A DNA stretch of 64,000 nucleotides from an uncultured bacterium (GTDB lineage: Bacteria > UBP6 > UBA1177 > JAKLFG01): positions 174-64,173 of the forward strand of contig CALMRE010000219.1 of assembly GCA_937871295.1 (NCBI GenBank). The letters are read 5' to 3'. Below the pieces are notes generated by a model that was given only the letters and a program-made list of their open reading frames with translations, had not been told where the DNA came from and made no database searches. Below are positions 1 to 64,000 of this stretch, in pieces. Each line of letters starts with the position of its first letter. Position 1 is the stretch's first letter. The translations under genes were made by a program, and so were the position numbers.

Positions 1-7
1 CGCCAAT

Positions 8-925
8 GTGTGGGAAGAGATAGCGGCGGGAGAGATGTCCGGTCTGCTGGAGGTGAATTCCGGCAAGGACCGTTGGGAATTCCAGTTCCGCGAAGGGGCG
101 ATGACCGGCGCCCGGAAACGGGGCGTCAATACCGCGGAACACATGGTGGAACTGCTGCTCGAAGGCGGCATCCTGCGTCACGAAACGGTCCGCGACGCGC
201 TCAAGAAACAGTCGAAAATGATGAAAAGTTGTCTGGAGATACTGATGGAGGAGGGGCATGTGCCGCTCATCCTCTATTCGCGCATCATCTCGGCCTCGCT
301 GCGCCTGATACTGCTCGACGTCATGGCGCTCAAGAAAGGGCACTACCAGTTCGCGGCCAAGGACGATCTGCGCGAGGAGCCGGGGACCAAGTCGCTCGAT
401 ATCGCCCGTTTCAACGCCTTCCGGGATCGCTTTGAGAGCGACCCGAAGATGCTCGCCCGCCTGCGCGCCGCCTTGTTCCTCCCTATAGCCATGCAGGAGT
501 CGTTCTCTTTCCCGATAGACCGGAAATCGCTGTTCTACAGTTACGGCACACAGGACCGGGACCTGTTCGATTTCCTTATCCGGATGGCCGACCTGACCCG
601 CGACGGTGCGATCGAGGTGGATCGCGGTCTGCTGGGCGCCCGCCCGAAAGATCTGCTGGCGGCGCTGCTGCTGCGCGCGGCGGCGCTGTTGTTGACCGCC
701 GTGGTGCTGGTCGCCGTGCTGGTCGCGCGGCCGAAGGAGGACGATCCGGCCGCCGCTCTGCATCTGCGGGCGCTTCGCTATAAGGCCGCCCTGCTGAACG
801 ATTTGACCTTCTTTGAAACGGGCGAAGAGTCCGATATCGATCGGTTGCAGAGGACCGGTCTTCTGACGCTTCCCGAGGCCGCTCTATTGCGCAGCGGCGC
901 CGATGATCCCGCGAACCTTCAGTAA
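8..925 (+). CDS. DUF4388-like protein, probably N-terminally incomplete at the window edge
   Basis: N-terminal segment GEMSGLLEVNSGKDRWEFQFREGAMTGARKRG matches the DUF4388/PATAN-like G-x-L-x-V...W-x-F-x-x-G pattern. A hydrophobic stretch lies near the C-terminus. The stop TAA at about 923-925 is followed immediately by an SD and the LonC gene, suggesting an operon. Confidence 0.4.
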   Translation: MWEEIAAGEMSGLLEVNSGKDRWEFQFREGAMTGARKRGVNTAEHMVELLLEGGILRHETVRDALKKQSKMMKSCLEILMEEGHVPLILYSRIISASLRLILLDVMALKKGHYQFAAKDDLREEPGTKSLDIARFNAFRDRFESDPKMLARLRAALFLPIAMQESFSFPIDRKSLFYSYGTQDRDLFDFLIRMADLTRDGAIEVDRGLLGARPKDLLAALLLRAAALLLTAVVLVAVLVARPKEDDPAAALHLRALRYKAALLNDLTFFETGEESDIDRLQRTGLLTLPEAALLRSGADDPANLQ

Positions 926-935
926 GGAGAATACG

Positions 936-3314
936 ATGCGCGATCCCCTCAAACTCGCCGTGCCGCCGGAGCGGCTCCGGTATTATCCCCGTCTCGAGAA
1001 GTATGAACGGTTGACGGCCCGGCGGATCGGTCCGGGATCCCAGTCCTTCTGTCAGGAGAAAGGCTTCGAGGCGATCGATTTCGGCGTTTCGATAAAGATG
1101 AAGGGCTTCAACATCTACGTCTCGGGCGATCCGGGCACCGGCAAGACATCGAGCGTCAAGAAGTATCTCGAGAAGATGGCGCAGAAAATGCCGGTTCCCG
1201 ACGATATCTGCTACGTCCACAATTTCGATGTCCCCGACGAGCCGCGGCTGATACTTATGCCCCGCGGCACCGGCGAGGTGCTCGTGAAGGATATGGCCGA
1301 TCTGCTCGACTATTTCCAGTACCAGATACCGCGTCAACTCGAGAGCGAGACCTTTGAGATCAAGAAAGGCGAGGTGGTCCGCTGGTATCAGGAGGAGAGC
1401 GAGCGCAACTACCGCGCCATTGAGGGCGAGGCGTCAAAACTCAGTTTCACCATCAAATCCACGCAGGGCGGCTTCGTCATCAATCCCATCGTCGGCGGCG
1501 AGGCGATCGGCAAGGAGGAGTTCGACAAACTCGGCGAGAAGGAAAAGGAAAGCATCCGCACCAACGAAGAAAAACTGCAGGAGAAACTCATCGCCTTCTT
1601 CCACCGCGAACGGGTGCTCGAAAAGGAATATAAGGAGAAGATGACCACCCTGCGCCAGAGCATGGTGCGTCTCATCATCGGCGAACCGCTGGGCGAACTC
1701 CGCAAGAAGTACAAACGCAACGCGGGCCTGGAAGGACATATCAATTCGCTGGAAAAGCACCTGCTCGACAACTTCGACGACTTCTTTACGTGGCGCGACA
1801 TCAATGAGGGGAAGGCCGAAGCGCAGAATCTCGAGATCCCCGATTTCCGCGAGTATAAGGTCAATCTGCTGGTCAACAACAAAAATCTCAAGGGGGCGCC
1901 GGTCATCTACGAGACCAACCCGACCTTCCAGAACATCATGGGCTACTTCGAGTACGAGGAACTGCACAATTCGATCTTCACCGATTTCACCAAGATGAAG
2001 CCGGGCGCGCTCCACTACGCCAACGGCGGCTTCCTCATCGTGCAGGCCAACGATATACTCAAGAACTACTACGCCTGGACCGCGCTCAAGCGTTCGATGC
2101 GCAACCGCGTGCTGAAAATGGACGACATCGATGTCGACTTCCGCTACCGCGTCAACATCTTCCCTAAACCGGAACCGGTCCCGCTGAACGTGAAACTCAT
2201 CATGATCGGCGACGACTACCTCTACCATATGCTCTACACCTACGACGACGATTTCAACCGCATATTCCGCGTCAAGGCCGATTTCGAGTCGACCACCGAC
2301 ATCACCGCGCGCAACACCGACGGGCTGGTCAGGTTCATCGCCCGCATCGTGCAGGAGGACTGCGCGCTCGATTTCGATGTGACCGCGATGCGCCGCATAC
2401 TGCATTATTCCTCGCGGCAGGCGGAGGATCAGAAGAAATACCGCGTCGGCGCCTCCGATCTGGTCGACATCATCCTCGAGAGCGACTTCTGGGCGCGCAA
2501 AGACAAGCGGAAGATCGTCAACGAAGATTCGGTCCGCAGGGCGATCGCGATAAAGGAGAGCCGCCACGCGAAGTTCAAGAAACATTATTATGAATCGATA
2601 GACCGCGACATCATCCTCATCGATGTGGCGGGCGAGAAGGTCGGCATGATAAACGGGCTGGCGGTCTACAGCGTCGGCGACTTCAGTTTCGGCGTCCCCT
2701 CGCGGATAACGGCCAAGGTCTTCGCCGGCCGCGGCGGTATCATCAATGTCGATCGCGAAGTGCGGCTGTCGGGGCGGATACACGACAAGGGGGCACTCAT
2801 CCTCGCCGGCTTCCTGGGCGACATCTTCGCGCAGGACAAATCGTTGTCGCTTTCGGCCTCCATCACCTTCGAACAGAACTACGGCGGGGTGGACGGCGAC
2901 AGCGCCAGTTCCACCGAACTCTACGCGCTCCTTTCGGCGCTCGCCGAGGTGCCCATCAAGCAGTCGATCGCGGTCACCGGTTCGGTCAACCAGATGGGCG
3001 AGATACAGCCCATCGGCGGAGTGAACGAGAAGATAGAGGGCTTTTTCGAGATCTGCAAGATAAAGAAACTCACCGGTGCGCAGGGGGTCATCATCCCGCG
3101 CCAGAACATCGAACACCTGAACCTTTCCGATGAAGTGGTGGAGGCGGTCCGGAAAAAGAAATTCCGCATCTATGCGATAGCCTCCATCATGGAGGGGATA
3201 GAGATACTCACCGGCCTGCCGACCGGCAACCGTCTCAAGAACGGCAAGTTCACCCCCGGCAGTCTGTTCGACAAGGTCGACCAGCGGATCCGTAAACTCA
3301 ACCGCATCAAGTAG
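936..3314 (+). CDS. LonC-like (COG1067) Lon-family serine protease with an AAA-like module
   Basis: Walker A GDPGTGKT. There is a long coiled-coil/helical insertion rich in E/K. Walker B is degenerate (GGFLIVQANDIL, no DE). The C-terminal Lon S16 protease domain has the catalytic Ser in DGDSASS and Lys in VNEKIEGFF. An SD (AAGGAG) lies 6 nt upstream of the ATG at 936; the ORF-track start at 903 was rejected. Confidence 0.8.
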   Translation: MRDPLKLAVPPERLRYYPRLEKYERLTARRIGPGSQSFCQEKGFEAIDFGVSIKMKGFNIYVSGDPGTGKTSSVKKYLEKMAQKMPVPDDICYVHNFDVPDEPRLILMPRGTGEVLVKDMADLLDYFQYQIPRQLESETFEIKKGEVVRWYQEESERNYRAIEGEASKLSFTIKSTQGGFVINPIVGGEAIGKEEFDKLGEKEKESIRTNEEKLQEKLIAFFHRERVLEKEYKEKMTTLRQSMVRLIIGEPLGELRKKYKRNAGLEGHINSLEKHLLDNFDDFFTWRDINEGKAEAQNLEIPDFREYKVNLLVNNKNLKGAPVIYETNPTFQNIMGYFEYEELHNSIFTDFTKMKPGALHYANGGFLIVQANDILKNYYAWTALKRSMRNRVLKMDDIDVDFRYRVNIFPKPEPVPLNVKLIMIGDDYLYHMLYTYDDDFNRIFRVKADFESTTDITARNTDGLVRFIARIVQEDCALDFDVTAMRRILHYSSRQAEDQKKYRVGASDLVDIILESDFWARKDKRKIVNEDSVRRAIAIKESRHAKFKKHYYESIDRDIILIDVAGEKVGMINGLAVYSVGDFSFGVPSRITAKVFAGRGGIINVDREVRLSGRIHDKGALILAGFLGDIFAQDKSLSLSASITFEQNYGGVDGDSASSTELYALLSALAEVPIKQSIAVTGSVNQMGEIQPIGGVNEKIEGFFEICKIKKLTGAQGVIIPRQNIEHLNLSDEVVEAVRKKKFRIYAIASIMEGIEILTGLPTGNRLKNGKFTPGSLFDKVDQRIRKLNRIK

Positions 3315-3326
3315 GGGGATGTCCGC

Positions 3327-3614
3327 ATGCCGATGCTCAAGCTTGAACACCGCACCGAAAAGAACCGCACCGAGATATGGAAGTGGATAGAGGAACATCT
3401 CGAGCGGGAACTGAAATACAAGGTCCCGCGCGAAGAGTTCCAGATCGTCGAGTCGGTGAACGACTGCACCTTCATCATCAAGGGGAAGAATGTCGGCGCA
3501 CAGGTCCATGTGGCCGATAAACTCGTTTCGATCGAACTGAACATCCCGCTCCTGTTCGTGCCGTTCAAACCGATGATCGATGCCGGCGTCCGCGACGCGC
3601 TCAAGGAATTATGA
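3327..3614 (+). CDS. Small conserved protein, weak resemblance to the PHA-system small protein family (TIGR02610-like)
   Basis: 95 aa, no signal peptide. The pattern G..V.A.V.V.D..V.IEL.IPLL..P.K..I.....DALK is reminiscent of the putative polyhydroxyalkanoic acid system protein family. The stop overlaps the next start (ATGA). Confidence 0.35.
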   Translation: MPMLKLEHRTEKNRTEIWKWIEEHLERELKYKVPREEFQIVESVNDCTFIIKGKNVGAQVHVADKLVSIELNIPLLFVPFKPMIDAGVRDALKEL

Positions 3615-4240
3615 CCGACTCCTACCGGACCCTCGTCGGGGTCTGCGGTCCCTATGAACTGAAGGAAAAGGCGTCGCGATTCCTCGCCCACGCCGCACCC
3701 GTCGCGACGCTCGAGGAGGCGGAGCGCTTCGTCGTTTCGCTGAAGAAACGCTATCACGACGCCGCCCATGTCGGCTGGGCCTGCCGGTTCGGTGACGGAG
3801 CCGAAAGTTCATTCCGTTACAGCGACGACGGCGAACCGTCCGGGTCGGCCGGTCTGCCGATACATCAGGAATTGGTCCGTGCGGAACTGTTCAACGTGGT
3901 CTGTGCGGTGGTCCGCTATTTCGGCGGGGTGAAACTGGGGACCGGCGGTCTTGCCCGCGCCTTCGGCGGCGCGGCGCGCGGCCTGCTCGATACCGCCGGG
4001 GTACGCACGGTGCTGGTCACTGAGTTGGTTTCACTGAAAAGCCCCTTCGAACTGGTCGGCACGGTGATGCATCTGGCCGGTCAGTTCCCCGGCGCGGCGA
4101 TAGTGTCGCAGGAGTATGATGAAGAGGGGGTGTGCGTCGAAGTGGCGGTGCCGCGGTCGATGGCCGAACGGTTCCGCGACGCCGTCGTCGAGAGAAGCAG
4201 CGGCCGGATACGCATGGGGTCAGGCAACTTGTGCGCCTGA
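3611..4240 (+). CDS. yigZ: IMPACT family protein (YigZ/UPF0029)
   Basis: Contains the DDGEPSGSAG motif and YFGG(V)KLG, typical of IMPACT/YigZ. It is translationally coupled to the upstream small ORF. Confidence 0.8.
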   Translation: MTDSYRTLVGVCGPYELKEKASRFLAHAAPVATLEEAERFVVSLKKRYHDAAHVGWACRFGDGAESSFRYSDDGEPSGSAGLPIHQELVRAELFNVVCAVVRYFGGVKLGTGGLARAFGGAARGLLDTAGVRTVLVTELVSLKSPFELVGTVMHLAGQFPGAAIVSQEYDEEGVCVEVAVPRSMAERFRDAVVERSSGRIRMGSGNLCA

Positions 4241-4266
4241 CCCCTTTCTGACCCCTTTCCGGCCGG

Positions 4267-5427
4267 TCAGTCGTGCGCCTGGCCCCTTTCCGGGGCGATG
4301 GCCTGACGGATGTCGTCGAAATAGGCCTTGAAGATGCCGGCGATGTCGCCGTCGCTGGTGACGAACAGCACTTCGCGGTTCCGGTAGCAGCCCGCCTTGG
4401 TCCAGTTCATCGAACCGAACACGAGCGCCGCGCCGTCGTCGACGACGGCGAATTTGTGGTGAAAGTTCATCGGCTGGCCCTCGATGTCGATCAACCGGTC
4501 GAAGAGGACCGTTGCCCCCATACTCTCAAGATAGTTCGCCGCCTTCAGATTGACGGCGGGGCCGCCTTCGGCCGTCCAATCGTCCAGAAGCAGCACGGTT
4601 CTGCGGTCTTTCTTCAGCATCTTTTTAAGTCCGGTCATCAGCGGTGTGCCGATGGTCATCGTATACATGGCCACCGACAGTTCTTTCTTTGCGGTGAGCA
4701 GGTACTCCTTGGCAACGCGGCAGCCCTTTCCGGGGAGGAACAGGAGGGCGCCGTATTCCACCGGGCAACCGGTCTCACAGCGCTTCTCCACGCGCATCTC
4801 CTCGAGCGCGGAGAGCTCCGCGGCGAGCAGGGCGGCCAACTTCGGGGCGTCATGGAAGAGTATCGCGGCATTCTTCGACAGCCCCGCCGTGAGATTGCGC
4901 GAGGAGAGCAGCACGCTGCGGTCGTCGGCCACAAGGAACTTCTCGTGCAGTATCCCTTTTGCGGGATGCAGTTCTATCAGCGGGAAGTCCGGTTTTCGCT
5001 CGAAGCCGTTGCGCCCCGCGATGACCGACACCGCAATGCCGCGTGCGGCCGCTTTTTCCAGCGCCGCGACCGGCGGTGAGATGCCGATGGTGTAGGTGAC
5101 GGCGCGGATATTGCGCGTGGCGCGGTCGATGAACGCGACGGCGGCCGGTTCCACCGCATCGTCGAAAAAGATCTCTCCGCCGGCGAATTCGTACTGGTCG
5201 CGGACGGTGGTGGCGGGGGGGGAGGGCGCAGGTTCCCGGAGGTCGGAGCCCTGTTCCTCCGCGTCGATGGCGTCGGTCGTCGCCGGAGGAAGCAGCACCT
5301 CTTCGAGCGGCGGTGCCTCGGGTATCACGAAGAGATAGAGAAGAAAACCCAGCGCGAGCAGAGCGACCGTTTCAAGCAGGGAAACGATGCGCGCCGGCAG
5401 GTTGCGTATCTTTGGTGTCAGCAGCAC
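4267..5427 (-). CDS. Phospholipase D superfamily protein (cardiolipin synthase-like), membrane anchored
   Basis: Two HKD motifs: ILHEKFLVADDRSVLLSSRNL and NFHHKFAVVDDGAALVFGSMNWTKAG. There is an N-terminal TM helix. Confidence 0.75.
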   Translation of the reverse strand: MLLTPKIRNLPARIVSLLETVALLALGFLLYLFVIPEAPPLEEVLLPPATTDAIDAEEQGSDLREPAPSPPATTVRDQYEFAGGEIFFDDAVEPAAVAFIDRATRNIRAVTYTIGISPPVAALEKAAARGIAVSVIAGRNGFERKPDFPLIELHPAKGILHEKFLVADDRSVLLSSRNLTAGLSKNAAILFHDAPKLAALLAAELSALEEMRVEKRCETGCPVEYGALLFLPGKGCRVAKEYLLTAKKELSVAMYTMTIGTPLMTGLKKMLKKDRRTVLLLDDWTAEGGPAVNLKAANYLESMGATVLFDRLIDIEGQPMNFHHKFAVVDDGAALVFGSMNWTKAGCYRNREVLFVTSDGDIAGIFKAYFDDIRQAIAPERGQAHD

Positions 5428-6428
5428 GTGGAGTTAAGACAGTTCTGTATCTTGCGTATCTTTTCCAGCATGCGGGAGAACTGGGAGAAATTGAGCGACT
5501 GGAAGCCGTCGGAAAGGGCGTTGGAGGGGTCGAAATGGATCTCGACCATGAGCCCGTCAGCACCGAGCAGTACCGCCGCCTCGCTGACCGCCGGGATATA
5601 ACGGGCGACACCCACGCCGTGCGACGGGTCGAGCAGTACCGGCAGGTGGGAAAGATCCTTCAGCATCGGGATGGCGGCCATGTTCACCGCGTTGCGGCTC
5701 GCGTCGTCGAAGGAGATGGAGCCGCGTTCGCACAGGATGACATTCTCATTGCCTTCGAGTAGCACATATTCGACCGAGAGCAGGAAGTCCTCTATGCGGG
5801 CCGAAGGCGCCCGCTTGATAAGAAGAGGTTTGCCGCTTTTGCCGAGTTCCCGCAACAGGGTGAAGTTGTACATGTTCCGCGCGCCGACCTGTATGATGTC
5901 GACATGTTCGAGGAATAGGTCAAGGCTCCGCAGGTCGACGATCTCGCTCACGCTCTTCATGCCGTAGCGGCGGGCCACCGAACTCAGGATGCGCAGGCCC
6001 TCGTCGCCGAGCCCCTGAAAACTGTAGGGCGAGGAGCGCATCTTGTAGGTGCCGCCCCGCAGGAGTTTGATGCCGAGGCTCGAAAGGAACGCGGCGATGC
6101 GGTCGAACGATTCCTCGCTTTCGACACTGCAGGGACCCGCGATGAAGCGGAAATCGTCGCCGATGCGCACGCCGTCGCCGAGATCGACGATGGTTCTCGG
6201 GCGATATTCCTTGGTCACCATGTAGTAGGGACTGGAGATGCGGAGCACCTTGTCGACCCCGTCGATCGAACGGAACCGGCTGATATCGCTTGCGGTAAGA
6301 TCGCCGAGGACCGGGATGACGGTGTATTTGACCCCTTCAAGCACATTATACTGGAAGCCGCCGGCCATCAGACGGCTGCGCACATCCTCCAGCACCTCTT
6401 TTCGGTCGCGTTTAAGAACGATGATCAT
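5418..6428 (-). CDS. 3-deoxy-7-phosphoheptulonate (DAHP) synthase, class I-beta with N-terminal ACT/ferredoxin-like regulatory domain
   Basis: DAHPS/KDO8PS family core motifs are present: LDPSHGVG, KRAPS, GPCSVES. The N-terminal extension resembles Thermotoga-type regulated DAHPS. The gene overlaps the downstream PLD gene by 10 nt. Confidence 0.8.
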   Translation of the reverse strand: MIIVLKRDRKEVLEDVRSRLMAGGFQYNVLEGVKYTVIPVLGDLTASDISRFRSIDGVDKVLRISSPYYMVTKEYRPRTIVDLGDGVRIGDDFRFIAGPCSVESEESFDRIAAFLSSLGIKLLRGGTYKMRSSPYSFQGLGDEGLRILSSVARRYGMKSVSEIVDLRSLDLFLEHVDIIQVGARNMYNFTLLRELGKSGKPLLIKRAPSARIEDFLLSVEYVLLEGNENVILCERGSISFDDASRNAVNMAAIPMLKDLSHLPVLLDPSHGVGVARYIPAVSEAAVLLGADGLMVEIHFDPSNALSDGFQSLNFSQFSRMLEKIRKIQNCLNSTCC

Positions 6429-6532
6429 GAAAACCCCTTTTTTCTTTTCGCGCTTTTCGCGAATATACCGGACCGCTGTCGGGACGCGGTCGGGAACAGT
6501 ATAGTCAGCGGCAAAAAAAATGACAAATTTTA

Positions 6533-6561
6533 TTTACAAAAAAAAAGCGTTTGCGTATAAT
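6533..6561 (+). promoter_or_regulatory. sigma70-like promoter (TTTACA-17-TATAAT) in the AT-rich divergent intergenic region
   Basis: Approximate positions: TTTACA about 6533-6538, 17-nt spacer, TATAAT about 6556-6561, roughly 45 nt upstream of the 6609 ORF. This is a sequence pattern only. Confidence 0.4.
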
Positions 6562-6608
6562 TCCCTGTTTATTTTGGAACCCTTCCTTTTTCTTCGGGGT
6601 GTCTGGTC

Positions 6609-7547
6609 ATGCGCCGTTCGTTCCTGTTCCTTTTTCTCCTTGTCGGCTGGTGTTCTGTCGGGGCCAAAAGCGACTACGCCGTGCTGAAGCTCTGCTTTGA
6701 GAAAGAGGGCGCCCCCTTCCTGATCTCCACCAAGGACAAAAAGACGGGAGAACAGGAGGGTTTCCAGCAGGTCAAGGACACCGAACTCTGGATGCGCAAG
6801 ATGAAGGTGTTCGTCGACTATCAGCCGGTATTCTCTTTCAAATCGGTCAGCGACCACTGTATCGCCGTTTCACGCATACCGGCAGGATCCCATACCGTCA
6901 CGATCGACTTCAAAGGCGCCGCCTATACCACCCTCGTCGCCCCCGCGGGCGTCACCAAGAAGTTCAAGCCCGATCTTCTTTTCGAGGCGGCCATGAAGGT
7001 GGAGGACGGTCCCACCGCGCGCGTCGACATACAACAGGGACAGGACCGGGTGTCGCTTTACCAGACGGTCGACAATCAACCGGTCGCCGGTTGCGAAAAA
7101 GGCTGCACGATACCGGTGGATGTCCCGGTCTATTTCATGATCCGCTCCGATGACGAAAAGGTGGAGTGTCCCGTCCAGTACGAACTGATAGTGCCCAATA
7201 AACGAGACCGGGATCTCGGTTGCTATGATGTCGCGGCCATCACGGCGCAATTGCAGGCTTTCGTCAAAACGAGCAACAGCAAATGCCGCGTGAACATCGA
7301 ATACGCCTTCTTCCGGGTTTACGGCGACGGGTGTATCGTGACGCTCGAACCTGATGCGAACGGTCTGCGGCCGAAGGATCCGGAGATACGACTCCTGCCG
7401 CTCGAAAAGCAGAAACTCCGCTATTTTCTGCAGGTCAATGACGGCGAGAAAAAGAACCACATCTTCTCCTCCGCGGACAAGAAGGGGGAGGTCCTCACCC
7501 CCAAAGAGGGAGAGGTGATCACGCTCATCGAGGTCCACGAGCAATGA
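6609..7547 (+). CDS. Secreted cysteine-containing hypothetical protein
   Basis: Signal peptide MRRSFLFLFLLVGWCSVGA; multiple Cys. The stop overlaps the purN start (ATGA). Confidence 0.5.
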   Translation: MRRSFLFLFLLVGWCSVGAKSDYAVLKLCFEKEGAPFLISTKDKKTGEQEGFQQVKDTELWMRKMKVFVDYQPVFSFKSVSDHCIAVSRIPAGSHTVTIDFKGAAYTTLVAPAGVTKKFKPDLLFEAAMKVEDGPTARVDIQQGQDRVSLYQTVDNQPVAGCEKGCTIPVDVPVYFMIRSDDEKVECPVQYELIVPNKRDRDLGCYDVAAITAQLQAFVKTSNSKCRVNIEYAFFRVYGDGCIVTLEPDANGLRPKDPEIRLLPLEKQKLRYFLQVNDGEKKNHIFSSADKKGEVLTPKEGEVITLIEVHEQ

Positions 7548-8158
7548 AAATAGGCCTTTTCATATCGGGCAGCGGCACGAATATGGATGCGGTGATCCGC
7601 TCGTGGCGCACCGGCCGTTTTTCCCGGGTGGAGGAGGTCAGTTTCGTCCTCTCCGACAAACCCGAGGCCCCGGGGCTGGCCAAGGCGGCCCGCGCCGGTG
7701 TGCCGGCGCTGGTGGTCGTCCGGCTGAAAGGCGAAACGCGCGAAGCGCATGAGACACGCATCCTCGAGGCGATCGCCCCCTACGAGGTGGAACTGATCGT
7801 GCTCGCGGGTTTCATGCGGGTGTTGTCGCCCCATTTTCTGTCCCGTTTCAAGGGAAAGGTCATCAACATACATCCCTCGCTCCTTCCCGCCTTCCCGGGG
7901 ATCGATGCTCAGCATCAGGCGTTCGATCACGGCGTCAAGGTGACCGGCTGCACCGTTCACTTCGTCGACGAGAGCCTCGATGGCGGGCCGATCCTTCTGC
8001 AGAGGGCGGTCGAACGGCGCGATCACGACACCGCCGAGGATCTGCGCCTGCGCATACTCGCCGAGGAGCACGAACTGCTCAGCAAGGCGGTGGAACTGAT
8101 AACGACCGGAAGGTACCGCGTCAATAACAGATATGTCAGTTGTGGAGAGGAGTCATGA
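7544..8158 (+). CDS. purN: Phosphoribosylglycinamide formyltransferase
   Basis: MKIGLFISGSGTNM...HPSLLPAFPG...GCTVHFVDE are PurN hallmarks. Confidence 0.85.
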   Translation: MKIGLFISGSGTNMDAVIRSWRTGRFSRVEEVSFVLSDKPEAPGLAKAARAGVPALVVVRLKGETREAHETRILEAIAPYEVELIVLAGFMRVLSPHFLSRFKGKVINIHPSLLPAFPGIDAQHQAFDHGVKVTGCTVHFVDESLDGGPILLQRAVERRDHDTAEDLRLRILAEEHELLSKAVELITTGRYRVNNRYVSCGEES

Positions 8159-9321
8159 AAGCCAAGATCATCCTGCTTTCGTTGGTTTCGATCGCCCTGG
8201 TGTTCGGGGCGGCTTATCATCTGCTGGTCAACCAGACCAAGCGTCAGATCGTTGAGACCCTCGAGGACAGCGTTTCGCGCGCGACGTCGCTGTACAAATA
8301 CATCAGCGCCGCCGAGACGCTCGACCGCATCCGCAACGCCGAAGAGATCGCGGCGCGCAAGGAGATGCTCGATGTCTTCGATCCGGCGGCCTATGTGGCC
8401 AACCCGGTCGAAGCGGCGCAGAAGATACAGGTAGAACTCAACGTCATCAACAAGTTCTCCGACAACTCCGATGTGCTGTTCATCACCGACACCGCCGGGA
8501 CTGTTCTCGCGAAGAACCTTGACGACACCCTCAAGGGGGTCAGTTTCAAGGAGAATCTCCTCGTCAGCAACGCCATATCGGGTCGCAGTGACGAGGACAT
8601 CTTCGAGATCCTCGGCAAGCGGATGAAGGTCGTGTCGGTCCCCATCCGCAAGGACGGTCGGATCATCGGCACCTTCAACTCGGCCAACATCATCGACTCG
8701 CAGATGGCGAAGGACGATTTCAGCAACCTTACCGAGGAGACCAACGAGGAAAAGGGGAGCAACCCGCTCATGTTCGCCTTTGTCGAGAAGCAGAAGGTGC
8801 TCGGTTCCACCATGCCGCCCGAACTGCACGAGGCGCTCAAACGCTACATGGAAGGGAAGCCCGAGATAGTCGAGAACGCGATAAAGGAATCGGAGCGCAA
8901 GCACGAATTCAGGACGGCACTCAACGGCGAGAAGTTCTATGCCAACATCGCGGTTCATGAACACCTCGGACAGGAAAAACAGGTCTGCTACCTGTTCATC
9001 AGTTCGGTCGACAAGGGACTGCAGTCGCTTTCCGCGAGCCGCAACAACTTCATCTGGATAACCATCATCGTGCTCATCCTCGCCGTCATACTCGGGATCG
9101 TCATCGAGGAACAGTCGCAGGTGCCTATCAGCCGCTTCACCGAAGGGATGATCGAGATCATCCACGGCAACCGCAAGTTCCGTTTCAGCAACGAGGCCGA
9201 AGGGGTGGAGGGGCAGCTCAATCAGAACGCGAATATGATGATCGCGGCGCTCTTGGGCGAACGGGTCCCCGACGAGAAGAACGGGACCGAGAAGATCGGT
9301 ACCATGAAAGCGGAGGAATGA
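8155..9321 (+). CDS. Membrane sensor-like protein: periplasmic Cache-like domain, second TM and HAMP-like helix, no output domain
   Basis: TM1 KIILLSLVSIALVF, a roughly 270-aa periplasmic region, TM2 FIWITIIVLILAVILGIVI, then a short amphipathic segment. Start chosen at MKAKI (SD GGAGAGGAG upstream). Confidence 0.5.
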   Translation: MKAKIILLSLVSIALVFGAAYHLLVNQTKRQIVETLEDSVSRATSLYKYISAAETLDRIRNAEEIAARKEMLDVFDPAAYVANPVEAAQKIQVELNVINKFSDNSDVLFITDTAGTVLAKNLDDTLKGVSFKENLLVSNAISGRSDEDIFEILGKRMKVVSVPIRKDGRIIGTFNSANIIDSQMAKDDFSNLTEETNEEKGSNPLMFAFVEKQKVLGSTMPPELHEALKRYMEGKPEIVENAIKESERKHEFRTALNGEKFYANIAVHEHLGQEKQVCYLFISSVDKGLQSLSASRNNFIWITIIVLILAVILGIVIEEQSQVPISRFTEGMIEIIHGNRKFRFSNEAEGVEGQLNQNANMMIAALLGERVPDEKNGTEKIGTMKAEE

Positions 9322-9325
9322 CCTT

Positions 9326-9826
9326 ATGGCCTTCAACAGCTTCAACAAGATCATGATCCTCGGCCGGCTCGGCCGTGCCCCGGAACTCAAGTATTCGACG
9401 GCGGGGAATCCGATCACCAAGTTCACCGTCGCCACCAACGAACGGCTGAAAGGTACCGGCGGTCAGGCGGAGGAACACACCGAATGGCATAAGGTGGTGG
9501 TGTTCGGCGCGGCGGCCGAGAACTGCTCGAAATTCCTCAAGCAGGGGTCGCTGGTCTTCGTCGAGGGTAAACTGCGGACCCGCAAATACACCGACAAGGA
9601 CAATGTCGAGAAGTACTTCACCGAGGTCATCTCCGACATGGTTCACTTCCTCGACGCCGGCGGCGAGTCGGGCGGCGGAGAAGCGGGCGGCGGCAAAGGA
9701 GCCCCGCGCGGCGAGGAACGCACCTATCAGAAGAACACCCCGAAGGCGAAAGAAGAGGAATTCAATGGCGCCCTCTCCGACGCCATCAAGGGCGCACCCG
9801 ACGGCGACGACGATCTGCCGTTCTAG
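9326..9826 (+). CDS. ssb: Single-stranded DNA-binding protein
   Basis: OB-fold N-terminus, a Gly-rich linker, and the C-terminal acidic tail DDDLPF. Confidence 0.9.
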   Translation: MAFNSFNKIMILGRLGRAPELKYSTAGNPITKFTVATNERLKGTGGQAEEHTEWHKVVVFGAAAENCSKFLKQGSLVFVEGKLRTRKYTDKDNVEKYFTEVISDMVHFLDAGGESGGGEAGGGKGAPRGEERTYQKNTPKAKEEEFNGALSDAIKGAPDGDDDLPF

Positions 9827-10693
9827 TCACGGTATCAGGTAACTTCTACCCTTTTTCACCACCAGTCCTTCGGTGCACAGTTCGCCGAGTATCTTCGTGA
9901 AGCGGGCCTCATCGAGCGCCTCGATCTTAAGGTCGAGCGCCGCGGCGGCCGAAAGCCGTTTTTCAGTGAGCGCTCCTTTTGCCAACGCGCGGAGTATCGC
10001 GCCACGGAGCTGACGGTCGCTTCCCTCGAAGCGCGACTGCCGGGTATGATGCGCCGAACGGCGCGAAGGGTTCGGATGAAGTTTCTTCAGATGAACGCCG
10101 TAGTCCATCAGCGCGTAATACCAGCGGCGCGGATCATCGCGGTCAAGGGTCGAATCGATGAGCGGCATCAATTCGCGGTCGCTCACCTTTTCCCGGCCGG
10201 GGAAGAAATGGTGCAGATAAACGGCGCGGATGTTGGTCTCGATAAATATGTGCGGCTGGTTGTGGGCGAAGGTGAGGACGGCGCGGGCGGTGTAGGGGCC
10301 GATGCCGGGAAGGGCGGTCAGCGCTTCGATGGAGTCGGGGAGGATGCCGCCATGCCGCGTCAAAGTGGCCTCGGCGCATTTTTTGAGGAAAAGCGCCCGC
10401 CGGTTGTAGCCGAGTCCCTGCCAGAGGGCGAGCACCTCGCGCAGGGGGGCGGCGGCAAGCGTCGCGATGTCGGGGAACCGCGCGATGAAGCGGGGGAAGT
10501 AGGCGGCGACGCGGTCGGTACGGGTCTGCTGGAGCATCACCTCCGACACGAGTATCTCGTACGGATCGGTCGTGAGACGCCAGAGGAAACTGCGGCCGTG
10601 TTTCTCGAAGTGGCCGAGCACCGTTTCGCGGAAATGTCGTATCTCGTCGCGTCTCATGGGGAAGGGTATACCGGAAAAAGAAGGGGAGGTCAA
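9827..10693 (-). CDS. HhH-GPD base-excision DNA glycosylase (MutY/Nth-like N-terminus, no Fe-S cysteine cluster)
   Basis: EVMLQQTRTDRV, HhH LPGIGPYTARAV and a catalytic-Asp region are present. The C-x6-C-x2-C-x5-C cluster is absent. The true start may be at M13 (10657). Confidence 0.6.
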   Translation of the reverse strand: MTSPSFSGIPFPMRRDEIRHFRETVLGHFEKHGRSFLWRLTTDPYEILVSEVMLQQTRTDRVAAYFPRFIARFPDIATLAAAPLREVLALWQGLGYNRRALFLKKCAEATLTRHGGILPDSIEALTALPGIGPYTARAVLTFAHNQPHIFIETNIRAVYLHHFFPGREKVSDRELMPLIDSTLDRDDPRRWYYALMDYGVHLKKLHPNPSRRSAHHTRQSRFEGSDRQLRGAILRALAKGALTEKRLSAAAALDLKIEALDEARFTKILGELCTEGLVVKKGRSYLIP

Positions 10694-10752
10694 CAGAGTA
10701 TTGTTGCCTTACACCGCCGCCTGCGCTACTATCGGCCGGTAACGGAGGGGCC

Positions 10753-11889
10753 ATGACGGGAACCGGCATCTACATCCATATTCCCTTTTGCGTGTCGCGC
10801 TGCGGTTACTGCGATTTTTTCTCGACGGTGCCGAAGGCGGGCGAGATCAAGGCGGCCTACGGGGCGCAGGTGGTCGCGGTGCTGAAAAAAGAACTCGCGA
10901 CGGTGTCGGCCGAAGAGATCGTTTCGCTCTACATCGGCGGCGGAACCCCATCGACGATGCCGGGGCGCTTCTTCGCCGCCGTCGGGCGGGCGTTGGCCGC
11001 TGCGAACATCGATACCGATAAGATAGAATTCACCGTCGAGACGAATCCGGCCGATGTCACCGCGCCGTTCCTGCGGACGCTCAAGAAATGCGGCGTCAAC
11101 CGGCTCTCGCTCGGCACCCAGTCAGCCGACGATGCGGTGCTTAAAGCGATGGGACGCCGCGCGTCGCGGGCGATGCTCGCCACGGTGCTGCCGCTTGCGC
11201 GCAAGGAGTTCGGCAATATCTCCTACGATATCATCTATGGTTTCGGGAAACGGCCGCGCGATCTGGCGGCGGAACTCGGCTGGCTTTTTGATCTCGCCGT
11301 GCCCGACCATGTTTCGACCTACTGCTACACCCGGCCTGAGCGGCCCAAGGCGCCGCGTCTTGCCGCCGAGGATACCGTGACGGCGGAGGAAGAGGCGATC
11401 CACCGGTTCCTCGCCGCCCGCCGGTTTTCCCGCTACGAGGTGAGCAACTGGGCGCGCCGCGGGTTCGAGAGCGTCCACAACCGTCTCTACTGGTCGTGGG
11501 ACCGCTACATCGGCATCGGCGCCGGGGCGCACGGCTTCACCCCGGCCGACGGGGTCCGCTACCATTATCCCGAGTCGGTCATGGCGTTCATAAAGGACCC
11601 GCTGCCGGTCGTGGAGCGCTCACCGCGCGATGTAAAGATGCGCGAGTTCGTGATGATGGGACTGCGTACGAAAGAGGGGATACGGCTCGCGCAGTTCAGG
11701 AAACTCTTCGGCGTCGACATCGCCGCAATCATGTCGGTGGTCACGCGGGAACGCTTTATTGACGCCGGATACGCGACACTCACTAAGACGCGGCTTGCGG
11801 CGACTACGCGCGGGTTCGACCTGCTCAACAGTTTTATCTGCGCACTCTTTGACGACATCGAACGCTACGCGAGGGGCCATGAAAGATAA
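10753..11889 (+). CDS. hemW: Radical SAM heme chaperone HemW / HemN-like
   Basis: IYIHIPFCVSRCGYCDF gives the CxxxCxxC radical-SAM motif near the N-terminus, with a HemN C-terminal domain. Confidence 0.8.
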   Translation: MTGTGIYIHIPFCVSRCGYCDFFSTVPKAGEIKAAYGAQVVAVLKKELATVSAEEIVSLYIGGGTPSTMPGRFFAAVGRALAAANIDTDKIEFTVETNPADVTAPFLRTLKKCGVNRLSLGTQSADDAVLKAMGRRASRAMLATVLPLARKEFGNISYDIIYGFGKRPRDLAAELGWLFDLAVPDHVSTYCYTRPERPKAPRLAAEDTVTAEEEAIHRFLAARRFSRYEVSNWARRGFESVHNRLYWSWDRYIGIGAGAHGFTPADGVRYHYPESVMAFIKDPLPVVERSPRDVKMREFVMMGLRTKEGIRLAQFRKLFGVDIAAIMSVVTRERFIDAGYATLTKTRLAATTRGFDLLNSFICALFDDIERYARGHER

Positions 11890-12490
11890 TATCGATACGC
11901 GCTACACCGCCGACGGGCTGAAGGTGATCGGGGTGGACGAGGCGGGGCGCGGCCCGCTGTGCGGCCCGGTCGTCGTCGGCGCGGTCCATCTGCTTGCGCC
12001 GGTTAAGGGACTCGACGATTCGAAGAAACTCTCTGAACATCAGCGCGAGGCGCTCGTGCCGCTCATCCTCGCGAACAGCATCTGGCAGGTCTATTCGGTG
12101 CTCCCGTGCATCATCGACGAGTTGAACATCCTGCACGCGACGCTGTGGGGGATGGGGCGGGCGGCCGGGAAGGTGTTCGACCGGCTCGCGGGGGAGAAGA
12201 TGATCCTCATCGACGGCAACCGTCTTATTAAAAGGTTCGCGCGCGAGGAGGCGGTGGTGAAGGGTGACAGTAAAAGCGCGAGCATTGCGGCGGCCTCGAT
12301 ACTGGCGAAGGTGCATCGCGACCGCATCATGAAGCGGTGGGCGCTCATCTATCCGCAGTATGGGCTGGCCGAGCACAAAGGCTATCCGACCGACAGCCAC
12401 TACGCCGCGCTCGCACTACATGGCCCGACACCGATACACCGCCGCAGTTTCCGCCTGACCGCAAGGCCTGAACAGACCTCGCTGTTCTGA
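11879..12490 (+). CDS. rnhB: Ribonuclease HII
   Basis: VIGVDEAGRGPLCGPVVVGAV and an ...DDSKKL... catalytic-region motif are present. Start chosen at MKDNID; the ORF-track start at 11759 was rejected. The gene overlaps the hemW stop. Confidence 0.85.
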   Translation: MKDNIDTRYTADGLKVIGVDEAGRGPLCGPVVVGAVHLLAPVKGLDDSKKLSEHQREALVPLILANSIWQVYSVLPCIIDELNILHATLWGMGRAAGKVFDRLAGEKMILIDGNRLIKRFAREEAVVKGDSKSASIAAASILAKVHRDRIMKRWALIYPQYGLAEHKGYPTDSHYAALALHGPTPIHRRSFRLTARPEQTSLF

Positions 12491-12554
12491 TTTCTTGATT
12501 TTGTGCGACGGGGCACTAGACTCACGCCGGGTTATGTAGTGAATGGAGGACCTC

Positions 12555-14087
12555 ATGTCTCTGAAACGGCTCCTCATCGACGGCGAAACGCTGACCATCC
12601 GCGATGTGTACGAAGTCGCCTGCTGTGACCGCCCCGTCGGCATCGCCCCCGCGGCGGTGAAAAAGGTCGAGAAATGCCGCCGCTTCGTCGACAAACTCCT
12701 GACGCAGGATAAACCGGTCTACGGCATCAACACTGGCTTTGGCATACTGAGCGAAGTGGCGATCCCCAAAGACCACCTCGACGACCTCCAGATAAACCTC
12801 ATCCGCAGCCACGCCATCGGCATCGGCGACCCGTTCGACCGCGCGACCGTCCGCGCCATCATGCTGCTGCGCGCCAACGTGCTGGCCAAAGGCTTCTCCG
12901 GCGTGCGCCTCTCGACGCTTGAACATCTGGTCGAGTTCATCAACGCCGACATCATCCCCTACATCCCGCAGAAAGGATCGGTCGGCGCGTCGGGCGACCT
13001 CGCCCCGCTGTCGCACCTTGCCCTTGCCCTGTGCGGCGAAGGCTACTGCCTCGGTGACGGTATGTTGCCGGTCGATACGGCCGGAGTGCTGAAAAAGAAA
13101 AAAGTGACGTCGATAACGCTCAAGGCGAAGGAGGGGCTCGCTCTCATCAACGGAACGCAGGTGATGACCGCCGTGGGGGCGCTCACCATCCACCGGCTGA
13201 ACGATCTGGTGAAACTCGCCGACATAGCGCTGGCGCTCACCGTCGACGCGATGCTCGGTACCGACCGCGCCTTCGACGACAAGGTGAACCGCGTTCGCGC
13301 CCATCCCGGCCAGTTCGAGGTATCGCGCAATGTCCGCAAACTCCTTGCTGGTTCATCCATCCGCGAATCGCACCGCTGCTGCACCAAAGTGCAGGATTCC
13401 TACAGCCTCCGCTGCGCCCCGCAGGTCCACGGCGCCATCCGCGACGCGCTGAACCACGCTGCCGAGGTGATCACGACCGAGATAAATTCTTCGACCGACA
13501 ACCCGCTCATCTTCCCCGACGAGCAGGAGACGATATCGGCGGGCAACTTCCACGGTGAGCCGGTGGCGCTGGTGATGGACTACCTCACCGCGGCGGTGAG
13601 CGAACTGGGAAACATCGCCGAGCGGCGTATCGAACAGCTCGTCAACCCGGTCTTTTCACAGGCGCCCGCTTTCCTTATAAAGAACAAAGGGCTCAATTCG
13701 GGCTTCATGATCGTGCAGGTGGCGGCGGCGAGCTTAGTCTCCGAATCGAAGTCGCTCTCATTCCCCGCGTCGGTCGACTCCATCCCCACCTCCGCCGGCA
13801 AAGAGGACCATGTCAGCATGGGGACCATATCGGCGCGGAAGTGCGCGCAGGTGACCGAGAACACCGCCTGCGTCATCGCGCTGGAACTGCTTACCGGCTG
13901 TCAGGCGCTCGAATTCCGCAAGCCGCTCAAGACCGGTATCGCCCTGCGGGCGGTCCATAAGCGGATACGGAGCGAGGTCCCGTTCATGGACCACGACTAC
14001 TTCCTCCATCCCGCCTTCGCGAAGGTCCGGGCGATGGAAACGGAACTCGTCCATATCGCCGAGAAGGCGGTGTGCGGTCTCGAATAA
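12555..14087 (+). CDS. Histidine/aromatic amino acid ammonia-lyase family (HAL/PAL), canonical MIO triad
   Basis: GSVGASGDLAPLSHL contains the Ala-Ser-Gly MIO-forming triad. Full-length at about 510 aa. SD GGAGGA upstream of MSLKR. Confidence 0.8.
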   Translation: MSLKRLLIDGETLTIRDVYEVACCDRPVGIAPAAVKKVEKCRRFVDKLLTQDKPVYGINTGFGILSEVAIPKDHLDDLQINLIRSHAIGIGDPFDRATVRAIMLLRANVLAKGFSGVRLSTLEHLVEFINADIIPYIPQKGSVGASGDLAPLSHLALALCGEGYCLGDGMLPVDTAGVLKKKKVTSITLKAKEGLALINGTQVMTAVGALTIHRLNDLVKLADIALALTVDAMLGTDRAFDDKVNRVRAHPGQFEVSRNVRKLLAGSSIRESHRCCTKVQDSYSLRCAPQVHGAIRDALNHAAEVITTEINSSTDNPLIFPDEQETISAGNFHGEPVALVMDYLTAAVSELGNIAERRIEQLVNPVFSQAPAFLIKNKGLNSGFMIVQVAAASLVSESKSLSFPASVDSIPTSAGKEDHVSMGTISARKCAQVTENTACVIALELLTGCQALEFRKPLKTGIALRAVHKRIRSEVPFMDHDYFLHPAFAKVRAMETELVHIAEKAVCGLE

Positions 14088-14094
14088 TTCCCCG

Positions 14095-16134
14095 TTAATT
14101 CTCCGCGGGATCTTTTTTCTTAATTTTATTCTGCATGCGGCTCAGCATGTCGAGCGCCATCTCTTTCTCGGTGAGCCCGCCGGGGACCCCTTCGGTCAGT
14201 CCCGCCTCGGCGAGGAATACCGACGCGGCGGTCATCTCGCTCTTGCCGCGCACCTTGACCATGCGCGGGATGGTGAGGTGGAGCCGTTCGCGGGCGCGGG
14301 TGAAGGCGACATAGCAGAGCCGCCGTTCCTCTTCGATGTTCCCTTCGTCGAGCGCCATCCGGTTGGGAAGGCCGCCCTGATAGAAACCGGGGATGAAGAC
14401 GGCATCGAACTCGAGCCCCTTGGCGCTGTGGGCGGTGATGATGCTGACGCCCCCCTTCTTTTCGTCCTCGTCGGCCGACTGGATGAGCATCGCGGCGTTG
14501 ATGAAATCTATCCAGAATTCCATCGGGCCGAGGTTCTTCTTCTCGGCGCGGTGATAGCTGACGGCGCTCACGAATTCGCGGATGTTCTCGAGCCGAATGC
14601 CTGCTGCCTCGTCGCTCTCGCCGCTTTTGAGGACCGCCTCTTCGATGCCGGTCGCCCGGATAAGCTCTTCGGCAAAGGGGGCCGGTTCAAGCGCGCGGAG
14701 TTTGGCGATGAGTTCGCGGTGCATCGTCCCGAATGCGCCGATGGCACTCTGTTGCGCCGGGGTGAGTATCGTGTAATCGGCGGCCCGCTGGGTGACGCCG
14801 ATGGCGGGCGATTTTTCGACCGTGGCGATCTCGAAGAGTTTCTCGACCGCCGCCGCGCCGATGCCGCGGGCGGGATAGTTGATGATGCGGCGCAGGCTGA
14901 TCTCGTCGTCGGGGTTGACGAGTATCCGCAGGTAGGCGAGGATATCCTTTATCTCTTTATTCTCGAAGAACTTCTGGCCGCCGATGACGCGGTAGGGGAC
15001 GCGCGAGCGGGCGAAGGCCTTTTCGAACGGGAGCGTCTGGGCATTGGTCCGCACCATGACGGCGCAGGCGGTATACTTCTTTCCGGCGACGACGAGCTTC
15101 GCGATCTCACCTGCCACCTGTTCCGCCTCCTCGATCTCGTCAAGCGCGGTGGCGACCGTTATCGGCGTGTAGCCTTCGGCCTTCTTGCGGGCGAAGACCG
15201 TCTTGGGCGAACGGGTCTTGTTGAAGCCGATGAGCCGCCCGGCGGTCGCGACGATCTCGCTCACCGACCGGAAGTTCTCCTCCATCTTGACGATGCGGGT
15301 GCCGGGGAAATCGTCGGCGAATTCGAGAATGTTCTCGACCCGCGCGCCGCGCCAGCTGTAGATGCTCTGGTCGTCGTCGCCCACCGCGCAGACATTGCCG
15401 TGGACCGACGAGAGCTGGCGGATGAGCCGGTACTGCGCCCGGTTGGTGTCCTGATATTCGTCGACCATGAGGTAGCGCCAGTGGGTTGCGTACTTCTTCC
15501 GGAGTTCTTCGTCGCGGTCGAGCAGTTCGAGCGGCTTCATGATGAGATCGTCGAAATCCATCGCCGCCGCCGCCTTGAGCGTCCGCTGGTACGGTTCATA
15601 GAGCCGTCGCGCGACGGTGCGGCGGATGTCGCCGAGGAAGAAACTTTTGTCGTCCAGCAGCGCCGGATCGTTCTTGAGCGACGATACGATGCCGATGAGG
15701 GTGTGGGCCGAATACTGTTCGCGCGATACCCGTTCCTCCGCCATCACCTTCTTCATCAGTTCGACCTGTTCATAGGGTGAATAGATGACGAAGTGGGCGG
15801 GGTAGCCGATCTTCTTGTGCTCCCGTTTCAGTATCTGGAGACCGAGCGCGTGAAAGGTGCAGATGGTGACCCGTTTGGCGGTCGCCGGATCGTCGATGAG
15901 CGTTCCGGCCCGTTCGCGCATCTCTTTGGCCGCCTTGTTGGTGAAGGTGACGGCGAGTATCTCTTCGGGCGGCACCTTTTTCTGGCCGATGAGGTAGGCG
16001 ATGCGGCAGGTGATGACGCGGGTCTTGCCCGATCCGGCGCCGGCGAAGACAAGGAGCGGTCCGTCGGTGGTGGTGACCGCCTCGCGCTGAGCCGCGGAGA
16101 GGCGAAGTTTCGCTATGTCAAAGGAGGTGGCGAT
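14095..16134 (-). CDS. uvrD: UvrD/PcrA/Rep-family ATP-dependent DNA helicase (start codon uncertain)
   Basis: Motifs Ia-VI are present: TFTNKAA, DEYQDTN, VGDDDQSIY, and C-terminal VTxxTxHSAKGLEFDAVF. The Walker A GAGSGKT is encoded upstream of the GTG (15975) used by the ORF track. The frame is open up to the stop of the upstream gene at 16141 with no ATG/GTG/TTG, so the start may be ATC (16134) or ATA (16116). Confidence 0.75.
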   Translation of the reverse strand: MATSFDIAKLRLSAAQREAVTTTDGPLLVFAGAGSGKTRVITCRIAYLIGQKKVPPEEILAVTFTNKAAKEMRERAGTLIDDPATAKRVTICTFHALGLQILKREHKKIGYPAHFVIYSPYEQVELMKKVMAEERVSREQYSAHTLIGIVSSLKNDPALLDDKSFFLGDIRRTVARRLYEPYQRTLKAAAAMDFDDLIMKPLELLDRDEELRKKYATHWRYLMVDEYQDTNRAQYRLIRQLSSVHGNVCAVGDDDQSIYSWRGARVENILEFADDFPGTRIVKMEENFRSVSEIVATAGRLIGFNKTRSPKTVFARKKAEGYTPITVATALDEIEEAEQVAGEIAKLVVAGKKYTACAVMVRTNAQTLPFEKAFARSRVPYRVIGGQKFFENKEIKDILAYLRILVNPDDEISLRRIINYPARGIGAAAVEKLFEIATVEKSPAIGVTQRAADYTILTPAQQSAIGAFGTMHRELIAKLRALEPAPFAEELIRATGIEEAVLKSGESDEAAGIRLENIREFVSAVSYHRAEKKNLGPMEFWIDFINAAMLIQSADEDEKKGGVSIITAHSAKGLEFDAVFIPGFYQGGLPNRMALDEGNIEEERRLCYVAFTRARERLHLTIPRMVKVRGKSEMTAASVFLAEAGLTEGVPGGLTEKEMALDMLSRMQNKIKKKDPAEN

Positions 16135-16140
16135 GGCTGC

Positions 16141-16590
16141 TTACTTGAGACCCTGCAGAAGAACGATGCCGCCGACCATCGCGAAGATCGCGAACGATTC
16201 GACGATGCCGGGGCTGGCGAACGCGAGACCGGCGATGGAGGGTTTCTTGGCGACCGCGAGTATCGCCGACGAACAGGCTTTACCCTGATAGATCGCCGAG
16301 AACATCAGAGCCACGCCGCAGGCGACGCCGATGGCGAACAGCGGTCCGGTCGATTTGCCCGCCTCGGTCAGCGCATTTATCTTGTCGCTCATGAGGATCA
16401 TCAGAACGAAGCCGTAGATGGTCTGCGACGCAGGCATCGCCGAAAGGGCGACGAACAGGCCGTGACCTTCGTCGGTCTTCGACATGATACCGTGCGAGGT
16501 CATGCCGGCAAGGCCGCAGCCGATGGCCGAGCCGCAGGCGGCCAGACCGAGACACAAAATGGGGCCGAACGAACCGAGATCGGAAAACAT
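16141..16590 (-). CDS. V/A-type ATPase proteolipid (c/K subunit)-like membrane protein, orphan
   Basis: 149 aa with four predicted TM helices in two Gly/Ala-rich hairpins. A conserved Glu in the last helix (GIVESFAIF) is typical of duplicated V-type c subunits. SD AAGGAGG upstream. No other ATPase subunit genes lie nearby. Confidence 0.55.
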   Translation of the reverse strand: MFSDLGSFGPILCLGLAACGSAIGCGLAGMTSHGIMSKTDEGHGLFVALSAMPASQTIYGFVLMILMSDKINALTEAGKSTGPLFAIGVACGVALMFSAIYQGKACSSAILAVAKKPSIAGLAFASPGIVESFAIFAMVGGIVLLQGLK

Positions 16591-16755
16591 AGGGTCCTCC
16601 TTTTATTTAGGAATGATCATCCGCATATCAAAAGAGCCGCGCCCATCATACTCGGAACAAAAAGAAATGCAAAAAACGGGAGGAGCTCGTTTCTTCTTGC
16701 ATTTTCGAGCTCTTCCGCCTATCATCGCCCGATTGATCCGGTAGGAGGTGTAGCG

Positions 16756-17349
16756 ATGCGGAACATGCTGTTGGTGCTCGCGATCGTCGTGACGGCGATG
16801 AGCTTTGCCTGCAAGAAGGAAACGGTGATCGAACGGGCGGCAGACCCGGCGCTGGGACAGGAGCTTATCGCCGTCATCGAGAAAGGCGACGAAGCGGCGG
16901 CCTTCGAACTGATGAAGAAGGGGGCCGATATCAACGCGCGGCAGAAGGGGACCGCCTACACTCCGTATGTGATCGCGGCGAAGAACTGCCTGACCACGAC
17001 GGTCCGCCGGATCGAGGAGCGGGGCGCCGACCTGACGCTTGAGGTCTCGTCGGCCAATACGGTCGTGAAGTCGGCCTACCTCAACGCGGCCATGGCGGGC
17101 TGTCTGGATACCGTGCGTTACTTTGTCGAGGAGAAGCATCTCGACATCAATACGCGTCATCATGTCTGGAACGAGACGATACTCCACAAGGCGGTGCAGA
17201 AACATAACGGATCGCTTGCCCGCTATGCTTTGGAGCGGGGGGTGGACCGGAACATCCGGGACAACAATCAGCGCACGGCGCTCGATCTGGCCAAAGAGAT
17301 CGGGGCGACCGAGGTAGCGGCGCTCATAGAGAAGTATCCGGTGAAGTGA
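16756..17349 (+). CDS. Ankyrin-repeat lipoprotein
   Basis: Lipobox AMSFAC. Three to four ankyrin repeats are present (GADINARQ..., TPYVIAAKN, NETILHKAVQKHN, RTALDLAKE). SD GGAGG upstream of ATG 16756; the ORF-track N-terminal extension was rejected. Confidence 0.65.
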   Translation: MRNMLLVLAIVVTAMSFACKKETVIERAADPALGQELIAVIEKGDEAAAFELMKKGADINARQKGTAYTPYVIAAKNCLTTTVRRIEERGADLTLEVSSANTVVKSAYLNAAMAGCLDTVRYFVEEKHLDINTRHHVWNETILHKAVQKHNGSLARYALERGVDRNIRDNNQRTALDLAKEIGATEVAALIEKYPVK

Positions 17350-17359
17350 TCGGGATCGT

Positions 17360-17767
17360 TCAGGTCGGGATATATTCGTTCTTGTCCGATTTCCAGATCA
17401 GATAATCGCGGTACTCCTTGTCGATGAGGTCGGAGTTGCCGCTGTTGTAGACCATGATATTGCGCAGGAAGATGAAGGAGTCGAGTTCAAGATCGCGCAA
17501 CTGGACCGCGAAACCGTCGGTATCCTTGCGCGCCACCGTCCCCTTGACCGTCACCCCCATCTCGGAGTGTTCGCTCGACAGTTCGAGCCGCACATCGACC
17601 GCGGTCCCCATCGCCAGTTCGGGACCCTTCGCGAAGTAGATGCCCGAAAGACTCAGGTTGCGCACCTCGCACGGGATCTCGGCGCCGTTATGAAGTATCC
17701 GGGCGGCGACCTCGAAGTCGACCCGTGAAAGCATCCGTTTGACCATCACACCACTCGTAGTGAACAA
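17360..17767 (-). CDS. PilZ-domain protein (putative c-di-GMP binding)
   Basis: RMLSR (RxxxR) is followed after about 19 aa by NLSLSG ([D/N]xSxxG). Confidence 0.5.
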   Translation of the reverse strand: MFTTSGVMVKRMLSRVDFEVAARILHNGAEIPCEVRNLSLSGIYFAKGPELAMGTAVDVRLELSSEHSEMGVTVKGTVARKDTDGFAVQLRDLELDSFIFLRNIMVYNSGNSDLIDKEYRDYLIWKSDKNEYIPT

Positions 17768-17811
17768 CTAACGCCCGCATACTATATGCGCCGGAACGGT
17801 TTGTCAACAAA

Positions 17812-17844
17812 CAGAGGGGTCAGTCCTCGACATTAGACATTTCT
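17812..17844. repeat. Left terminal inverted repeat of the RAYT-like element
   Basis: 33 bp; 32/33 reverse-complement match to 18863-18895. Confidence 0.6.
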
Positions 17845-17849
17845 CTGCT

Positions 17850-18806
17850 CTATTTCGACAAGTTGTGATCGATAGTCGCCGCGATATCCCGCAGTCGTTT
17901 GTTCTGTGTCATGGCTTCATCCAAGCGCCCCGTCAGCTTGGAAACTGCCTGTCCCTTCATATCGAAACGCGCGCCGATCTCCGCCAAGGAGCCCGCTCCG
18001 TGCCGCCGCAGCGCCCACAGGTACCACTTGAACGAATCGTCGCCGCGCCGTTTCTCGATGGGCGCGCCCTCTTTGAGCTTCAGCGCCTTGCGCACCGCCG
18101 CCGCTACCGCTTCTTCGCTTCCGGCCAGCAGTCGCCGCGCCTCGGGCATATGCGCCACCGGCGTTTCCCGCAGGCGCACCTTCATCTCGTCCACGAAATC
18201 TTCGCCGCCGAGCAGCGAGTTCGCGCCGTAGATGCTTGCGGCGTCGGGTTTGCGCCTCCATACCTCGTCGATGATGGCGAGGTAGTTCTTCCGGCCGCCG
18301 CAGAGTTTCATGACCTCGTCGGTGGTCACCGTGAGCGTCAGTTCGTTCTTCTTCGCGGGCGGGTTCTTGCCGATGTAGTGCGCCATGCTCGACCACCGCC
18401 ACGCTTCGGGGCTTTTCACCAGCCCGGCGCGCACCGGATTGAGGTGGATGTAGGCCGACACCGTCGCGAGGTAGCGTTCCTCCTCGACGAGCACCGACTT
18501 GAAGCGGCCTTGGAACAGCGATCCGACGAGTTGATGCCGCGCCCGGTACCACGATGCGTAACTTGAATTGAGAGTATGCATCGCCCGCGAGAGGTTGGCG
18601 TCGGGGGTGCCGACGAGCAGGTGGTAATGGTTGTCCATCAGGCAGTAGCCGTGCACGACGAGGTTGAACCGTATCTGTACGACGGCGAGGCGCCCGAGGA
18701 ACTCTTCGCGGTCCTTGTCGTCGGTGAAGATCGCTTCGCGGCGGTGTCCGCGGTTGATGACATGGTAGAGCGCGTTCTCATACGCGAGGCGCAATGGGCG
18801 GGCCAT
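17850..18806 (-). CDS. IS200/RAYT-like HUH (Y1) transposase fused to a DnaA C-terminal-like HTH domain
   Basis: HUH motif HGYCLMDNHYHLL. The IS200-like C-terminal helix YIHLNPVRAGLV is present. The C-terminal roughly 120 aa is helical and DnaA-domain-IV-like. Confidence 0.7.
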   Translation of the reverse strand: MARPLRLAYENALYHVINRGHRREAIFTDDKDREEFLGRLAVVQIRFNLVVHGYCLMDNHYHLLVGTPDANLSRAMHTLNSSYASWYRARHQLVGSLFQGRFKSVLVEEERYLATVSAYIHLNPVRAGLVKSPEAWRWSSMAHYIGKNPPAKKNELTLTVTTDEVMKLCGGRKNYLAIIDEVWRRKPDAASIYGANSLLGGEDFVDEMKVRLRETPVAHMPEARRLLAGSEEAVAAAVRKALKLKEGAPIEKRRGDDSFKWYLWALRRHGAGSLAEIGARFDMKGQAVSKLTGRLDEAMTQNKRLRDIAATIDHNLSK

Positions 18807-18862
18807 GGATTCCTCCGTCGGTCAGTACGGCGGAGAGATATCAGAACGATCAACTCAAGTCA

Positions 18863-18895
18863 AGAAATGTCTTATGTCGAGGACTGACCCCTCTG
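18863..18895. repeat. Right terminal inverted repeat of the RAYT-like element
   Basis: 33 bp. It contains an in-frame ATG (18874) for the downstream znuA-like ORF. Confidence 0.6.
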
Positions 18896-18957
18896 CATTG
18901 ACTATCCTTCTTTCCTCTGCTATTGTGGCGGGCGTATGTGGTAATGGTGAGGACAAC

Positions 18958-19881
18958 TTGCAGAAAATTGTCTGGATAACGATCCCTCTTCTGATCGTCG
19001 GTGTCATCGGTTGGCTCATCTTCGTCAATGCCGACCGGGCGAAACCCGCCCGCGCTGCGGCGACGGTCGCTCCGCTGCAGGTGCACGAGGGGCCAACGCC
19101 CGTTTTCGTCTCCATTCCGCCGCTGAAATATATCGCCGAACGGATCGGCGGCGACCGGGTCACGGTCACCGCGTTGGTCCGCCCGGGAGCAGATCCGCAC
19201 ACTTTCGAGCCGTTGCCCGATCAGATGGCGGGGTTGTCGACGGCGAAATTCTTTTTCCTTGCCGGCGATCCTTCGGAACTGGCGTGGCGCGACAAGGTGC
19301 GCGGTTCGTACCCCGATCTTACTTTCATAGAGACCGGCGCCGCCGTCATCAAGCGGCCGGCCGATGGAGAAGAGGAGCACCACGGCGGCGTCGATCCGCA
19401 CATCTGGCTGGCGCCCGAGCTGTTGCGCATTCAGGCCCGTTCGATGGCGGCGGTCTTCATGACGGCCGACAAGCCGAATGCGGCCTATTACAAGGAACGG
19501 CTCGATGTCTTTACCGTCGCGATGGATGCGCTCGACGGCCGGATAAAGGAGTTGCTCGCGCCGTACAAGGGGCGCAGTTTCATCGTGTTCCATCCCTCGT
19601 GGGGCTATTTCGCCGACGCCTACGGCCTGAAACAGGTGCCGATCGAGATGGCGGGCAAGGGGCCGGGGGCGCGTCATCTGGCGGCGGTGACCGACATCGT
19701 GCGGCGTGAAAAGGTTTCCGCGATCTTCGCCGCCCCGCAGTTCCCGGTAGGCGAGGCGCAGTCGGTCGCCGACGCGACCGGGGCGAAGGTCGTTACGATC
19801 GATCCGCTCGCCGAGGATGTCGAAAAGAATCTTTCGGCGGTCGCCGACGCGCTTCTTGCGTCGTTCGGAGGGAAGAAGTGA
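18958..19881 (+). CDS. znuA: Metal (Zn/Mn) ABC transporter substrate-binding protein, ZnuA/TroA family
   Basis: Signal anchor IVWITIPLLIVGVIGWLIF; TroA-like His/Asp metal ligands (DPHIW, HPSWGYF). A TTG start at 18958 with SD GGTGAGGA is proposed. An alternative ATG at 18874 lies inside the right inverted repeat. Confidence 0.6.
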   Translation: MQKIVWITIPLLIVGVIGWLIFVNADRAKPARAAATVAPLQVHEGPTPVFVSIPPLKYIAERIGGDRVTVTALVRPGADPHTFEPLPDQMAGLSTAKFFFLAGDPSELAWRDKVRGSYPDLTFIETGAAVIKRPADGEEEHHGGVDPHIWLAPELLRIQARSMAAVFMTADKPNAAYYKERLDVFTVAMDALDGRIKELLAPYKGRSFIVFHPSWGYFADAYGLKQVPIEMAGKGPGARHLAAVTDIVRREKVSAIFAAPQFPVGEAQSVADATGAKVVTIDPLAEDVEKNLSAVADALLASFGGKK

Positions 19882-20606
19882 CCATCGTCTCTTTTGACAG
19901 GGTCTCCTTCGCCTATGCGGCGTGGCCGGTACTCGAAGAGGTCTCCTTCGATATCTATGAGCGCGAGTTCTTCGCCATCATCGGGCCGAACGGCGGCGGC
20001 AAGACGACCATCCTGAAACTCATGCTCGGCCTCCTCAAGCCCCGGCAGGGGCGGGTGACGGTCCTCGGGGCGCCCGCCGGGAAGAACGGCGGCCGGATCA
20101 GCTATGTGCCGCAGTCGGCGCGGATGGAGCTCGATTTCCCCATCACGGTCGAGGAGACGGTGATGCTCGGGCGGCTCGGGCCGCGTTCGTTCACCCCGTT
20201 CTTTTCCGAAAAGGACCGGGCCGCGGCGCGCGAGTCGATGGCGGCGGTCGATATCCTGCCGCTCAAGGACCGGCTCTTCGACGAACTGTCGGGCGGCCAG
20301 AAACAGCGGACCCTCATCGCCCGGTCGCTGGTGTCGGCGCCCGAGCTGCTGCTCCTCGACGAGCCGGTGTCGAGCGTCGACAGTACCGTGGAGCAGGATA
20401 TCTATGCGCTTCTCAAGGAACTGAATAAAAAGATGGCCATCGTCATGGTGTCGCACGATCTCGGCTTCGTGTCGTCGTATGTCAGACGGATCGCCTGCGT
20501 CAACCGGCTGGTGTCGGTAAGCGATGCGGCCGAGGTGACGCAGTGCGGGATAGACGAGAAGTATCACAGTCACATGCACCGTGTCGATCATCACTGCGGG
20601 TTGTAA
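19878..20606 (+). CDS. znuC: Metal ABC transporter ATP-binding protein
   Basis: Walker A GPNGGGKTT, signature LSGGQKQR, Walker B LLLLDEP. Confidence 0.85.
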   Translation: MTIVSFDRVSFAYAAWPVLEEVSFDIYEREFFAIIGPNGGGKTTILKLMLGLLKPRQGRVTVLGAPAGKNGGRISYVPQSARMELDFPITVEETVMLGRLGPRSFTPFFSEKDRAAARESMAAVDILPLKDRLFDELSGGQKQRTLIARSLVSAPELLLLDEPVSSVDSTVEQDIYALLKELNKKMAIVMVSHDLGFVSSYVRRIACVNRLVSVSDAAEVTQCGIDEKYHSHMHRVDHHCGL

Positions 20607-20608
20607 CG

Positions 20609-21433
20609 ATGGGCGGATTTGTCACGGCGCTACAACAGTATCCCTTCCTGCAGAACGCCCTTATCGCGGGACTGCTGGCGGCGGTCGCCTGCGGTCTTGC
20701 CGGGACCTTCGTGGTGCTCAAAAAGATATCGTTCGTCACCGGCGGCATATCGCACGCGGTGCTGGGCGGTGTCGGGGTCGCCGTGTTCCTCGGCTATTCC
20801 CCCTTCGCCGGAGCGCTGGTCTGCGCACTGCTGTTCACGGTGGTGCTGGGGCTCGTCAACAAGCGGGCGCGTCAGCATGAGGATACTCTTATCGGCGCGC
20901 TCTGGGCGGTCGGGATGTCGGTCGGCATCCTGTTCCTGTACCTCACCCCGGGGCATCAGGCCGATCTGATGGGGTATCTGTTCGGGAGCATCCTGATGGT
21001 GCCGCGCGAGTCGCTCTACCGGCTGGCGGTGCTCGACGCGGTGGTGCTGGTCACTGTATTCGTCCTTTTCCGGCAGTTCATCGCCATATCGTTCGACGAG
21101 GAACATGCCCGGGTGCGTGGCCTGCCGCGGACGGCGCTCTACATCATGCTGCTCGGGGTGGTGGCGCTGACGGTGGTGGTGCTGATGCAGGCGGTCGGCC
21201 TCATACTCGTCATCGCGCTTCTCACCCTTCCCGCCGCCACCGCGGCGCTTTTTAGCCGCTCTCCGGCCGCCATCGTCGGCTGGGCGACCCTCATCGGCGC
21301 GGTATCGACCTTCGCCGGCATTTTCGGGTCATTCTCCCTCGATATCCCGGCCGGTCCGGCGATGGTGCTCACCGCCGGCGCGTTCTATCTCGCCGGTCTG
21401 GTTCTGCGCGCCGTAAGCGGGAGGAGCGCATGA
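20609..21433 (+). CDS. znuB: Metal ABC transporter permease
   Basis: Eight TM helices; ABC-3 family. Start chosen at MGGFVTALQQ. Confidence 0.85.
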   Translation: MGGFVTALQQYPFLQNALIAGLLAAVACGLAGTFVVLKKISFVTGGISHAVLGGVGVAVFLGYSPFAGALVCALLFTVVLGLVNKRARQHEDTLIGALWAVGMSVGILFLYLTPGHQADLMGYLFGSILMVPRESLYRLAVLDAVVLVTVFVLFRQFIAISFDEEHARVRGLPRTALYIMLLGVVALTVVVLMQAVGLILVIALLTLPAATAALFSRSPAAIVGWATLIGAVSTFAGIFGSFSLDIPAGPAMVLTAGAFYLAGLVLRAVSGRSA

Positions 21434-22221
21434 ACACCTCATCGTGGCTGGAGAAACTCGGCGGCGCGGTGCTCGATAACTGGCACGAACTGCGGCAACT
21501 GCTCGGGTTCGCCTACACCGTGTTCCGCCGCCTGTTCGCCCCCTCCAGCTATCGGCCGCTGACGGTCGATATCCTGACCACGCAGATATACTTCACCGCG
21601 GTCCAGATACTCGGCTTCTTCATCGTGGTATCGGTCCTGTTCGGGTCGCTCTTCATCGGGATGACCCTCTTCGTCATCAAGGAGATCGGCCTGACGAGCT
21701 ATATCGGCCAGTTCATCGCCGGGGTGGTGGTGCTGGAGATGGCGCCGCTGGTGACGGTGCTTCTCATCGCCCTGCGGAGCGGATCGGCCATCAACGCCGA
21801 GATGGCGGTCATGAAGGTGAACCGCGAACTTGACGCCCTCACCGCCTTCAACATCGACATCGCCCGCTACCTGTTCCTGCCGCGCATCATCGCGGTGATG
21901 GTGAGCGTCGTACTGCTCAGTTCGCTCTTCGCCATCATCGTGACGCTCTCCGGACTTATCTTCTCCGCCCTCATCTTCGGCATGGGGTTCAACGCCTACG
22001 CCGATCTCATCGCCAAGGCGATAGAGTACAAGGATTTCCTCATCCTGATGGTGAAAAGCGCCGCCTTCGGGTTCTTCATCACCTTCATCCCGCTCTACTA
22101 CGGGTCGCGCGCCGGCTATCAGCTGACGGCGGTACCGGTGTCGGTCCTGCGCGGGATGGTCAATGTCTTCATAGCGATAGTCGTCATCGAGGTGCTGTCA
22201 TTAGTTGCCCGGTTTCTGTAA
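21430..22221 (+). CDS. mlaE: MlaE/YrbE-family ABC transporter permease
   Basis: Five to six TM helices and the ELDALTAFNID (EIDAL-like) motif typical of MlaE. Confidence 0.8.
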   Translation: MNTSSWLEKLGGAVLDNWHELRQLLGFAYTVFRRLFAPSSYRPLTVDILTTQIYFTAVQILGFFIVVSVLFGSLFIGMTLFVIKEIGLTSYIGQFIAGVVVLEMAPLVTVLLIALRSGSAINAEMAVMKVNRELDALTAFNIDIARYLFLPRIIAVMVSVVLLSSLFAIIVTLSGLIFSALIFGMGFNAYADLIAKAIEYKDFLILMVKSAAFGFFITFIPLYYGSRAGYQLTAVPVSVLRGMVNVFIAIVVIEVLSLVARFL

Positions 22222-22223
22222 GA

Positions 22224-22679
22224 CTCTTCCGCTCGGAAGATGAACTGGCCGCCGCGCTTGCCGCGCTGCGCGTCGAGACGGGGCCGCGCTACGCCCCCGT
22301 TTCGGCCGAAATTCCGCTTCTTTCCAACCTGTCGGTGTTCCAGAACATCGCCCTCATCCGGCAGTACCACGAGCGGCTGACGGCCGAGGATTCGCACCGC
22401 GATACCACGGCGCTCCTCGAACGGTTCGATCTGTGTCATCTGGCGGCGAAACGCAGTTATGAACTGAACGACCGCGAGCTGTTCTTCGTGAAACTGCTGC
22501 GCGCCTCCCAGCATGCGAACGCCGCCATCGTCATCGACCGTCCCTTCGCGCAGGTCGAGAACATGCACACCCTTTCACCGATACGGAAAGCGTTGGAACT
22601 CCTTGACTTCCCCGGCATCGAAGGTATCATTCTCGGGTACGAATGGAACAGGGGGCGCTACGAGGCCGATGGCGAATAG
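22224..22679 (+). pseudogene. Degenerate ABC ATPase remnant (MlaF position) lacking Walker A, with a mutated signature and Walker B
   Basis: The frame is open from the mlaE stop but has no ATG/TTG; only GTG 22335 is in frame. The translation shows the Q-loop region LLSNLSVFQNIAL. The signature is LNDRE instead of LSGGQ. Walker B is IVIDRPF instead of hhhhDEP. H-loop region is GYEWN. About 150 aa, with no P-loop anywhere. Confidence 0.45.
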
Positions 22680-23613
22680 GAGCATACAGTACAAGGTCGG
22701 ACTGTTCATCGTCACGACCATCGTGCTGGTCATACTCGCGGCGCTGTTCATCGCCTATAAAAAGGACCTGTTCGCCGATCTGGCGATGTACCGGCTCCAA
22801 TCGGAATCGGGCGAGGGGCTGACGCAGGGGATGCCGGTCCTCTTCTCCGGTTTCGAGATCGGCAAGGTGAAAGACCTCGAATTGTCGGACAAGGGACAGG
22901 TGGTCATCACCATCACCGTGCCGCGCAAACATGTCCGCTGGATACGCGAGGAGAGTACCTTCACGCTCGAAAAACCGCTGGTCGGTACGCCGCGTATCGT
23001 GGTGCGGACCGAGAACCCCGAGGGAAAGGAACTTTCCTACAGCAAGGTCGTCCCGATGAAGACGATAGACGACATCAACGAGGTCATCAAGAAGGCTCAG
23101 CCGCTGGTCGAACGGATACAGTCGGTTGCCGACAACATCGACCGGATGACCAATGCCGACAGCGAGCTCAACAAGATCATCGCCGACACCCGCAAGATGA
23201 CCAAGATGCTCTCGGAGAAGAAGAGCCTGCTTGAGATGGCGACGGGCGACAAGAAGGGGCAGGAAACGCTCATGAAGACGCTTGAACAGGTCGCCGCCAT
23301 CACCGAAACGGTCGACGGCACCATGAAGCGGATAGACGGGATGGTGGCGAAGGCCGACGAGTCGGTGCTGGGCGATAAAGGTTCGATAGCGATAGTCAAC
23401 AATATCCTTTCCGACATCGAGGGTAAGTTCAAGCGGCTCGACACCCTCATCGACAACGCCATCACGATGAGCGCCGACCTGCAGGGGACCACGCAGGACA
23501 TCAACCTCGTCCGCAAAGAGGTCGAGGAGACGATATCGTCGGTGAACAAGCTTATTCAGGATGTCCGCAACAGCCTGCCCTTCGAGCAGAAGAAGGAGAT
23601 AAAACTGCCGTGA
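22669..23613 (+). CDS. mlaD: MCE-domain (MlaD-like) protein with long C-terminal coiled coil
   Basis: N-terminal TM VGLFIVTTIVLVILAALFIA; an MCE beta-barrel region; about 200 aa of helical repeats. Confidence 0.7.
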   Translation: MANRSIQYKVGLFIVTTIVLVILAALFIAYKKDLFADLAMYRLQSESGEGLTQGMPVLFSGFEIGKVKDLELSDKGQVVITITVPRKHVRWIREESTFTLEKPLVGTPRIVVRTENPEGKELSYSKVVPMKTIDDINEVIKKAQPLVERIQSVADNIDRMTNADSELNKIIADTRKMTKMLSEKKSLLEMATGDKKGQETLMKTLEQVAAITETVDGTMKRIDGMVAKADESVLGDKGSIAIVNNILSDIEGKFKRLDTLIDNAITMSADLQGTTQDINLVRKEVEETISSVNKLIQDVRNSLPFEQKKEIKLP

Positions 23614-24260
23614 GAAAAGCATTCTTCTGCATCGTCATCGCGCTGGCCGCCTGTTCGTCGCAGCCCGCTCCGGCATGGCAGAGCGCCGCCTACACACAGC
23701 TCGCCAACTATACCGAAAGCTATCTCGCGGGCGAAGAGAAGCTGGCCGGCATCCATTTCGATAAAGCACTCGAACATATCTCGAAAACCGGAGATCCGGC
23801 GCTCGTGGGGCGGGCATGGCTCACCCGCTGTGCGCTGGAGACCGCCGCCCTCATCGATGTCCCCTGCGACACGGCGAAGGGATACGGCGGTGATCCGGCC
23901 AACGACAGCTACCGCGCGATGCTCGAAGGGACCGCCGTGAAGACCGATGCGCTTCCGGAACAGTACCGTGATCTCATGGAGGCGCTCGCCAAACGCTCGG
24001 TCAAAGAGGTGAACGGCGCTCTTTCCGATATAGAGGACCCGATCTCGCGCCTCATCGGCGCCGGGGTGGCGGTCAAGCGGGGGACCTTTGACACCGGCAC
24101 GCTCGAACTGGCGGCCGACTGCGCCTCTAAGAACGGCTGGAAGACGCCGCTGACGGCCTATCTGCTCCGCCTCAAGGCGGCCTACGGCGCGGCCGGACAG
24201 GGCGATAAGGCGGCTGCTGTCGACAACCGGCTTGAGATACTTGCCGGCGACAAGAAATAG
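23610..24260 (+). CDS. Lipoprotein, possibly an MCE/ABC-transport auxiliary component
   Basis: Lipobox LAACS. It sits immediately after the MCE gene with an overlapping stop/start, as DUF330-type auxiliary lipoproteins do. Confidence 0.45.
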   Translation: MRKAFFCIVIALAACSSQPAPAWQSAAYTQLANYTESYLAGEEKLAGIHFDKALEHISKTGDPALVGRAWLTRCALETAALIDVPCDTAKGYGGDPANDSYRAMLEGTAVKTDALPEQYRDLMEALAKRSVKEVNGALSDIEDPISRLIGAGVAVKRGTFDTGTLELAADCASKNGWKTPLTAYLLRLKAAYGAAGQGDKAAAVDNRLEILAGDKK

Positions 24261-24348
24261 TCTTTTCCGAAAAAGCGCAAAGGTTCTTGATTGTTCAAGG
24301 AACATGATATATAATGCATCGTTTTTCTGCCTGTTAGGGAGGTGCGCG

Positions 24349-26094
24349 ATGAGAGGGTTCAGTTGGATGGTGCTTCTGTTCTGCGCCGTCGTGTTCACGG
24401 TCGCCTGCGAGGAGACCAAGAAGAATATCGTCGATAAGGATGGGTCCGACAGCGACGAGATGCTCGGCGACAGCGATGAGATATCAGCGGCGGATGTCGA
24501 TTTCGCGGCGACCTGCGGCAACGGGATGGTCGACGGCGGCGAGCTCTGTGACGATAACACCGAGTTCTGCACCACGATAGACCCGGTCCTCTATTCGGGC
24601 GGCAAGGCGAAATGCCTCGACAATTGCGCCGGCTGGGACACCGCCACCTGCGATGAGGTCCCGCATGAATGCGGCAACACCGTCAAGGAAGGGCCCGAGG
24701 CGTGTGACGGCGATACGAAGAACTGCGTCGATATCGATGCGAACAAATACAGCGGCGGCAAGGCGAAATGTCTCGCCGACTGCACCGGTTACGATACCGC
24801 CACCTGCGATGAGAAACAGCCCGAATGCGGCAACAATGTCATCGAACAGGGCGAGCTCTGCGACGGCGGCACCAAGACCTGCGTTTCGATAAACGTCAAC
24901 TTCATCGGCGGTGTCGCCTCCTGCGGGTCCGACTGCGCCGCGTGGGATACCTCCACCTGCATCACTGCCGAGATGTGCGGCAACGATGTGCTCGACAACG
25001 GCGAGACCTGCGACAAAGGGACGAACAGCCTCACCAAGGTCAAGAACTGCGTCGAGATAGACCCGTACGCCTATTCGGGCGGCAAGGCGAAGTGCAACAC
25101 GACCTGCGACGGCTGGGATACCGCCACCTGCGAGGAACTGCCGAGCGACAACGATACCGTCGATAATGACACGGTCGATTACGACTATCCCAACGACATC
25201 GACAACGAACTGCCCGATTACGATACCGACACCGACACCGCCTGCACCAATGATTGCGTTACGCAGGGTGAGGAGCGGTGCTTCAACGAAACGGTCCAGC
25301 GCTGCGTGCAGGGCTGGGACGGCTGCAACGATTGGTCGAACATAGAATACTGCTATCAGAACACCCCCGTGCAAACCTGCGAGGAATGGTTGGGCGACGC
25401 CTACTGCGTCAGCACCTGTGAGAGCGAATGCACCAACGGTACCTATCAGTGCGATCCCCAGAACGCCGAGGATATTCAGAGTTGTGCATATAACAGCGAC
25501 GACGGTTGCTATTACTGGGAATTCTACTACGACTGCGTTACCGGTTACGGCGCGGGGTACGTGTGCGCCGATTCCGGGTCGAATTGCGACTACGAATCGA
25601 CCGCGCAGACCGACACCATCGGTTCGAACGCCGCTTCTTACACCGGTGGCGACCGCCTGAAGGGGAACTATTTTTCCTGCACCTCTTCGCGCACTTTGAC
25701 CGATATCAGCAGTTACATGGCCTTCACCGGCGGCCTCGACATCACCTATGTCGTCTACTATGCGTCGACCCAGACCGGCACCTACAGCCTTCTCTCCCAG
25801 AAAACGGTCAACCAGTACTCGAGCGCCGGGACCGCCGCATGGTACGCTTCCGGGGCCATGTCGGTAAGCCTGACCAGCGGCTACTATTACTTCATCGGCG
25901 TTTTCTTCGGCACGACCGATGATGTTTCCTATCCCGATCCGACCTACTACTATGCGACGACGCTCAACAGCACCCAGCCGGTGTTCGGAACGCACCTCGG
26001 CGGCGGCGAATCGGCGACCTTCGCGAGTCTCCCTTCCAGCGTTACGACCATCGACAATAGTTACGGCTATTACATGCAGATAACCACCGAGTAG
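24349..26094 (+). CDS. Secreted lipoprotein with four Myxococcus-type cysteine-rich repeats, an acidic D/N/T linker and a Cys-rich C-terminal domain
   Basis: Lipobox FTVAC. Four units of about 50 aa of the form CGN...E(L/A)CD(G/D)...C..ID...YSGGKAKC...C.G.DTATC(D)E. SD AGGGAGG upstream of ATG 24349. Confidence 0.65.
   Translation: MRGFSWMVLLFCAVVFTVACEETKKNIVDKDGSDSDEMLGDSDEISAADVDFAATCGNGMVDGGELCDDNTEFCTTIDPVLYSGGKAKCLDNCAGWDTATCDEVPHECGNTVKEGPEACDGDTKNCVDIDANKYSGGKAKCLADCTGYDTATCDEKQPECGNNVIEQGELCDGGTKTCVSINVNFIGGVASCGSDCAAWDTSTCITAEMCGNDVLDNGETCDKGTNSLTKVKNCVEIDPYAYSGGKAKCNTTCDGWDTATCEELPSDNDTVDNDTVDYDYPNDIDNELPDYDTDTDTACTNDCVTQGEERCFNETVQRCVQGWDGCNDWSNIEYCYQNTPVQTCEEWLGDAYCVSTCESECTNGTYQCDPQNAEDIQSCAYNSDDGCYYWEFYYDCVTGYGAGYVCADSGSNCDYESTAQTDTIGSNAASYTGGDRLKGNYFSCTSSRTLTDISSYMAFTGGLDITYVVYYASTQTGTYSLLSQKTVNQYSSAGTAAWYASGAMSVSLTSGYYYFIGVFFGTTDDVSYPDPTYYYATTLNSTQPVFGTHLGGGESATFASLPSSVTTIDNSYGYYMQITTE
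24517..25140 (+). repeat. Four tandem repeats of about 150 bp encoding the Cys-rich modules
   Basis: DNA-level repetition tgcggcaac...ggcggcaaggcgaaatg...gataccgccacctgcgatgag is visible four times. Confidence 0.6.
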
Positions 26095-26097
26095 CCG

Positions 26098-26832
26098 ATG
26101 CCTTATCTTCGTCTTCTGTTCATACTGCTTTGCGCCGGATCGCTTCTCACGCCGCTCGCGGCGGGACCGAAGGGGACGGTAAAGAAAAGCGAACCGCCCC
26201 GCGAACCGGCCGCCTCGATGCACTCGGGGCAGACCATCGCGATGAAGGAAAAGACGCTGCCGCCGACCGGCACCCACCACATTTACATAGACGCGAAGAC
26301 GCCGCGCTATGTCATCGAAGCGCTCGGCAGGAAGAAACTACAGGCGGCGTTCCTGTTCGATCAATCGCAGGCCGACTGGCTGCGCGGCATCATCCCGATG
26401 CTCAAGGAGATGAGTCCGCTCATTTTTCTGCGCGGCGGACTCGACCAGATGGGTGCGTTGCGCCTCAAGGAGACGCTCGAGTTCTTCGACTACAATGTGA
26501 CCCTTATCCACCTGAAAGCAAAGCCGGAAGACACGCTCGGCGCCCTGCCGATCGCCAATATCGCCGTTCTTGAGCGCAGAAAGGAAAAGGACCGGATCCG
26601 GTTCGTCATGACGCGCGGCAAACAGCCGGCCGAGACCGCGACGCTCCTGACGGTGCTCGACGAACGCGACTTGGACGAACCCTTCAGCGTGGCGGGCGGC
26701 ATCCATTTCAAGGCACACGGTATCCGTCTGGTGAACCTTGACGAAGAAGGCGATACGAAACTGCCGCCGGCCGAACGGACGGTCGTCTTCTGGCACAGCG
26801 AGAAAAAGATCCAGAAATTTATTGAGAAATAA
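26098..26832 (+). CDS. Secreted hypothetical protein
   Basis: Signal peptide LLFILLCAGSLLTPLAAG; no recognisable catalytic motif. Confidence 0.4.
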   Translation: MPYLRLLFILLCAGSLLTPLAAGPKGTVKKSEPPREPAASMHSGQTIAMKEKTLPPTGTHHIYIDAKTPRYVIEALGRKKLQAAFLFDQSQADWLRGIIPMLKEMSPLIFLRGGLDQMGALRLKETLEFFDYNVTLIHLKAKPEDTLGALPIANIAVLERRKEKDRIRFVMTRGKQPAETATLLTVLDERDLDEPFSVAGGIHFKAHGIRLVNLDEEGDTKLPPAERTVVFWHSEKKIQKFIEK

Positions 26833-26881
26833 CGGCGACTCGGTACAATGCCCCTCGTGATCGAAGCAATGGAGGAATGAT

Positions 26882-27607
26882 ATGCGTACATTGGCGTTTT
26901 TTGCCGCGTTATGCGCAACGGCCCTGCTCATGGCGGCCGAGAACAGTTGGAAGGTCACCGAAGAGGTGTCGGTCAACGGGAGCCGGGTGATAAAGACCTC
27001 CTATCTCAACGAGCAATACATCAAGGTGGTCAATCAGGCCGATACCGGCAGCACCGAGACCATCATCGATCTTGCCAACGACAAGATAACGATCATCAAC
27101 CATTTCCAGAAAAGTTATCAGGTCTCCAAATTCTCCGAATACATCAAATTCGCCGAAGGCATTGCAAGCGGCCTGAAGAACGGCGGTTATGTCAATCCTC
27201 AGAAACTCGAACCGAAGATGACCTTTGAGAAAAAGGGGACCGAGCAGGTCGGCGCATGGAACGCCATTCACTATGTCGTCAAGGTCGACGGCAAGGACTA
27301 TCAGGAGCTATGGGTCGCCCCCGAACTCAAGACCAGTCCGGTGCTCGAGTTCCGCAAGAAATATTCCGCTTATCTGCCCGAGACGCTGGTCAAGTACCGG
27401 GCGCTCGACGAGAAGATCAAGGATCGGGTGGCGGCCGAGGGGATGATCGTCCGCATGGTGAAGATACCGATCAACAAGAAACTGCCGAAGATAGACCAGA
27501 CGATGACCGAGGTGGTGAAATTCGATATCACCCCGGCGCTCCTGACGATACCGAAGGATTACATCGATAAGACCATCGTCGCGACGCCGGCCCCGGCCAA
27601 GCAGTAG
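26882..27607 (+). CDS. Secreted hypothetical protein (DUF4412-like?)
   Basis: Signal peptide MRTLAFFAALCATALLMAAE; lower local GC. Confidence 0.4.
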   Translation: MRTLAFFAALCATALLMAAENSWKVTEEVSVNGSRVIKTSYLNEQYIKVVNQADTGSTETIIDLANDKITIINHFQKSYQVSKFSEYIKFAEGIASGLKNGGYVNPQKLEPKMTFEKKGTEQVGAWNAIHYVVKVDGKDYQELWVAPELKTSPVLEFRKKYSAYLPETLVKYRALDEKIKDRVAAEGMIVRMVKIPINKKLPKIDQTMTEVVKFDITPALLTIPKDYIDKTIVATPAPAKQ

Positions 27608-27654
27608 CGGATCGGCCGGGCAACACCTTTCCCTTCAAAGCGGAGGTTTTTCAC

Positions 27655-29385
27655 ATGAGAACGCATACCTGCGGTGAGTTGAGACTGGCCCATGCCGGAA
27701 CGGGCGCGACCCTTGCGGGCTGGGTCGTATCGAAGCGCGAATTCGGCCCCTTCGTCTTCTGCATGATCTGGGACCGCTACGGCCAGACGCAGGTGGTCTT
27801 CGAAGAGCCGCTCCTGGTCGAAGAGGCGAAAAAGCTCTCGCTCGAAGATGTTGTGACGGTCGAAGGTTTCGTCCGCGACCGCGGTGACAACCGCACCGAT
27901 AAATACGAGACCGGCGCGATCGAAGTGAAGGCGTCGTCGCTCACGCTGCTCAACCCGAGTAAGCCGCTCCCCTACGATCACCGCAAAGAGGCATCCGATA
28001 CGCTGAAGCTCAAGTACCGTTACCTCGACATCCGCAAATCGGAACTGCTCGGTACGCTGGTGGCCCGTTCGAAGATGGCCAAGGCGGTGCGCGACTACAT
28101 GGACGCTCACGATTTCGTCGAACTGGAGACCCCCATACTCGGCAAGTCGACCCCCGAGGGAGCCAAGGAATATCTCGTTCCCAGCCGCATCCATCACGGC
28201 CTGTTCTATTCCCTGCCGCAGTCGCCGCAGTCGTTCAAGCAGATATCGATGATCGGCGGACTCGACCGCTACTATCAGATGGCGAAATGCTTCCGTGACG
28301 AGGACCTGCGCGCCGACCGCCAGCCCGAATTCACCCAGATAGACATCGAGATGTCGTTCGTCGCCGAAGAGGACATCATGGCGATGTCGGAAGGACTCAT
28401 CGCCCATCTTTTCAAGGCGGTGAAAGGGATCGACATCCCGCGTCCCTTCAAACGGATGCCCTACCGCGAGGCGATGGCCCGTTACGGCTCCGACAAGCCC
28501 GACACCCGCTACGGCCTTGAGTTCATCGATATGCGCGACACCTTCCGTGTCTCCGGCTTCAACGCCTTCAAGGGGGCGGCCGAGGACCCGGCGAAGAGCA
28601 TCTGCGGCATCGTGCTGGAAGGGAAGGGGGCCGAACTTTCCAAGCACCGCATCAAGGCGATGGAGAAGGATGTGCAGGGCGACGGCGCGAAGGGTCTGGC
28701 GTGGGTGAAGAAGGAGGGCGGCGCGCTCGACAGTCCGCTCCTCAAGTTCTTCTCGCCCGCCGAACTGGAAAAACTTTCGTCGCTCATCCCTGACGGCGCG
28801 GTGATGTTCCTCGTCGCCGACGAAACGCGCATAGTGCTCACGGCGCTCGGCAACCTGCGGCGTCGGCTCGCGACCGAGTTCAATCTGTACGATAAGAACG
28901 GCTTCGCCTTCCTCTGGGTCACCGAGTTCCCGGCGTTCGAACACAGCGAGGAGGAGGGGAAATGGGTCGCGACGCACCATCCCTTCACCGATTTCGATCT
29001 TGAGACGGCGCAGAAGGGCGACATGGCCAATGTCTCAAGCCGCGCCTACGATATGGTGATAAACGGCTATGAGGTGGGCGGCGGTTCGATCCGTATCCAT
29101 AACACCGCCAAGCAGGCCGAGGTCTTCAAACTTCTCAGCATCGATCCGCAGGAGGCGCAGGAGAAATTCGGGTTCCTGCTGGAAGCGCTCGATCTCGGCG
29201 CCCCGCCGCACGGCGGCATCGCCTTCGGGTTCGACCGGCTCGTGATGATACTGACCGGCATCGACAACATCCGCTCGGTCATAGCCTTCCCCAAGACCAC
29301 GAGCGCGTCCTGCCTCATGACCGGCAGTCCTTCGGGCGTCTCGCAGAAACAACTGGATGAACTGGCGATAAAGCCGGTCGGCTGA
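27655..29385 (+). CDS. aspS: Aspartate--tRNA ligase
   Basis: Class II aaRS motifs are present (FRDEDLRADRQPEFTQID, GGGSIRIH, FGFDRLVM), with an N-terminal OB anticodon-binding domain. Confidence 0.9.
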   Translation: MRTHTCGELRLAHAGTGATLAGWVVSKREFGPFVFCMIWDRYGQTQVVFEEPLLVEEAKKLSLEDVVTVEGFVRDRGDNRTDKYETGAIEVKASSLTLLNPSKPLPYDHRKEASDTLKLKYRYLDIRKSELLGTLVARSKMAKAVRDYMDAHDFVELETPILGKSTPEGAKEYLVPSRIHHGLFYSLPQSPQSFKQISMIGGLDRYYQMAKCFRDEDLRADRQPEFTQIDIEMSFVAEEDIMAMSEGLIAHLFKAVKGIDIPRPFKRMPYREAMARYGSDKPDTRYGLEFIDMRDTFRVSGFNAFKGAAEDPAKSICGIVLEGKGAELSKHRIKAMEKDVQGDGAKGLAWVKKEGGALDSPLLKFFSPAELEKLSSLIPDGAVMFLVADETRIVLTALGNLRRRLATEFNLYDKNGFAFLWVTEFPAFEHSEEEGKWVATHHPFTDFDLETAQKGDMANVSSRAYDMVINGYEVGGGSIRIHNTAKQAEVFKLLSIDPQEAQEKFGFLLEALDLGAPPHGGIAFGFDRLVMILTGIDNIRSVIAFPKTTSASCLMTGSPSGVSQKQLDELAIKPVG

Positions 29386-29394
29386 CGGTCGCCG

Positions 29395-32166
29395 CTATTT
29401 CTCGTCGATGATGCTCAGAAATATATCGGCGCCGCCCCGGTTCTGATTGCCGTCGAGATTCCCTTCGGTATATCCGCCGACGAAGATGCGCCCGTCGGGA
29501 GCGACGACAAGGGCGGTGCTCTGATCGTTCAGCGGTGAACCCCACTGCTCGGCCCACAACTGCGTACCGGCGTCATTCATCTTCATCAGGAAGACAGCGC
29601 TTGTGCCGAAACTCGATAGGTTGGGGTCCAGCCGTTCCCGCGCATGGCCCGTCACGAAGATATCTCCGTTCGCGTTCATGGCGATCGATCGGGCGTCGGT
29701 CCATTCTTTCGTATCCCGGAGTTCGGTCCAGACCTCTTCCCCGTCTGGCGAGAATTTCTTCACCAGCGCCTGCCGCATCGATCTCGCGGCGCCGTCCACG
29801 GTATAGTCGCCACTGCTCCCCGCTACATACACGAAACCGTCGGCGCCTATCGCGATCGCTCTGCCGATGTCAATTCTCGGCGTGCCCCACTGCACGGTCC
29901 ACTCCTTGATGCCGGCCGGGGTGAATTTGGTAATGAATCCATCGGCGCACAGGAGGGGATAACTTACTATTCCCCCATGCATGCCCTCGCCGGTCATCAC
30001 ACAGTCGGCGCCCTTATTCGTCTGGCCATCCAAGTCGCCGACCGTCTCGCCGGTCACAAAGATGTTCCCCGTCTGATCCACGGTCACGCCGTACGCGACG
30101 GCATAAGGGGTCGAATAGGCCGTGGCCGATTCGCTCTCCCATTCCTCGGTCCATACCTCCGCGCCGGCGGCGGTGATCTTCGTGAGGAACACATGACCGC
30201 TCGGATAGTTCACCGAGCCCGCCATCGATCCGGCGACATAGACATTGCCTTCGCCGTCAACGGCGACCGCACGACCGACATCGTCGTCATATCCGGCGGG
30301 ATCGTCGCCGGTGCCCCACTGGCGGGTCCACACCGTCCCGCCATCGTTCTTTCGCTTGATCAGGAATATATCGGCCTTTCCTGCGTTGCTCTCGCCATCG
30401 AATACCCCCGCGGTGTACCCGGTCAGATAGACATTTCCCGCTGTATCGACCGCCACCGCAGTCGCGACATCGTTCTCCGCCGTTCCCGCTTGCTTCATCC
30501 AATGAAGAAGACCATCGCCATTCGATTTGGCAAGGAAGGTATCGACGCCGCCCGCCGACTGGTTTCCGGCGAGCGCTCCGTTGGTGCTCCCCGCCATGAA
30601 AAGGGCGCCATCGGGAGCAACGGCGATCGCATTCAGTTGATCGGCGGCCTTGTTCCCGCTGAAAAGAGCGCTCCATTCCGTTACGCCGGTAGTTTCCCAG
30701 AGACCGATGCGCAGATCGTGGTTTGCCGAGCCGGTATCCTGATAGCCGGTCACCGCTATCGCCCCCTCCTCCGATACGGCTATGCCGCGCGGAAAGGGGA
30801 TGCCGCTATCGACGCTCCATAACTCCTCTCCGGTAAGATCGTAGCCTTTGAGCGTCGGGCCGACCGCCAAGAACAGATCGGCGCCATCCGAGCCGAGTCC
30901 ACCGCACAGATCATCACCGGGCAGGCCCTCTTGGCGTGTCCAGAGGATATTCCCCGCCGCATCGAGCCGCGTCAGGAACACATCGGCGCAGTAGTTATAC
31001 CCGCAATCTCCCCCCGCATTGGTAGTACCCTCAAAAGCGCCGTCGGTCATCCCCGCAACGAAGAGGTCGCCCTCCTGCGTGATAAAAAGGCCCTTCGCGA
31101 TATCGTCGGAATCATGCAACCCCCACTGCACGGTGCTGATCCGCTCACCGTCGGCGGTGAAGCGGGAAAGAAAAAGGTCGGAGCAGGAGGTGCAGGCCAC
31201 CTGTCCCGATCCGAAGGGGAATTCGGTACAACTGCAGCGTCCCCCGGCATGGGTGTTGCCGTCGAGGTCGCCGGTCGTACTGCCGGCAACGATAATATCG
31301 CCGCCCGGTGCAACCGCAACTGCATAGCCCCGCGCGCTTGTTTCACTCCACACCACGGACCATACCTCATTGCCGTCGGTATCCCACTTAGCGAGCAGTG
31401 GCTTACCGCCGGAATGTCCCGTTATGATAAGATTTCCTTCATTATCGAGCGTGATCGCGAAGGCGAAGTCCATACTGGCGCCGCCCCACAGTTTCGTCCA
31501 CAACTTGGTGCCGTCCTCATGCCACTTGGTAACGAAAATATCTTTGGTGCCGCCCCCATACGGCTCCCCGTCCAGCGGACCGGCGGTGACACCGGCGACG
31601 AAGATATCGCCCTGCATATCGACCGTGATCGCAAGCGGCCAATCGTCTTTTTCCGTCCCCCATTGACGGCTCCAGATCAGCGTGCCGTCGGGCGCCACTT
31701 TCAGGAGGATGCTGTCGGTTTCTCCCGCATGCTGATGGCAATCGAACGATGAATCGGTGCTTCCGGCGATATAGAGGGCACCTGAAGGAGCGAAGGCGAC
31801 CGCATAGCCCGAATCGTAGCCGAGAGAAGATTCTCCGCCCCACTGCCGGGTCAGCCGCACGATATGATCGCTCTCGACCGGCTCCGGTTCCGATTCCGGG
31901 CCACAGCCACCCTGTTCCGGCAGGAGATCTTCGTCAGGAAGGACCACCGCCTCCACATCGACGGGAGATTCCCCGTCAACAAGAATTTCCTCATCCGGCA
32001 CGAACAACGCATCTTCATCCGACGGCGGAAACGCGTCATCGGATATCGGGATGTCGTCGCCGTCCGCCACCGTTAGATCATCCTTGGGGCTGCTTACCGG
32101 TGACTTGTCACAGGCGCAGGCCGCTAGGAGAATGATCAACAGCGATGCCGTAATGCTCCTTTTCAT
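29395..32166 (-). CDS. Large SBBP (beta-propeller repeat) lipoprotein
   Basis: Lipobox LLAACAC. More than 15 repeats of about 45 aa, of the type G...DIF[VL]xK(W)...DG..LWT.QWG..., characteristic of the SBBP beta-propeller repeat (PF06739). Confidence 0.7.
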   Translation of the reverse strand: MKRSITASLLIILLAACACDKSPVSSPKDDLTVADGDDIPISDDAFPPSDEDALFVPDEEILVDGESPVDVEAVVLPDEDLLPEQGGCGPESEPEPVESDHIVRLTRQWGGESSLGYDSGYAVAFAPSGALYIAGSTDSSFDCHQHAGETDSILLKVAPDGTLIWSRQWGTEKDDWPLAITVDMQGDIFVAGVTAGPLDGEPYGGGTKDIFVTKWHEDGTKLWTKLWGGASMDFAFAITLDNEGNLIITGHSGGKPLLAKWDTDGNEVWSVVWSETSARGYAVAVAPGGDIIVAGSTTGDLDGNTHAGGRCSCTEFPFGSGQVACTSCSDLFLSRFTADGERISTVQWGLHDSDDIAKGLFITQEGDLFVAGMTDGAFEGTTNAGGDCGYNYCADVFLTRLDAAGNILWTRQEGLPGDDLCGGLGSDGADLFLAVGPTLKGYDLTGEELWSVDSGIPFPRGIAVSEEGAIAVTGYQDTGSANHDLRIGLWETTGVTEWSALFSGNKAADQLNAIAVAPDGALFMAGSTNGALAGNQSAGGVDTFLAKSNGDGLLHWMKQAGTAENDVATAVAVDTAGNVYLTGYTAGVFDGESNAGKADIFLIKRKNDGGTVWTRQWGTGDDPAGYDDDVGRAVAVDGEGNVYVAGSMAGSVNYPSGHVFLTKITAAGAEVWTEEWESESATAYSTPYAVAYGVTVDQTGNIFVTGETVGDLDGQTNKGADCVMTGEGMHGGIVSYPLLCADGFITKFTPAGIKEWTVQWGTPRIDIGRAIAIGADGFVYVAGSSGDYTVDGAARSMRQALVKKFSPDGEEVWTELRDTKEWTDARSIAMNANGDIFVTGHARERLDPNLSSFGTSAVFLMKMNDAGTQLWAEQWGSPLNDQSTALVVAPDGRIFVGGYTEGNLDGNQNRGGADIFLSIIDEK

Positions 32167-32201
32167 GTTCGCTCCCGGTCAGTGCCTCATCGTTTTTCCT
32201 G

Positions 32202-33899
32202 TTACAGCGACTCGATCGCTTTTCCCGGAACGATGATAAGGACCTCGCGGGTGTCGAGGAACGCGCCGCCGCCGAGCACGTCTATCTGCGCGGTGAAGAC
32301 CTGCGTCTGCGCGCCGGCCGGTTCGCAGAAATCGTTGTGGAAGTCGACCTCGAAAGTGACGGTGGTGCCCGGTTTGACCTTGAGGAAAGTGGTGGGGTCC
32401 ATCCCCTCGGCGCCGTCGGTCGGATCGGCCGCCTTGGGCGTTATCGCCTTGATGAAGTTGGTGGCGCTCTGGCCGTTGCAGAGGGAATGATCGGGCGCCT
32501 CGGTGGCGGTGGTCACATCTATCTTGAGCCCTTTGGTCAGCGCGATCACGGCGTCGACGATCTGCTGTGACAGGCCGGTGCCGTCGGAATTTATCGAATA
32601 GTTGAAGGGGTTGCCGTTCTGGTCGACCGAACCGGTGCCTCCCGAGATGATGTTGAAGTCGTCGGTCGCGTCGCCCGAATCGACCCCGATGAACTTCGCC
32701 TGTATCGTGTTCATCGCGGCGACCGCCTCGGGATGTTTATGCGGCGTGGTGTAGAAGCCGAAGTCGCCCATATCGAACGATTCGTCGGAACACATCAGGA
32801 ATATCGGCATGGCGTGCGGTCGGAAGCAGGCGCCGCCGTACGATTCGCCGCCGCAGTTGGCGGGCGGGATATTGAGCCAGTGGTCTTCGGGGGAGGTGCC
32901 CCACGTGCCGCCGGTCGGCAGACTTATCGCGTTGGGGTTCCCTTCGCCGCTGGCCGCCTGATAGAGCGCCTCGGTATGGAATTCGTAACTGCCGTTGCAG
33001 GAGGAGATGGTGTCGACGGCGGTCCGGACGAGGTTGGCGTCGGTCGTGATGATCTGGGTCATCTGATAGACCTCGTCCTCTATCGTTCCGAATTTCACCA
33101 GACCGAAGCCGGTGTCGGGGATGCTCGCGGTGATGCCGTCGATGATGACATTCTTGATGCCGTCCTTGAGATTCGCGTGTTCTTCGGCCATCGAGCCCGA
33201 GAGGTCGACGAAGATCAGCACATCGGCCTTCTGGATATAGGTGCTGAAATCAAGGTCGCGCAGTTCGTGGGTGTCCCAGTTGTAGCGTAGTATCACATAG
33301 AAGACCTCTTCGGGGATGATGCTGTTCGGGTCCTTCGGGTCGGAGCCGTAGGCATCCTCGGCGGTGTCGATCTGACCGTCGCCGTCGGTGTCCTTTTTCA
33401 TCGGGTTGGTGCCGATCTCGACCTCGTATTTATCGGAGAGACCGTCGTCGTCCGAATCGGCCTTTTTCGGGCTGGAACCGGCCGCGTTCTCGTCGGCGTC
33501 CGACAGGCCGTCGTTGTCGCTGTCGCTGTCCTGTGCATCGGGGGTGCCGTCACCGTCGGTGTCGCCGGTCCCCTCAATGCCGTTGAGGATGCCGTCGCCG
33601 TCGTCGTCGCCGCTCGGCCAGTTCGGGTCATTGTCGGGGTAGATCCCGCCGTTGTCGGTCGGATAGCCGTCGGTGTCGGTGCCGGTGTAGGTATCGCTAT
33701 CGGTCATATCGGTGTCGGCATAACCCGCTTTCTGGACGCATTCGTTATTGACCTTGTCGCAGAACCACGTCGAATCGGGGCAGTCGGCGTCCCGTTCGCA
33801 GTAGATGCCGTCGCCGTCTCCGGGGAGGTTCTCCTCCGGTCCGCAGGCGGCAAAGAACAGGAGAGGAACGATCGGCAACGCCATCCGGAACTTCATCAT
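32202..33899 (-). CDS. Lipoprotein with thrombospondin-type-3-like calcium-binding Asp repeats and a von Willebrand factor A domain
   Basis: Lipobox LFFAAC. Repeats DTDGDGTPDAQDSDSDNDGLSDADE and DSDDDGLSD. vWA MIDAS motif DLSGSM. Start at MMKF (SD AAGGAGG); the ORF-track start at 33959 was rejected. Confidence 0.7.
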   Translation of the reverse strand: MMKFRMALPIVPLLFFAACGPEENLPGDGDGIYCERDADCPDSTWFCDKVNNECVQKAGYADTDMTDSDTYTGTDTDGYPTDNGGIYPDNDPNWPSGDDDGDGILNGIEGTGDTDGDGTPDAQDSDSDNDGLSDADENAAGSSPKKADSDDDGLSDKYEVEIGTNPMKKDTDGDGQIDTAEDAYGSDPKDPNSIIPEEVFYVILRYNWDTHELRDLDFSTYIQKADVLIFVDLSGSMAEEHANLKDGIKNVIIDGITASIPDTGFGLVKFGTIEDEVYQMTQIITTDANLVRTAVDTISSCNGSYEFHTEALYQAASGEGNPNAISLPTGGTWGTSPEDHWLNIPPANCGGESYGGACFRPHAMPIFLMCSDESFDMGDFGFYTTPHKHPEAVAAMNTIQAKFIGVDSGDATDDFNIISGGTGSVDQNGNPFNYSINSDGTGLSQQIVDAVIALTKGLKIDVTTATEAPDHSLCNGQSATNFIKAITPKAADPTDGAEGMDPTTFLKVKPGTTVTFEVDFHNDFCEPAGAQTQVFTAQIDVLGGGAFLDTREVLIIVPGKAIESL

Positions 33900-33988
33900 G
33901 GCAGACCTCCTTTTCGGCGAACAACAGAAGAAGTATAAACGGGCGCGGGAAAAAAGCAAAGGGAAATTTGAGGGATAGGTCCGGAATC

Positions 33989-34017
33989 TTTACATCGCCG
34001 GGGCGCTGTGCTATAGT
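33989..34017 (+). promoter_or_regulatory. sigma70-like promoter TTTACA-17-TATAGT upstream of clpS
   Basis: Approximate positions: TTTACA about 33989-33994 and TATAGT about 34012-34017, 28 nt before clpS. Confidence 0.4.
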
Positions 34018-34044
34018 CGCCGTCCGTAGGAGGACGAGGGATCG

Positions 34045-34368
34045 ATGGCAACGGGAAACGGTGCGGCGACCGGCACGGTGCGTGGTTCGAAGACGCGCGA
34101 TCGTCAGGAAACCAAGCGTCCCGCTCTCTACCGGGTGGTGATGCATAACGATGATTTCACTCCGATGGATTTTGTGATCGATATACTGGTGCAGGTGTTC
34201 CAGAAACCGGCGGCCGAGGCGACGCAGGTGATGCTCGACATTCACAATAAGGGTGCGGGGACCGCCGGCGTATATACCTACGATATCGCGATGTCGAAAA
34301 GTTATCAGGTGCACCGGCTCGCCGAGGATCAGCGGCACCCGCTCAGATGCACCGTAGAACCGGCGTGA
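34045..34368 (+). CDS. clpS: ATP-dependent Clp protease adaptor ClpS
   Basis: YRVVMHNDDFTPMDFV...VMLDIHNKG is a ClpS signature. Confidence 0.85.
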   Translation: MATGNGAATGTVRGSKTRDRQETKRPALYRVVMHNDDFTPMDFVIDILVQVFQKPAAEATQVMLDIHNKGAGTAGVYTYDIAMSKSYQVHRLAEDQRHPLRCTVEPA

Positions 34369-34375
34369 GGCAACG

Positions 34376-36604
<2,229 letters not shown>

Positions 36605-36606
36605 AC

Positions 36607-37299
36607 ATGGTTTTCCAACTTTCACGAGAATTGACGCTTTTTCCCGATCCGCGCCACGCCGAGAGCGACGGACTGCTCGCGGTCGGCGGCGATCTCAAGC
36701 CGGAACGGCTGCTGGCCGCCTACCGGCGCGGTATTTACCCGTGGTACAGCGACGAGTACCCGATACTCTGGTGGTGTCCCGATCCGCGATTCGTGCTCTT
36801 TCCGACGGAGTTGAAGGTCTCCCGCTCGCTGCGGAAACTGGCGGACAAAAACCCGTTTCAGATAACCCTCAACCGCTCCTTCCGGCAGGTCATCAAAGCC
36901 TGCGCCAAGGTGCCGCGCCGCGGGCAGGAGGGGACCTGGATAACGGCCGACATGATGGAAGCCTACAGCGAACTGCATAAGCTCGGTCATGCGCTCAGCG
37001 TCGAGGCATGGCAGGGGAACGAACTGGCGGGCGGCCTGTACGGCGTGGTCATCGGGAAATGTTTCTTCGGCGAGTCGATGTTCGCGTGGGAGCCGAACGC
37101 ATCGAAGGTCGCCTTCGTGAAGTTCGTCGAATTGCTCCGGCGACTCGACTTCCGCATCATCGACTGCCAGATGCGGACCGAACATCTCGAACGATTCGGC
37201 GGCCAGTTCATTCCGCTCAAACGCTTCCTTGAGATCATCGCCAAAGGGTGTGATGAGCCGACCGCGACATGGCCCGAATTGTTGGGAGAAGGCGCATGA
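36607..37299 (+). CDS. aat: Leucyl/phenylalanyl-tRNA--protein transferase
   Basis: RGIYPWYSDEYPILWWCPDPRFVLF...GESMF, an Aat signature. It sits with clpS-clpA as an N-end-rule cluster. Confidence 0.85.
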   Translation: MVFQLSRELTLFPDPRHAESDGLLAVGGDLKPERLLAAYRRGIYPWYSDEYPILWWCPDPRFVLFPTELKVSRSLRKLADKNPFQITLNRSFRQVIKACAKVPRRGQEGTWITADMMEAYSELHKLGHALSVEAWQGNELAGGLYGVVIGKCFFGESMFAWEPNASKVAFVKFVELLRRLDFRIIDCQMRTEHLERFGGQFIPLKRFLEIIAKGCDEPTATWPELLGEGA

Positions 37300-38000
37300 G
37301 ATACTGTTCCTCGCTGCTTCTGATGCTGTCCCTCTTGACCGCCGCCTGCGATGAGCCGTCGCCGCAGTGGCGCGACGATCAGGCGGTGGTTGACGAAACT
37401 CAGACCGATCAGTCGGATCAGACCGATCAGGCCGATCAGTCGGACCAGATCGATCAGTCGGATGCCGACGAGCCGGTCCCCGATGAGCCGGTGGTCGATT
37501 GCACCGCCGCCAGCCCGACGGCGGCCGAAAAGAACGCACTTCAGACGATATTCCCCGCCGGAGAGACCTTCTGCGCCGACAAGACCGCGAGCGGCGTTTC
37601 CTACTTTATCGCAGTACGGGACGGACAAACGGTCGGCTACGCCTTTCCCGGCACCAACTACGGTTTCGACGGGCAGATCGTGGCGCTCACCGGCATGACC
37701 GTCGGGGCGAAAAGCATCGCGGTCGCCATCGTGTCACAGCGGGAGTCGTGGTGGTACCGGATGGGGGACTGGTTCTTCGATCAGTTCAGGGATATCGACA
37801 TCACGCAGATAACGCTCGATCCGAAGTACAACAAGAACTGCTATCCCTGTTCCGAGATGTACGACGCCTTCAAACCCTTCACCGTCGACGCCGTCTCGGG
37901 GGCGACCTACACCTCCAACGCCGTCACCAAAGATGTGTGGGATGCCCTCTATCTGTACGATGAGCTCTTCGATCCGCCTACTGCGGACACTGCGCCGTAG
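37296..38000 (+). CDS. FMN-binding-domain lipoprotein with an acidic (DQ[ST]D)n linker
   Basis: Lipobox LLTAAC. The (DQSDQTDQADQSDQIDQSD) repeat is present. The C-terminal FMN_bind domain carries the flavinylation motif DAVSGATYTSNAV. The start overlaps the aat stop (ATGA). Confidence 0.6.
   Translation: MRYCSSLLLMLSLLTAACDEPSPQWRDDQAVVDETQTDQSDQTDQADQSDQIDQSDADEPVPDEPVVDCTAASPTAAEKNALQTIFPAGETFCADKTASGVSYFIAVRDGQTVGYAFPGTNYGFDGQIVALTGMTVGAKSIAVAIVSQRESWWYRMGDWFFDQFRDIDITQITLDPKYNKNCYPCSEMYDAFKPFTVDAVSGATYTSNAVTKDVWDALYLYDELFDPPTADTAP
37396..37455 (+). repeat. Hexanucleotide microsatellite (GATCAGNCG-type, about 10 units) rich in GATC sites
   Basis: gatcagtcggatcagaccgatcaggccgatcagtcggaccagatcgatcagtcggat; it encodes the DQ[ST]D repeats. 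Confidence 0.6.
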
Positions 38001-39618
38001 CGTCGTTCCCTTGAATGGTCGCGCTGCCGGTCCAACCGTACCCGTCTGTCAGCGTGTCGCGCAGTTCTTCGGCCGCACACTGCGGCAGAAGCGGATTCTC
38101 CTCAACATAAAGATCCCCGCCGATCCAGACCAGCGCGGGGAAAGAGAATTCGTTCAGGGAGTCGTTATAGGAAACGGCCATGTCCCCTCCGACCTGCTCC
38201 AGTAGCAAGAGCGCCGCGGTATCGGAGAGGAGCGGATTGTTGAGAAGCACGAAACGATCCGATACCGAACGGAGGTGATCGAGCCCGCTCAGATCGGTCA
38301 GGAGCGGGTTGTTCTGTATCTCGGCCGGTCCGTAGATCCATGAAAGGAAGGCGAGTCCCGCGAGGTTGTCGAGCAAAGCGTTGTTGATGAGCGAAAGCCC
38401 GCCGACGCTCCGGAGGGAGGGGAAGCCCGAAAGATCCTCCAGTTTCGCGTTCCGGTGCAGGACCAGAAAGCCTTCGATCGTCTGAAGTTGCGGCGGTCCG
38501 TCGGGGTGAACGAGTTCGTCGCATTGCCGGATGATCAGATCGCCGCCGATACGGATCAACCGCTCCAGTCCGGCGAACGACTTGATCCCGCACTGTTCGA
38601 CCGATACGGTGCCGTTCGCCTGCTCAAGCGCGCCGAGACCCTTGAAGGAGACGAGGGCGGGATCGTCATACACCGACAGCTCGCCGACCGCCATCAGACC
38701 CTCCAGTCCGCTGAAAGAACGCAGGGAGCGGTTCCCGCGCACCGTCAATCGGGACAGGTAGATGAACGGGAGGGGCGCGGCACTGATCTGAATGAGGCCG
38801 TCATTGTCCTGCAGATACAGTTCGCCGAGCGCCTGAAGCGCGGACAGGCCGCCCAGTGTCGAAAGCAGGTCGTTGTCGAAGAGGAAAAAAGCGCCGGATA
38901 CGCTCTGCAGAACAGGAAGCCCGAGTCCCCCCAGCAGGCGGTTGCGTTCCAGCCAGACCGAGCCGGCGATCTGCAACGAGACCAGATCGAGTTTGGAGAG
39001 ACGGGCATTGTCCTTTACCAGCAATGTTCCGTCGATGGTGTGCAGGGAAAGAAGATCGCCCAGCGTGTACAGTTTCGCATTACTCTCGACCGAAAGTCCT
39101 CCGCCGATGGTCTGCAGCGAGCGCAGACCGGAAAGATCGTTCAGCAGAACATTCCGCTTTATGATGAGAGAACCCTCTATCCGTTCGATGTTGTGCAACT
39201 GCTCGACCGCGGGCAGAAGGGTCCTTTCGATGACCAGATCGCCCGCTATCGTATCGCAGGCGGCGAAATGGGGAAGCGACTGTTCGTCGACGACCGCCGT
39301 TCCATCACAAAGCCCGATCCAGTCGGCATCGGTCCGTTCTTCCGCTTCATCCGCGGCTCCCGATGGGTCGGTCGTGTCGGTCGGTTCGTCCTGATCGGGC
39401 AGGGGCGGCTTATCGATATCGGCCGTTCCCGTATCGGTATCGGTGGTCGCAATGCAGAAGCCGTCGCGGCAGACAAGTCCGTCCTCGCAGAAAACAAGGC
39501 CGCCGCAGGCTTCGCCGGGGCCAACGCGGTCAAAAGGGTCGTCGTAGATCGCGCGCTCCTTTTCACAGGCAAAGACGATAGACGCGGTCATAAGGATCGT
39601 CAGCAGACGGTACATCAA
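37978..39618 (-). CDS. Secreted leucine-rich repeat / receptor-L-domain-like beta-helix protein
   Basis: Signal peptide; Cys-rich N-terminus; a D/T-rich linker; about 14 repeats of about 24 aa of the form L..L..I.G.L.I..N..L..L.GL..L. Confidence 0.6.
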   Translation of the reverse strand: MMYRLLTILMTASIVFACEKERAIYDDPFDRVGPGEACGGLVFCEDGLVCRDGFCIATTDTDTGTADIDKPPLPDQDEPTDTTDPSGAADEAEERTDADWIGLCDGTAVVDEQSLPHFAACDTIAGDLVIERTLLPAVEQLHNIERIEGSLIIKRNVLLNDLSGLRSLQTIGGGLSVESNAKLYTLGDLLSLHTIDGTLLVKDNARLSKLDLVSLQIAGSVWLERNRLLGGLGLPVLQSVSGAFFLFDNDLLSTLGGLSALQALGELYLQDNDGLIQISAAPLPFIYLSRLTVRGNRSLRSFSGLEGLMAVGELSVYDDPALVSFKGLGALEQANGTVSVEQCGIKSFAGLERLIRIGGDLIIRQCDELVHPDGPPQLQTIEGFLVLHRNAKLEDLSGFPSLRSVGGLSLINNALLDNLAGLAFLSWIYGPAEIQNNPLLTDLSGLDHLRSVSDRFVLLNNPLLSDTAALLLLEQVGGDMAVSYNDSLNEFSFPALVWIGGDLYVEENPLLPQCAAEELRDTLTDGYGWTGSATIQGNDATAQCPQ

Positions 39619-39689
39619 AGATCCCCGAGGTTCGGAAAGATTGTACGATAATGGCGCGGAGAGTCAACTATGGCGGGGGAGGAAGAGGA

Positions 39690-40367
39690 TCACTCGCCGC
39701 CGGGACACTGTTTGGCGAGTTCCTGTATCCGGCCGCGCATCTCCTCCGAGGTGATGGTGTAATGGTCGGTGATGTACTTCAGGCGCATCTTGACGGCGGG
39801 ACAGCGATCTTTTTTGGCGTAGAACTCGGCGACCTTCAGTTCGCGCGAAAGAAGCATCGTTTCGGCCTCGGCCAGTTTTCCCTCCGTCTCGGCAACGAAC
39901 TTTCCCTGCGGGTAGAGACGCAGATATTCGCGGTACTGCGCGGCCGCTTTTTCGACGCTGTCGGATAGGTCCTTCTCTTCGGGCGGCGGCAGGAGCCAGA
40001 AATCGCTCGGCCGCTGTTCGAAGGTGCAGTTGCCGGTCTGGAACTGCGCCCAGTCGGACAGTTCGTGGTTCGGCCGCATCTGCAGAAAGAGTTTGTATAT
40101 CTCGAAGGCGGCGGCGAACTCTTCGCGCTTGAAGTGGGAATCGGCCAGCCCGATGCGGGCGAACGGTTCCCATTTGCTGTAACTGTAGTCGGCGATGACC
40201 TTCAGGAAATTCTCCTGCGCATCCTCGAAGTCGCCTTGTTCCAGATAGGCGGCGCCGGTGCGATAGAGCTTCTCGGCGTCCGATTCGGCGCCGGTGATGA
40301 CCGGTGTCGACGAGCAGGCTGCCGCGAAGAGGGCCGCGCCGATAAGGCTGAAAAATGCGTTCTTCAC
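39690..40367 (-). CDS. bamD: Outer membrane protein assembly factor BamD-like TPR lipoprotein
   Basis: Lipobox FAAACSS. TPR repeats with the BamD-type YLEQGDFEDAQENF, and a C-terminal MRLKYITDHY helix. Confidence 0.65.
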   Translation of the reverse strand: MKNAFFSLIGAALFAAACSSTPVITGAESDAEKLYRTGAAYLEQGDFEDAQENFLKVIADYSYSKWEPFARIGLADSHFKREEFAAAFEIYKLFLQMRPNHELSDWAQFQTGNCTFEQRPSDFWLLPPPEEKDLSDSVEKAAAQYREYLRLYPQGKFVAETEGKLAEAETMLLSRELKVAEFYAKKDRCPAVKMRLKYITDHYTITSEEMRGRIQELAKQCPGGE

Positions 40368-41068
40368 TCTATCCTCCGGGTTAAATGTCGTATCTGCGGG
40401 GCGTGTATCCAGCCCTCGATGTTGTCCTGAAAACTCTTCGCCTTAAGCCAGCCGACCGAGGCGCCGCTGATCTCGAGCACCTCGCCTTCGCGCACTTTGC
40501 CGACCGCCGTGAGCGCCGTGTCGGGACCACTCTTCAGTTCCGCGGCGGTGACGGCGACCGCATAAAGCTGGGCGCCGGTGTCGCGGTAGCGGGTAAAGAA
40601 AAGGACCGCGAACAGCACCGTCAGCATGAACAGCGGCACCAGCAGCAACCGCAGTTTCCATCCCGGCCGGAGCATATACAGCAGTAGAGCGCCGATGAGA
40701 AGATACAGGAAAACGAAGAAGAGTATCATGACCGGCGCGATGTCGCCGCTCTTTTCGGTAAGCCGTTTGGGGACCGTGACATGCAGTTCGGCCGCGAGGA
40801 GGTCGATATTGTTGCGCGCCTCCTTCAGATCGGGGGCCGCCTGCAGCGCCTGCAGATAATGGTGCAGTGCATCTCCTTTCTGTCCCTGTTTCTCCGCGAT
40901 GACGCCGAGATTGTAGTGCAGGAGCGGGTCGAACGGCCTCTGTGCCAGCTCTTTTTCCACCAGCGCCTGTGCGGCGCGGTGATCCTTTTTCGCGTACAGT
41001 TCAAAAAGATCGTCGGCGCAAAGCGGGAGCGCCGCGAGCAGTAGCAATATGCCGAGAAGCCGTTTCAT
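40364..41068 (-). CDS. batE: BatE-like protein (TPR + TM + SH3b)
   Basis: Signal peptide, TPR repeats, two TM helices and a C-terminal SH3-like domain. It is the last gene of the bat operon. Confidence 0.6.
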   Translation of the reverse strand: MKRLLGILLLLAALPLCADDLFELYAKKDHRAAQALVEKELAQRPFDPLLHYNLGVIAEKQGQKGDALHHYLQALQAAPDLKEARNNIDLLAAELHVTVPKRLTEKSGDIAPVMILFFVFLYLLIGALLLYMLRPGWKLRLLLVPLFMLTVLFAVLFFTRYRDTGAQLYAVAVTAAELKSGPDTALTAVGKVREGEVLEISGASVGWLKAKSFQDNIEGWIHAPQIRHLTRRIE

Positions 41069-42803
41069 GCGAGCCTCCGCGCACCGCGCAGGAGTTCGAG
41101 GGCCTGCTGTTTGAGCGTTGCCAGATCGCTGCCCGCGCCGCCCGAATAAACGCTGTTCTGCAGTTTACGCGCCAGTTCTATGAACGGCGCGGTCCGCCCG
41201 GCGAACCGTTTTTCCACCTCGCGGGTCCGTTCCCCCTTGAGGGCGATCCCGGAAACCGCCTTGACCGCGTCGTAGTAGGTGTTGAGGAGTGTCGACGGAT
41301 CGGCCGCCGCCTCGATGCGCCGTTCCCATTCGCGCAGCAGGAAGGCCTCTTTTTCGCGCCGGTAGCGAAGGATGCCGCGGACAAAGAAGATAAGCGCGCC
41401 TAGACAGAGCAGCACGAGAGGCAGGGCGAGCGCAGCGCGGAACAGCGGCCGTTCGGTCAGGGGGGTCAGATCGTACACCGCCAATCCCGCCGGCAGTTCG
41501 CGGAGCAGTTCGTAACTGACCGTCCGTTTGGCCTCTTCGGCCGCCGCCGGATCGGAGGCCAGTTCGCCCACGGTGATATTGACCGGGCGGGTGGCGAGTG
41601 TCGACCACCCTCTCTGGCGATCGTAGGTGTCGATCACCGCCGCCGGCAGTTCAAAAGAGCCGGCGCGGAGACCCTTGACCATGAACTTGAAGGTTTTGGT
41701 GCCGCAGAGTCGCGCGCCGTCCCAGCGGGTGTCGACCTTGACATCGGGCGGAAATATCTTGACGCCGTCCTCCGACTTGAAGTTCAGGTCGAGTTGGCGC
41801 AGAGCGCCGCAGCCGGTGATGGTGTAGGTGACGGTATCGAGCGGTTTGCGCTTGTCGAGGTTGAGCAGGGTGTGGCTTTGGGTCACCGCAAGATCGGCGA
41901 CGATGCCGCCGGGGTGCCGGTCGGCGTCGGGAAGGGGGGAGAGATCGAACGACAGGTGGGGCGAAGAGAGCGCTTTTCTGCGCATGTCGAAGAAACTGCC
42001 GGTCACCACATCGAGTATCATCTGGGTCGCCCCTAGGCGGGTCGTTTTGGCGTCGGGGACGAGCAGGTAGCGTTTCAGCAGCGCGTAGTCGTAGACCGCC
42101 CCTTCAAGATTGACGCGGCTGAAGTTGAGTTTGCGCGGGGCGTCTATCTCCTCGCTCCAGCCGTTCTCGAACGATGGTATCTGGGAGAACGAAAGGTCCG
42201 ATATCTGGTTCTTCAGCGTGAACAGGTAGTAACTCACGACCAGCGGTTCGCCGCGGTAGCGCGGTTCATCGGGCCAGACCACGGCGCGGATGAAGTAGCG
42301 CCCCGTCTGTTTCTCCCACGCCGAAAGCGGCGCGAACAGCGAGTTGCCGGCGTCGGTCGGAGCGGGAATGCCGCCGGGCTGCTGCTGCATGCCGGGGGCG
42401 GCGGGCTGTTGCGGCGCGGAGCCGCCGGTGACGGTGACGCGTACCTGATTCGACCGGACCTCGCGCCCCTTTTCGAGTACGAGCGTCGCCGGGCCGAGGG
42501 TGAACTGTCCCGCCTTCTGTGCGCGGAGGATATAGGTGATGGTCCGCTCCTTGCGCGAGGTCATCTTGCCGTTGATGATGCTGACCGAACTCGAGGTCGA
42601 TTCGCCCCGGTTCTCGATGGTGAACCCGGGAAGATCGGGTTCTTTCACCTCCACCACATCATCCTTTTCATCGTCGACGATGGTAAGGGTGAGGGTCAGT
42701 TCGTCACCGGTCGCCAGACTTTGCCGGTCGATCTCCAACTGGACGGAGGTGGCGGAGGCAGTACCCCATAAGAATAGTAAGGATATGAAAAATAAGCCGG
42801 TTC

Positions 42804-42807
<4 letters not shown>
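41065..42807 (-). CDS. batD: BatD-like oxygen tolerance protein
   Basis: About 580 aa; signal peptide; a beta-rich ectodomain; a single TM near the C-terminus plus a cytoplasmic helical tail, the classic BatD topology. Confidence 0.7.
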
Positions 42808-43549
<742 letters not shown>

Positions 43550-43553
<4 letters not shown>

Positions 43554-44527
43554 ATCTTTTCCTCCTTCCGGCCGACCGGGACGACGAGAAAGAGCGCGAA
43601 GAAAAGTATCCCGAGCCCGAGCGGCAGGGCGAACTGTTCGCGGTAGAGTTGTACCCGTTTTTCCTCCAGTTTCGTCCGGTTGCGGAACGATTTGACGAAG
43701 GAGGAGAGCGTTTCTCCTTTCTGTATCTCCAGCGCACCGAGGCTGTCGCGGCACTTGTCGAAGAAGGGCTGATTGAGTTTCGAGACGACCGTTTCGCCGC
43801 GCGCATCCTTGAGGTAGCTGTCGCCCAGCGATATCGGCGCCCCTTCGGCGGTGCCGAGCGGGAGGATGGCGAGACTCACCTTTGCGTCGGCTATCTTCTG
43901 CCGCGTCGCTTCGAGATCGAGCGACGGGTCCTCGCCGTCGGATACGACCACCAGCAGTTTATCGGCGTTCTCCGCGCCGCTTTTCAGCGTTTCGAGCGCC
44001 AGTTCCACCGCAGCGCCGAGCGCCGTTCCCTGTTTTTCTATCATCCCGGGCCGCAGATCGGCCGCCACCGCGAGCGCCGTGTTGTAGTCGGCGGTGAGCG
44101 GGAGTTGCAGGAACGCCGATCCGGCGAAGGGAACCACCGCGACGCGGTCGCCGCCCAGTTCGGTGATGGCGTCTATGAGGAGCCGTTTTCCCTTTTCAAA
44201 GCGCGGTCCCTCCTCATCCTCGGCGAGCATCGACAGCGACACGTCGAACACGACGGCGACATCGATCCCCTCGTTCGAAAGGTTCACCTCCGCTTCGCCC
44301 ATCTGCGGACGGACGGCGGCGAGGTTGAGAAAGATGAGCGCCATCACGAGAAATATCCGGCGCAGCCACAGCGCCCGCTCCGACAAGTTGGTCGCCTCGT
44401 CGCGGCGGGTCGGGCTGAAAAGCGCCGCGAACCGGAGACGCCGCCGTTTGGCGACGGTGAAGTAGACGAGAAGCGCCGGGAACCAGACGAAGAAGAGGAG
44501 GAAATAGAGCGGCGCGCCGAACTTCAT
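43550..44527 (-). CDS. batB: BatB-like vWA-domain protein
   Basis: Two N-terminal TM helices; vWA MIDAS motif DVSLSM; C-terminal TM. Confidence 0.8.
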
Positions 44528-45513
44528 CGTTCCACCTCCGGGTAGAGCGGGAAGATGAGGGCGAAAAGTCGCGCAAGCAGTATCAGCAACAGTGCGGCCG
44601 CGATGAAGTAGGGGGCGAATTCGTCGTACAGTTTATACTTTTGCGCCGGTACGGGACTTTTTTCCAGTTTGTCTATCTCGGCGAAGACGCGGTGCAGTTC
44701 GTCGGTCGATATCGAGGTGTAGTCCCTGCCGCCGGTCGTATCGGCGATCCGTTTGAGCAGATCGGGATTGACCTTCATCGTCACCGTCTGATAGGCGTCG
44801 CGGCCGAAGAGGTCCTTTCCGGCCGGGAAGGGGACCGGTTTGTTGGTGCCGATGAGGATGGTGTATATCTTGATGCCCAGTTTCTTCGCTATTTCGGCGG
44901 TCGCTTCGGGACTCACATTGCCGCTGTTGTTGTCGCCGTCGGTCAGCAGTATCACCAGCCGCGATTTGGCTTTCGAATCCTCCAGCCGCGACAGGGCGAG
45001 TCCGAGCCCGTTGCCGATGGCGGTGCCGTCGTCGATGACGCCGGTGGTGAGGCGGTTGAGCAGGTTCGTGAACATCGTGTAATCGGTCGTGAGCGGCACC
45101 TGCAGGAAACTCTCCTTGGCAAAGAAGACGAGCCCCAGCCGGTCGCTGCGCCGTTCGCGGACGAACTGCTCGATCACCCCTTTGGCCGCCGCGATACGAT
45201 TCTTTGGCTGGAAGTCGAGCGCCTCCATCGAACCCGACACATCGAGCGCGATGACGATATCCTTCCCTTCGACCGGCGGGGTGATGACCCGGTCGAGGCT
45301 GACCGGCCGCGCGAAAGCGACCACCAGCAGGATAAAAGCGAGCACATCAAAAAAGCGGCAGATGCGCCAACGGCCGTCGGCGGCGCGCCGCATTCCGGCG
45401 AAATCGGTGAAGTGGAGTATCCCGCCGCCGCCCTGCCGCCGCGAACGGAAGAGAAGCCACAAGAGCGGCAGCAACAGAAGCGTCAGCAAATATGTCGGGC
45501 GTACCAGTTCCAT
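44524..45513 (-). CDS. batA: BatA-like vWA-domain protein
   Basis: N-terminal TM helices; vWA MIDAS motif DVSGSM; C-terminal TM. It overlaps batB. Confidence 0.8.
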   Translation of the reverse strand: MELVRPTYLLTLLLLPLLWLLFRSRRQGGGGILHFTDFAGMRRAADGRWRICRFFDVLAFILLVVAFARPVSLDRVITPPVEGKDIVIALDVSGSMEALDFQPKNRIAAAKGVIEQFVRERRSDRLGLVFFAKESFLQVPLTTDYTMFTNLLNRLTTGVIDDGTAIGNGLGLALSRLEDSKAKSRLVILLTDGDNNSGNVSPEATAEIAKKLGIKIYTILIGTNKPVPFPAGKDLFGRDAYQTVTMKVNPDLLKRIADTTGGRDYTSISTDELHRVFAEIDKLEKSPVPAQKYKLYDEFAPYFIAAALLLILLARLFALIFPLYPEVER

Positions 45514-45576
45514 ACCGTTATCAGAGATCCTTCACAGCGTGGGTAATAACATGAGGGCGGTGTCCTTTATTCCGGC

Positions 45577-47100
45577 TCAGCCGAGGCTCCCGACCGCCGC
45601 TTCGACCGCGTCGAGTATCGCGCCGGTGCGGACCAGTTCCTGCATCGCGGTGTGGTCGGGGTAGAGCGGCCGGTCGATCTCGAGGAATTCGACCTTCTCG
45701 CGGATCGCCTTGTGGGCCGCCGCGACACCCTTTCCGGTGGTGAAACCGCGGATGTCGAGCGCCTGCGCCGCCGCCATGAATTCGATGCCGATGACGCCGT
45801 TGGCATTGTCGAGTATCTGGAGATTCTTGAGGGCGGTGTTCATTCCCATCGAAACGAAATCCTCCTGATCGGCCGCCGCCGGGATCGACTGGGTCGATGC
45901 GGGGGAGCAGAGGATACGCTGTTCGACGATGAGGGTATCGGCGGTGTACTGCGACAGCATCAGCCCCGAGAACATGCCGGGGTTCTTCGTGAGGAACGGC
46001 GGCAGACCGACCGACAGCGCCGGGTTATTGAGCCGGTTCATTCGGCGCTCCGAAAGGACGCTCACCATCGTGATCGCCTGACCGACCATCTCCATCGGCA
46101 GAGACACCGGCGTCCCCTGGAAGTTGGCGCCCGAGAGCGTCAGTTTCTCCTCGGGGATGAAGATCGGATTGTCGCCCACGCCGTTCAGTTCGGTCTCGAC
46201 CTGCGAGCGGGCCCAGCGGATGGCGTCGTGCGCCGCGCCGATGACCTGCGGGGTGGAGCGCATCGAATAGGCGTCCTGCACCTTCGTCTTCACCTTGCCG
46301 GTGAGGAGGTCGGAGCCGGCGACACATTTCCGTATCGCGGCGGCCGAGCGGACGGCGCCCGCAAAGCCGCGCAGTTCGTGGAGTTTGGTGTGGTACGGCT
46401 TCATGTTGGCGAGCAGTGCCTCGAGCGACATCGACGCGGCGATCTCGGCCTGCTTGAGCCAGCGGTCGGCGTCGTAGAGCGTCAGCGCGCTGATGGAGGT
46501 GAGGAGGTTCGAGCCGTTTATCGCGGCGAGTCCGTCACGCGCCTTGAGGCCGGGGACCGGGATCCCCGCCTTTTCGAAGGCGGTCTTGGCGGGAAGCAGT
46601 TCACCTTTATAATAGGCCTGTCCTTCGCCGAGGAGGGTGAGCGCTATCTGCGACATCGGGGCGAGGTCGCCGCAGGCGCCGACCGACCCTTTCTTGCAGA
46701 CGAACGGGGTGACGCCTTTGTTGAGCATCGCGATGAAGGTCTGCGGTATCTCGGGGCGGCAACCGGAGTTGCCGTGGGCGTGGACGTTGATGCGGGCGGA
46801 CATCGCGGCGCGGACATGCTCGATGGGGGCGGGGTCGCCGATGCCGGCCGAGTGGTTGTAGACGAGCCACCGCTGGAACTGTTCTATCTGGTCGTCGGCG
46901 AGCACCACTTCGGAGAATTCGCCGATGCCGGTGTTGACGCCGTACATGATCTCGCGCTTCGCGATCTTCTCTTCGACCATCGCGCGGCAGAGTTTGATCC
47001 GTTCGAGCGCTTTGGGGCACAGTTCGACCGGTTCGCCGTTACGGGCGATGGCGACCAGTTGTTCGATGGTCAGATGGCTTCCGTCAAGCATGATGGCCAT
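45577..47100 (-). CDS. HAL/PAL-family aromatic amino acid lyase/aminomutase paralog with an Ala-Cys-Gly triad
   Basis: GSVGACGDLAPMSQ carries ACG where ASG normally forms the MIO cofactor. The rest is full-length HAL-like (YGVNTG, NGSN, SMG regions). It ends 63 nt upstream of batA on the same strand. Confidence 0.7.
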   Translation of the reverse strand: MAIMLDGSHLTIEQLVAIARNGEPVELCPKALERIKLCRAMVEEKIAKREIMYGVNTGIGEFSEVVLADDQIEQFQRWLVYNHSAGIGDPAPIEHVRAAMSARINVHAHGNSGCRPEIPQTFIAMLNKGVTPFVCKKGSVGACGDLAPMSQIALTLLGEGQAYYKGELLPAKTAFEKAGIPVPGLKARDGLAAINGSNLLTSISALTLYDADRWLKQAEIAASMSLEALLANMKPYHTKLHELRGFAGAVRSAAAIRKCVAGSDLLTGKVKTKVQDAYSMRSTPQVIGAAHDAIRWARSQVETELNGVGDNPIFIPEEKLTLSGANFQGTPVSLPMEMVGQAITMVSVLSERRMNRLNNPALSVGLPPFLTKNPGMFSGLMLSQYTADTLIVEQRILCSPASTQSIPAAADQEDFVSMGMNTALKNLQILDNANGVIGIEFMAAAQALDIRGFTTGKGVAAAHKAIREKVEFLEIDRPLYPDHTAMQELVRTGAILDAVEAAVGSLG

Positions 47101-47209
47101 GGAGAACTCCTTAAAAAGCGGTTATTCACTACCGACCGGGGGCGATTATATTAGTAAGGAAAGGAGAGGCAAGGAAAATGGATGAAAACCGATGATGCCG
47201 CCGAAAAAG

Positions 47210-47776
47210 TTACTGACACTTCTCTGGGGTCTGCGCCGCTAATGAGTCGCCGCTGATACCGGCATTGGGCAGTTGCGCTTTAATATCGGAAAATTGTTGT
47301 TCGTCGGTGATACAGTTCCCGTTTACCGAAAGTGCCGTTATTTTCTTGCAGGAATATAGCGGACTAAGATCCGTTAAGTAGTTGTCCATAAGGTATAGCG
47401 CGTTCAACTCTGTCAGTCCCGACAACGGTTCGAGGTCTTTTATCTTATTGTTGTTAAGTTTAAGGTTGGTGAGTTTCGTCAGCGTGCGGAGTGGTTCGAG
47501 CGATTCGATCTGGTTGTCGCTCATGCCGACCCAATCAACATTAGGCATGTTTCCTATCCCTCTGATATCTCTGATCGTTCCCGCGCCACAACCTATCATC
47601 TTGACCTTGCTGTACTTGTCCGGATCGTTAGGGTCTATAAGATCGTTATTGTAATAGTCTTGAAGTGTTTCTTCGACGCAGGCTTTGAACGCCGGATCGG
47701 GGAACATCTCGCCGTTGCCGCCGTCATCGCACCCAACCGCGCCGATGAACACAACCGCCAGCAGAAAGTTCCTCAT
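47210..47776 (-). CDS. Internalin-like leucine-rich-repeat lipoprotein (low-GC gene)
   Basis: Lipobox AVGCDDGG; LRR_4-type repeats LxxLxxLxLxxNxIxDLxPL. Local GC is about 47% against a background of about 65%. Confidence 0.65.
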   Translation of the reverse strand: MRNFLLAVVFIGAVGCDDGGNGEMFPDPAFKACVEETLQDYYNNDLIDPNDPDKYSKVKMIGCGAGTIRDIRGIGNMPNVDWVGMSDNQIESLEPLRTLTKLTNLKLNNNKIKDLEPLSGLTELNALYLMDNYLTDLSPLYSCKKITALSVNGNCITDEQQFSDIKAQLPNAGISGDSLAAQTPEKCQ

Positions 47777-47789
47777 GGTAGCCGTGGCC

Positions 47790-48032
47790 TTACGCCGCGA
47801 CATAGGACCGACCGACAGCCTTGAGCCCGACCGGCTTTTTCTGGAACAGCATCTTGCGGAACGCCTCGAACCGCTTCACCTGCGCCGGCGTGTAGAGCCG
47901 TTCACCGCATTTCTCGCAGACCTCGGCGACCACCTTGAGGACGGCGGTGTCGTTGCCGCCCTTCACGATCTTTTCAACCTCTTTCTTCACCACGGCGCCG
48001 CCGCAGGTCGGACATTTTTTGAATGGAAGCAT
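47790..48032 (-). CDS. YgiT-type zinc-finger protein (MqsA-N-like), putative antitoxin
   Basis: MLPFKKCPTCGG...VCEKCGE gives the CxxC...CxxC zinc ribbon of the zf-YgiT family, about 80 aa. It starts 2 nt after the DUF4258 gene. The long track ORF at 47790..48398 was rejected as a fusion artefact. Confidence 0.6.
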   Translation of the reverse strand: MLPFKKCPTCGGAVVKKEVEKIVKGGNDTAVLKVVAEVCEKCGERLYTPAQVKRFEAFRKMLFQKKPVGLKAVGRSYVAA

Positions 48033-48034
48033 GA

Positions 48035-48346
48035 CTATTTCCTCCGCTTCTTGTTCTCTATCCACCGCTTGGGATCGGGGCGGTACACTGTTATGAGTAC
48101 CGCGTACCCGTTCTCTGCATTGTATCCCCACACCGAATGTATCGGCTCCTCGCGGTAGTTCCTGCCCGCGATAAGGATACTCGGATAGGGCTTGTCCTTC
48201 GGGTACTCTTCGATGATCTCGCCGTGCAGGACCGACTCGAAGATATCCTCGTACAAAAGCCGGTCGTTCTGAGCCTCGTCGTCGGCGTGTTCGGTGACCC
48301 GGTAATGTTCCTTGGCGATGGCGTCCAAAATGTCGGCGAGTTTCAT
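48035..48346 (-). CDS. DUF4258-family protein, putative toxin partner of the YgiT zinc-finger protein
   Basis: 103 aa, pattern ...HA.DEA..D.L...DI...L..GEIIEEYP.D.PYPS.LI.G...... typical of DUF4258. DUF4258 is commonly paired with zf-YgiT. Confidence 0.55.
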   Translation of the reverse strand: MKLADILDAIAKEHYRVTEHADDEAQNDRLLYEDIFESVLHGEIIEEYPKDKPYPSILIAGRNYREEPIHSVWGYNAENGYAVLITVYRPDPKRWIENKKRRK

Positions 48347-48423
48347 CGGTTCCTCTCCCGGTTCCGGCCCATTGTACCAACGGACAAGATGATGTCAAGA
48401 CGAGGCGTTAGTGCTTCGTGCGG

Positions 48424-49734
48424 TCAGCGCACCACTTCGGCGGTGAAGTCGATGCCGTCGCGGCCGGTGAGGCGGACCGTCAGGAGGTCGCCGGGCCGCT
48501 CTTTTTCAAGGTTCGTGAGTATCGTGATGCCGTCTATCTCGGGCGCCTGATGAACGCCGCGCCCTGTCGCAAGGGCACAACCGGCGTCAAATTCCTCATA
48601 CAGCACCGTCGTGGTCGTGCCGACGAGCCGTGACAGCCGTTCCTCCATCGTCGCCTGCGCCGTCTCCTGAAGCAGGGCGACCCGCCGGGCGATGGTGTCG
48701 CGCCGGTGCGACCGGAGTTTGCCCGCCGGGGTGTTCTCCTCCTTCGAGTAGCCGAAAACACCGATATAGTCGAGCGGAGCGCCAGCGATGAATGAACGCA
48801 TCTCCTCGAACTGGGCCGTCGTCTCACCGGGGAACCCCGCGATAAAGGTGGTGCGGATGATGGCGCGGTCGCCGAAGCGGCGGATGATGCTCTCCAGCGC
48901 GCGGTCGATATCTTTGCGGCGGTAGCGACGGTGCATCGCTTTGAGCACCGGATCGCTCGCATGCTGGAGCGGTATCTCGAAGTAGGGGAGCACTTTTTTG
49001 TGATCGAAGGCGTCAAGGAGCGTCGCGTCGATGCCGGAGGGGTAGAGGTACATCACGCGGATGCGGAACTCGCCCGGCAGTTTCGCCAGTTTTACCAGCA
49101 ACTTGGCCAGCGTCGTGTCGTTGTCGCGGCCGTAGGCGGTGGTGTCCTGCGCGATGAGGGTGAGTTCGCGGACGCCGGTGTCGATGAGCCGCGCCGCCTC
49201 GTCACGGATGTCGCGCGGCGGCCGTTCGCGGTAACTGCCCCGGATGAGCGGAATGGCGCAGTAGGAACAGCGGTTGTCACAGCCGTCGGCTATCTTTATA
49301 TAAGAGGTATAAGGCGACAGGGTGAGCGCCCGGTCGTGCTGGGCGGTCGCGATGAACTGCGGGCCGGTGGTTATCTGCGGCGCGGTGTCGCCGTCACCGA
49401 CGAGCGCGGCGATATGCGGGATATCCTCGATGCCGATGACCAGATCGGCCTCCGGGATCTTCGCGGCGATGTCGGGATACAACTGCGGCAGACAACCGGC
49501 GAGCACGAGTCGCGCCCCCTTCCGGCGGTGTGCATGGAGGTCGAAGAGCCGGTCGACCGTCTCCTGCCGCGCCTCCTCGATGAAGGCGCAGGAGTTGAGA
49601 ACGATGAGTTCGGCCGCCGTGGGATCGTCCACTACCCGCCAGCCGTCGCCCATGAGCGCCGCGAGCATCACCTCGGTGTCGACGCGGTTCTTGGGACAGC
49701 CGAGCGATTCAAAGTAGAGGGTGCGTTTCTTCAC
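48424..49734 (-). CDS. rimO: Ribosomal protein S12 methylthiotransferase RimO (MiaB-family radical SAM MTTase)
   Basis: MTTase N-domain LGCPKNRVD; radical-SAM CDNRCSYC; C-terminal TRAM domain. The length and N-terminus favour RimO over MiaB. Confidence 0.75.
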   Translation of the reverse strand: MKKRTLYFESLGCPKNRVDTEVMLAALMGDGWRVVDDPTAAELIVLNSCAFIEEARQETVDRLFDLHAHRRKGARLVLAGCLPQLYPDIAAKIPEADLVIGIEDIPHIAALVGDGDTAPQITTGPQFIATAQHDRALTLSPYTSYIKIADGCDNRCSYCAIPLIRGSYRERPPRDIRDEAARLIDTGVRELTLIAQDTTAYGRDNDTTLAKLLVKLAKLPGEFRIRVMYLYPSGIDATLLDAFDHKKVLPYFEIPLQHASDPVLKAMHRRYRRKDIDRALESIIRRFGDRAIIRTTFIAGFPGETTAQFEEMRSFIAGAPLDYIGVFGYSKEENTPAGKLRSHRRDTIARRVALLQETAQATMEERLSRLVGTTTTVLYEEFDAGCALATGRGVHQAPEIDGITILTNLEKERPGDLLTVRLTGRDGIDFTAEVVR

Positions 49735-49737
49735 GGT

Positions 49738-50436
49738 CTAGTATTTCTTGAGGTGCGCCTCGGTGACGAGGTAGGCGCCGTCCTCTTCCTTCTTCTCTAT
49801 CTTTATCAGAACCAGCGACTTCGGACGGACCACCAGCAGGTCGGACTTGCGCTGGTTATCCTCGTCGTCGATGTCGGCCGCGTTCTTTTTCATCTTAAAG
49901 AAGGCGACCGCCTTGACCGGTCCCTTGAGTTTCGAGAATTCACCGGTTTTCGGCCCGAAGCGGACCACGGCGTCGATTTTCATGAGGCCGTCGAGCCCCG
50001 AAAAGGAGACCGCGCTGATCTCCGCTTCGGCCATCTCATCGGCGCCGGCCGTTTGCCGCAGTTCTATCGGAACGGTCAGCGGTTCGGCCGTCTCTTTCTT
50101 TTCGCGCAGAAGCGCCAGCGGATCGTTTTTTAGCGAAACGCCGGTGTCGACCCCCGCCACCGCGCCGAGGAGCGTTTCCTGTTCCACCGAAGCGAAGTAG
50201 ATGCCGCCCAAGCGGAGTTCGACCGTCTGGTCGGGCAGTTTCTCGGCCAGTTTCTCCTTTATTGCCGCCGTGTTGAGTCCTTTCTTGAGTTTTATCAGTA
50301 CCCCGCCCCCCTTGAGGTTCCAACTCTCGGCCAGAACGGGGAGATAGGTACCGTCGGCACCCTTCACCAGAAGCGGGTCGGCCCGCAGGGTGACCGCCGC
50401 CGCGATGATACAGAGGAGAAAAAATATCGTTCTCAT
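49738..50436 (-). CDS. Secreted hypothetical protein
   Basis: Signal peptide MRTIFFLLCIIAAAVTLRA. The ORF-track N-terminal extension (to 51066) was rejected; it overlaps the HD-domain gene. Confidence 0.45.
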   Translation of the reverse strand: MRTIFFLLCIIAAAVTLRADPLLVKGADGTYLPVLAESWNLKGGGVLIKLKKGLNTAAIKEKLAEKLPDQTVELRLGGIYFASVEQETLLGAVAGVDTGVSLKNDPLALLREKKETAEPLTVPIELRQTAGADEMAEAEISAVSFSGLDGLMKIDAVVRFGPKTGEFSKLKGPVKAVAFFKMKKNAADIDDEDNQRKSDLLVVRPKSLVLIKIEKKEEDGAYLVTEAHLKKY

Positions 50437-50450
50437 GGGTCGCTCCGTTC

Positions 50451-51011
50451 CTAAAGTCCTATCTCGGCGCTTCGCTGCGCCATCCCGTCGCGGGTAAGGG
50501 TCAACAGTTCCTCGACCCCGATACCGAACCATCCCTCGGCCGCCTTCATCTGGTCGCGGTTGGCCCCCTGCGCAAAGCGTTTTTCGGTGAAACGCTTCAG
50601 CATGAATTCGACGGGGACCGCGGCAACCTTTTTCGAGGGGTGCATCAGGGCGCAGGCGACGATGAAACCGGTCGCCGGATCGACGGCATAGAGCGCGCGA
50701 CCCATCGTGCTTTCGACCGGCACATTGCCCGAATGTTCGAGTATGGCACGCAGGATATCTTCGTCGGTAAAACCCAGAGCCCGCAGTATCTCGCCCGACA
50801 CCTTTCCATGGCGCGGGAAATCGTCTTTGGTCCGGTCGTAGTCGAGATCGTGGAGCAGGCCCGCCAGCGCCCAGCGGTCGGCGTCGCCGCCCAGTCGTCC
50901 GGCCATCGCGCGCATCGCCGCCTCGACCGCCCAGCAGTGTTTGATGAGGTTCGGGTTGGCAAGGTGTTCGGCGAGCAGTCCCGCCGCCCGCGTCAGGGTC
51001 CAGTCGTTCAT
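50451..51011 (-). CDS. HD/HDIG-domain phosphohydrolase
   Basis: H...HD motif (GLLHDLDY), with downstream His/Asp residues. Confidence 0.6.
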   Translation of the reverse strand: MNDWTLTRAAGLLAEHLANPNLIKHCWAVEAAMRAMAGRLGGDADRWALAGLLHDLDYDRTKDDFPRHGKVSGEILRALGFTDEDILRAILEHSGNVPVESTMGRALYAVDPATGFIVACALMHPSKKVAAVPVEFMLKRFTEKRFAQGANRDQMKAAEGWFGIGVEELLTLTRDGMAQRSAEIGL

Positions 51012-51189
51012 GGGGCTCTCCCCGTTCAGTCCGGCGGAATAGTACCGCCGGAAGGGATAAAATCAAGTTTCCAAAGGGGAAACGGAGCGCGCGAAAAAAT
51101 TTGACTTCGACGGGCCATTCTGCTACCTTCGGTGCGACTCATTTCTTTCCATTCGGAGTTAACGGGAAACCTTGAGAGGAGGATGCTCC

Positions 51190-51423
51190 ATGAAGAAACT
51201 TTTTCTGCTGGTCGTGCTTGTGGCGGCGGTTGCCGCTTCCTGCACCCAGCCCCGGTTCATCACCCACATGACGCACCGTGACAAGGACAACACCATCAAG
51301 TTCGTCACTTATCAGGAGCGTTTTATGAAGACCCCCGACTATCAGGTCTTCAAGTGCAACATGGAAGCCGACGGCCGCCTGTTCCAGTGCCGTGCGATGA
51401 CCCTAACTTGGAACTTGGACTAA
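51190..51423 (+). CDS. Small lipoprotein, paralog 1 of 4 (C-N-x-x-D-x3-FQC family)
   Basis: Lipobox AASC; FKCNMEADGRLFQC. SD GGAGGA 7 nt upstream. Confidence 0.55.
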   Translation: MKKLFLLVVLVAAVAASCTQPRFITHMTHRDKDNTIKFVTYQERFMKTPDYQVFKCNMEADGRLFQCRAMTLTWNLD

Positions 51424-51436
51424 GGAGGGAAGTACT

Positions 51437-51736
51437 ATGAAAAAACTTATTCTGGTGCTTTCGCTCGTCGTGATGCTGATCGGGACATCCTGCATGACCC
51501 GCAACATCCGCAAGATCACCGATCACAACACCCGTCCGCTGACCGCTATCGAGTCGGCCGACTGGTACATGTCCCGCGAGATCGTCCGCTTCTTCCTCTC
51601 GTTCGCCGGTGCTGAAGCGGCCGCCAAGTATCCGACCACCCTGTATCGTTTCTGGACCTGCGCCGATACCGGCGAAGGACTTGACTGCAAGGTCGAGTGT
51701 GATGGCGAGACCGATCTTGACTGTATCGGCTGGTAA
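51437..51736 (+). CDS. Small lipoprotein, paralog 2 of 4
   Basis: Lipobox GTSC; WTCADTGEGLDCKVEC plus extra Cys. SD AAGGAGG. Confidence 0.55.
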   Translation: MKKLILVLSLVVMLIGTSCMTRNIRKITDHNTRPLTAIESADWYMSREIVRFFLSFAGAEAAAKYPTTLYRFWTCADTGEGLDCKVECDGETDLDCIGW

Positions 51737-51748
51737 GGAGGTAACACT

Positions 51749-52048
51749 ATGAAAAAAATAATTATTCTCGCTATCGTGGCGATGTCGCTGATCTTCACCG
51801 GGTGCGCCTCGCCCCAGTGGCTCACTTCCAACAAGTTCCTCGGCGAAGACAAGATCATGAAGGAGTTCTACGCGCTCCGCATCCAGGCGGCGCAGGCTGT
51901 GGTCGATGACCAGAATACCGAATACTTCGACTACACCGTCCGCGTCTGCAATGTCGACGACAGCGGTACTCTGAGCCAGTGCATGGATACCGTCATCCTC
52001 GAGAACGTGATGCAGAACACCTTGTACAACAACTTTGCCGAGAACTAA
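51749..52048 (+). CDS. Small lipoprotein, paralog 3 of 4
   Basis: Lipobox FTGC; RVCNVDDSGTLSQC. SD AAGGAGG. Confidence 0.55.
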   Translation: MKKIIILAIVAMSLIFTGCASPQWLTSNKFLGEDKIMKEFYALRIQAAQAVVDDQNTEYFDYTVRVCNVDDSGTLSQCMDTVILENVMQNTLYNNFAEN

Positions 52049-52063
52049 ACGAGGGAGTAACAC

Positions 52064-52483
52064 ATGAAAAAGATACTGCTTATCTGCGCGGTCGTCGCGG
52101 CCCTCGTTATGGTGTCGTGTACGGTCGAGAAGAGAACGGTCACCGCGAAGCACAAAAAGAACGAGACCACCTTCTACTGGGCCTACTACGAGTGGGAAGA
52201 AAGTTCCTTCTTCTTCACTTGGGTCCATGATGACTGGTCGAAGGTCAAGCGCTGCAACCTGCGCGACGACAACACCTTCCAGTGTGTCGAAGAGCAGGAG
52301 GCGATCGCCGTCATCAACCCGCAGTGGACCGGTGAAGTGAACCAGTCCAGCGGTGAGCCGGCCTCGGCCGAAGCGGCCCCGGCCGAAGAAGCGGCCCCCG
52401 CCGAAGCGGCTCCGGCCGAAGCGGCCCCCGCGGAAGAGGCTCCCGCCGAAGCTCCGGCTGAGGAAGCGCCCGCCGCCGAGTGA
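52064..52483 (+). CDS. Small lipoprotein, paralog 4 of 4, with C-terminal (AAPAE)n acidic repeat tail
   Basis: Lipobox MVSC; KRCNLRDDNTFQC. The tail is EAAPAEEAAPAEAAPAEAAPAEEAPAEAPAEEAPAAE. SD GAGGGAG. Confidence 0.55.
   Translation: MKKILLICAVVAALVMVSCTVEKRTVTAKHKKNETTFYWAYYEWEESSFFFTWVHDDWSKVKRCNLRDDNTFQCVEEQEAIAVINPQWTGEVNQSSGEPASAEAAPAEEAAPAEAAPAEAAPAEEAPAEAPAEEAPAAE
52360..52482 (+). repeat. 15-bp tandem repeat (gccgaagcggccccc-type) encoding (AAPAE)n
   Basis: Seven to eight imperfect units are visible in the DNA. Confidence 0.55.
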
Positions 52484-52508
52484 TCGCGCGGTAAGATTCT
52501 GCTTTTAG

Positions 52509-52537
52509 GACCCCGCTTTCGAGCGGGGTCTTTTTTT
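52509..52537 (+). terminator. Rho-independent terminator after the lipoprotein array
   Basis: gaccccgc-tttcga-gcggggtc hairpin (8-bp GC stem) followed by TTTTTTT. Confidence 0.6.
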
Positions 52538-53567
52538 ATTGAATCATTCCAACCGCGTCGAGGTCGAAGCCGGCGCTCTCATGGGTCGGGCAGGGGTCGT
52601 AGATCGGGCGGCCGCCGTTGTCGGTCATAGAGCCGTCGCCCCGGACATCGACGACACGGACATGGGTGACGGCCGACAGGTTGACCGTCGCATCCTTCCC
52701 GGCAAGCGTCGCGAGATCGAACGGGACGCCCCATCCGGCGCGATACTTCCCGGCAAGGCCGTCGATGAGCGCCGGATCGAGCGTGCCGTATTCGGAGACC
52801 GGCTCGGTGCCCAGATAGGTCGCGCCAAACCGGACGAAGGTAACGCCGTCGCTCGACACCTCCACAAAGGCAAGCTCCAGAAAATCGTCTGAAAAAGAGT
52901 TCTCGAACACGACGATATCGGGTCCGTCGCCGTCGGTCAGCGGTTCGTCGAAGGTCAGCGTGATACTGCCGCCGTCGCCCAGAGAGACGACCGCGGTCGC
53001 GTTCCCTTCGGCCGGACCGAGCGCCTTGTCGGTATCCTTCCACTCCTCGGTCAGATTGTCGCCCCGGACCACTTCGGCGATGCCGGAGGCCCATGCGGTA
53101 ATGCGCGGGTCATCCTTCGCGACGGCGGGAGAGCCGGTGGTGCCGGCTGCTCCCGCGAAGGTCGTGGGGGTCAGTTTGGTCCACCCGAAGCCGTTGCACC
53201 CGGTGTCGAGTTTCTCGGCGTCGGCCGGGACGGCCGCCTCGGCCTCGGCCGCCGAATCCTTGTCGTAGACCGTCTGGCAGAAGTAGAGGTCGTCGCCGCT
53301 CCACGCCCAGTCCATCCGGCTCCACTTGCCGGGGTTGAAACTTTTCACGGCGTCGTTCTGCGCCACGACAAAGTCCTTTTTGTTGTCGTACTTCGTGATG
53401 TGAAATATCCCCATATCGCCCTGATCCCACAGCGTCGCGGTGATGACATGGGTATACTCGTAATCGTCGCTGTAGGTGCCGATGATCTCGATAGGTCCCT
53501 GTTGTTTCTCCTCGTCGCAGGCGAACAGGAACAGGAACATGAAAAGAGCGGTGAACAGGTTCTTCAT
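52536..53567 (-). CDS. Surface lipoprotein, hypothetical (second lipoprotein downstream of btuB)
   Basis: Lipobox LFLFACDEE; a beta-rich, Asp/Gly-rich C-terminal half. Confidence 0.45.
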   Translation of the reverse strand: MKNLFTALFMFLFLFACDEEKQQGPIEIIGTYSDDYEYTHVITATLWDQGDMGIFHITKYDNKKDFVVAQNDAVKSFNPGKWSRMDWAWSGDDLYFCQTVYDKDSAAEAEAAVPADAEKLDTGCNGFGWTKLTPTTFAGAAGTTGSPAVAKDDPRITAWASGIAEVVRGDNLTEEWKDTDKALGPAEGNATAVVSLGDGGSITLTFDEPLTDGDGPDIVVFENSFSDDFLELAFVEVSSDGVTFVRFGATYLGTEPVSEYGTLDPALIDGLAGKYRAGWGVPFDLATLAGKDATVNLSAVTHVRVVDVRGDGSMTDNGGRPIYDPCPTHESAGFDLDAVGMIQ

Positions 53568-53588
53568 CCGTTTCCTCCTATAAAGCGC

Positions 53589-54818
53589 TTATGGTTCGTG
53601 TATCCAGAGACGGAGCGCCGCGGGGGCGCCGTCGAAGGGTATCGTTGTTATCGTGCCGGTCGCGGTGTCGAGTGCGTTGAGGCGGCTGCGCGGAGAGCCA
53701 TCCACGAATATCTGATCGAAGAAATAGACTCGTCCGGTGAAGGGGCTCTGGTCTATCGGTATCGCGGCGAAGGCGTTAATGTCGCTCACGATACGCCGCA
53801 CCGTGCCGTCGCGTTCGAGTACCTGCAGGTGCCCCTGCCAGTCGCCGTCCATCGCGGTGAAGTAGATGCGGCCGTCGGCAAGCACCGCCAGATCGCCCAT
53901 CTTCACATCGAGCGGCGAATGCTCGTCGGTCGTTTCGTGCAGGATGACGGAGACAGTGCCGCTGAAAAGATCGACCCGGACAATGCCGCCGTCGCGTGCC
54001 TGATAGGACCCGGAGCACGAGACGAAAAGCTGGTCGGGCGAAAGGAGCGGGTTGACCGCCAGCTTCGAGGTGGGATCGGCAAGCGGCAGGTCGATGGGGG
54101 AAAGCGGTGTCCCCTCGGCGGTATGACGGGCAAGCCGTCCGCCGCGCGAAAGCCAGTCGGGACCGAGCAGTTGGAGCGCCGTCACCGTCCGTCCGCCCGT
54201 TCGCAAAAGCCCCGCGGGGGCCGGATCGGTGCCGTCGGGGGCGAAGGCGGCGAGCGGTATCTCGCCCGCCGATTTCCCGGAGCCGTCGAACAGAAGCAGG
54301 CGGTCGTACTGGTTCGCCGAAACGATGTAGCGCGTCCCGTCCCAGAGGGCATCGTAGAAATTGGCGTAGCGGTCGACCGGCGAGGCGATGGTGGTGTAAC
54401 GCGGATCGCCGTCGCGCGGTTCGTAGACCCAGACGGTGTCGGCGCCGTCGCGGCCGACGACCATGAGCCGGTCGGCGGCGGTCGCGAGCGTCAGGTCGGT
54501 CCCCTCGGGGCCTCCCAGCGGCGTCGGGAAGGTCAGTTCACGCAGGTCGTCCAGCCGTTCCCCCGGCGCGAGGAGGATATGGCCGGAGCGCGGGGCGTCG
54601 TAGCCGCCGGTCGTCGCGATGACCAGATCGGCGGCGACACAGGAACCGAGATAGGGATGGGTTCCGGCGGGGCAGACGGTATCGTCGTCGGGAACCGTGC
54701 TGTCGGTCAAGGCGGTATAGTCGGTCGTCGCGGCCATATCGATGTCGGCGGGCAGTTCGGTAAGGTCCGGAGCGCAAGCGATCGGCAGAAAGGCCATGAG
54801 GAACAGTAGCCGTTTCAT
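53589..54818 (-). CDS. Beta-propeller-like surface lipoprotein immediately downstream of btuB (BtuG-like by position)
   Basis: Lipobox LPIACAPD; repeated beta-strand/DG motifs. SD GGAGGGGG upstream of the ATG. Its start overlaps the TBDR stop. The track ORF extension to 55280 was rejected. Confidence 0.5.
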   Translation of the reverse strand: MKRLLFLMAFLPIACAPDLTELPADIDMAATTDYTALTDSTVPDDDTVCPAGTHPYLGSCVAADLVIATTGGYDAPRSGHILLAPGERLDDLRELTFPTPLGGPEGTDLTLATAADRLMVVGRDGADTVWVYEPRDGDPRYTTIASPVDRYANFYDALWDGTRYIVSANQYDRLLLFDGSGKSAGEIPLAAFAPDGTDPAPAGLLRTGGRTVTALQLLGPDWLSRGGRLARHTAEGTPLSPIDLPLADPTSKLAVNPLLSPDQLFVSCSGSYQARDGGIVRVDLFSGTVSVILHETTDEHSPLDVKMGDLAVLADGRIYFTAMDGDWQGHLQVLERDGTVRRIVSDINAFAAIPIDQSPFTGRVYFFDQIFVDGSPRSRLNALDTATGTITTIPFDGAPAALRLWIHEP

Positions 54819-56860
54819 ACGCCCCCTCCGATGTCGAGGGCAAGGCCGAGATAGAGCGATACCCCGGCGGTGCCGTAGCCTTTCACCAGTTCGTACCGGT
54901 CGTCGAAGAGATTCTCGATGCGGCCGAAGATACGGCAGAGCGGCGCGGCGCGCACCGATACGGCGAGCGACCCGATGACGGCGGTCGGGAGCGTCACGGT
55001 GACCGGTTCGTACGGATAGCGGTACTCGATATCGCGGCGCGGGCCGATGACCGTCACCCCCAAGTTCGCGTTGAAGATCGGGTCGGGATTCCAGTCTGTC
55101 CAGAGGTTGGCGAGGTGGGCGGGACGCCGCAGGACCGGCCGGGTGTCGCGCCAGTCGCGGCCGTCGTAGGTGACCACGGCGAAGGCGTCGGTGGCGGTGT
55201 AGGTGTAGTTGGCGGTGATCGTGAGGGTCCGGTGGGGCCGCGCCGAAAGGGCCGTCTCGATGCCCCACGCCGTCAGCCACCCGATGTTCTGATAGCGTCC
55301 GCAGAGCATCCCGTCACAGCCGTAGGAGAACTCTATCGCGCTGCGTGTCTCCTGATAAAAGCCGTTCACTTCGATGAGAAGCTGGCGCTCCCACAGCCGT
55401 TGTTCGATACCGCCGTCGAGGGCATTGGTCTCTTCGGGACGGAGGAATTCCGAGCCGTACTTGCTGTAGAGCTGGAAGAGACTCGGCGGCTTGAAGGCGC
55501 TCCCGACGCTCGCCCGCAGAGTCGTGTCGCTCGGGGCGATGAGGTAGGCCGCCTCCACACTGTAGGTGCCGCGCGGCAGCTTCTTCAGATATTCGCTTGC
55601 GAGCAGTACCGGCGAGCCGGTCGTGTCGAGGGTCGTGTGATGGAGACGGTACAGGAACAGGTCGAACCGGCCGCCCGCCGTGATGGAGAGGCCGTCGAGC
55701 GGCGTCACGGTGTCCTGCAGATAAAGCCCGAGGTCAAAGGAACTTTTCCGGTCAATAGCAAGGCCGGTGACGGGCCGCGTGCGGTCGTTTTTCTGATCGG
55801 CGGCCCCCTGTCCGGCGGTGAATACCGCGCCGGTCCGGAGACGATTGTAGGGGATCGCGGTGATGTCGTTACGCCATGCCGCCTCGATGGTGTCGCCGAT
55901 AAAGAAGATGCGCGAGAACCCCCATTCGTCCTGCGGGCCGTTGGGTTGATTGCGGTCGTCGCAGGAACGGCGGGCGACGGAGAGTTCGAAGGTCTGGCCC
56001 CATGCACCGTCAAAAAGAGAACCATCTGCCGCGAAATGTCCCAGCAGGCGGTCCGAGGAGAAGATGCGGTCGGGGTCGTCGCGCCAGCGCCCCGGTCCGT
56101 TGTCGATATCGGCGTCGGCGCCGATGTAACGGAGCGCTGCCGAAAACCGCCACCGGTCGCCCGCCGCGACGCCGAACCGTCCGGCGACGGTCAGAGTCCG
56201 TGCACGGTCCTCCTCGCTGTTGCCGTCGTGTTCGGCCGCCGCCGAATAGCCGCCGGTGTCGAGATAAGAAGCGTTCATCGCGTAGTCGCCGCGTGCCGTG
56301 CCGCCGCGGAGTCCCGCCGACAGCCGCAAATGGTTAACCGCGATGTCGCCGGGGGCGAGATCGACCATGCCGCTTTCGGCGGAAAGTGAAAGACGGGCCG
56401 GACCGCCGCCCCCCCGCGAGGTGATGAGGACCGCGCCGCTCATCGCGTCGGGACCGAAGATGACCGCCTGCGGGCCGCGCAGTATCTCAATGCGCTCGAT
56501 GCCGTCGGCCATGATGTCGGACAGATCGGCGGCGTTCTCGACCGAAAAGGGGTCGTTGAGCCGCACCCCGTCGAGGAGTACCAGCGCGTGACCGCCTTTC
56601 CCTCCGCGTATGAAAAGGCTCGTCAGCCCGCCCGCACCGCCGGAGGTCGAGATGTGGATGCCGGGCGTTTCGCGCAGGAGTTCGGCGACGGTATCTTTTT
56701 GTTTCTTCTCTATCTGTTTTTCGGTGATGACGGTGGTGGCGCGGGCGGTATCATCGCCCTCCCGCTTTTCGCTCACGACGGTGCGATAGGGCTCTTCGGC
56801 GGCATGAAGGGCACAAAAGGAGATAAGGGAGAATAACAGGATCGCCGTACGCACAGGCAT
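54815..56860 (-). CDS. btuB: TonB-dependent outer-membrane receptor, BtuB-like (cobalamin riboswitch-controlled)
   Basis: Signal peptide; plug domain (TVITEKQIEKKQ, IRGG); a 22-strand barrel; a cobalamin riboswitch in the 5' leader. Start at MPVRTAILL. Confidence 0.8.
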   Translation of the reverse strand: MPVRTAILLFSLISFCALHAAEEPYRTVVSEKREGDDTARATTVITEKQIEKKQKDTVAELLRETPGIHISTSGGAGGLTSLFIRGGKGGHALVLLDGVRLNDPFSVENAADLSDIMADGIERIEILRGPQAVIFGPDAMSGAVLITSRGGGGPARLSLSAESGMVDLAPGDIAVNHLRLSAGLRGGTARGDYAMNASYLDTGGYSAAAEHDGNSEEDRARTLTVAGRFGVAAGDRWRFSAALRYIGADADIDNGPGRWRDDPDRIFSSDRLLGHFAADGSLFDGAWGQTFELSVARRSCDDRNQPNGPQDEWGFSRIFFIGDTIEAAWRNDITAIPYNRLRTGAVFTAGQGAADQKNDRTRPVTGLAIDRKSSFDLGLYLQDTVTPLDGLSITAGGRFDLFLYRLHHTTLDTTGSPVLLASEYLKKLPRGTYSVEAAYLIAPSDTTLRASVGSAFKPPSLFQLYSKYGSEFLRPEETNALDGGIEQRLWERQLLIEVNGFYQETRSAIEFSYGCDGMLCGRYQNIGWLTAWGIETALSARPHRTLTITANYTYTATDAFAVVTYDGRDWRDTRPVLRRPAHLANLWTDWNPDPIFNANLGVTVIGPRRDIEYRYPYEPVTVTLPTAVIGSLAVSVRAAPLCRIFGRIENLFDDRYELVKGYGTAGVSLYLGLALDIGGGV

Positions 56861-56894
56861 TGTCCCTCCGCGGGGTCGCACTGTTCACGATTCC

Positions 56895-57035
56895 GCTTTC
56901 GGATATTCTGGCTTGCGGTCAACCGGAGCGCCGCCCCTTCCCGCCGTACGGCAGTGGGCTATTGCGGCGTCCGTCGCGCTTACAGCTGCGGGACAGCACC
57001 GGATTCACACCGGATTTCCCCGTCTGCGGACACAG
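56895..57035 (-). promoter_or_regulatory. Cobalamin (AdoCbl) riboswitch in the btuB 5' leader, with upstream TTGACA-17-TACTAA promoter (about 57040-57072)
   Basis: The minus-strand RNA reads GGGGAAAUCCGGUGUGAAUCCGGUGCUGUCCCGCAGCUGUAAGCG...AGCCCACUGCCGUACGGCGGGAAGG. This closely parallels the E. coli btuB leader (GGGAAUCCAGUGCGAAUCUGGAGCUGACGCGCAGCGGUAAGG...CACUGCC...GGGAAG) and the B12-box consensus GCCACUG. Confidence 0.7.
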
Positions 57036-57082
57036 GTCGTTAGTATCACGATGATGCAGAGATGTCAAGGAAGGGTGGGCGG

Positions 57083-58552
57083 TCAGACGCCCCGTTTCAG
57101 CGCGATGGCCCGTTCGTAGAGGGCGACATAGGCCTTGGCGCTCTCTTCCCAGCTGAAATCCTTGGCCATCGCCGCCTGCCGCATCGCGGTGATGTGGGCG
57201 GGACGGTCGTACCAGGTCGAAACGGCCCAGCCGACGGTGTCGTAGACGGCGGTCTGCGAGAGGACATTGAATTTGAAGCCGGTGCCGGTCCCCGCCTTCT
57301 CGTCGTACTGTTCGACCGTATCTTCCAGCCCCCCGGTCGCCCGGACAATGGGAAGGGTGCCGTACTTGAGCGAGTATATCTGGTTGAGGCCGCACGGTTC
57401 GTACTGCGAGGGCATCAGGAAAAAATCGCTTCCTGCTTCGATGAGATGCGACAGTTCGTCGCTGTAGCCGATGTAGGAACCGACCCGGCCGGGATAGCGC
57501 GCCGGGAGTCCGCCGTAATACTGTTCAAGCACCTTGTCGCCCGATCCGAGCACGGCGAACTGCGCCACCATGTCCTTGAGGATATGATCGAGCACCTGCC
57601 CGACCACATCGAGCCCCTTCTGCGCGACAAAGCGGCTGATGACGCCGATGATCGGCAGTTTCGGATCGACCGTGAGGCCCAGCGTTTCCTGTAGTAGTTT
57701 CTTTGCCGCCGCCTTGCCTTTCATATCGCGGGCCGAATAGCGGGCCGGGAGATGTTTGTCGTTCTCGGGCGACCAGAGGGCATAATCAACACCGTTCAAG
57801 ATGCCGGTGTAGCGGTCTCCCTTGTTATTGAGGAACGGCGCCATGCCGCACGACAGCGGGCCGGAACGGGTCTCTTTGGCGTAGGTCGGGCTCACGGTGT
57901 TGACCATCTCGGCGAAGTAGATACCGCCTTTGAGATAGTTCAGTCGACCGTGGTCCTCGAATATGTCGGGCTTGAAGTTCTCCAGTTTGAGTCCGGTATA
58001 GTCGAGATGCTCCGAGCCGTAGATCCCCTGATAGGCGATGTTGTGTATCGTCAGTACTCCGGCCGCCTTGGCGAGCAGCGGATCGTTCCAGTGCCAGACC
58101 TTGAGATAGGCCATCGTTGAAGCCGCCTGCCAGTCGTGAGCGTGGATGATGTCGGGCATCCAGTACATGTCGCGGAGCAATTGCAACGCGGCGCGGCTGA
58201 AGAAGGCGAAACGTTTTGGGTTGTCGGGATAGTCGTTGAACCACGCGTCGTGATAGAGTCCGTCGCGTTGGAAATACTTGTTATACTCGATGAAATAGAC
58301 GGTGATGCCGCCGTCACTGTGCGCCTTGTGGACCGCGCACCACTCAAGGGTATTGCCCATCCAGACGCCGAGTTGCGCCATGAAGGGCTTGATGCCGCGC
58401 TTTTCGATATCGACCGATCCATAGAGCGGCAGGATGATCACGACCTCATGGCCGAGTTTTGAGAGCGCCTTGGGAAGCGCGCCCACCACATCGGCCAGTC
58501 CGCCCGTCTTGGCGAACGGGACACACTCGGAAGAGATCATCGCGATCTTCAT
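57083..58552 (-). CDS. glgA: Glycogen synthase (ADP-glucose type)
   Basis: MKIAMISSECVPFAKTGGLADVVGALPKAL is a classic GlgA N-terminus; it is a GT5/GT1 fold. Confidence 0.85.
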   Translation of the reverse strand: MKIAMISSECVPFAKTGGLADVVGALPKALSKLGHEVVIILPLYGSVDIEKRGIKPFMAQLGVWMGNTLEWCAVHKAHSDGGITVYFIEYNKYFQRDGLYHDAWFNDYPDNPKRFAFFSRAALQLLRDMYWMPDIIHAHDWQAASTMAYLKVWHWNDPLLAKAAGVLTIHNIAYQGIYGSEHLDYTGLKLENFKPDIFEDHGRLNYLKGGIYFAEMVNTVSPTYAKETRSGPLSCGMAPFLNNKGDRYTGILNGVDYALWSPENDKHLPARYSARDMKGKAAAKKLLQETLGLTVDPKLPIIGVISRFVAQKGLDVVGQVLDHILKDMVAQFAVLGSGDKVLEQYYGGLPARYPGRVGSYIGYSDELSHLIEAGSDFFLMPSQYEPCGLNQIYSLKYGTLPIVRATGGLEDTVEQYDEKAGTGTGFKFNVLSQTAVYDTVGWAVSTWYDRPAHITAMRQAAMAKDFSWEESAKAYVALYERAIALKRGV

Positions 58553-58561
58553 GAGAACACC

Positions 58562-59647
58562 CTATATGTTGGCAAGCAGTTCGGCGGAGAGCTGTCCGAC
58601 CAGTTTTTTCACCGGGACGATCTCGGTGCACCGGTAGGCGTTGGAGCCGGCGAAAACGAAGGCATCCTCGAACTCGCCGCGCGAGGCGTCGTCCAGTACC
58701 TTGGCGATGCAGTAGGGAACGGTGTTCGGATCGCAGGTCCGCAGGCAGTGATGACGGCAGAGGAACGGGACCGTATCGCCCTCCTGTACCCGCGAGACGA
58801 AGGTGCTCTTGATGACGCGGCCGGGAAGGCCCACCGGACTCGCGATGATGACCGTGTCCTCCTTCTTCGCATCGATATAGGCCTGTTTGAACCGCTGATC
58901 GACATCGCATTCGTCGGTGCAGACGAACCGCGTCGCCATCTGAACGCCGGCCGCTCCGAGTTTCAGGAATCTCGCGATATCGGCGCCGTCGAAGATGCCG
59001 CCCGCCGCAATGACCGGCAGCGGCCGGTCGAGCGTTGCGGTGAAGGCGACCAGTTCGGTCACCAGCTGCTCCAGCGTGGGCGCTTCGTTGCGGGTCAGGT
59101 CGTCGAAGGAATAGCCGAGATGGCCGCCCGCCTCCGGACCCTCCACGATGACCGCGTCGGGAAGCCGGTCGTAGTTCTGTTTCCATTTGCGGCAGATGAG
59201 GGAAAGTGCGCGGGCCGAAGAAACTATCGGGACCAGTTTGATGTTCTTTCCGTTAAGGTATTTCGGCAGATCGAGCGGCAGTCCCGAGCCGCAGACGATC
59301 ATATCCACATTCTCTTCGACGCAGACGGTGACCAGTTCGGCGAAGTTGGAAAGGACCACCATTACATTGACGCCGATGACACCGGTCGGCGCAAGGGTCC
59401 GCGCTTTCCGTATCTCGGCCCGCAGGGCATCGTTGTTGACCGCGACGAAGGTGTCGGTCGAGGAATGTTCGTAGTCGCCTAAGCCTACGCTCGCGATCAT
59501 CCCGGCGCACCCTTCGTTGGCGACGGCCGCCGCCAATCCGCCGCGCGAGACGCGAACCCCCATCGCTCCCTGTATGATGGGAGGGGAGATCTTTAAGTTG
59601 CCGATGTGCAGAGCAGGCATGGTAGTAGATGTCATGAGAGAAGCCAC
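58562..59647 (-). CDS. Nitronate monooxygenase / FabK-like FMN-dependent oxidoreductase (NPD family)
   Basis: TIM-barrel NPD motifs IIQGAMGV, GAAGVQMATRF, PVIAAGGI. Confidence 0.65.
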   Translation of the reverse strand: MASLMTSTTMPALHIGNLKISPPIIQGAMGVRVSRGGLAAAVANEGCAGMIASVGLGDYEHSSTDTFVAVNNDALRAEIRKARTLAPTGVIGVNVMVVLSNFAELVTVCVEENVDMIVCGSGLPLDLPKYLNGKNIKLVPIVSSARALSLICRKWKQNYDRLPDAVIVEGPEAGGHLGYSFDDLTRNEAPTLEQLVTELVAFTATLDRPLPVIAAGGIFDGADIARFLKLGAAGVQMATRFVCTDECDVDQRFKQAYIDAKKEDTVIIASPVGLPGRVIKSTFVSRVQEGDTVPFLCRHHCLRTCDPNTVPYCIAKVLDDASRGEFEDAFVFAGSNAYRCTEIVPVKKLVGQLSAELLANI

Positions 59648-59672
59648 CGTATGTTTGAATAAATATATGTAC

Positions 59673-60710
59673 TCACAGGAACCTCTTGAAAAGGGCGAGA
59701 ATGCCCTGTGCCCACGCGACGCGGTGGCCGGTGCCGGTCCCCTGCGCGATGGTCGCCTTGTTGTCGAGATACCACTGGTACGAACGGATGAGCGCCTCCG
59801 ATTCGCTGTAGCGCGGCTGCCAGGCGAGCACCTTTTGCGCCTTCTCGATGGAGACGAAACTGTCCTTGTGCGCCGTGCCGTAGACCCACTTGTAAAGCGG
59901 CGACAGATGGAGCGCCTCGAACAGTTGGAGCGCCGGTATCACCATCCAGACGGGGGTATGCATGACCCGCGATCCGCTTTTCGCGTACTCACAGAGCGCC
60001 CCGACATCCTCGTTGATGGTGCGGAACTCGGCACAGCCGACATTGAACACATCGTTCGCTTCGGGTCCGGGATGACGGTACGCTTTGAAGACCGCGTCGC
60101 ACAGATCGTCGACCTCAAGTAGCTGATAGCGGTTCTTCCCGTTGCCGATGAGCGGTATCTTGTGGCCTTCCTCGATCCAGTTGTAGAGTATCTGGAAGAC
60201 GCCGAGCCGGTGGGTGCCGATGAAGGTCTTGGGGCGGACGACCGAGACATAGAGTCCTTTCGCCCGCACCTCTTCGCAGTGCACCTCGGCCGCTATCTTC
60301 GATTCGCCGTAGGGACCGACGCCGATGCGCTCATCGGTTTCAAAGAGCGGATGGTGGTCGGGAACGCCGTAGACGGCGGTCGAACTGATGAAGACGAACC
60401 GCTTGGTCTTATGCTTCAGCGCGAGGTCGAGAACATTGCGCGTCCCGTCGACATTGGTCGAGAATATCTCTTTTTTCGATTCGAGCGGGAGCGCCGCCGC
60501 CGCGTGGATGACCACGTCGGTCTGTGCTATGAGTTCGCTCATCTTCGCGGTGTCGCGCACATCGCCGCGCACGAGCGTCACCTGCGGATCGTACTCGTCG
60601 GCGTGGTATTCGGCGATGTCCAGCAGCGTCACCGCGTCGCCTTCGGCCACGCATTTCCGCGTCATGTGGAGTCCGAAGAAACCGGCGCCGCCGGTGATGA
60701 GCACCTTCAT
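59673..60710 (-). CDS. NAD-dependent epimerase/dehydratase (extended SDR)
   Basis: Rossmann motif TGGAGFFG; the YxxxK catalytic region. Confidence 0.8.
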   Translation of the reverse strand: MKVLITGGAGFFGLHMTRKCVAEGDAVTLLDIAEYHADEYDPQVTLVRGDVRDTAKMSELIAQTDVVIHAAAALPLESKKEIFSTNVDGTRNVLDLALKHKTKRFVFISSTAVYGVPDHHPLFETDERIGVGPYGESKIAAEVHCEEVRAKGLYVSVVRPKTFIGTHRLGVFQILYNWIEEGHKIPLIGNGKNRYQLLEVDDLCDAVFKAYRHPGPEANDVFNVGCAEFRTINEDVGALCEYAKSGSRVMHTPVWMVIPALQLFEALHLSPLYKWVYGTAHKDSFVSIEKAQKVLAWQPRYSESEALIRSYQWYLDNKATIAQGTGTGHRVAWAQGILALFKRFL

Positions 60711-60714
60711 ATTG

Positions 60715-61587
60715 TCACCTCAGATAGACCAGTATCACGAACAGCGCGATCCAGCAGAGTATCGTGAGTTGGAGGAACCGGTCGCGCAGGAGCAGGTCGG
60801 TCGGCTGACTGCTTTTTTTGTAGACGAGCGTCAGTTGCAGGTAGCGGAACAGCCCCAGTATGACGAATATCACCGTCAGGTAGATCTTGTCGGAACCGAA
60901 ATGTTCGGCGACCGCCGGGTCCATTGCGTAGAGGATGTAGGCGAGTATGATGATCGCCGTCATGACCGCGAGCGCGCTGTTGATGAATTCGATATTGTAG
61001 CCGTGGATGGCGGTGCGTGTCTTTTTCCCTTCACCGGCCAGCAGCACATCGTCGCGCCGTTTGGCGAAGGCGAGGAACAGGGCGAGCAGGAAGGTCATCA
61101 GTATGATCCACTGCGACGGCAGGACGCCGGTGATCCCGGCATGGTCGGTGCCGGCAAGGAGCCGGAGCAGGAAGCCGGTCGCGATGACGAAGATATCGAG
61201 GAGCGGTATCCGCTTGAATACCATCGAGTAGAGAACATTCATCACGCAGTAGATGACCAGTATCAGGAAGAGCTGTTTATTGTAGAATGACACGCCGCCG
61301 AGCCCCACGATGAAGAGTCCCGCCGCAATGAAGATGGCGGATACGTGCGAAATCGCACCACTTGCGATGGGACGATGCCGTTTATCGGGGTGGAGGCGAT
61401 CCTCGGCGACATCGCGCAGGTCGTTGACGATGTAGATGGCACTGGCGGTCAACGAGAAAAACAAAAAAGCGGCAATTGCCTGAAAAAGAAGGGAGGTTTC
61501 GGTGAATTTGAGGGCAAAGAAAAGGGGAAAAAAGACAAGCAGATTTTTTACCCACTGATGAATGCGCATCAGTCGTAGTATCGTCAT
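60715..61587 (-). CDS. UbiA-family prenyltransferase (decaprenyl-phosphate phosphoribosyltransferase-like)
   Basis: Eight to nine TM helices; NDLRDVAEDRLHPDKRHRP gives the Asp-rich motif NDxxDxxxD plus KRPI. Start at MTILRL. Confidence 0.7.
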   Translation of the reverse strand: MTILRLMRIHQWVKNLLVFFPLFFALKFTETSLLFQAIAAFLFFSLTASAIYIVNDLRDVAEDRLHPDKRHRPIASGAISHVSAIFIAAGLFIVGLGGVSFYNKQLFLILVIYCVMNVLYSMVFKRIPLLDIFVIATGFLLRLLAGTDHAGITGVLPSQWIILMTFLLALFLAFAKRRDDVLLAGEGKKTRTAIHGYNIEFINSALAVMTAIIILAYILYAMDPAVAEHFGSDKIYLTVIFVILGLFRYLQLTLVYKKSSQPTDLLLRDRFLQLTILCWIALFVILVYLR

Positions 61588-61706
61588 CACAGTGCTGTTT
61601 CTCCTCAAAACACGCGCGCACAGCATACCTATAGAAGGATGCTAGTCAATAAAAGGCGTTAGAAATAGACTCGAGTGTCATTAAAAATCGGCCCGGCCGG
61701 GACCTC

Positions 61707-62477
61707 TCAAAAGTGTTCGCGTATCTCGTCGCGGATGAAGGGGTAAAGAGCGCGGTTCGCGGCGATGATGGTGCCTCCCGTGATGTAGTCGTTACCGCCG
61801 TCGAAATCGGTAACGATGCCGCCCGCTTCGGTGACGATGAGACTCGCCGCCGCCACATCCCACGGCGAGAGGCCGTATTCCCAGAAGATATCGAAACCGC
61901 CGCGCGCCACATAGAGCATGTCGGCGACCGCCGAGCCGAGGCGGCGCAGGGCGCGGGTCTTGCGGATGACCGAACCGAAGACCGCGAAGGTATCTTTCGG
62001 CATATTCTTCGTGATATCGGCGAATCCGACCGCCCCGACGGCGTGGAGCGGGTCGGTTGTGTCGCTCACCCGTATCGGCAGGCCGTTGAGAAAAGCGCCG
62101 TGGCCGAGTTCGGCGTGGAACAGTTCGTCCAGCGGCGGGATATAGCAGACCGCCCGGTCGACCGCACGGCCGTTCCAGTGGGCGATCGCGACGGAGTAGA
62201 AGGGGATGCCGGCGAGAAAATTGGTGGTGCCGTCGAGCGGATCGACGATCCAGAGCGGACCCGATGAGAGCGCCGTACGCGGGTGATACTCCTCGCTCAG
62301 GAACGGGATGTCGTCGACCTTCGCCAGTTCGGCCATGAGGAACCGTTCGGCGTGGCGGTCGGCCTCGCTCACCATATCGCGGGGCGATTTGAATTCCTGT
62401 ATGAGCGCGGTGTTGCGGAAGTAGCCGGCGAGGATATCTCCCGTCCGGCGGGCGATATCATCAACCGTGGGCGGCAT
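61707..62477 (-). CDS. suhB: Inositol monophosphatase family protein
   Basis: FLSEE...WIVDPLDGTTNF...GGFD are IMPase metal-binding motifs. Confidence 0.8.
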   Translation of the reverse strand: MPPTVDDIARRTGDILAGYFRNTALIQEFKSPRDMVSEADRHAERFLMAELAKVDDIPFLSEEYHPRTALSSGPLWIVDPLDGTTNFLAGIPFYSVAIAHWNGRAVDRAVCYIPPLDELFHAELGHGAFLNGLPIRVSDTTDPLHAVGAVGFADITKNMPKDTFAVFGSVIRKTRALRRLGSAVADMLYVARGGFDIFWEYGLSPWDVAAASLIVTEAGGIVTDFDGGNDYITGGTIIAANRALYPFIRDEIREHF

Positions 62478-62799
62478 CTGCGGGACCGGCGGCGTGCTTG
62501 TCGATGAAAAGCTGGGCGTTGGCTATCGCGTCGTCGAGGAAACGCAACTCCTCGGCGGCGAGATTGCCGGCGCTTTTATCCTTAAGCATTTCCAGCAGGC
62601 CGAGATTGAACCGGGCCAGATCGAGATTGACCGTTACTTCGGCGGCGCCGCGGATCTTTATCTCGCCGAGGTTGTAGAGTATGGCCGAGTATACCGAAGA
62701 TACGAGGCTCGTAAAGGTCGGGGTGAGCACCTCCGCAACGGTGGCGGAGCGCGGTGCGGTCATGGGGTCAACTCGCCGGGTCGTCCTTGACGCGGGCAT
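62461..62799 (-). CDS. Hypothetical small protein
   Basis: ORF only; the start is uncertain (internal M at MTAPRS). Confidence 0.3.
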   Translation of the reverse strand: MPASRTTRRVDPMTAPRSATVAEVLTPTFTSLVSSVYSAILYNLGEIKIRGAAEVTVNLDLARFNLGLLEMLKDKSAGNLAAEELRFLDDAIANAQLFIDKHAAGPADAAHG

Positions 62800-62962
62800 G
62801 GGTGACGAGTTTCGTCTCGTCTATTTCGGAGTAATCGCCCGATTCGGGAAGAGACGCCAGCATCTCTTCGAACTGTTCGCGGGTCACTTCGCCTTTGCGG
62901 AGTTTCCGTTCAAGTATCCGGATGTCCATTTCAGCGAACGGATGCGGTTTCTTTGTGGCCAT
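62768..62962 (-). CDS. Hypothetical small protein (64 aa)
   Basis: ORF only; charged, no motif. Confidence 0.25.
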   Translation of the reverse strand: MATKKPHPFAEMDIRILERKLRKGEVTREQFEEMLASLPESGDYSEIDETKLVTHARVKDDPAS

Positions 62963-62983
62963 GTATCTTTCTCCTTGAGGTTC

Positions 62984-64000
62984 TTAGTTGCCGAACTGGA
63001 TGGTCATGGTCGCGGTTTTAGGCTTCGAGGGTTCCGACAGCAGTATGCCCGCCGCCGCGCCGCCGCCCGCCGCGCCCGCCACCAGCACGCCGATGATGGT
63101 CCAGAACCACCATTTATTGACGACCGAATCGTCATCGCCCCCGCTGCCGCCGGTCGAGAGGGAACCCGACACGATGGAAGAGACGGGGTTAAAACCGTAT
63201 TCGTCGGCGAAGAGGTTGTCCAACGCGGTGCGCAGATCTTCGGAACGGGTCAGATCGCCGTTGCCCGGCAGAGAGAAGGAGACCGATTCCTCCTTGAAAC
63301 TGGCCTTGTCCGGGTTAAGGAGTTTTATCTGCAACTTGAGCAGGGTCCCTTCCTCGGCCTCTTCGACCGCGGCGTGGATCGCCATGAGCCGCGCCACCTT
63401 TGCCGCCTTACCGACCTCGACCGCTTTTTTCATCATCTCGGCGCCGCCGAAATCCTTCTGGGCCAGTTTCTCAAGAGGCTCTATCGCGGCGGCCCCGGTG
63501 CCTGCCGAAAGGGTTTCGTCAAGTTTCGCCTCGGCGCCGTCGTAGATCGACGCGATGCCGCCCGCATCGCGGTAGCCGGTCTTATGAATGCGCCAGTAGT
63601 GCTTGCCGGCGGTGAGCCCCTCTATCTTGGCGGGGGTCATGCCGACGATCCTGCCGTCGATATAGACGGTGGCGCCGGCCGGTTCGGTGGTGATCTTGAG
63701 ATCGCCGAGCGGCTGCATCATCAGGTTGCTCTTTATCTTATCGAAAAAGTCGATCGTGTCGTCGTCGGTCCCCTCGTCGGCCTCGTAGTCGGGGTTAAGG
63801 GCGAGCGCTTTGGAGAAAGCCTCTTTCGCCTTGGTCTCCTCCTCAAGCAGGGTCCAAGTGGCGCCGACCTGGAACAGGGTCTTGGTCAGAAGGGAGTGAT
63901 CGTGCATCACGTCGATCCGCTTTTCGAGCAGGTCGAGCGCCGCGGTGAGTTTGCCGATGGCCGAATCGGGATCGGCATCGTCGTTGAAGGTCTTTCCCTC
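62984..64000 (-). CDS. PEGA-domain membrane protein, N-terminus beyond the window
   Basis: PEGA motif TTEPAGATVYIDGRIVGMTP; a C-terminal TM WWFWTIIGVLVAGAAGGGAAAGILL. The frame stays open upstream to the window end. Confidence 0.55.
   Translation of the reverse strand, partial: EGKTFNDDADPDSAIGKLTAALDLLEKRIDVMHDHSLLTKTLFQVGATWTLLEEETKAKEAFSKALALNPDYEADEGTDDDTIDFFDKIKSNLMMQPLGDLKITTEPAGATVYIDGRIVGMTPAKIEGLTAGKHYWRIHKTGYRDAGGIASIYDGAEAKLDETLSAGTGAAAIEPLEKLAQKDFGGAEMMKKAVEVGKAAKVARLMAIHAAVEEAEEGTLLKLQIKLLNPDKASFKEESVSFSLPGNGDLTRSEDLRTALDNLFADEYGFNPVSSIVSGSLSTGGSGGDDDSVVNKWWFWTIIGVLVAGAAGGGAAAGILLSEPSKPKTATMTIQFGN

What the first reader, a model, noticed from the sequence alone, without database searches (positions are those of the whole stretch)
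52536..57075. Cobalamin riboswitch - BtuB-like TonB receptor - two surface lipoproteins (BtuG/BtuH-like architecture)
The minus-strand leader of the TonB-dependent receptor matches the AdoCbl riboswitch core and B12 box almost motif for motif with the E. coli btuB leader. It is preceded by a TTGACA-17-TACTAA promoter. Directly downstream, with an overlapping stop/start, lies a beta-propeller-like lipoprotein and then a second lipoprotein. This mirrors the Bacteroides btuB-btuG(-btuH) B12-capture loci. The lipoproteins carry no annotation-level motif and could be new B12-binding surface proteins in this lineage.
Basis: partly seen in the sequence, partly recalled or inferred. Interest (0 to 1): 0.6.

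Follow-up and report, generated by a model that had tools for sequence, protein, structure and literature searches.

The report
B12-riboswitch BtuB operon with BtuG/BtuH-like lipoproteins
A vitamin-B12-sensing RNA switch controls a three-gene outer-membrane uptake cassette whose two unannotated lipoproteins are predicted to fold like the Bacteroides B12-capture proteins BtuG and BtuH, so this capture strategy probably extends well beyond gut Bacteroidota; no binding was measured.

Summary
RF00174 hits 56901-57021(-) at 83 bits. It sits 41 nt upstream of a BtuB-like TonB-dependent receptor (54815-56860). The receptor's stop overlaps (ATGA) the start of a 409-aa lipoprotein, LP1, which is followed by a 343-aa lipoprotein, LP2, and a hairpin.

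The LP2 C-domain defines an un-Pfam'd family of about 2,000 clusters at 50% identity, in at least seven major lineages. In 56 of 80 sampled genomes its gene lies directly behind a cobalamin riboswitch. A TonB receptor is adjacent in most of the 80, and a DUF4465 (BtuJ-type, proven B12-binding) gene in 28 of the 56. One Myxococcota protein fuses an LP1-type propeller to the LP2 domain, as BtuG1/BtuGH does in Bacteroides.

Best reading: a B12-repressed BtuB-BtuG-BtuH-type capture system in a deep, unclassified non-Bacteroidota lineage. B12 binding is inferred, not shown. This is a new variant of a known kind.

The parts
57040..57068 (-). Putative sigma-70-type promoter: TTGACA (57068-57063), 17-nt spacer, TACTAA (57045-57040), with TG two bases upstream of the -10 hexamer
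   Evidence: Read from the sequence. The -35 TTGAC aligns in four divergent leaders. The consensus scanner does not report it, because the -10 hexamer lacks a T at position 6.
56901..57021 (-). Cobalamin riboswitch aptamer (RF00174)
   Evidence: 83.1 bits against a gathering score of 31.5, E 5.6e-19. The orthologous leader in L001-L004 scores 87.9 bits.
56861..56900 (-). Expression platform. It contains the block ACCCCGCGGAGGGA with the Shine-Dalgarno GGAGGG (56869-56864) and has no U-run terminator
   Evidence: The block is conserved, with a single substitution, in window, L001, L007 and L009, although the aptamers differ in length. No terminator-like site lies between the aptamer and the ATG. 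Translational control is an inference.
54815..56860 (-). BtuB-like TonB-dependent receptor, 681 aa, with signal peptide MPVRTAILLFSLISFCALHA and a putative TonB box YRTVVSE (spotted by eye, not tested)
   Evidence: Pfam Plug and TonB_dep_Rec_b-barrel. The best NCBIfam match is TIGR01779 TonB-B12 at 203 bits, below the equivalog cut-off of 599.7. The best PDB match is E. coli BtuB at 133 bits, against 64 bits for the next receptor.
53589..54818 (-). LP1: 409-aa lipoprotein (lipobox ..PIAC15) predicted to be a BtuG-like beta-propeller. Its ATG overlaps the receptor's stop codon (ATGA)
   Evidence: C15 invariant. (model pLDDT 82.5, pTM 0.84). (top five PDB matches are BtuG2, BtuG3 and BtuG1). (family extends to Spirochaetales, Myxococcota and Proteobacteria loci).
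53163..53567 (-). LP2 signal peptide and lipobox (LFAC17), plus the N-terminal small beta domain (aa about 18-135; possibly lipocalin-like)
52536..53162 (-). LP2 C-terminal jelly-roll domain (aa about 136-343), BtuH-like by fold. It is a member of a large un-Pfam'd family that is linked to cobalamin riboswitches. Coordinates include the stop codon
52507..52532 (.). G+C-rich hairpin (11 pairs) just after the LP2 stop codon, marking the end of the operon. The T-run is on the + strand, so on the operon strand it reads A7-hairpin
   Evidence: Its efficiency as a terminator for the minus-strand operon is uncertain.

Best explanation
This is a self-contained, B12-repressed outer-membrane corrinoid-uptake cassette. 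It works like the Bacteroides BtuB-BtuG-BtuH system.

Proposed mechanism:
- When intracellular cobalamin is high, it binds the RF00174 aptamer in the leader. The conserved Shine-Dalgarno block is probably occluded, which would be translational repression; no terminator is present.
- When B12 is scarce, three proteins are made: a BtuB-type TonB-dependent transporter, LP1 and LP2.
- LP1 is a lipid-anchored beta-propeller that is translationally coupled to the transporter. It is proposed to sit on the transporter as a high-affinity corrinoid-binding lid, like BtuG.
- LP2 is a second lipoprotein. Its C-terminal jelly-roll domain is proposed to capture corrinoids at the cell surface and hand them on, like BtuH.

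Shown here: the riboswitch, the gene order and coupling, the lipoprotein signals, the predicted folds and their best structural matches, and the cross-phylum linkage of the LP2 domain (and of LP1-type propellers) to cobalamin riboswitches, TonB receptors and DUF4465 proteins.

Inferred: B12 binding by LP1 and LP2, surface exposure, a BtuB-LP1 complex, the direction of hand-over, and the mode of riboswitch control.
For: Riboswitch:
- 83 bits in the window.
- Conserved upstream of the same three-gene cassette in relatives with different flanking genes: L001-L004 at 87.9 bits, L007 at 38.5 bits and L009 at 38.7 bits.

Receptor:
- Closest to BtuB among solved receptors and NCBIfam models.

LP1:
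- ATGA overlap with the receptor and an invariant lipobox Cys.
- The model's five best PDB hits are all BtuG proteins.
- LP1-type propellers, all with a lipobox, recur in riboswitch-headed operons or loci, most with an adjacent TonB receptor, in Spirochaetales-like, Myxococcota and Proteobacteria genomes. Nine of ten distinct loci, counting the window, carry the riboswitch.

LP2:
- 7BIZ is BtuH2-B12, and BtuG1 carries a fused BtuH domain, per PMC10404256.

Family-level association:
- In 56 of 80 species-level genomes, the LP2-domain gene is the first to fourth gene behind RF00174 on the same strand. Only two riboswitches lie on the opposite strand.
- A TonB receptor is directly adjacent in about 47 of the 80.
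- DUF4465/PF14717, a family with experimentally shown B12 binding (PMC13398666), is in the same operon in 28 of the 56.
- A stand-alone LP2 homologue (P0024) sits directly behind a riboswitch and next to a CobA/BtuR adenosyltransferase gene.

Fusion:
- The 985-aa ORF in L031 joins an LP1-type propeller (aa 307-670) to the LP2 domain (aa 715-984) behind a riboswitch, mirroring BtuG1/BtuGH.
Against: - No sequence-level homology to BtuG, BtuH or BtuJ was detected. PDB phmmer and hmmsearch at E up to 10 find neither. There is no PF16819 or PF14717 hit. hhalign of the LP2 C-domain against DUF4465 gives probability 0.04%.
- Beta-propellers and jelly rolls are common folds, and the margins over other propellers (AztD, lactonase-like, XusB) are modest.
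- The structures are predictions, and the LP1 alignment has only 13 sequences.
- 24 of the 80 LP2-domain loci show no same-strand riboswitch in the fetched DNA, although in at least 10 the gene chain runs off the edge.
- The receptor scores far below NCBIfam's BtuB equivalog cut-off.
Confidence: 0.75

Rival explanations
1. Only the receptor handles B12. LP2 is a lectin- or adhesin-type surface protein (a CBM32/discoidin-like jelly roll) and LP1 is a generic propeller. Both are merely co-transcribed and have glycan-binding or host-adhesion roles.
Against: The two BtuH domains outrank all lectin folds, with more aligned residues. Riboswitch linkage in 56 of 80 genomes across at least seven major lineages, plus co-operonic DUF4465 and TonB receptors, is hard to explain for a glycan binder. 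The NCBIfam LIC13355 matches are far below threshold (E 0.008-0.06).
Confidence: 0.08
2. LP1 is a periplasmic or outer-membrane metallochaperone or enzyme. It would resemble the zinc chaperone AztD or lactonase-like 7-bladed propellers, and might handle cobalt or modify corrinoids rather than act as a BtuG-type binding lid.
For: AztD (6CK1, 6N01) and putative 6-phosphogluconolactonases rank just below the BtuG proteins (E about 3e-9). There is a sub-threshold Pfam SGL hit. The A1 profile weakly matches a ferric anguibactin-binding protein (E 0.0017).
Against: The top five structural hits are all BtuG proteins, and the four propeller-only BtuG2/BtuG3 chains among them have the highest TM-scores normalised to the target (0.70-0.75). 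The invariant lipobox and the 4-nt overlap with the receptor gene fit a stoichiometric outer-membrane partner. The fusion of an LP1-type propeller to the LP2 domain parallels BtuGH. Control is by a cobalamin riboswitch, not a metal sensor.
Confidence: 0.1
3. The system imports, or is tuned to, a corrinoid other than complete cobalamin, such as cobinamide or a cobamide with a different lower ligand. The lipoproteins would set the specificity rather than simply raise affinity.
For: The B. thetaiotaomicron BtuG paralogues differ by more than 1000-fold in cobinamide affinity, and the BtuB paralogues differ in cobamide preference (PMC13616437). Related cassettes use short riboswitch variants scoring only 35-39 bits, which hints at different effector classes.
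Against: Nothing here discriminates between ligands. The window's own aptamer scores 83 bits against RF00174, though only model positions 45-169 of 189 aligned. This is a refinement of the main explanation rather than a true alternative.
Confidence: 0.07

Closest known systems
Bacteroides thetaiotaomicron BtuB-BtuG complexes (loci 1-3; PDB 8BLW, 8BMZ, 8BN0, 8OKV)
   Same: A cobalamin riboswitch heads an operon with a TonB-dependent BtuB. A lipoprotein follows immediately, predicted to be a beta-propeller whose best structural matches are BtuG1, BtuG2 and BtuG3.
   Different: Sequence identity is 10-14%. There is no hit to the BtuG Pfam family PF16819 and no HMMER hit to BtuG chains. The receptor is closer to E. 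coli BtuB than to any other solved receptor, and no Bacteroides BtuB appears at E<=1e-5. The host is a deep unclassified lineage with a TTGACA -35 and a strong SD, which to my knowledge are not Bacteroidota-type signals. The cassette has no btuFCD genes.
BtuH (BtuH2/BT1956, PDB 7BIZ; BtuH domain of BtuG1/BtuGH)
   Different: There is no detectable sequence homology. The domain is about 200 aa, against about 250 aa for BtuH. The N-terminal module is a small beta domain rather than PKD/Ig repeats. Published BtuH homologues are essentially limited to gut Bacteroidota (PMC8941943, PMC13616437). The LP2-domain family, by contrast, spans Spirochaetales, Desulfobacterota, Myxococcota, Planctomycetota, Verrucomicrobiota, Kiritimatiellia and Beta/Gammaproteobacteria. 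Equivalence of the Na/Ca site residues was not tested.
DUF4465 / BtuJ family (PF14717; PDB 9FCT, 9I2L, 9HMU)
   Same: Both are secreted or lipid-anchored jelly-roll domains, found across several phyla in B12 transporter loci. They are often in the very same riboswitch-controlled operons as the LP2 domain, in 28 of 56 loci (PMC13398666).
   Different: They are distinct families. LP2 has no PF14717 hit even at E<=10. hhalign gives probability 0.04%. LP2 has no GTPAYF/NTPAY loop. BtuJ structures are not among the top structural hits. The window's own cassette lacks a DUF4465 gene.
E. coli btuB with its cobalamin riboswitch leader
   Same: An RF00174 aptamer with a B12 box lies upstream of a BtuB-type receptor. 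Control is likely at the ribosome-binding site.
   Different: E. coli btuB has no accessory lipoproteins in its operon. Here two are co-transcribed, and one is translationally coupled.
Bacteroides XusA-XusB and SusC-SusD 'receptor plus lipoprotein lid' systems
   Same: The general architecture is a TonB-dependent transporter plus a surface lipoprotein partner. XusB (9HQK) is a propeller lipoprotein and appears among the LP1 matches.
   Different: The regulator here is B12-specific, and the BtuG proteins outrank XusB. There is no SusD-like (alpha-helical) protein and no SusC-type receptor.

Membership tests
Cobalamin riboswitch (Rfam RF00174) | Covariance-model score at or above the gathering threshold, with the conserved core and B12-box region | tested here: met
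   83.1 bits against 31.5. The alignment shows the GGGAA..GGUG..CCCGC..CUGUAA core, GCCACUG and the AGCCAG B12 box.
Cobalamin riboswitch (Rfam RF00174) | Located in the 5' leader, on the same strand, of a B12-related gene; position conserved in relatives | tested here: met
   41 nt upstream of the btuB-like ATG. The arrangement is the same in L001-L004, L007 and L009.
Cobalamin riboswitch (Rfam RF00174) | Ligand-dependent repression of the downstream gene | not testable with these tools
   Only inferred, from the conserved SD block and the absence of a terminator.
BtuB (TonB-dependent vitamin B12 receptor) | Plug and 22-strand barrel TonB-dependent receptor architecture | tested here: met
   PF07715 at 92.6 bits and PF00593 at 102.8 bits.
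BtuB (TonB-dependent vitamin B12 receptor) | Scores as a BtuB equivalog (TIGR01779 / NF007926 above cut-off) | tested here: not met
   TIGR01779 is the best family but scores 203 bits against a cut-off of 599.7. NF007926 scores 147 against 836. E. coli BtuB is the best PDB match at 133 bits, against 64 for the next. It is therefore BtuB-like, not a certified equivalog.
BtuB (TonB-dependent vitamin B12 receptor) | Transports cobalamin | not testable with these tools
   Inferred from riboswitch control.
BtuG (Bacteroidota B12-binding surface lipoprotein; Pfam PF16819) | Sequence membership in PF16819, or HMMER-detectable homology to BtuG1-3 | tested here: not met
   No PF16819 hit at E<=10. No BtuG chain was found with the single sequence or the profile at E<=10. 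LP1-type relatives also lack it at E<=0.01.
BtuG (Bacteroidota B12-binding surface lipoprotein; Pfam PF16819) | Seven-bladed beta-propeller fold resembling BtuG structures | tested here: met
   The predicted model has pLDDT 82.5 and about 29 strands. The blade count was inferred from the strand count, not counted directly. Foldseek ranks 1-5 are BtuG2, BtuG3 and BtuG1 (E 2.8e-11 to 1.9e-10; target-normalised TM 0.70-0.75 for the BtuG2/BtuG3 chains, 0.41 for the 626-aa BtuG1 chain). This rests on a model, not an experimental structure.
BtuG (Bacteroidota B12-binding surface lipoprotein; Pfam PF16819) | Lipoprotein encoded next to btuB in a riboswitch-controlled operon | tested here: met
   Invariant lipobox Cys15. 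ATGA overlap with the receptor gene. Riboswitch upstream.
BtuG (Bacteroidota B12-binding surface lipoprotein; Pfam PF16819) | Corrinoid-binding face of the propeller, femto- to picomolar B12 binding, stable complex with BtuB | not testable with these tools
   The BtuG2 contact residues are listed in PMC13616437. They could not be mapped without coordinates or BtuG sequences.
BtuH (Bacteroidota B12-binding lipoprotein) | Sequence homology to the BtuH B12-binding domain | tested here: not met
   No hit to 7BIZ or 8BLW_B with LP2 or with the 56-sequence profile at E<=10.
BtuH (Bacteroidota B12-binding lipoprotein) | C-terminal globular domain with the BtuH fold | tested here: met
BtuH (Bacteroidota B12-binding lipoprotein) | Conserved two-metal (Na/Ca) site and corrin contacts (BtuH2 N399, E406, D522, S582, E584; Q333, H476, Y510) | tested here: inconclusive
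   The LP2 family has invariant N223, E231, D307, D311, D316, D324, S331 and D335 in a similar order (residues from PMC13616437). No residue-level alignment to BtuH2 could be made.
BtuH (Bacteroidota B12-binding lipoprotein) | Lipoprotein co-operonic with btuB | tested here: met
   Lipobox LFAC17. It is the third gene of the cassette.
DUF4465 / BtuJ (PF14717) | Pfam PF14717 match and the conserved HI-loop motif GTPAYF/NTPAY | tested here: not met
   No hit at E<=10. hhalign probability is 0.04%. The motif is absent from LP2 (motif from PMC13398666).
   No such Pfam or NCBIfam hit. Both models are all-beta. The receptor's SusC/RagA score is 79 bits against a cut-off of 368.

The most novel reading that the evidence does not exclude
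The roughly 200-aa C-terminal domain of LP2 would define a previously unannotated corrinoid-binding domain family. The family has about 2,000 clusters at 50% identity and spans at least seven major lineages. It often begins with a conserved AGPYAPAAGQPGSTA motif. It would be a remote structural cousin of BtuH, distinct from DUF4465.

Together with LP1-type propellers, which are BtuG-like in fold but belong to a separate sequence family, this would mean that BtuB-G-H-J-style extracellular B12 capture relays are ancient and widespread rather than a gut-Bacteroidota speciality.

In Planctomycetota the domain heads giant proteins of about 1,900 aa. These sit behind a cobalamin riboswitch and a prepilin-like gene, with no TonB receptor found in the fetched flanks. 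That hints at a different, receptor-independent way of acquiring B12.
Probability: 0.55. Interest if true: 0.72.

Novelty: new variant of a known kind. Interest (0 to 1): 0.56.

Why it matters
Competition for vitamin B12 shapes microbial communities. High-affinity surface capture proteins (BtuG, BtuH, BtuJ) have so far been characterised almost only in gut Bacteroides. Only DUF4465/BtuJ was recently shown to reach other phyla.

This locus, with its relatives, gives testable candidates for BtuG-like and BtuH-like binders that databases do not recognise. It attaches a specific function to an un-Pfam'd family of about 2,000 clusters that current annotation calls 'hypothetical'. This would improve prediction of B12 scavenging and auxotrophy in environmental genomes. 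It would also offer new protein scaffolds for B12 capture. Finally, it raises the question of whether these folds were recruited for corrinoid binding once or several times.

Tried and rejected
- **Sequence homology to solved B12 binders.** phmmer and profile searches of LP1 and LP2 against all PDB chains at E<=10 found no BtuG, BtuH, BtuJ or BtuK. The only hits were a marginal one to ferric anguibactin-binding protein (E 0.0017) for the LP1 profile and chance hits for LP2.
- **Pfam and NCBIfam at permissive thresholds.** LP2 had no hit and LP1 only a sub-threshold SGL hit. LP2 homologues gave only chance-level or accessory-domain hits.
- **LP2 as a divergent DUF4465.** Rejected, on Pfam, hhalign and the absent motif.
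- **Leptospira LIC13354/LIC13355 lead.** The matches are far below threshold, and the literature gives no B12 link. Kept only as a side note.
- **Source organism.** The 100%-identical LP2 protein could not be located on a contig. Cluster look-ups gave only 'bacterium'. AspRS relatives are unclassified MAGs, and beyond them identity drops to about 52% against diverse phyla. The phylum stays unknown.
- **Leader folding.** MFE folding is uninformative (z-score 0.12), so the switching mechanism is inferred from conservation only.
- **Promoter scanner.** It does not list the proposed promoter.
- **Other B12 genes.** None (btuFCD, cob/cbi or B12-dependent enzymes) were found among the ORFs scanned from 45.6 to 62.5 kb of the window. 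The 10 longer ORFs scanned elsewhere in the window also showed none.


Full report
**Observation**

Rfam finds a single family hit in the 64 kb window. It is a cobalamin riboswitch aptamer (RF00174) at 56901-57021 on the minus strand, scoring 83.1 bits against a gathering score of 31.5 (E 5.6e-19). The conserved core and the B12-box region both align.

Reading the minus strand shows the following, in order:
- TTGACA at 57068-57063, a 17-nt spacer, and TACTAA at 57045-57040;
- the aptamer;
- a 40-nt linker containing GGAGGG (56869-56864);
- an ATG at 56860.

The generic promoter scanner does not list this promoter, because the -10 hexamer ends in A. However, the -35 TTGAC aligns in the leaders of three divergent relatives. 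There is no terminator-like hairpin with a U-run between the aptamer and the start codon. The block ACCCCGCGGAGGGA, which carries the Shine-Dalgarno sequence, is conserved with a single substitution across four leaders whose aptamers differ in length. I therefore infer translational control. This is not shown, and MFE folding of the leader was uninformative (z-score 0.12).

**The three genes**

- **Gene 1 (54815-56860, 681 aa).** It has Plug and TonB-dependent barrel domains. Its best NCBIfam family is TonB-B12 (TIGR01779) at 203 bits, far below the equivalog cut-off of 599.7. Its best solved relative is E. coli BtuB at 133 bits, against 64 bits for the next receptor. It is BtuB-like, not a certified equivalog.
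- **Gene 2, LP1 (53589-54818, 409 aa).** Its ATG overlaps the receptor's TGA (ATGA). It begins MKRLLFLMAFLPIAC, and Cys15 is invariant in 13 homologues.
- **Gene 3, LP2 (52536-53567, 343 aa).** It starts 21 nt after LP1, behind a GGAGG, and begins MKNLFTALFMFLFLFAC.
- **Operon end.** An 11-bp G+C-rich hairpin (52507-52532) follows the LP2 stop codon. Its T-run is on the other strand, so it may mainly terminate a convergent transcript.
- **Flanking genes.** These encode glycogen synthase, a nitronate monooxygenase-like protein, an epimerase, a MiaB-like radical-SAM enzyme, histidine/phenylalanine ammonia-lyase and others, none related to B12.

The cassette is therefore self-contained.

**No sequence annotation for the lipoproteins**

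- LP1 has only a sub-threshold SGL match. LP2 has no Pfam match even at E<=10.
- NCBIfam gives only very weak LIC13354 and LIC13355 (Leptospira) matches for LP2.
- Neither protein, nor a profile of its homologues, hits any PDB chain convincingly.
- The word-index search found only 12 homologues of LP1, all from unclassified 'bacterium' MAGs.
- LP2 gave more than 7,800 hits, almost all to its C-terminal 200 residues at 50-60% identity.

**Predicted structures**

LP1:
- The model has pLDDT 82.5 and pTM 0.84. It is all-beta with about 29 strands, which fits a seven-bladed propeller. The blade count is inferred from the strand count.
- Its five best Foldseek matches in the PDB are BtuG2 (8BN0, 8BMZ), BtuG3 (8OKV) and BtuG1 (8BLW_B). 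E-values run from 2.8e-11 to 1.9e-10, identity is 10-14%, and TM normalised to the target is 0.70-0.75 for the BtuG2/BtuG3 chains (0.41 for the 626-aa BtuG1 chain).
- These rank ahead of AztD, lactonase-like propellers, XusB and BtuK1.

LP2:
- The model has pLDDT 92.1. It has a small N-terminal beta domain (aa about 18-135) and a C-terminal jelly roll (aa about 136-343).
- According to PMC10404256 and PMC8941943, 7BIZ is BtuH2 bound to B12, and BtuG1 carries a fused BtuH domain. The two best matches of LP2 are therefore the only two solved BtuH domains.

LP2 is not a DUF4465/BtuJ protein. It has no PF14717 hit. hhalign against 28 DUF4465 neighbours gives probability 0.04%. It lacks the GTPAYF/NTPAY loop described in PMC13398666.

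**Conservation of the cassette**

- A 73%-identical LP1 (P0005) lies in the same receptor-LP1-LP2 cassette, with 4-nt overlaps at both junctions. The flanking genes differ, and an 87.9-bit RF00174 sits upstream.
- More distant cassettes have the same order behind a shorter riboswitch variant: L007 (GCA_022703485.1; 38.5 bits) and L009 (a Spirochaetales MAG; 38.7 bits). Their LP2 is about 50% identical, and their LP1 matches at E 1e-57 to 1e-61.
- A 533-aa LP2 homologue (P0024) stands alone. It sits directly behind a riboswitch and next to a CobA/BtuR adenosyltransferase gene.

**The LP2 C-domain family**

- Size. An exhaustive phmmer search against 1.84 billion representative proteins finds 2,044 clusters at E<=1e-3 and 736 at E<=1e-30.
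- Spread. A scan of species-representative genomes found at least 580 loci. The best 80 come from Spirochaetales, Desulfobacterota, Myxococcota, Planctomycetota, Verrucomicrobiota, Kiritimatiellia and Beta/Gammaproteobacteria.
- Riboswitch linkage. Rfam scans of all 80 loci give RF00174 on the same strand upstream in 56, or 70%. Only two riboswitches lie on the opposite strand, and one of those heads a convergent receptor plus LP1-type propeller operon.
- Position. In all 56 loci the domain gene is the first to fourth gene of the co-directional chain behind the riboswitch.
- Negatives. In at least 10 of the 24 loci without a same-strand riboswitch, the chain runs off the fetched DNA. So 70% is a lower bound.
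- Receptors. A TonB-dependent receptor is directly adjacent in about 47 of the 80 loci.

The commonest other partners in the 56 riboswitch-positive loci are as follows:

| Partner | Loci (of 56) | Note |
|---|---|---|
| DUF4465/PF14717 protein, 250-300 aa | 28 | 162-168 bits; B12 binding shown experimentally for eight family members (PMC13398666) |
| Prepilin-like N_methyl protein | 17 | In Planctomycetota and Verrucomicrobiota. In the Planctomycetota loci the domain heads giant proteins of about 1,900 aa, with no receptor in the fetched flanks |

**The LP1 family**

- Iterating an HMM from the 13 LP1 sequences over the fetched loci extends the family to Myxococcota (L015, L021, L031, L041), a gammaproteobacterium (L022) and L086.
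- All members have a lipobox Cys.
- Nine of ten distinct loci, counting the window, carry the riboswitch.
- None matches the BtuG Pfam family PF16819.
- In L031, a single 985-aa ORF behind RF00174 joins an LP1-type propeller (aa 307-670, E 1e-20) to the LP2 domain (aa 715-984, E 8e-113). This is the same kind of fusion as BtuG1/BtuGH in B. thetaiotaomicron (PMC10404256, PMC13616437).

**Interpretation**

The simplest account is a B12-repressed corrinoid uptake cassette that works like Bacteroides BtuB-BtuG-BtuH:
- the receptor transports the corrinoid;
- the translationally coupled propeller lipoprotein LP1 is its binding lid;
- LP2 is a further capture protein that uses its BtuH-like jelly roll.

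What is shown is the RNA element, the gene organisation, the lipoprotein signals, the predicted folds with their best matches, and strong cross-phylum 'guilt by association'. What is inferred is ligand binding, surface exposure, complex formation and the switching mechanism.

The main weaknesses are these:
- Both folds are common.
- The structural margins are moderate.
- The models are predictions.
- No sequence-level homology to BtuG or BtuH was found, so homology and convergence cannot be told apart.
- Contact residues could not be mapped. The LP2 family does have invariant Asn, Glu, Asp and Ser residues (N223, E231, D307, D311, D316, D324, S331, D335) in an order reminiscent of the BtuH2 Na/Ca site (N399, E406, D522, S582, E584). 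This is only suggestive.

**Organism**

The AspRS of the window has relatives at 56% identity or more only in unclassified 'bacterium' MAGs. Beyond those, identity drops to about 52% against diverse phyla. The nearest genome-collection cassettes are in Spirochaetales MAGs. To my knowledge, the TTGACA -35 and strong Shine-Dalgarno usage are not Bacteroidota-type signals. The host is a deep, unclassified non-Bacteroidota lineage, and its phylum remains unknown.

**Novelty and verdict**

The kind of system is known. Riboswitch-controlled BtuB with surface B12-binding lipoproteins has been characterised in Bacteroides. A 2026 paper already argues that DUF4465-based scavenging reaches many phyla, and that other unnamed families accompany it (PMC13398666).

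What is new here is threefold:
- Two specific, unannotated sequence families fill the BtuG-like and BtuH-like roles outside Bacteroidota.
- The LP2 domain family is large and strongly riboswitch-linked.
- There is a parallel propeller-domain fusion.

I rate this a new variant of a known kind, with interest about 0.56.

Noticed in passing
L032:1935-3615 (Deltaproteobacteria MAG JAGGTJ010000118): Two cobalamin riboswitches lie on the same strand (1935-2119 at 117 bits; 3228-3429 at 78 bits). The second is followed about 110 nt later by a c-di-GMP-I-GGC riboswitch (RF03167, 3538-3615, 63.3 bits against a gathering score of 59). All lie upstream of a DUF4465 gene and an LP2-domain gene, which suggests a tandem B12 plus c-di-GMP control arrangement.
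   Followed up: no
L025, L026, L030, L033, L043, L048, L060 (Pirellulaceae, Rubripirellula, Novipirellula): In Planctomycetota the LP2-type domain is the N-terminal module of giant proteins of about 1,100 to more than 1,900 aa. These are preceded by a prepilin-type (N_methyl) protein of about 290 aa and a cobalamin riboswitch, with no TonB receptor in the fetched flanks.
   Followed up: partly
L031:2438-5648 (Myxococcota MAG JBCDFZ010000044): A single 985-aa ORF fuses an LP1-type propeller (aa 307-670) to the LP2 domain (aa 715-984), directly behind RF00174. A second, stand-alone LP1-type propeller gene lies just upstream at 1004-2374.
   Followed up: partly
L005:7243-9602, L007:4633-4745, L009:1624-1737, L012:4553-4613, L011:4571-4631: The Spirochaetales-like relatives use short cobalamin-riboswitch variants (33-39 bits, just above threshold). 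In the alignment these lack the 3' part of the aptamer, from about GCCACUG through the B12 box, but keep the same ACCCCGCGGAGGGA Shine-Dalgarno block. In L005 the variant directly precedes a stand-alone 533-aa LP2 homologue next to a CobA/BtuR gene.
   Followed up: partly
window:52536-53567 (LP2 aa 54-126 and 212-258); P0024: There are weak NCBIfam similarities to the Leptospira LIC13354 exoprotein and LIC_13355 lipoprotein families, which are adjacent genes in L. interrogans. LIC_13355 has been described as a laminin/plasminogen-binding adhesin (PMC11891782). A possible corrinoid-related role for these leptospiral proteins has not been examined.
   Followed up: partly
L013-L087, mature N-termini of stand-alone LP2-domain proteins: Outside the spirochaete-like group, the domain usually follows a type-I signal peptide. 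It starts with a strikingly conserved AGP[YF]APAAGQPGSTAI.KDDPAF..W motif. 11 of 85 proteins end in a PEP-CTERM sorting signal. The window's LP2 keeps a degenerate form, FAGAAGTTGSPAVAKDDPRITAW.
   Followed up: no
window:53589-54818 (LP1 profile A1, positions 41-129): The LP1 family profile gives a marginal hit (E 0.0017, 20 bits) to ferric anguibactin-binding protein FatB (PDB 21ZD, residues 151-244). This is probably chance but was not resolved.
   Followed up: no
window:52507-52532 and 52064-52483(+): The hairpin after LP2 has its T-run on the plus strand. It looks like the terminator of a convergent plus-strand transcript, but the only plus-strand ORF ending there (139 aa) has no family match.
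   Followed up: no
window:47210-48398(-), 29395-32166(-), 15793-17349(+), 903-3314(+): Other window genes seen while scanning: a small LRR protein overlapping a zinc-ribbon/MqsA-like protein, a 923-aa SBBP beta-propeller-repeat protein, an ankyrin-repeat protein, and a LonB/LonC-like protease. None relates to the finding.
   Followed up: no
L086:5685-9530(-): A second cobalamin riboswitch (9303-9530, minus strand, 88.5 bits) heads a convergent operon of a TonB receptor and an LP1-type propeller. It faces the riboswitch-controlled LP2-domain operon, so two B12-controlled units lie tail to tail.
   Followed up: partly
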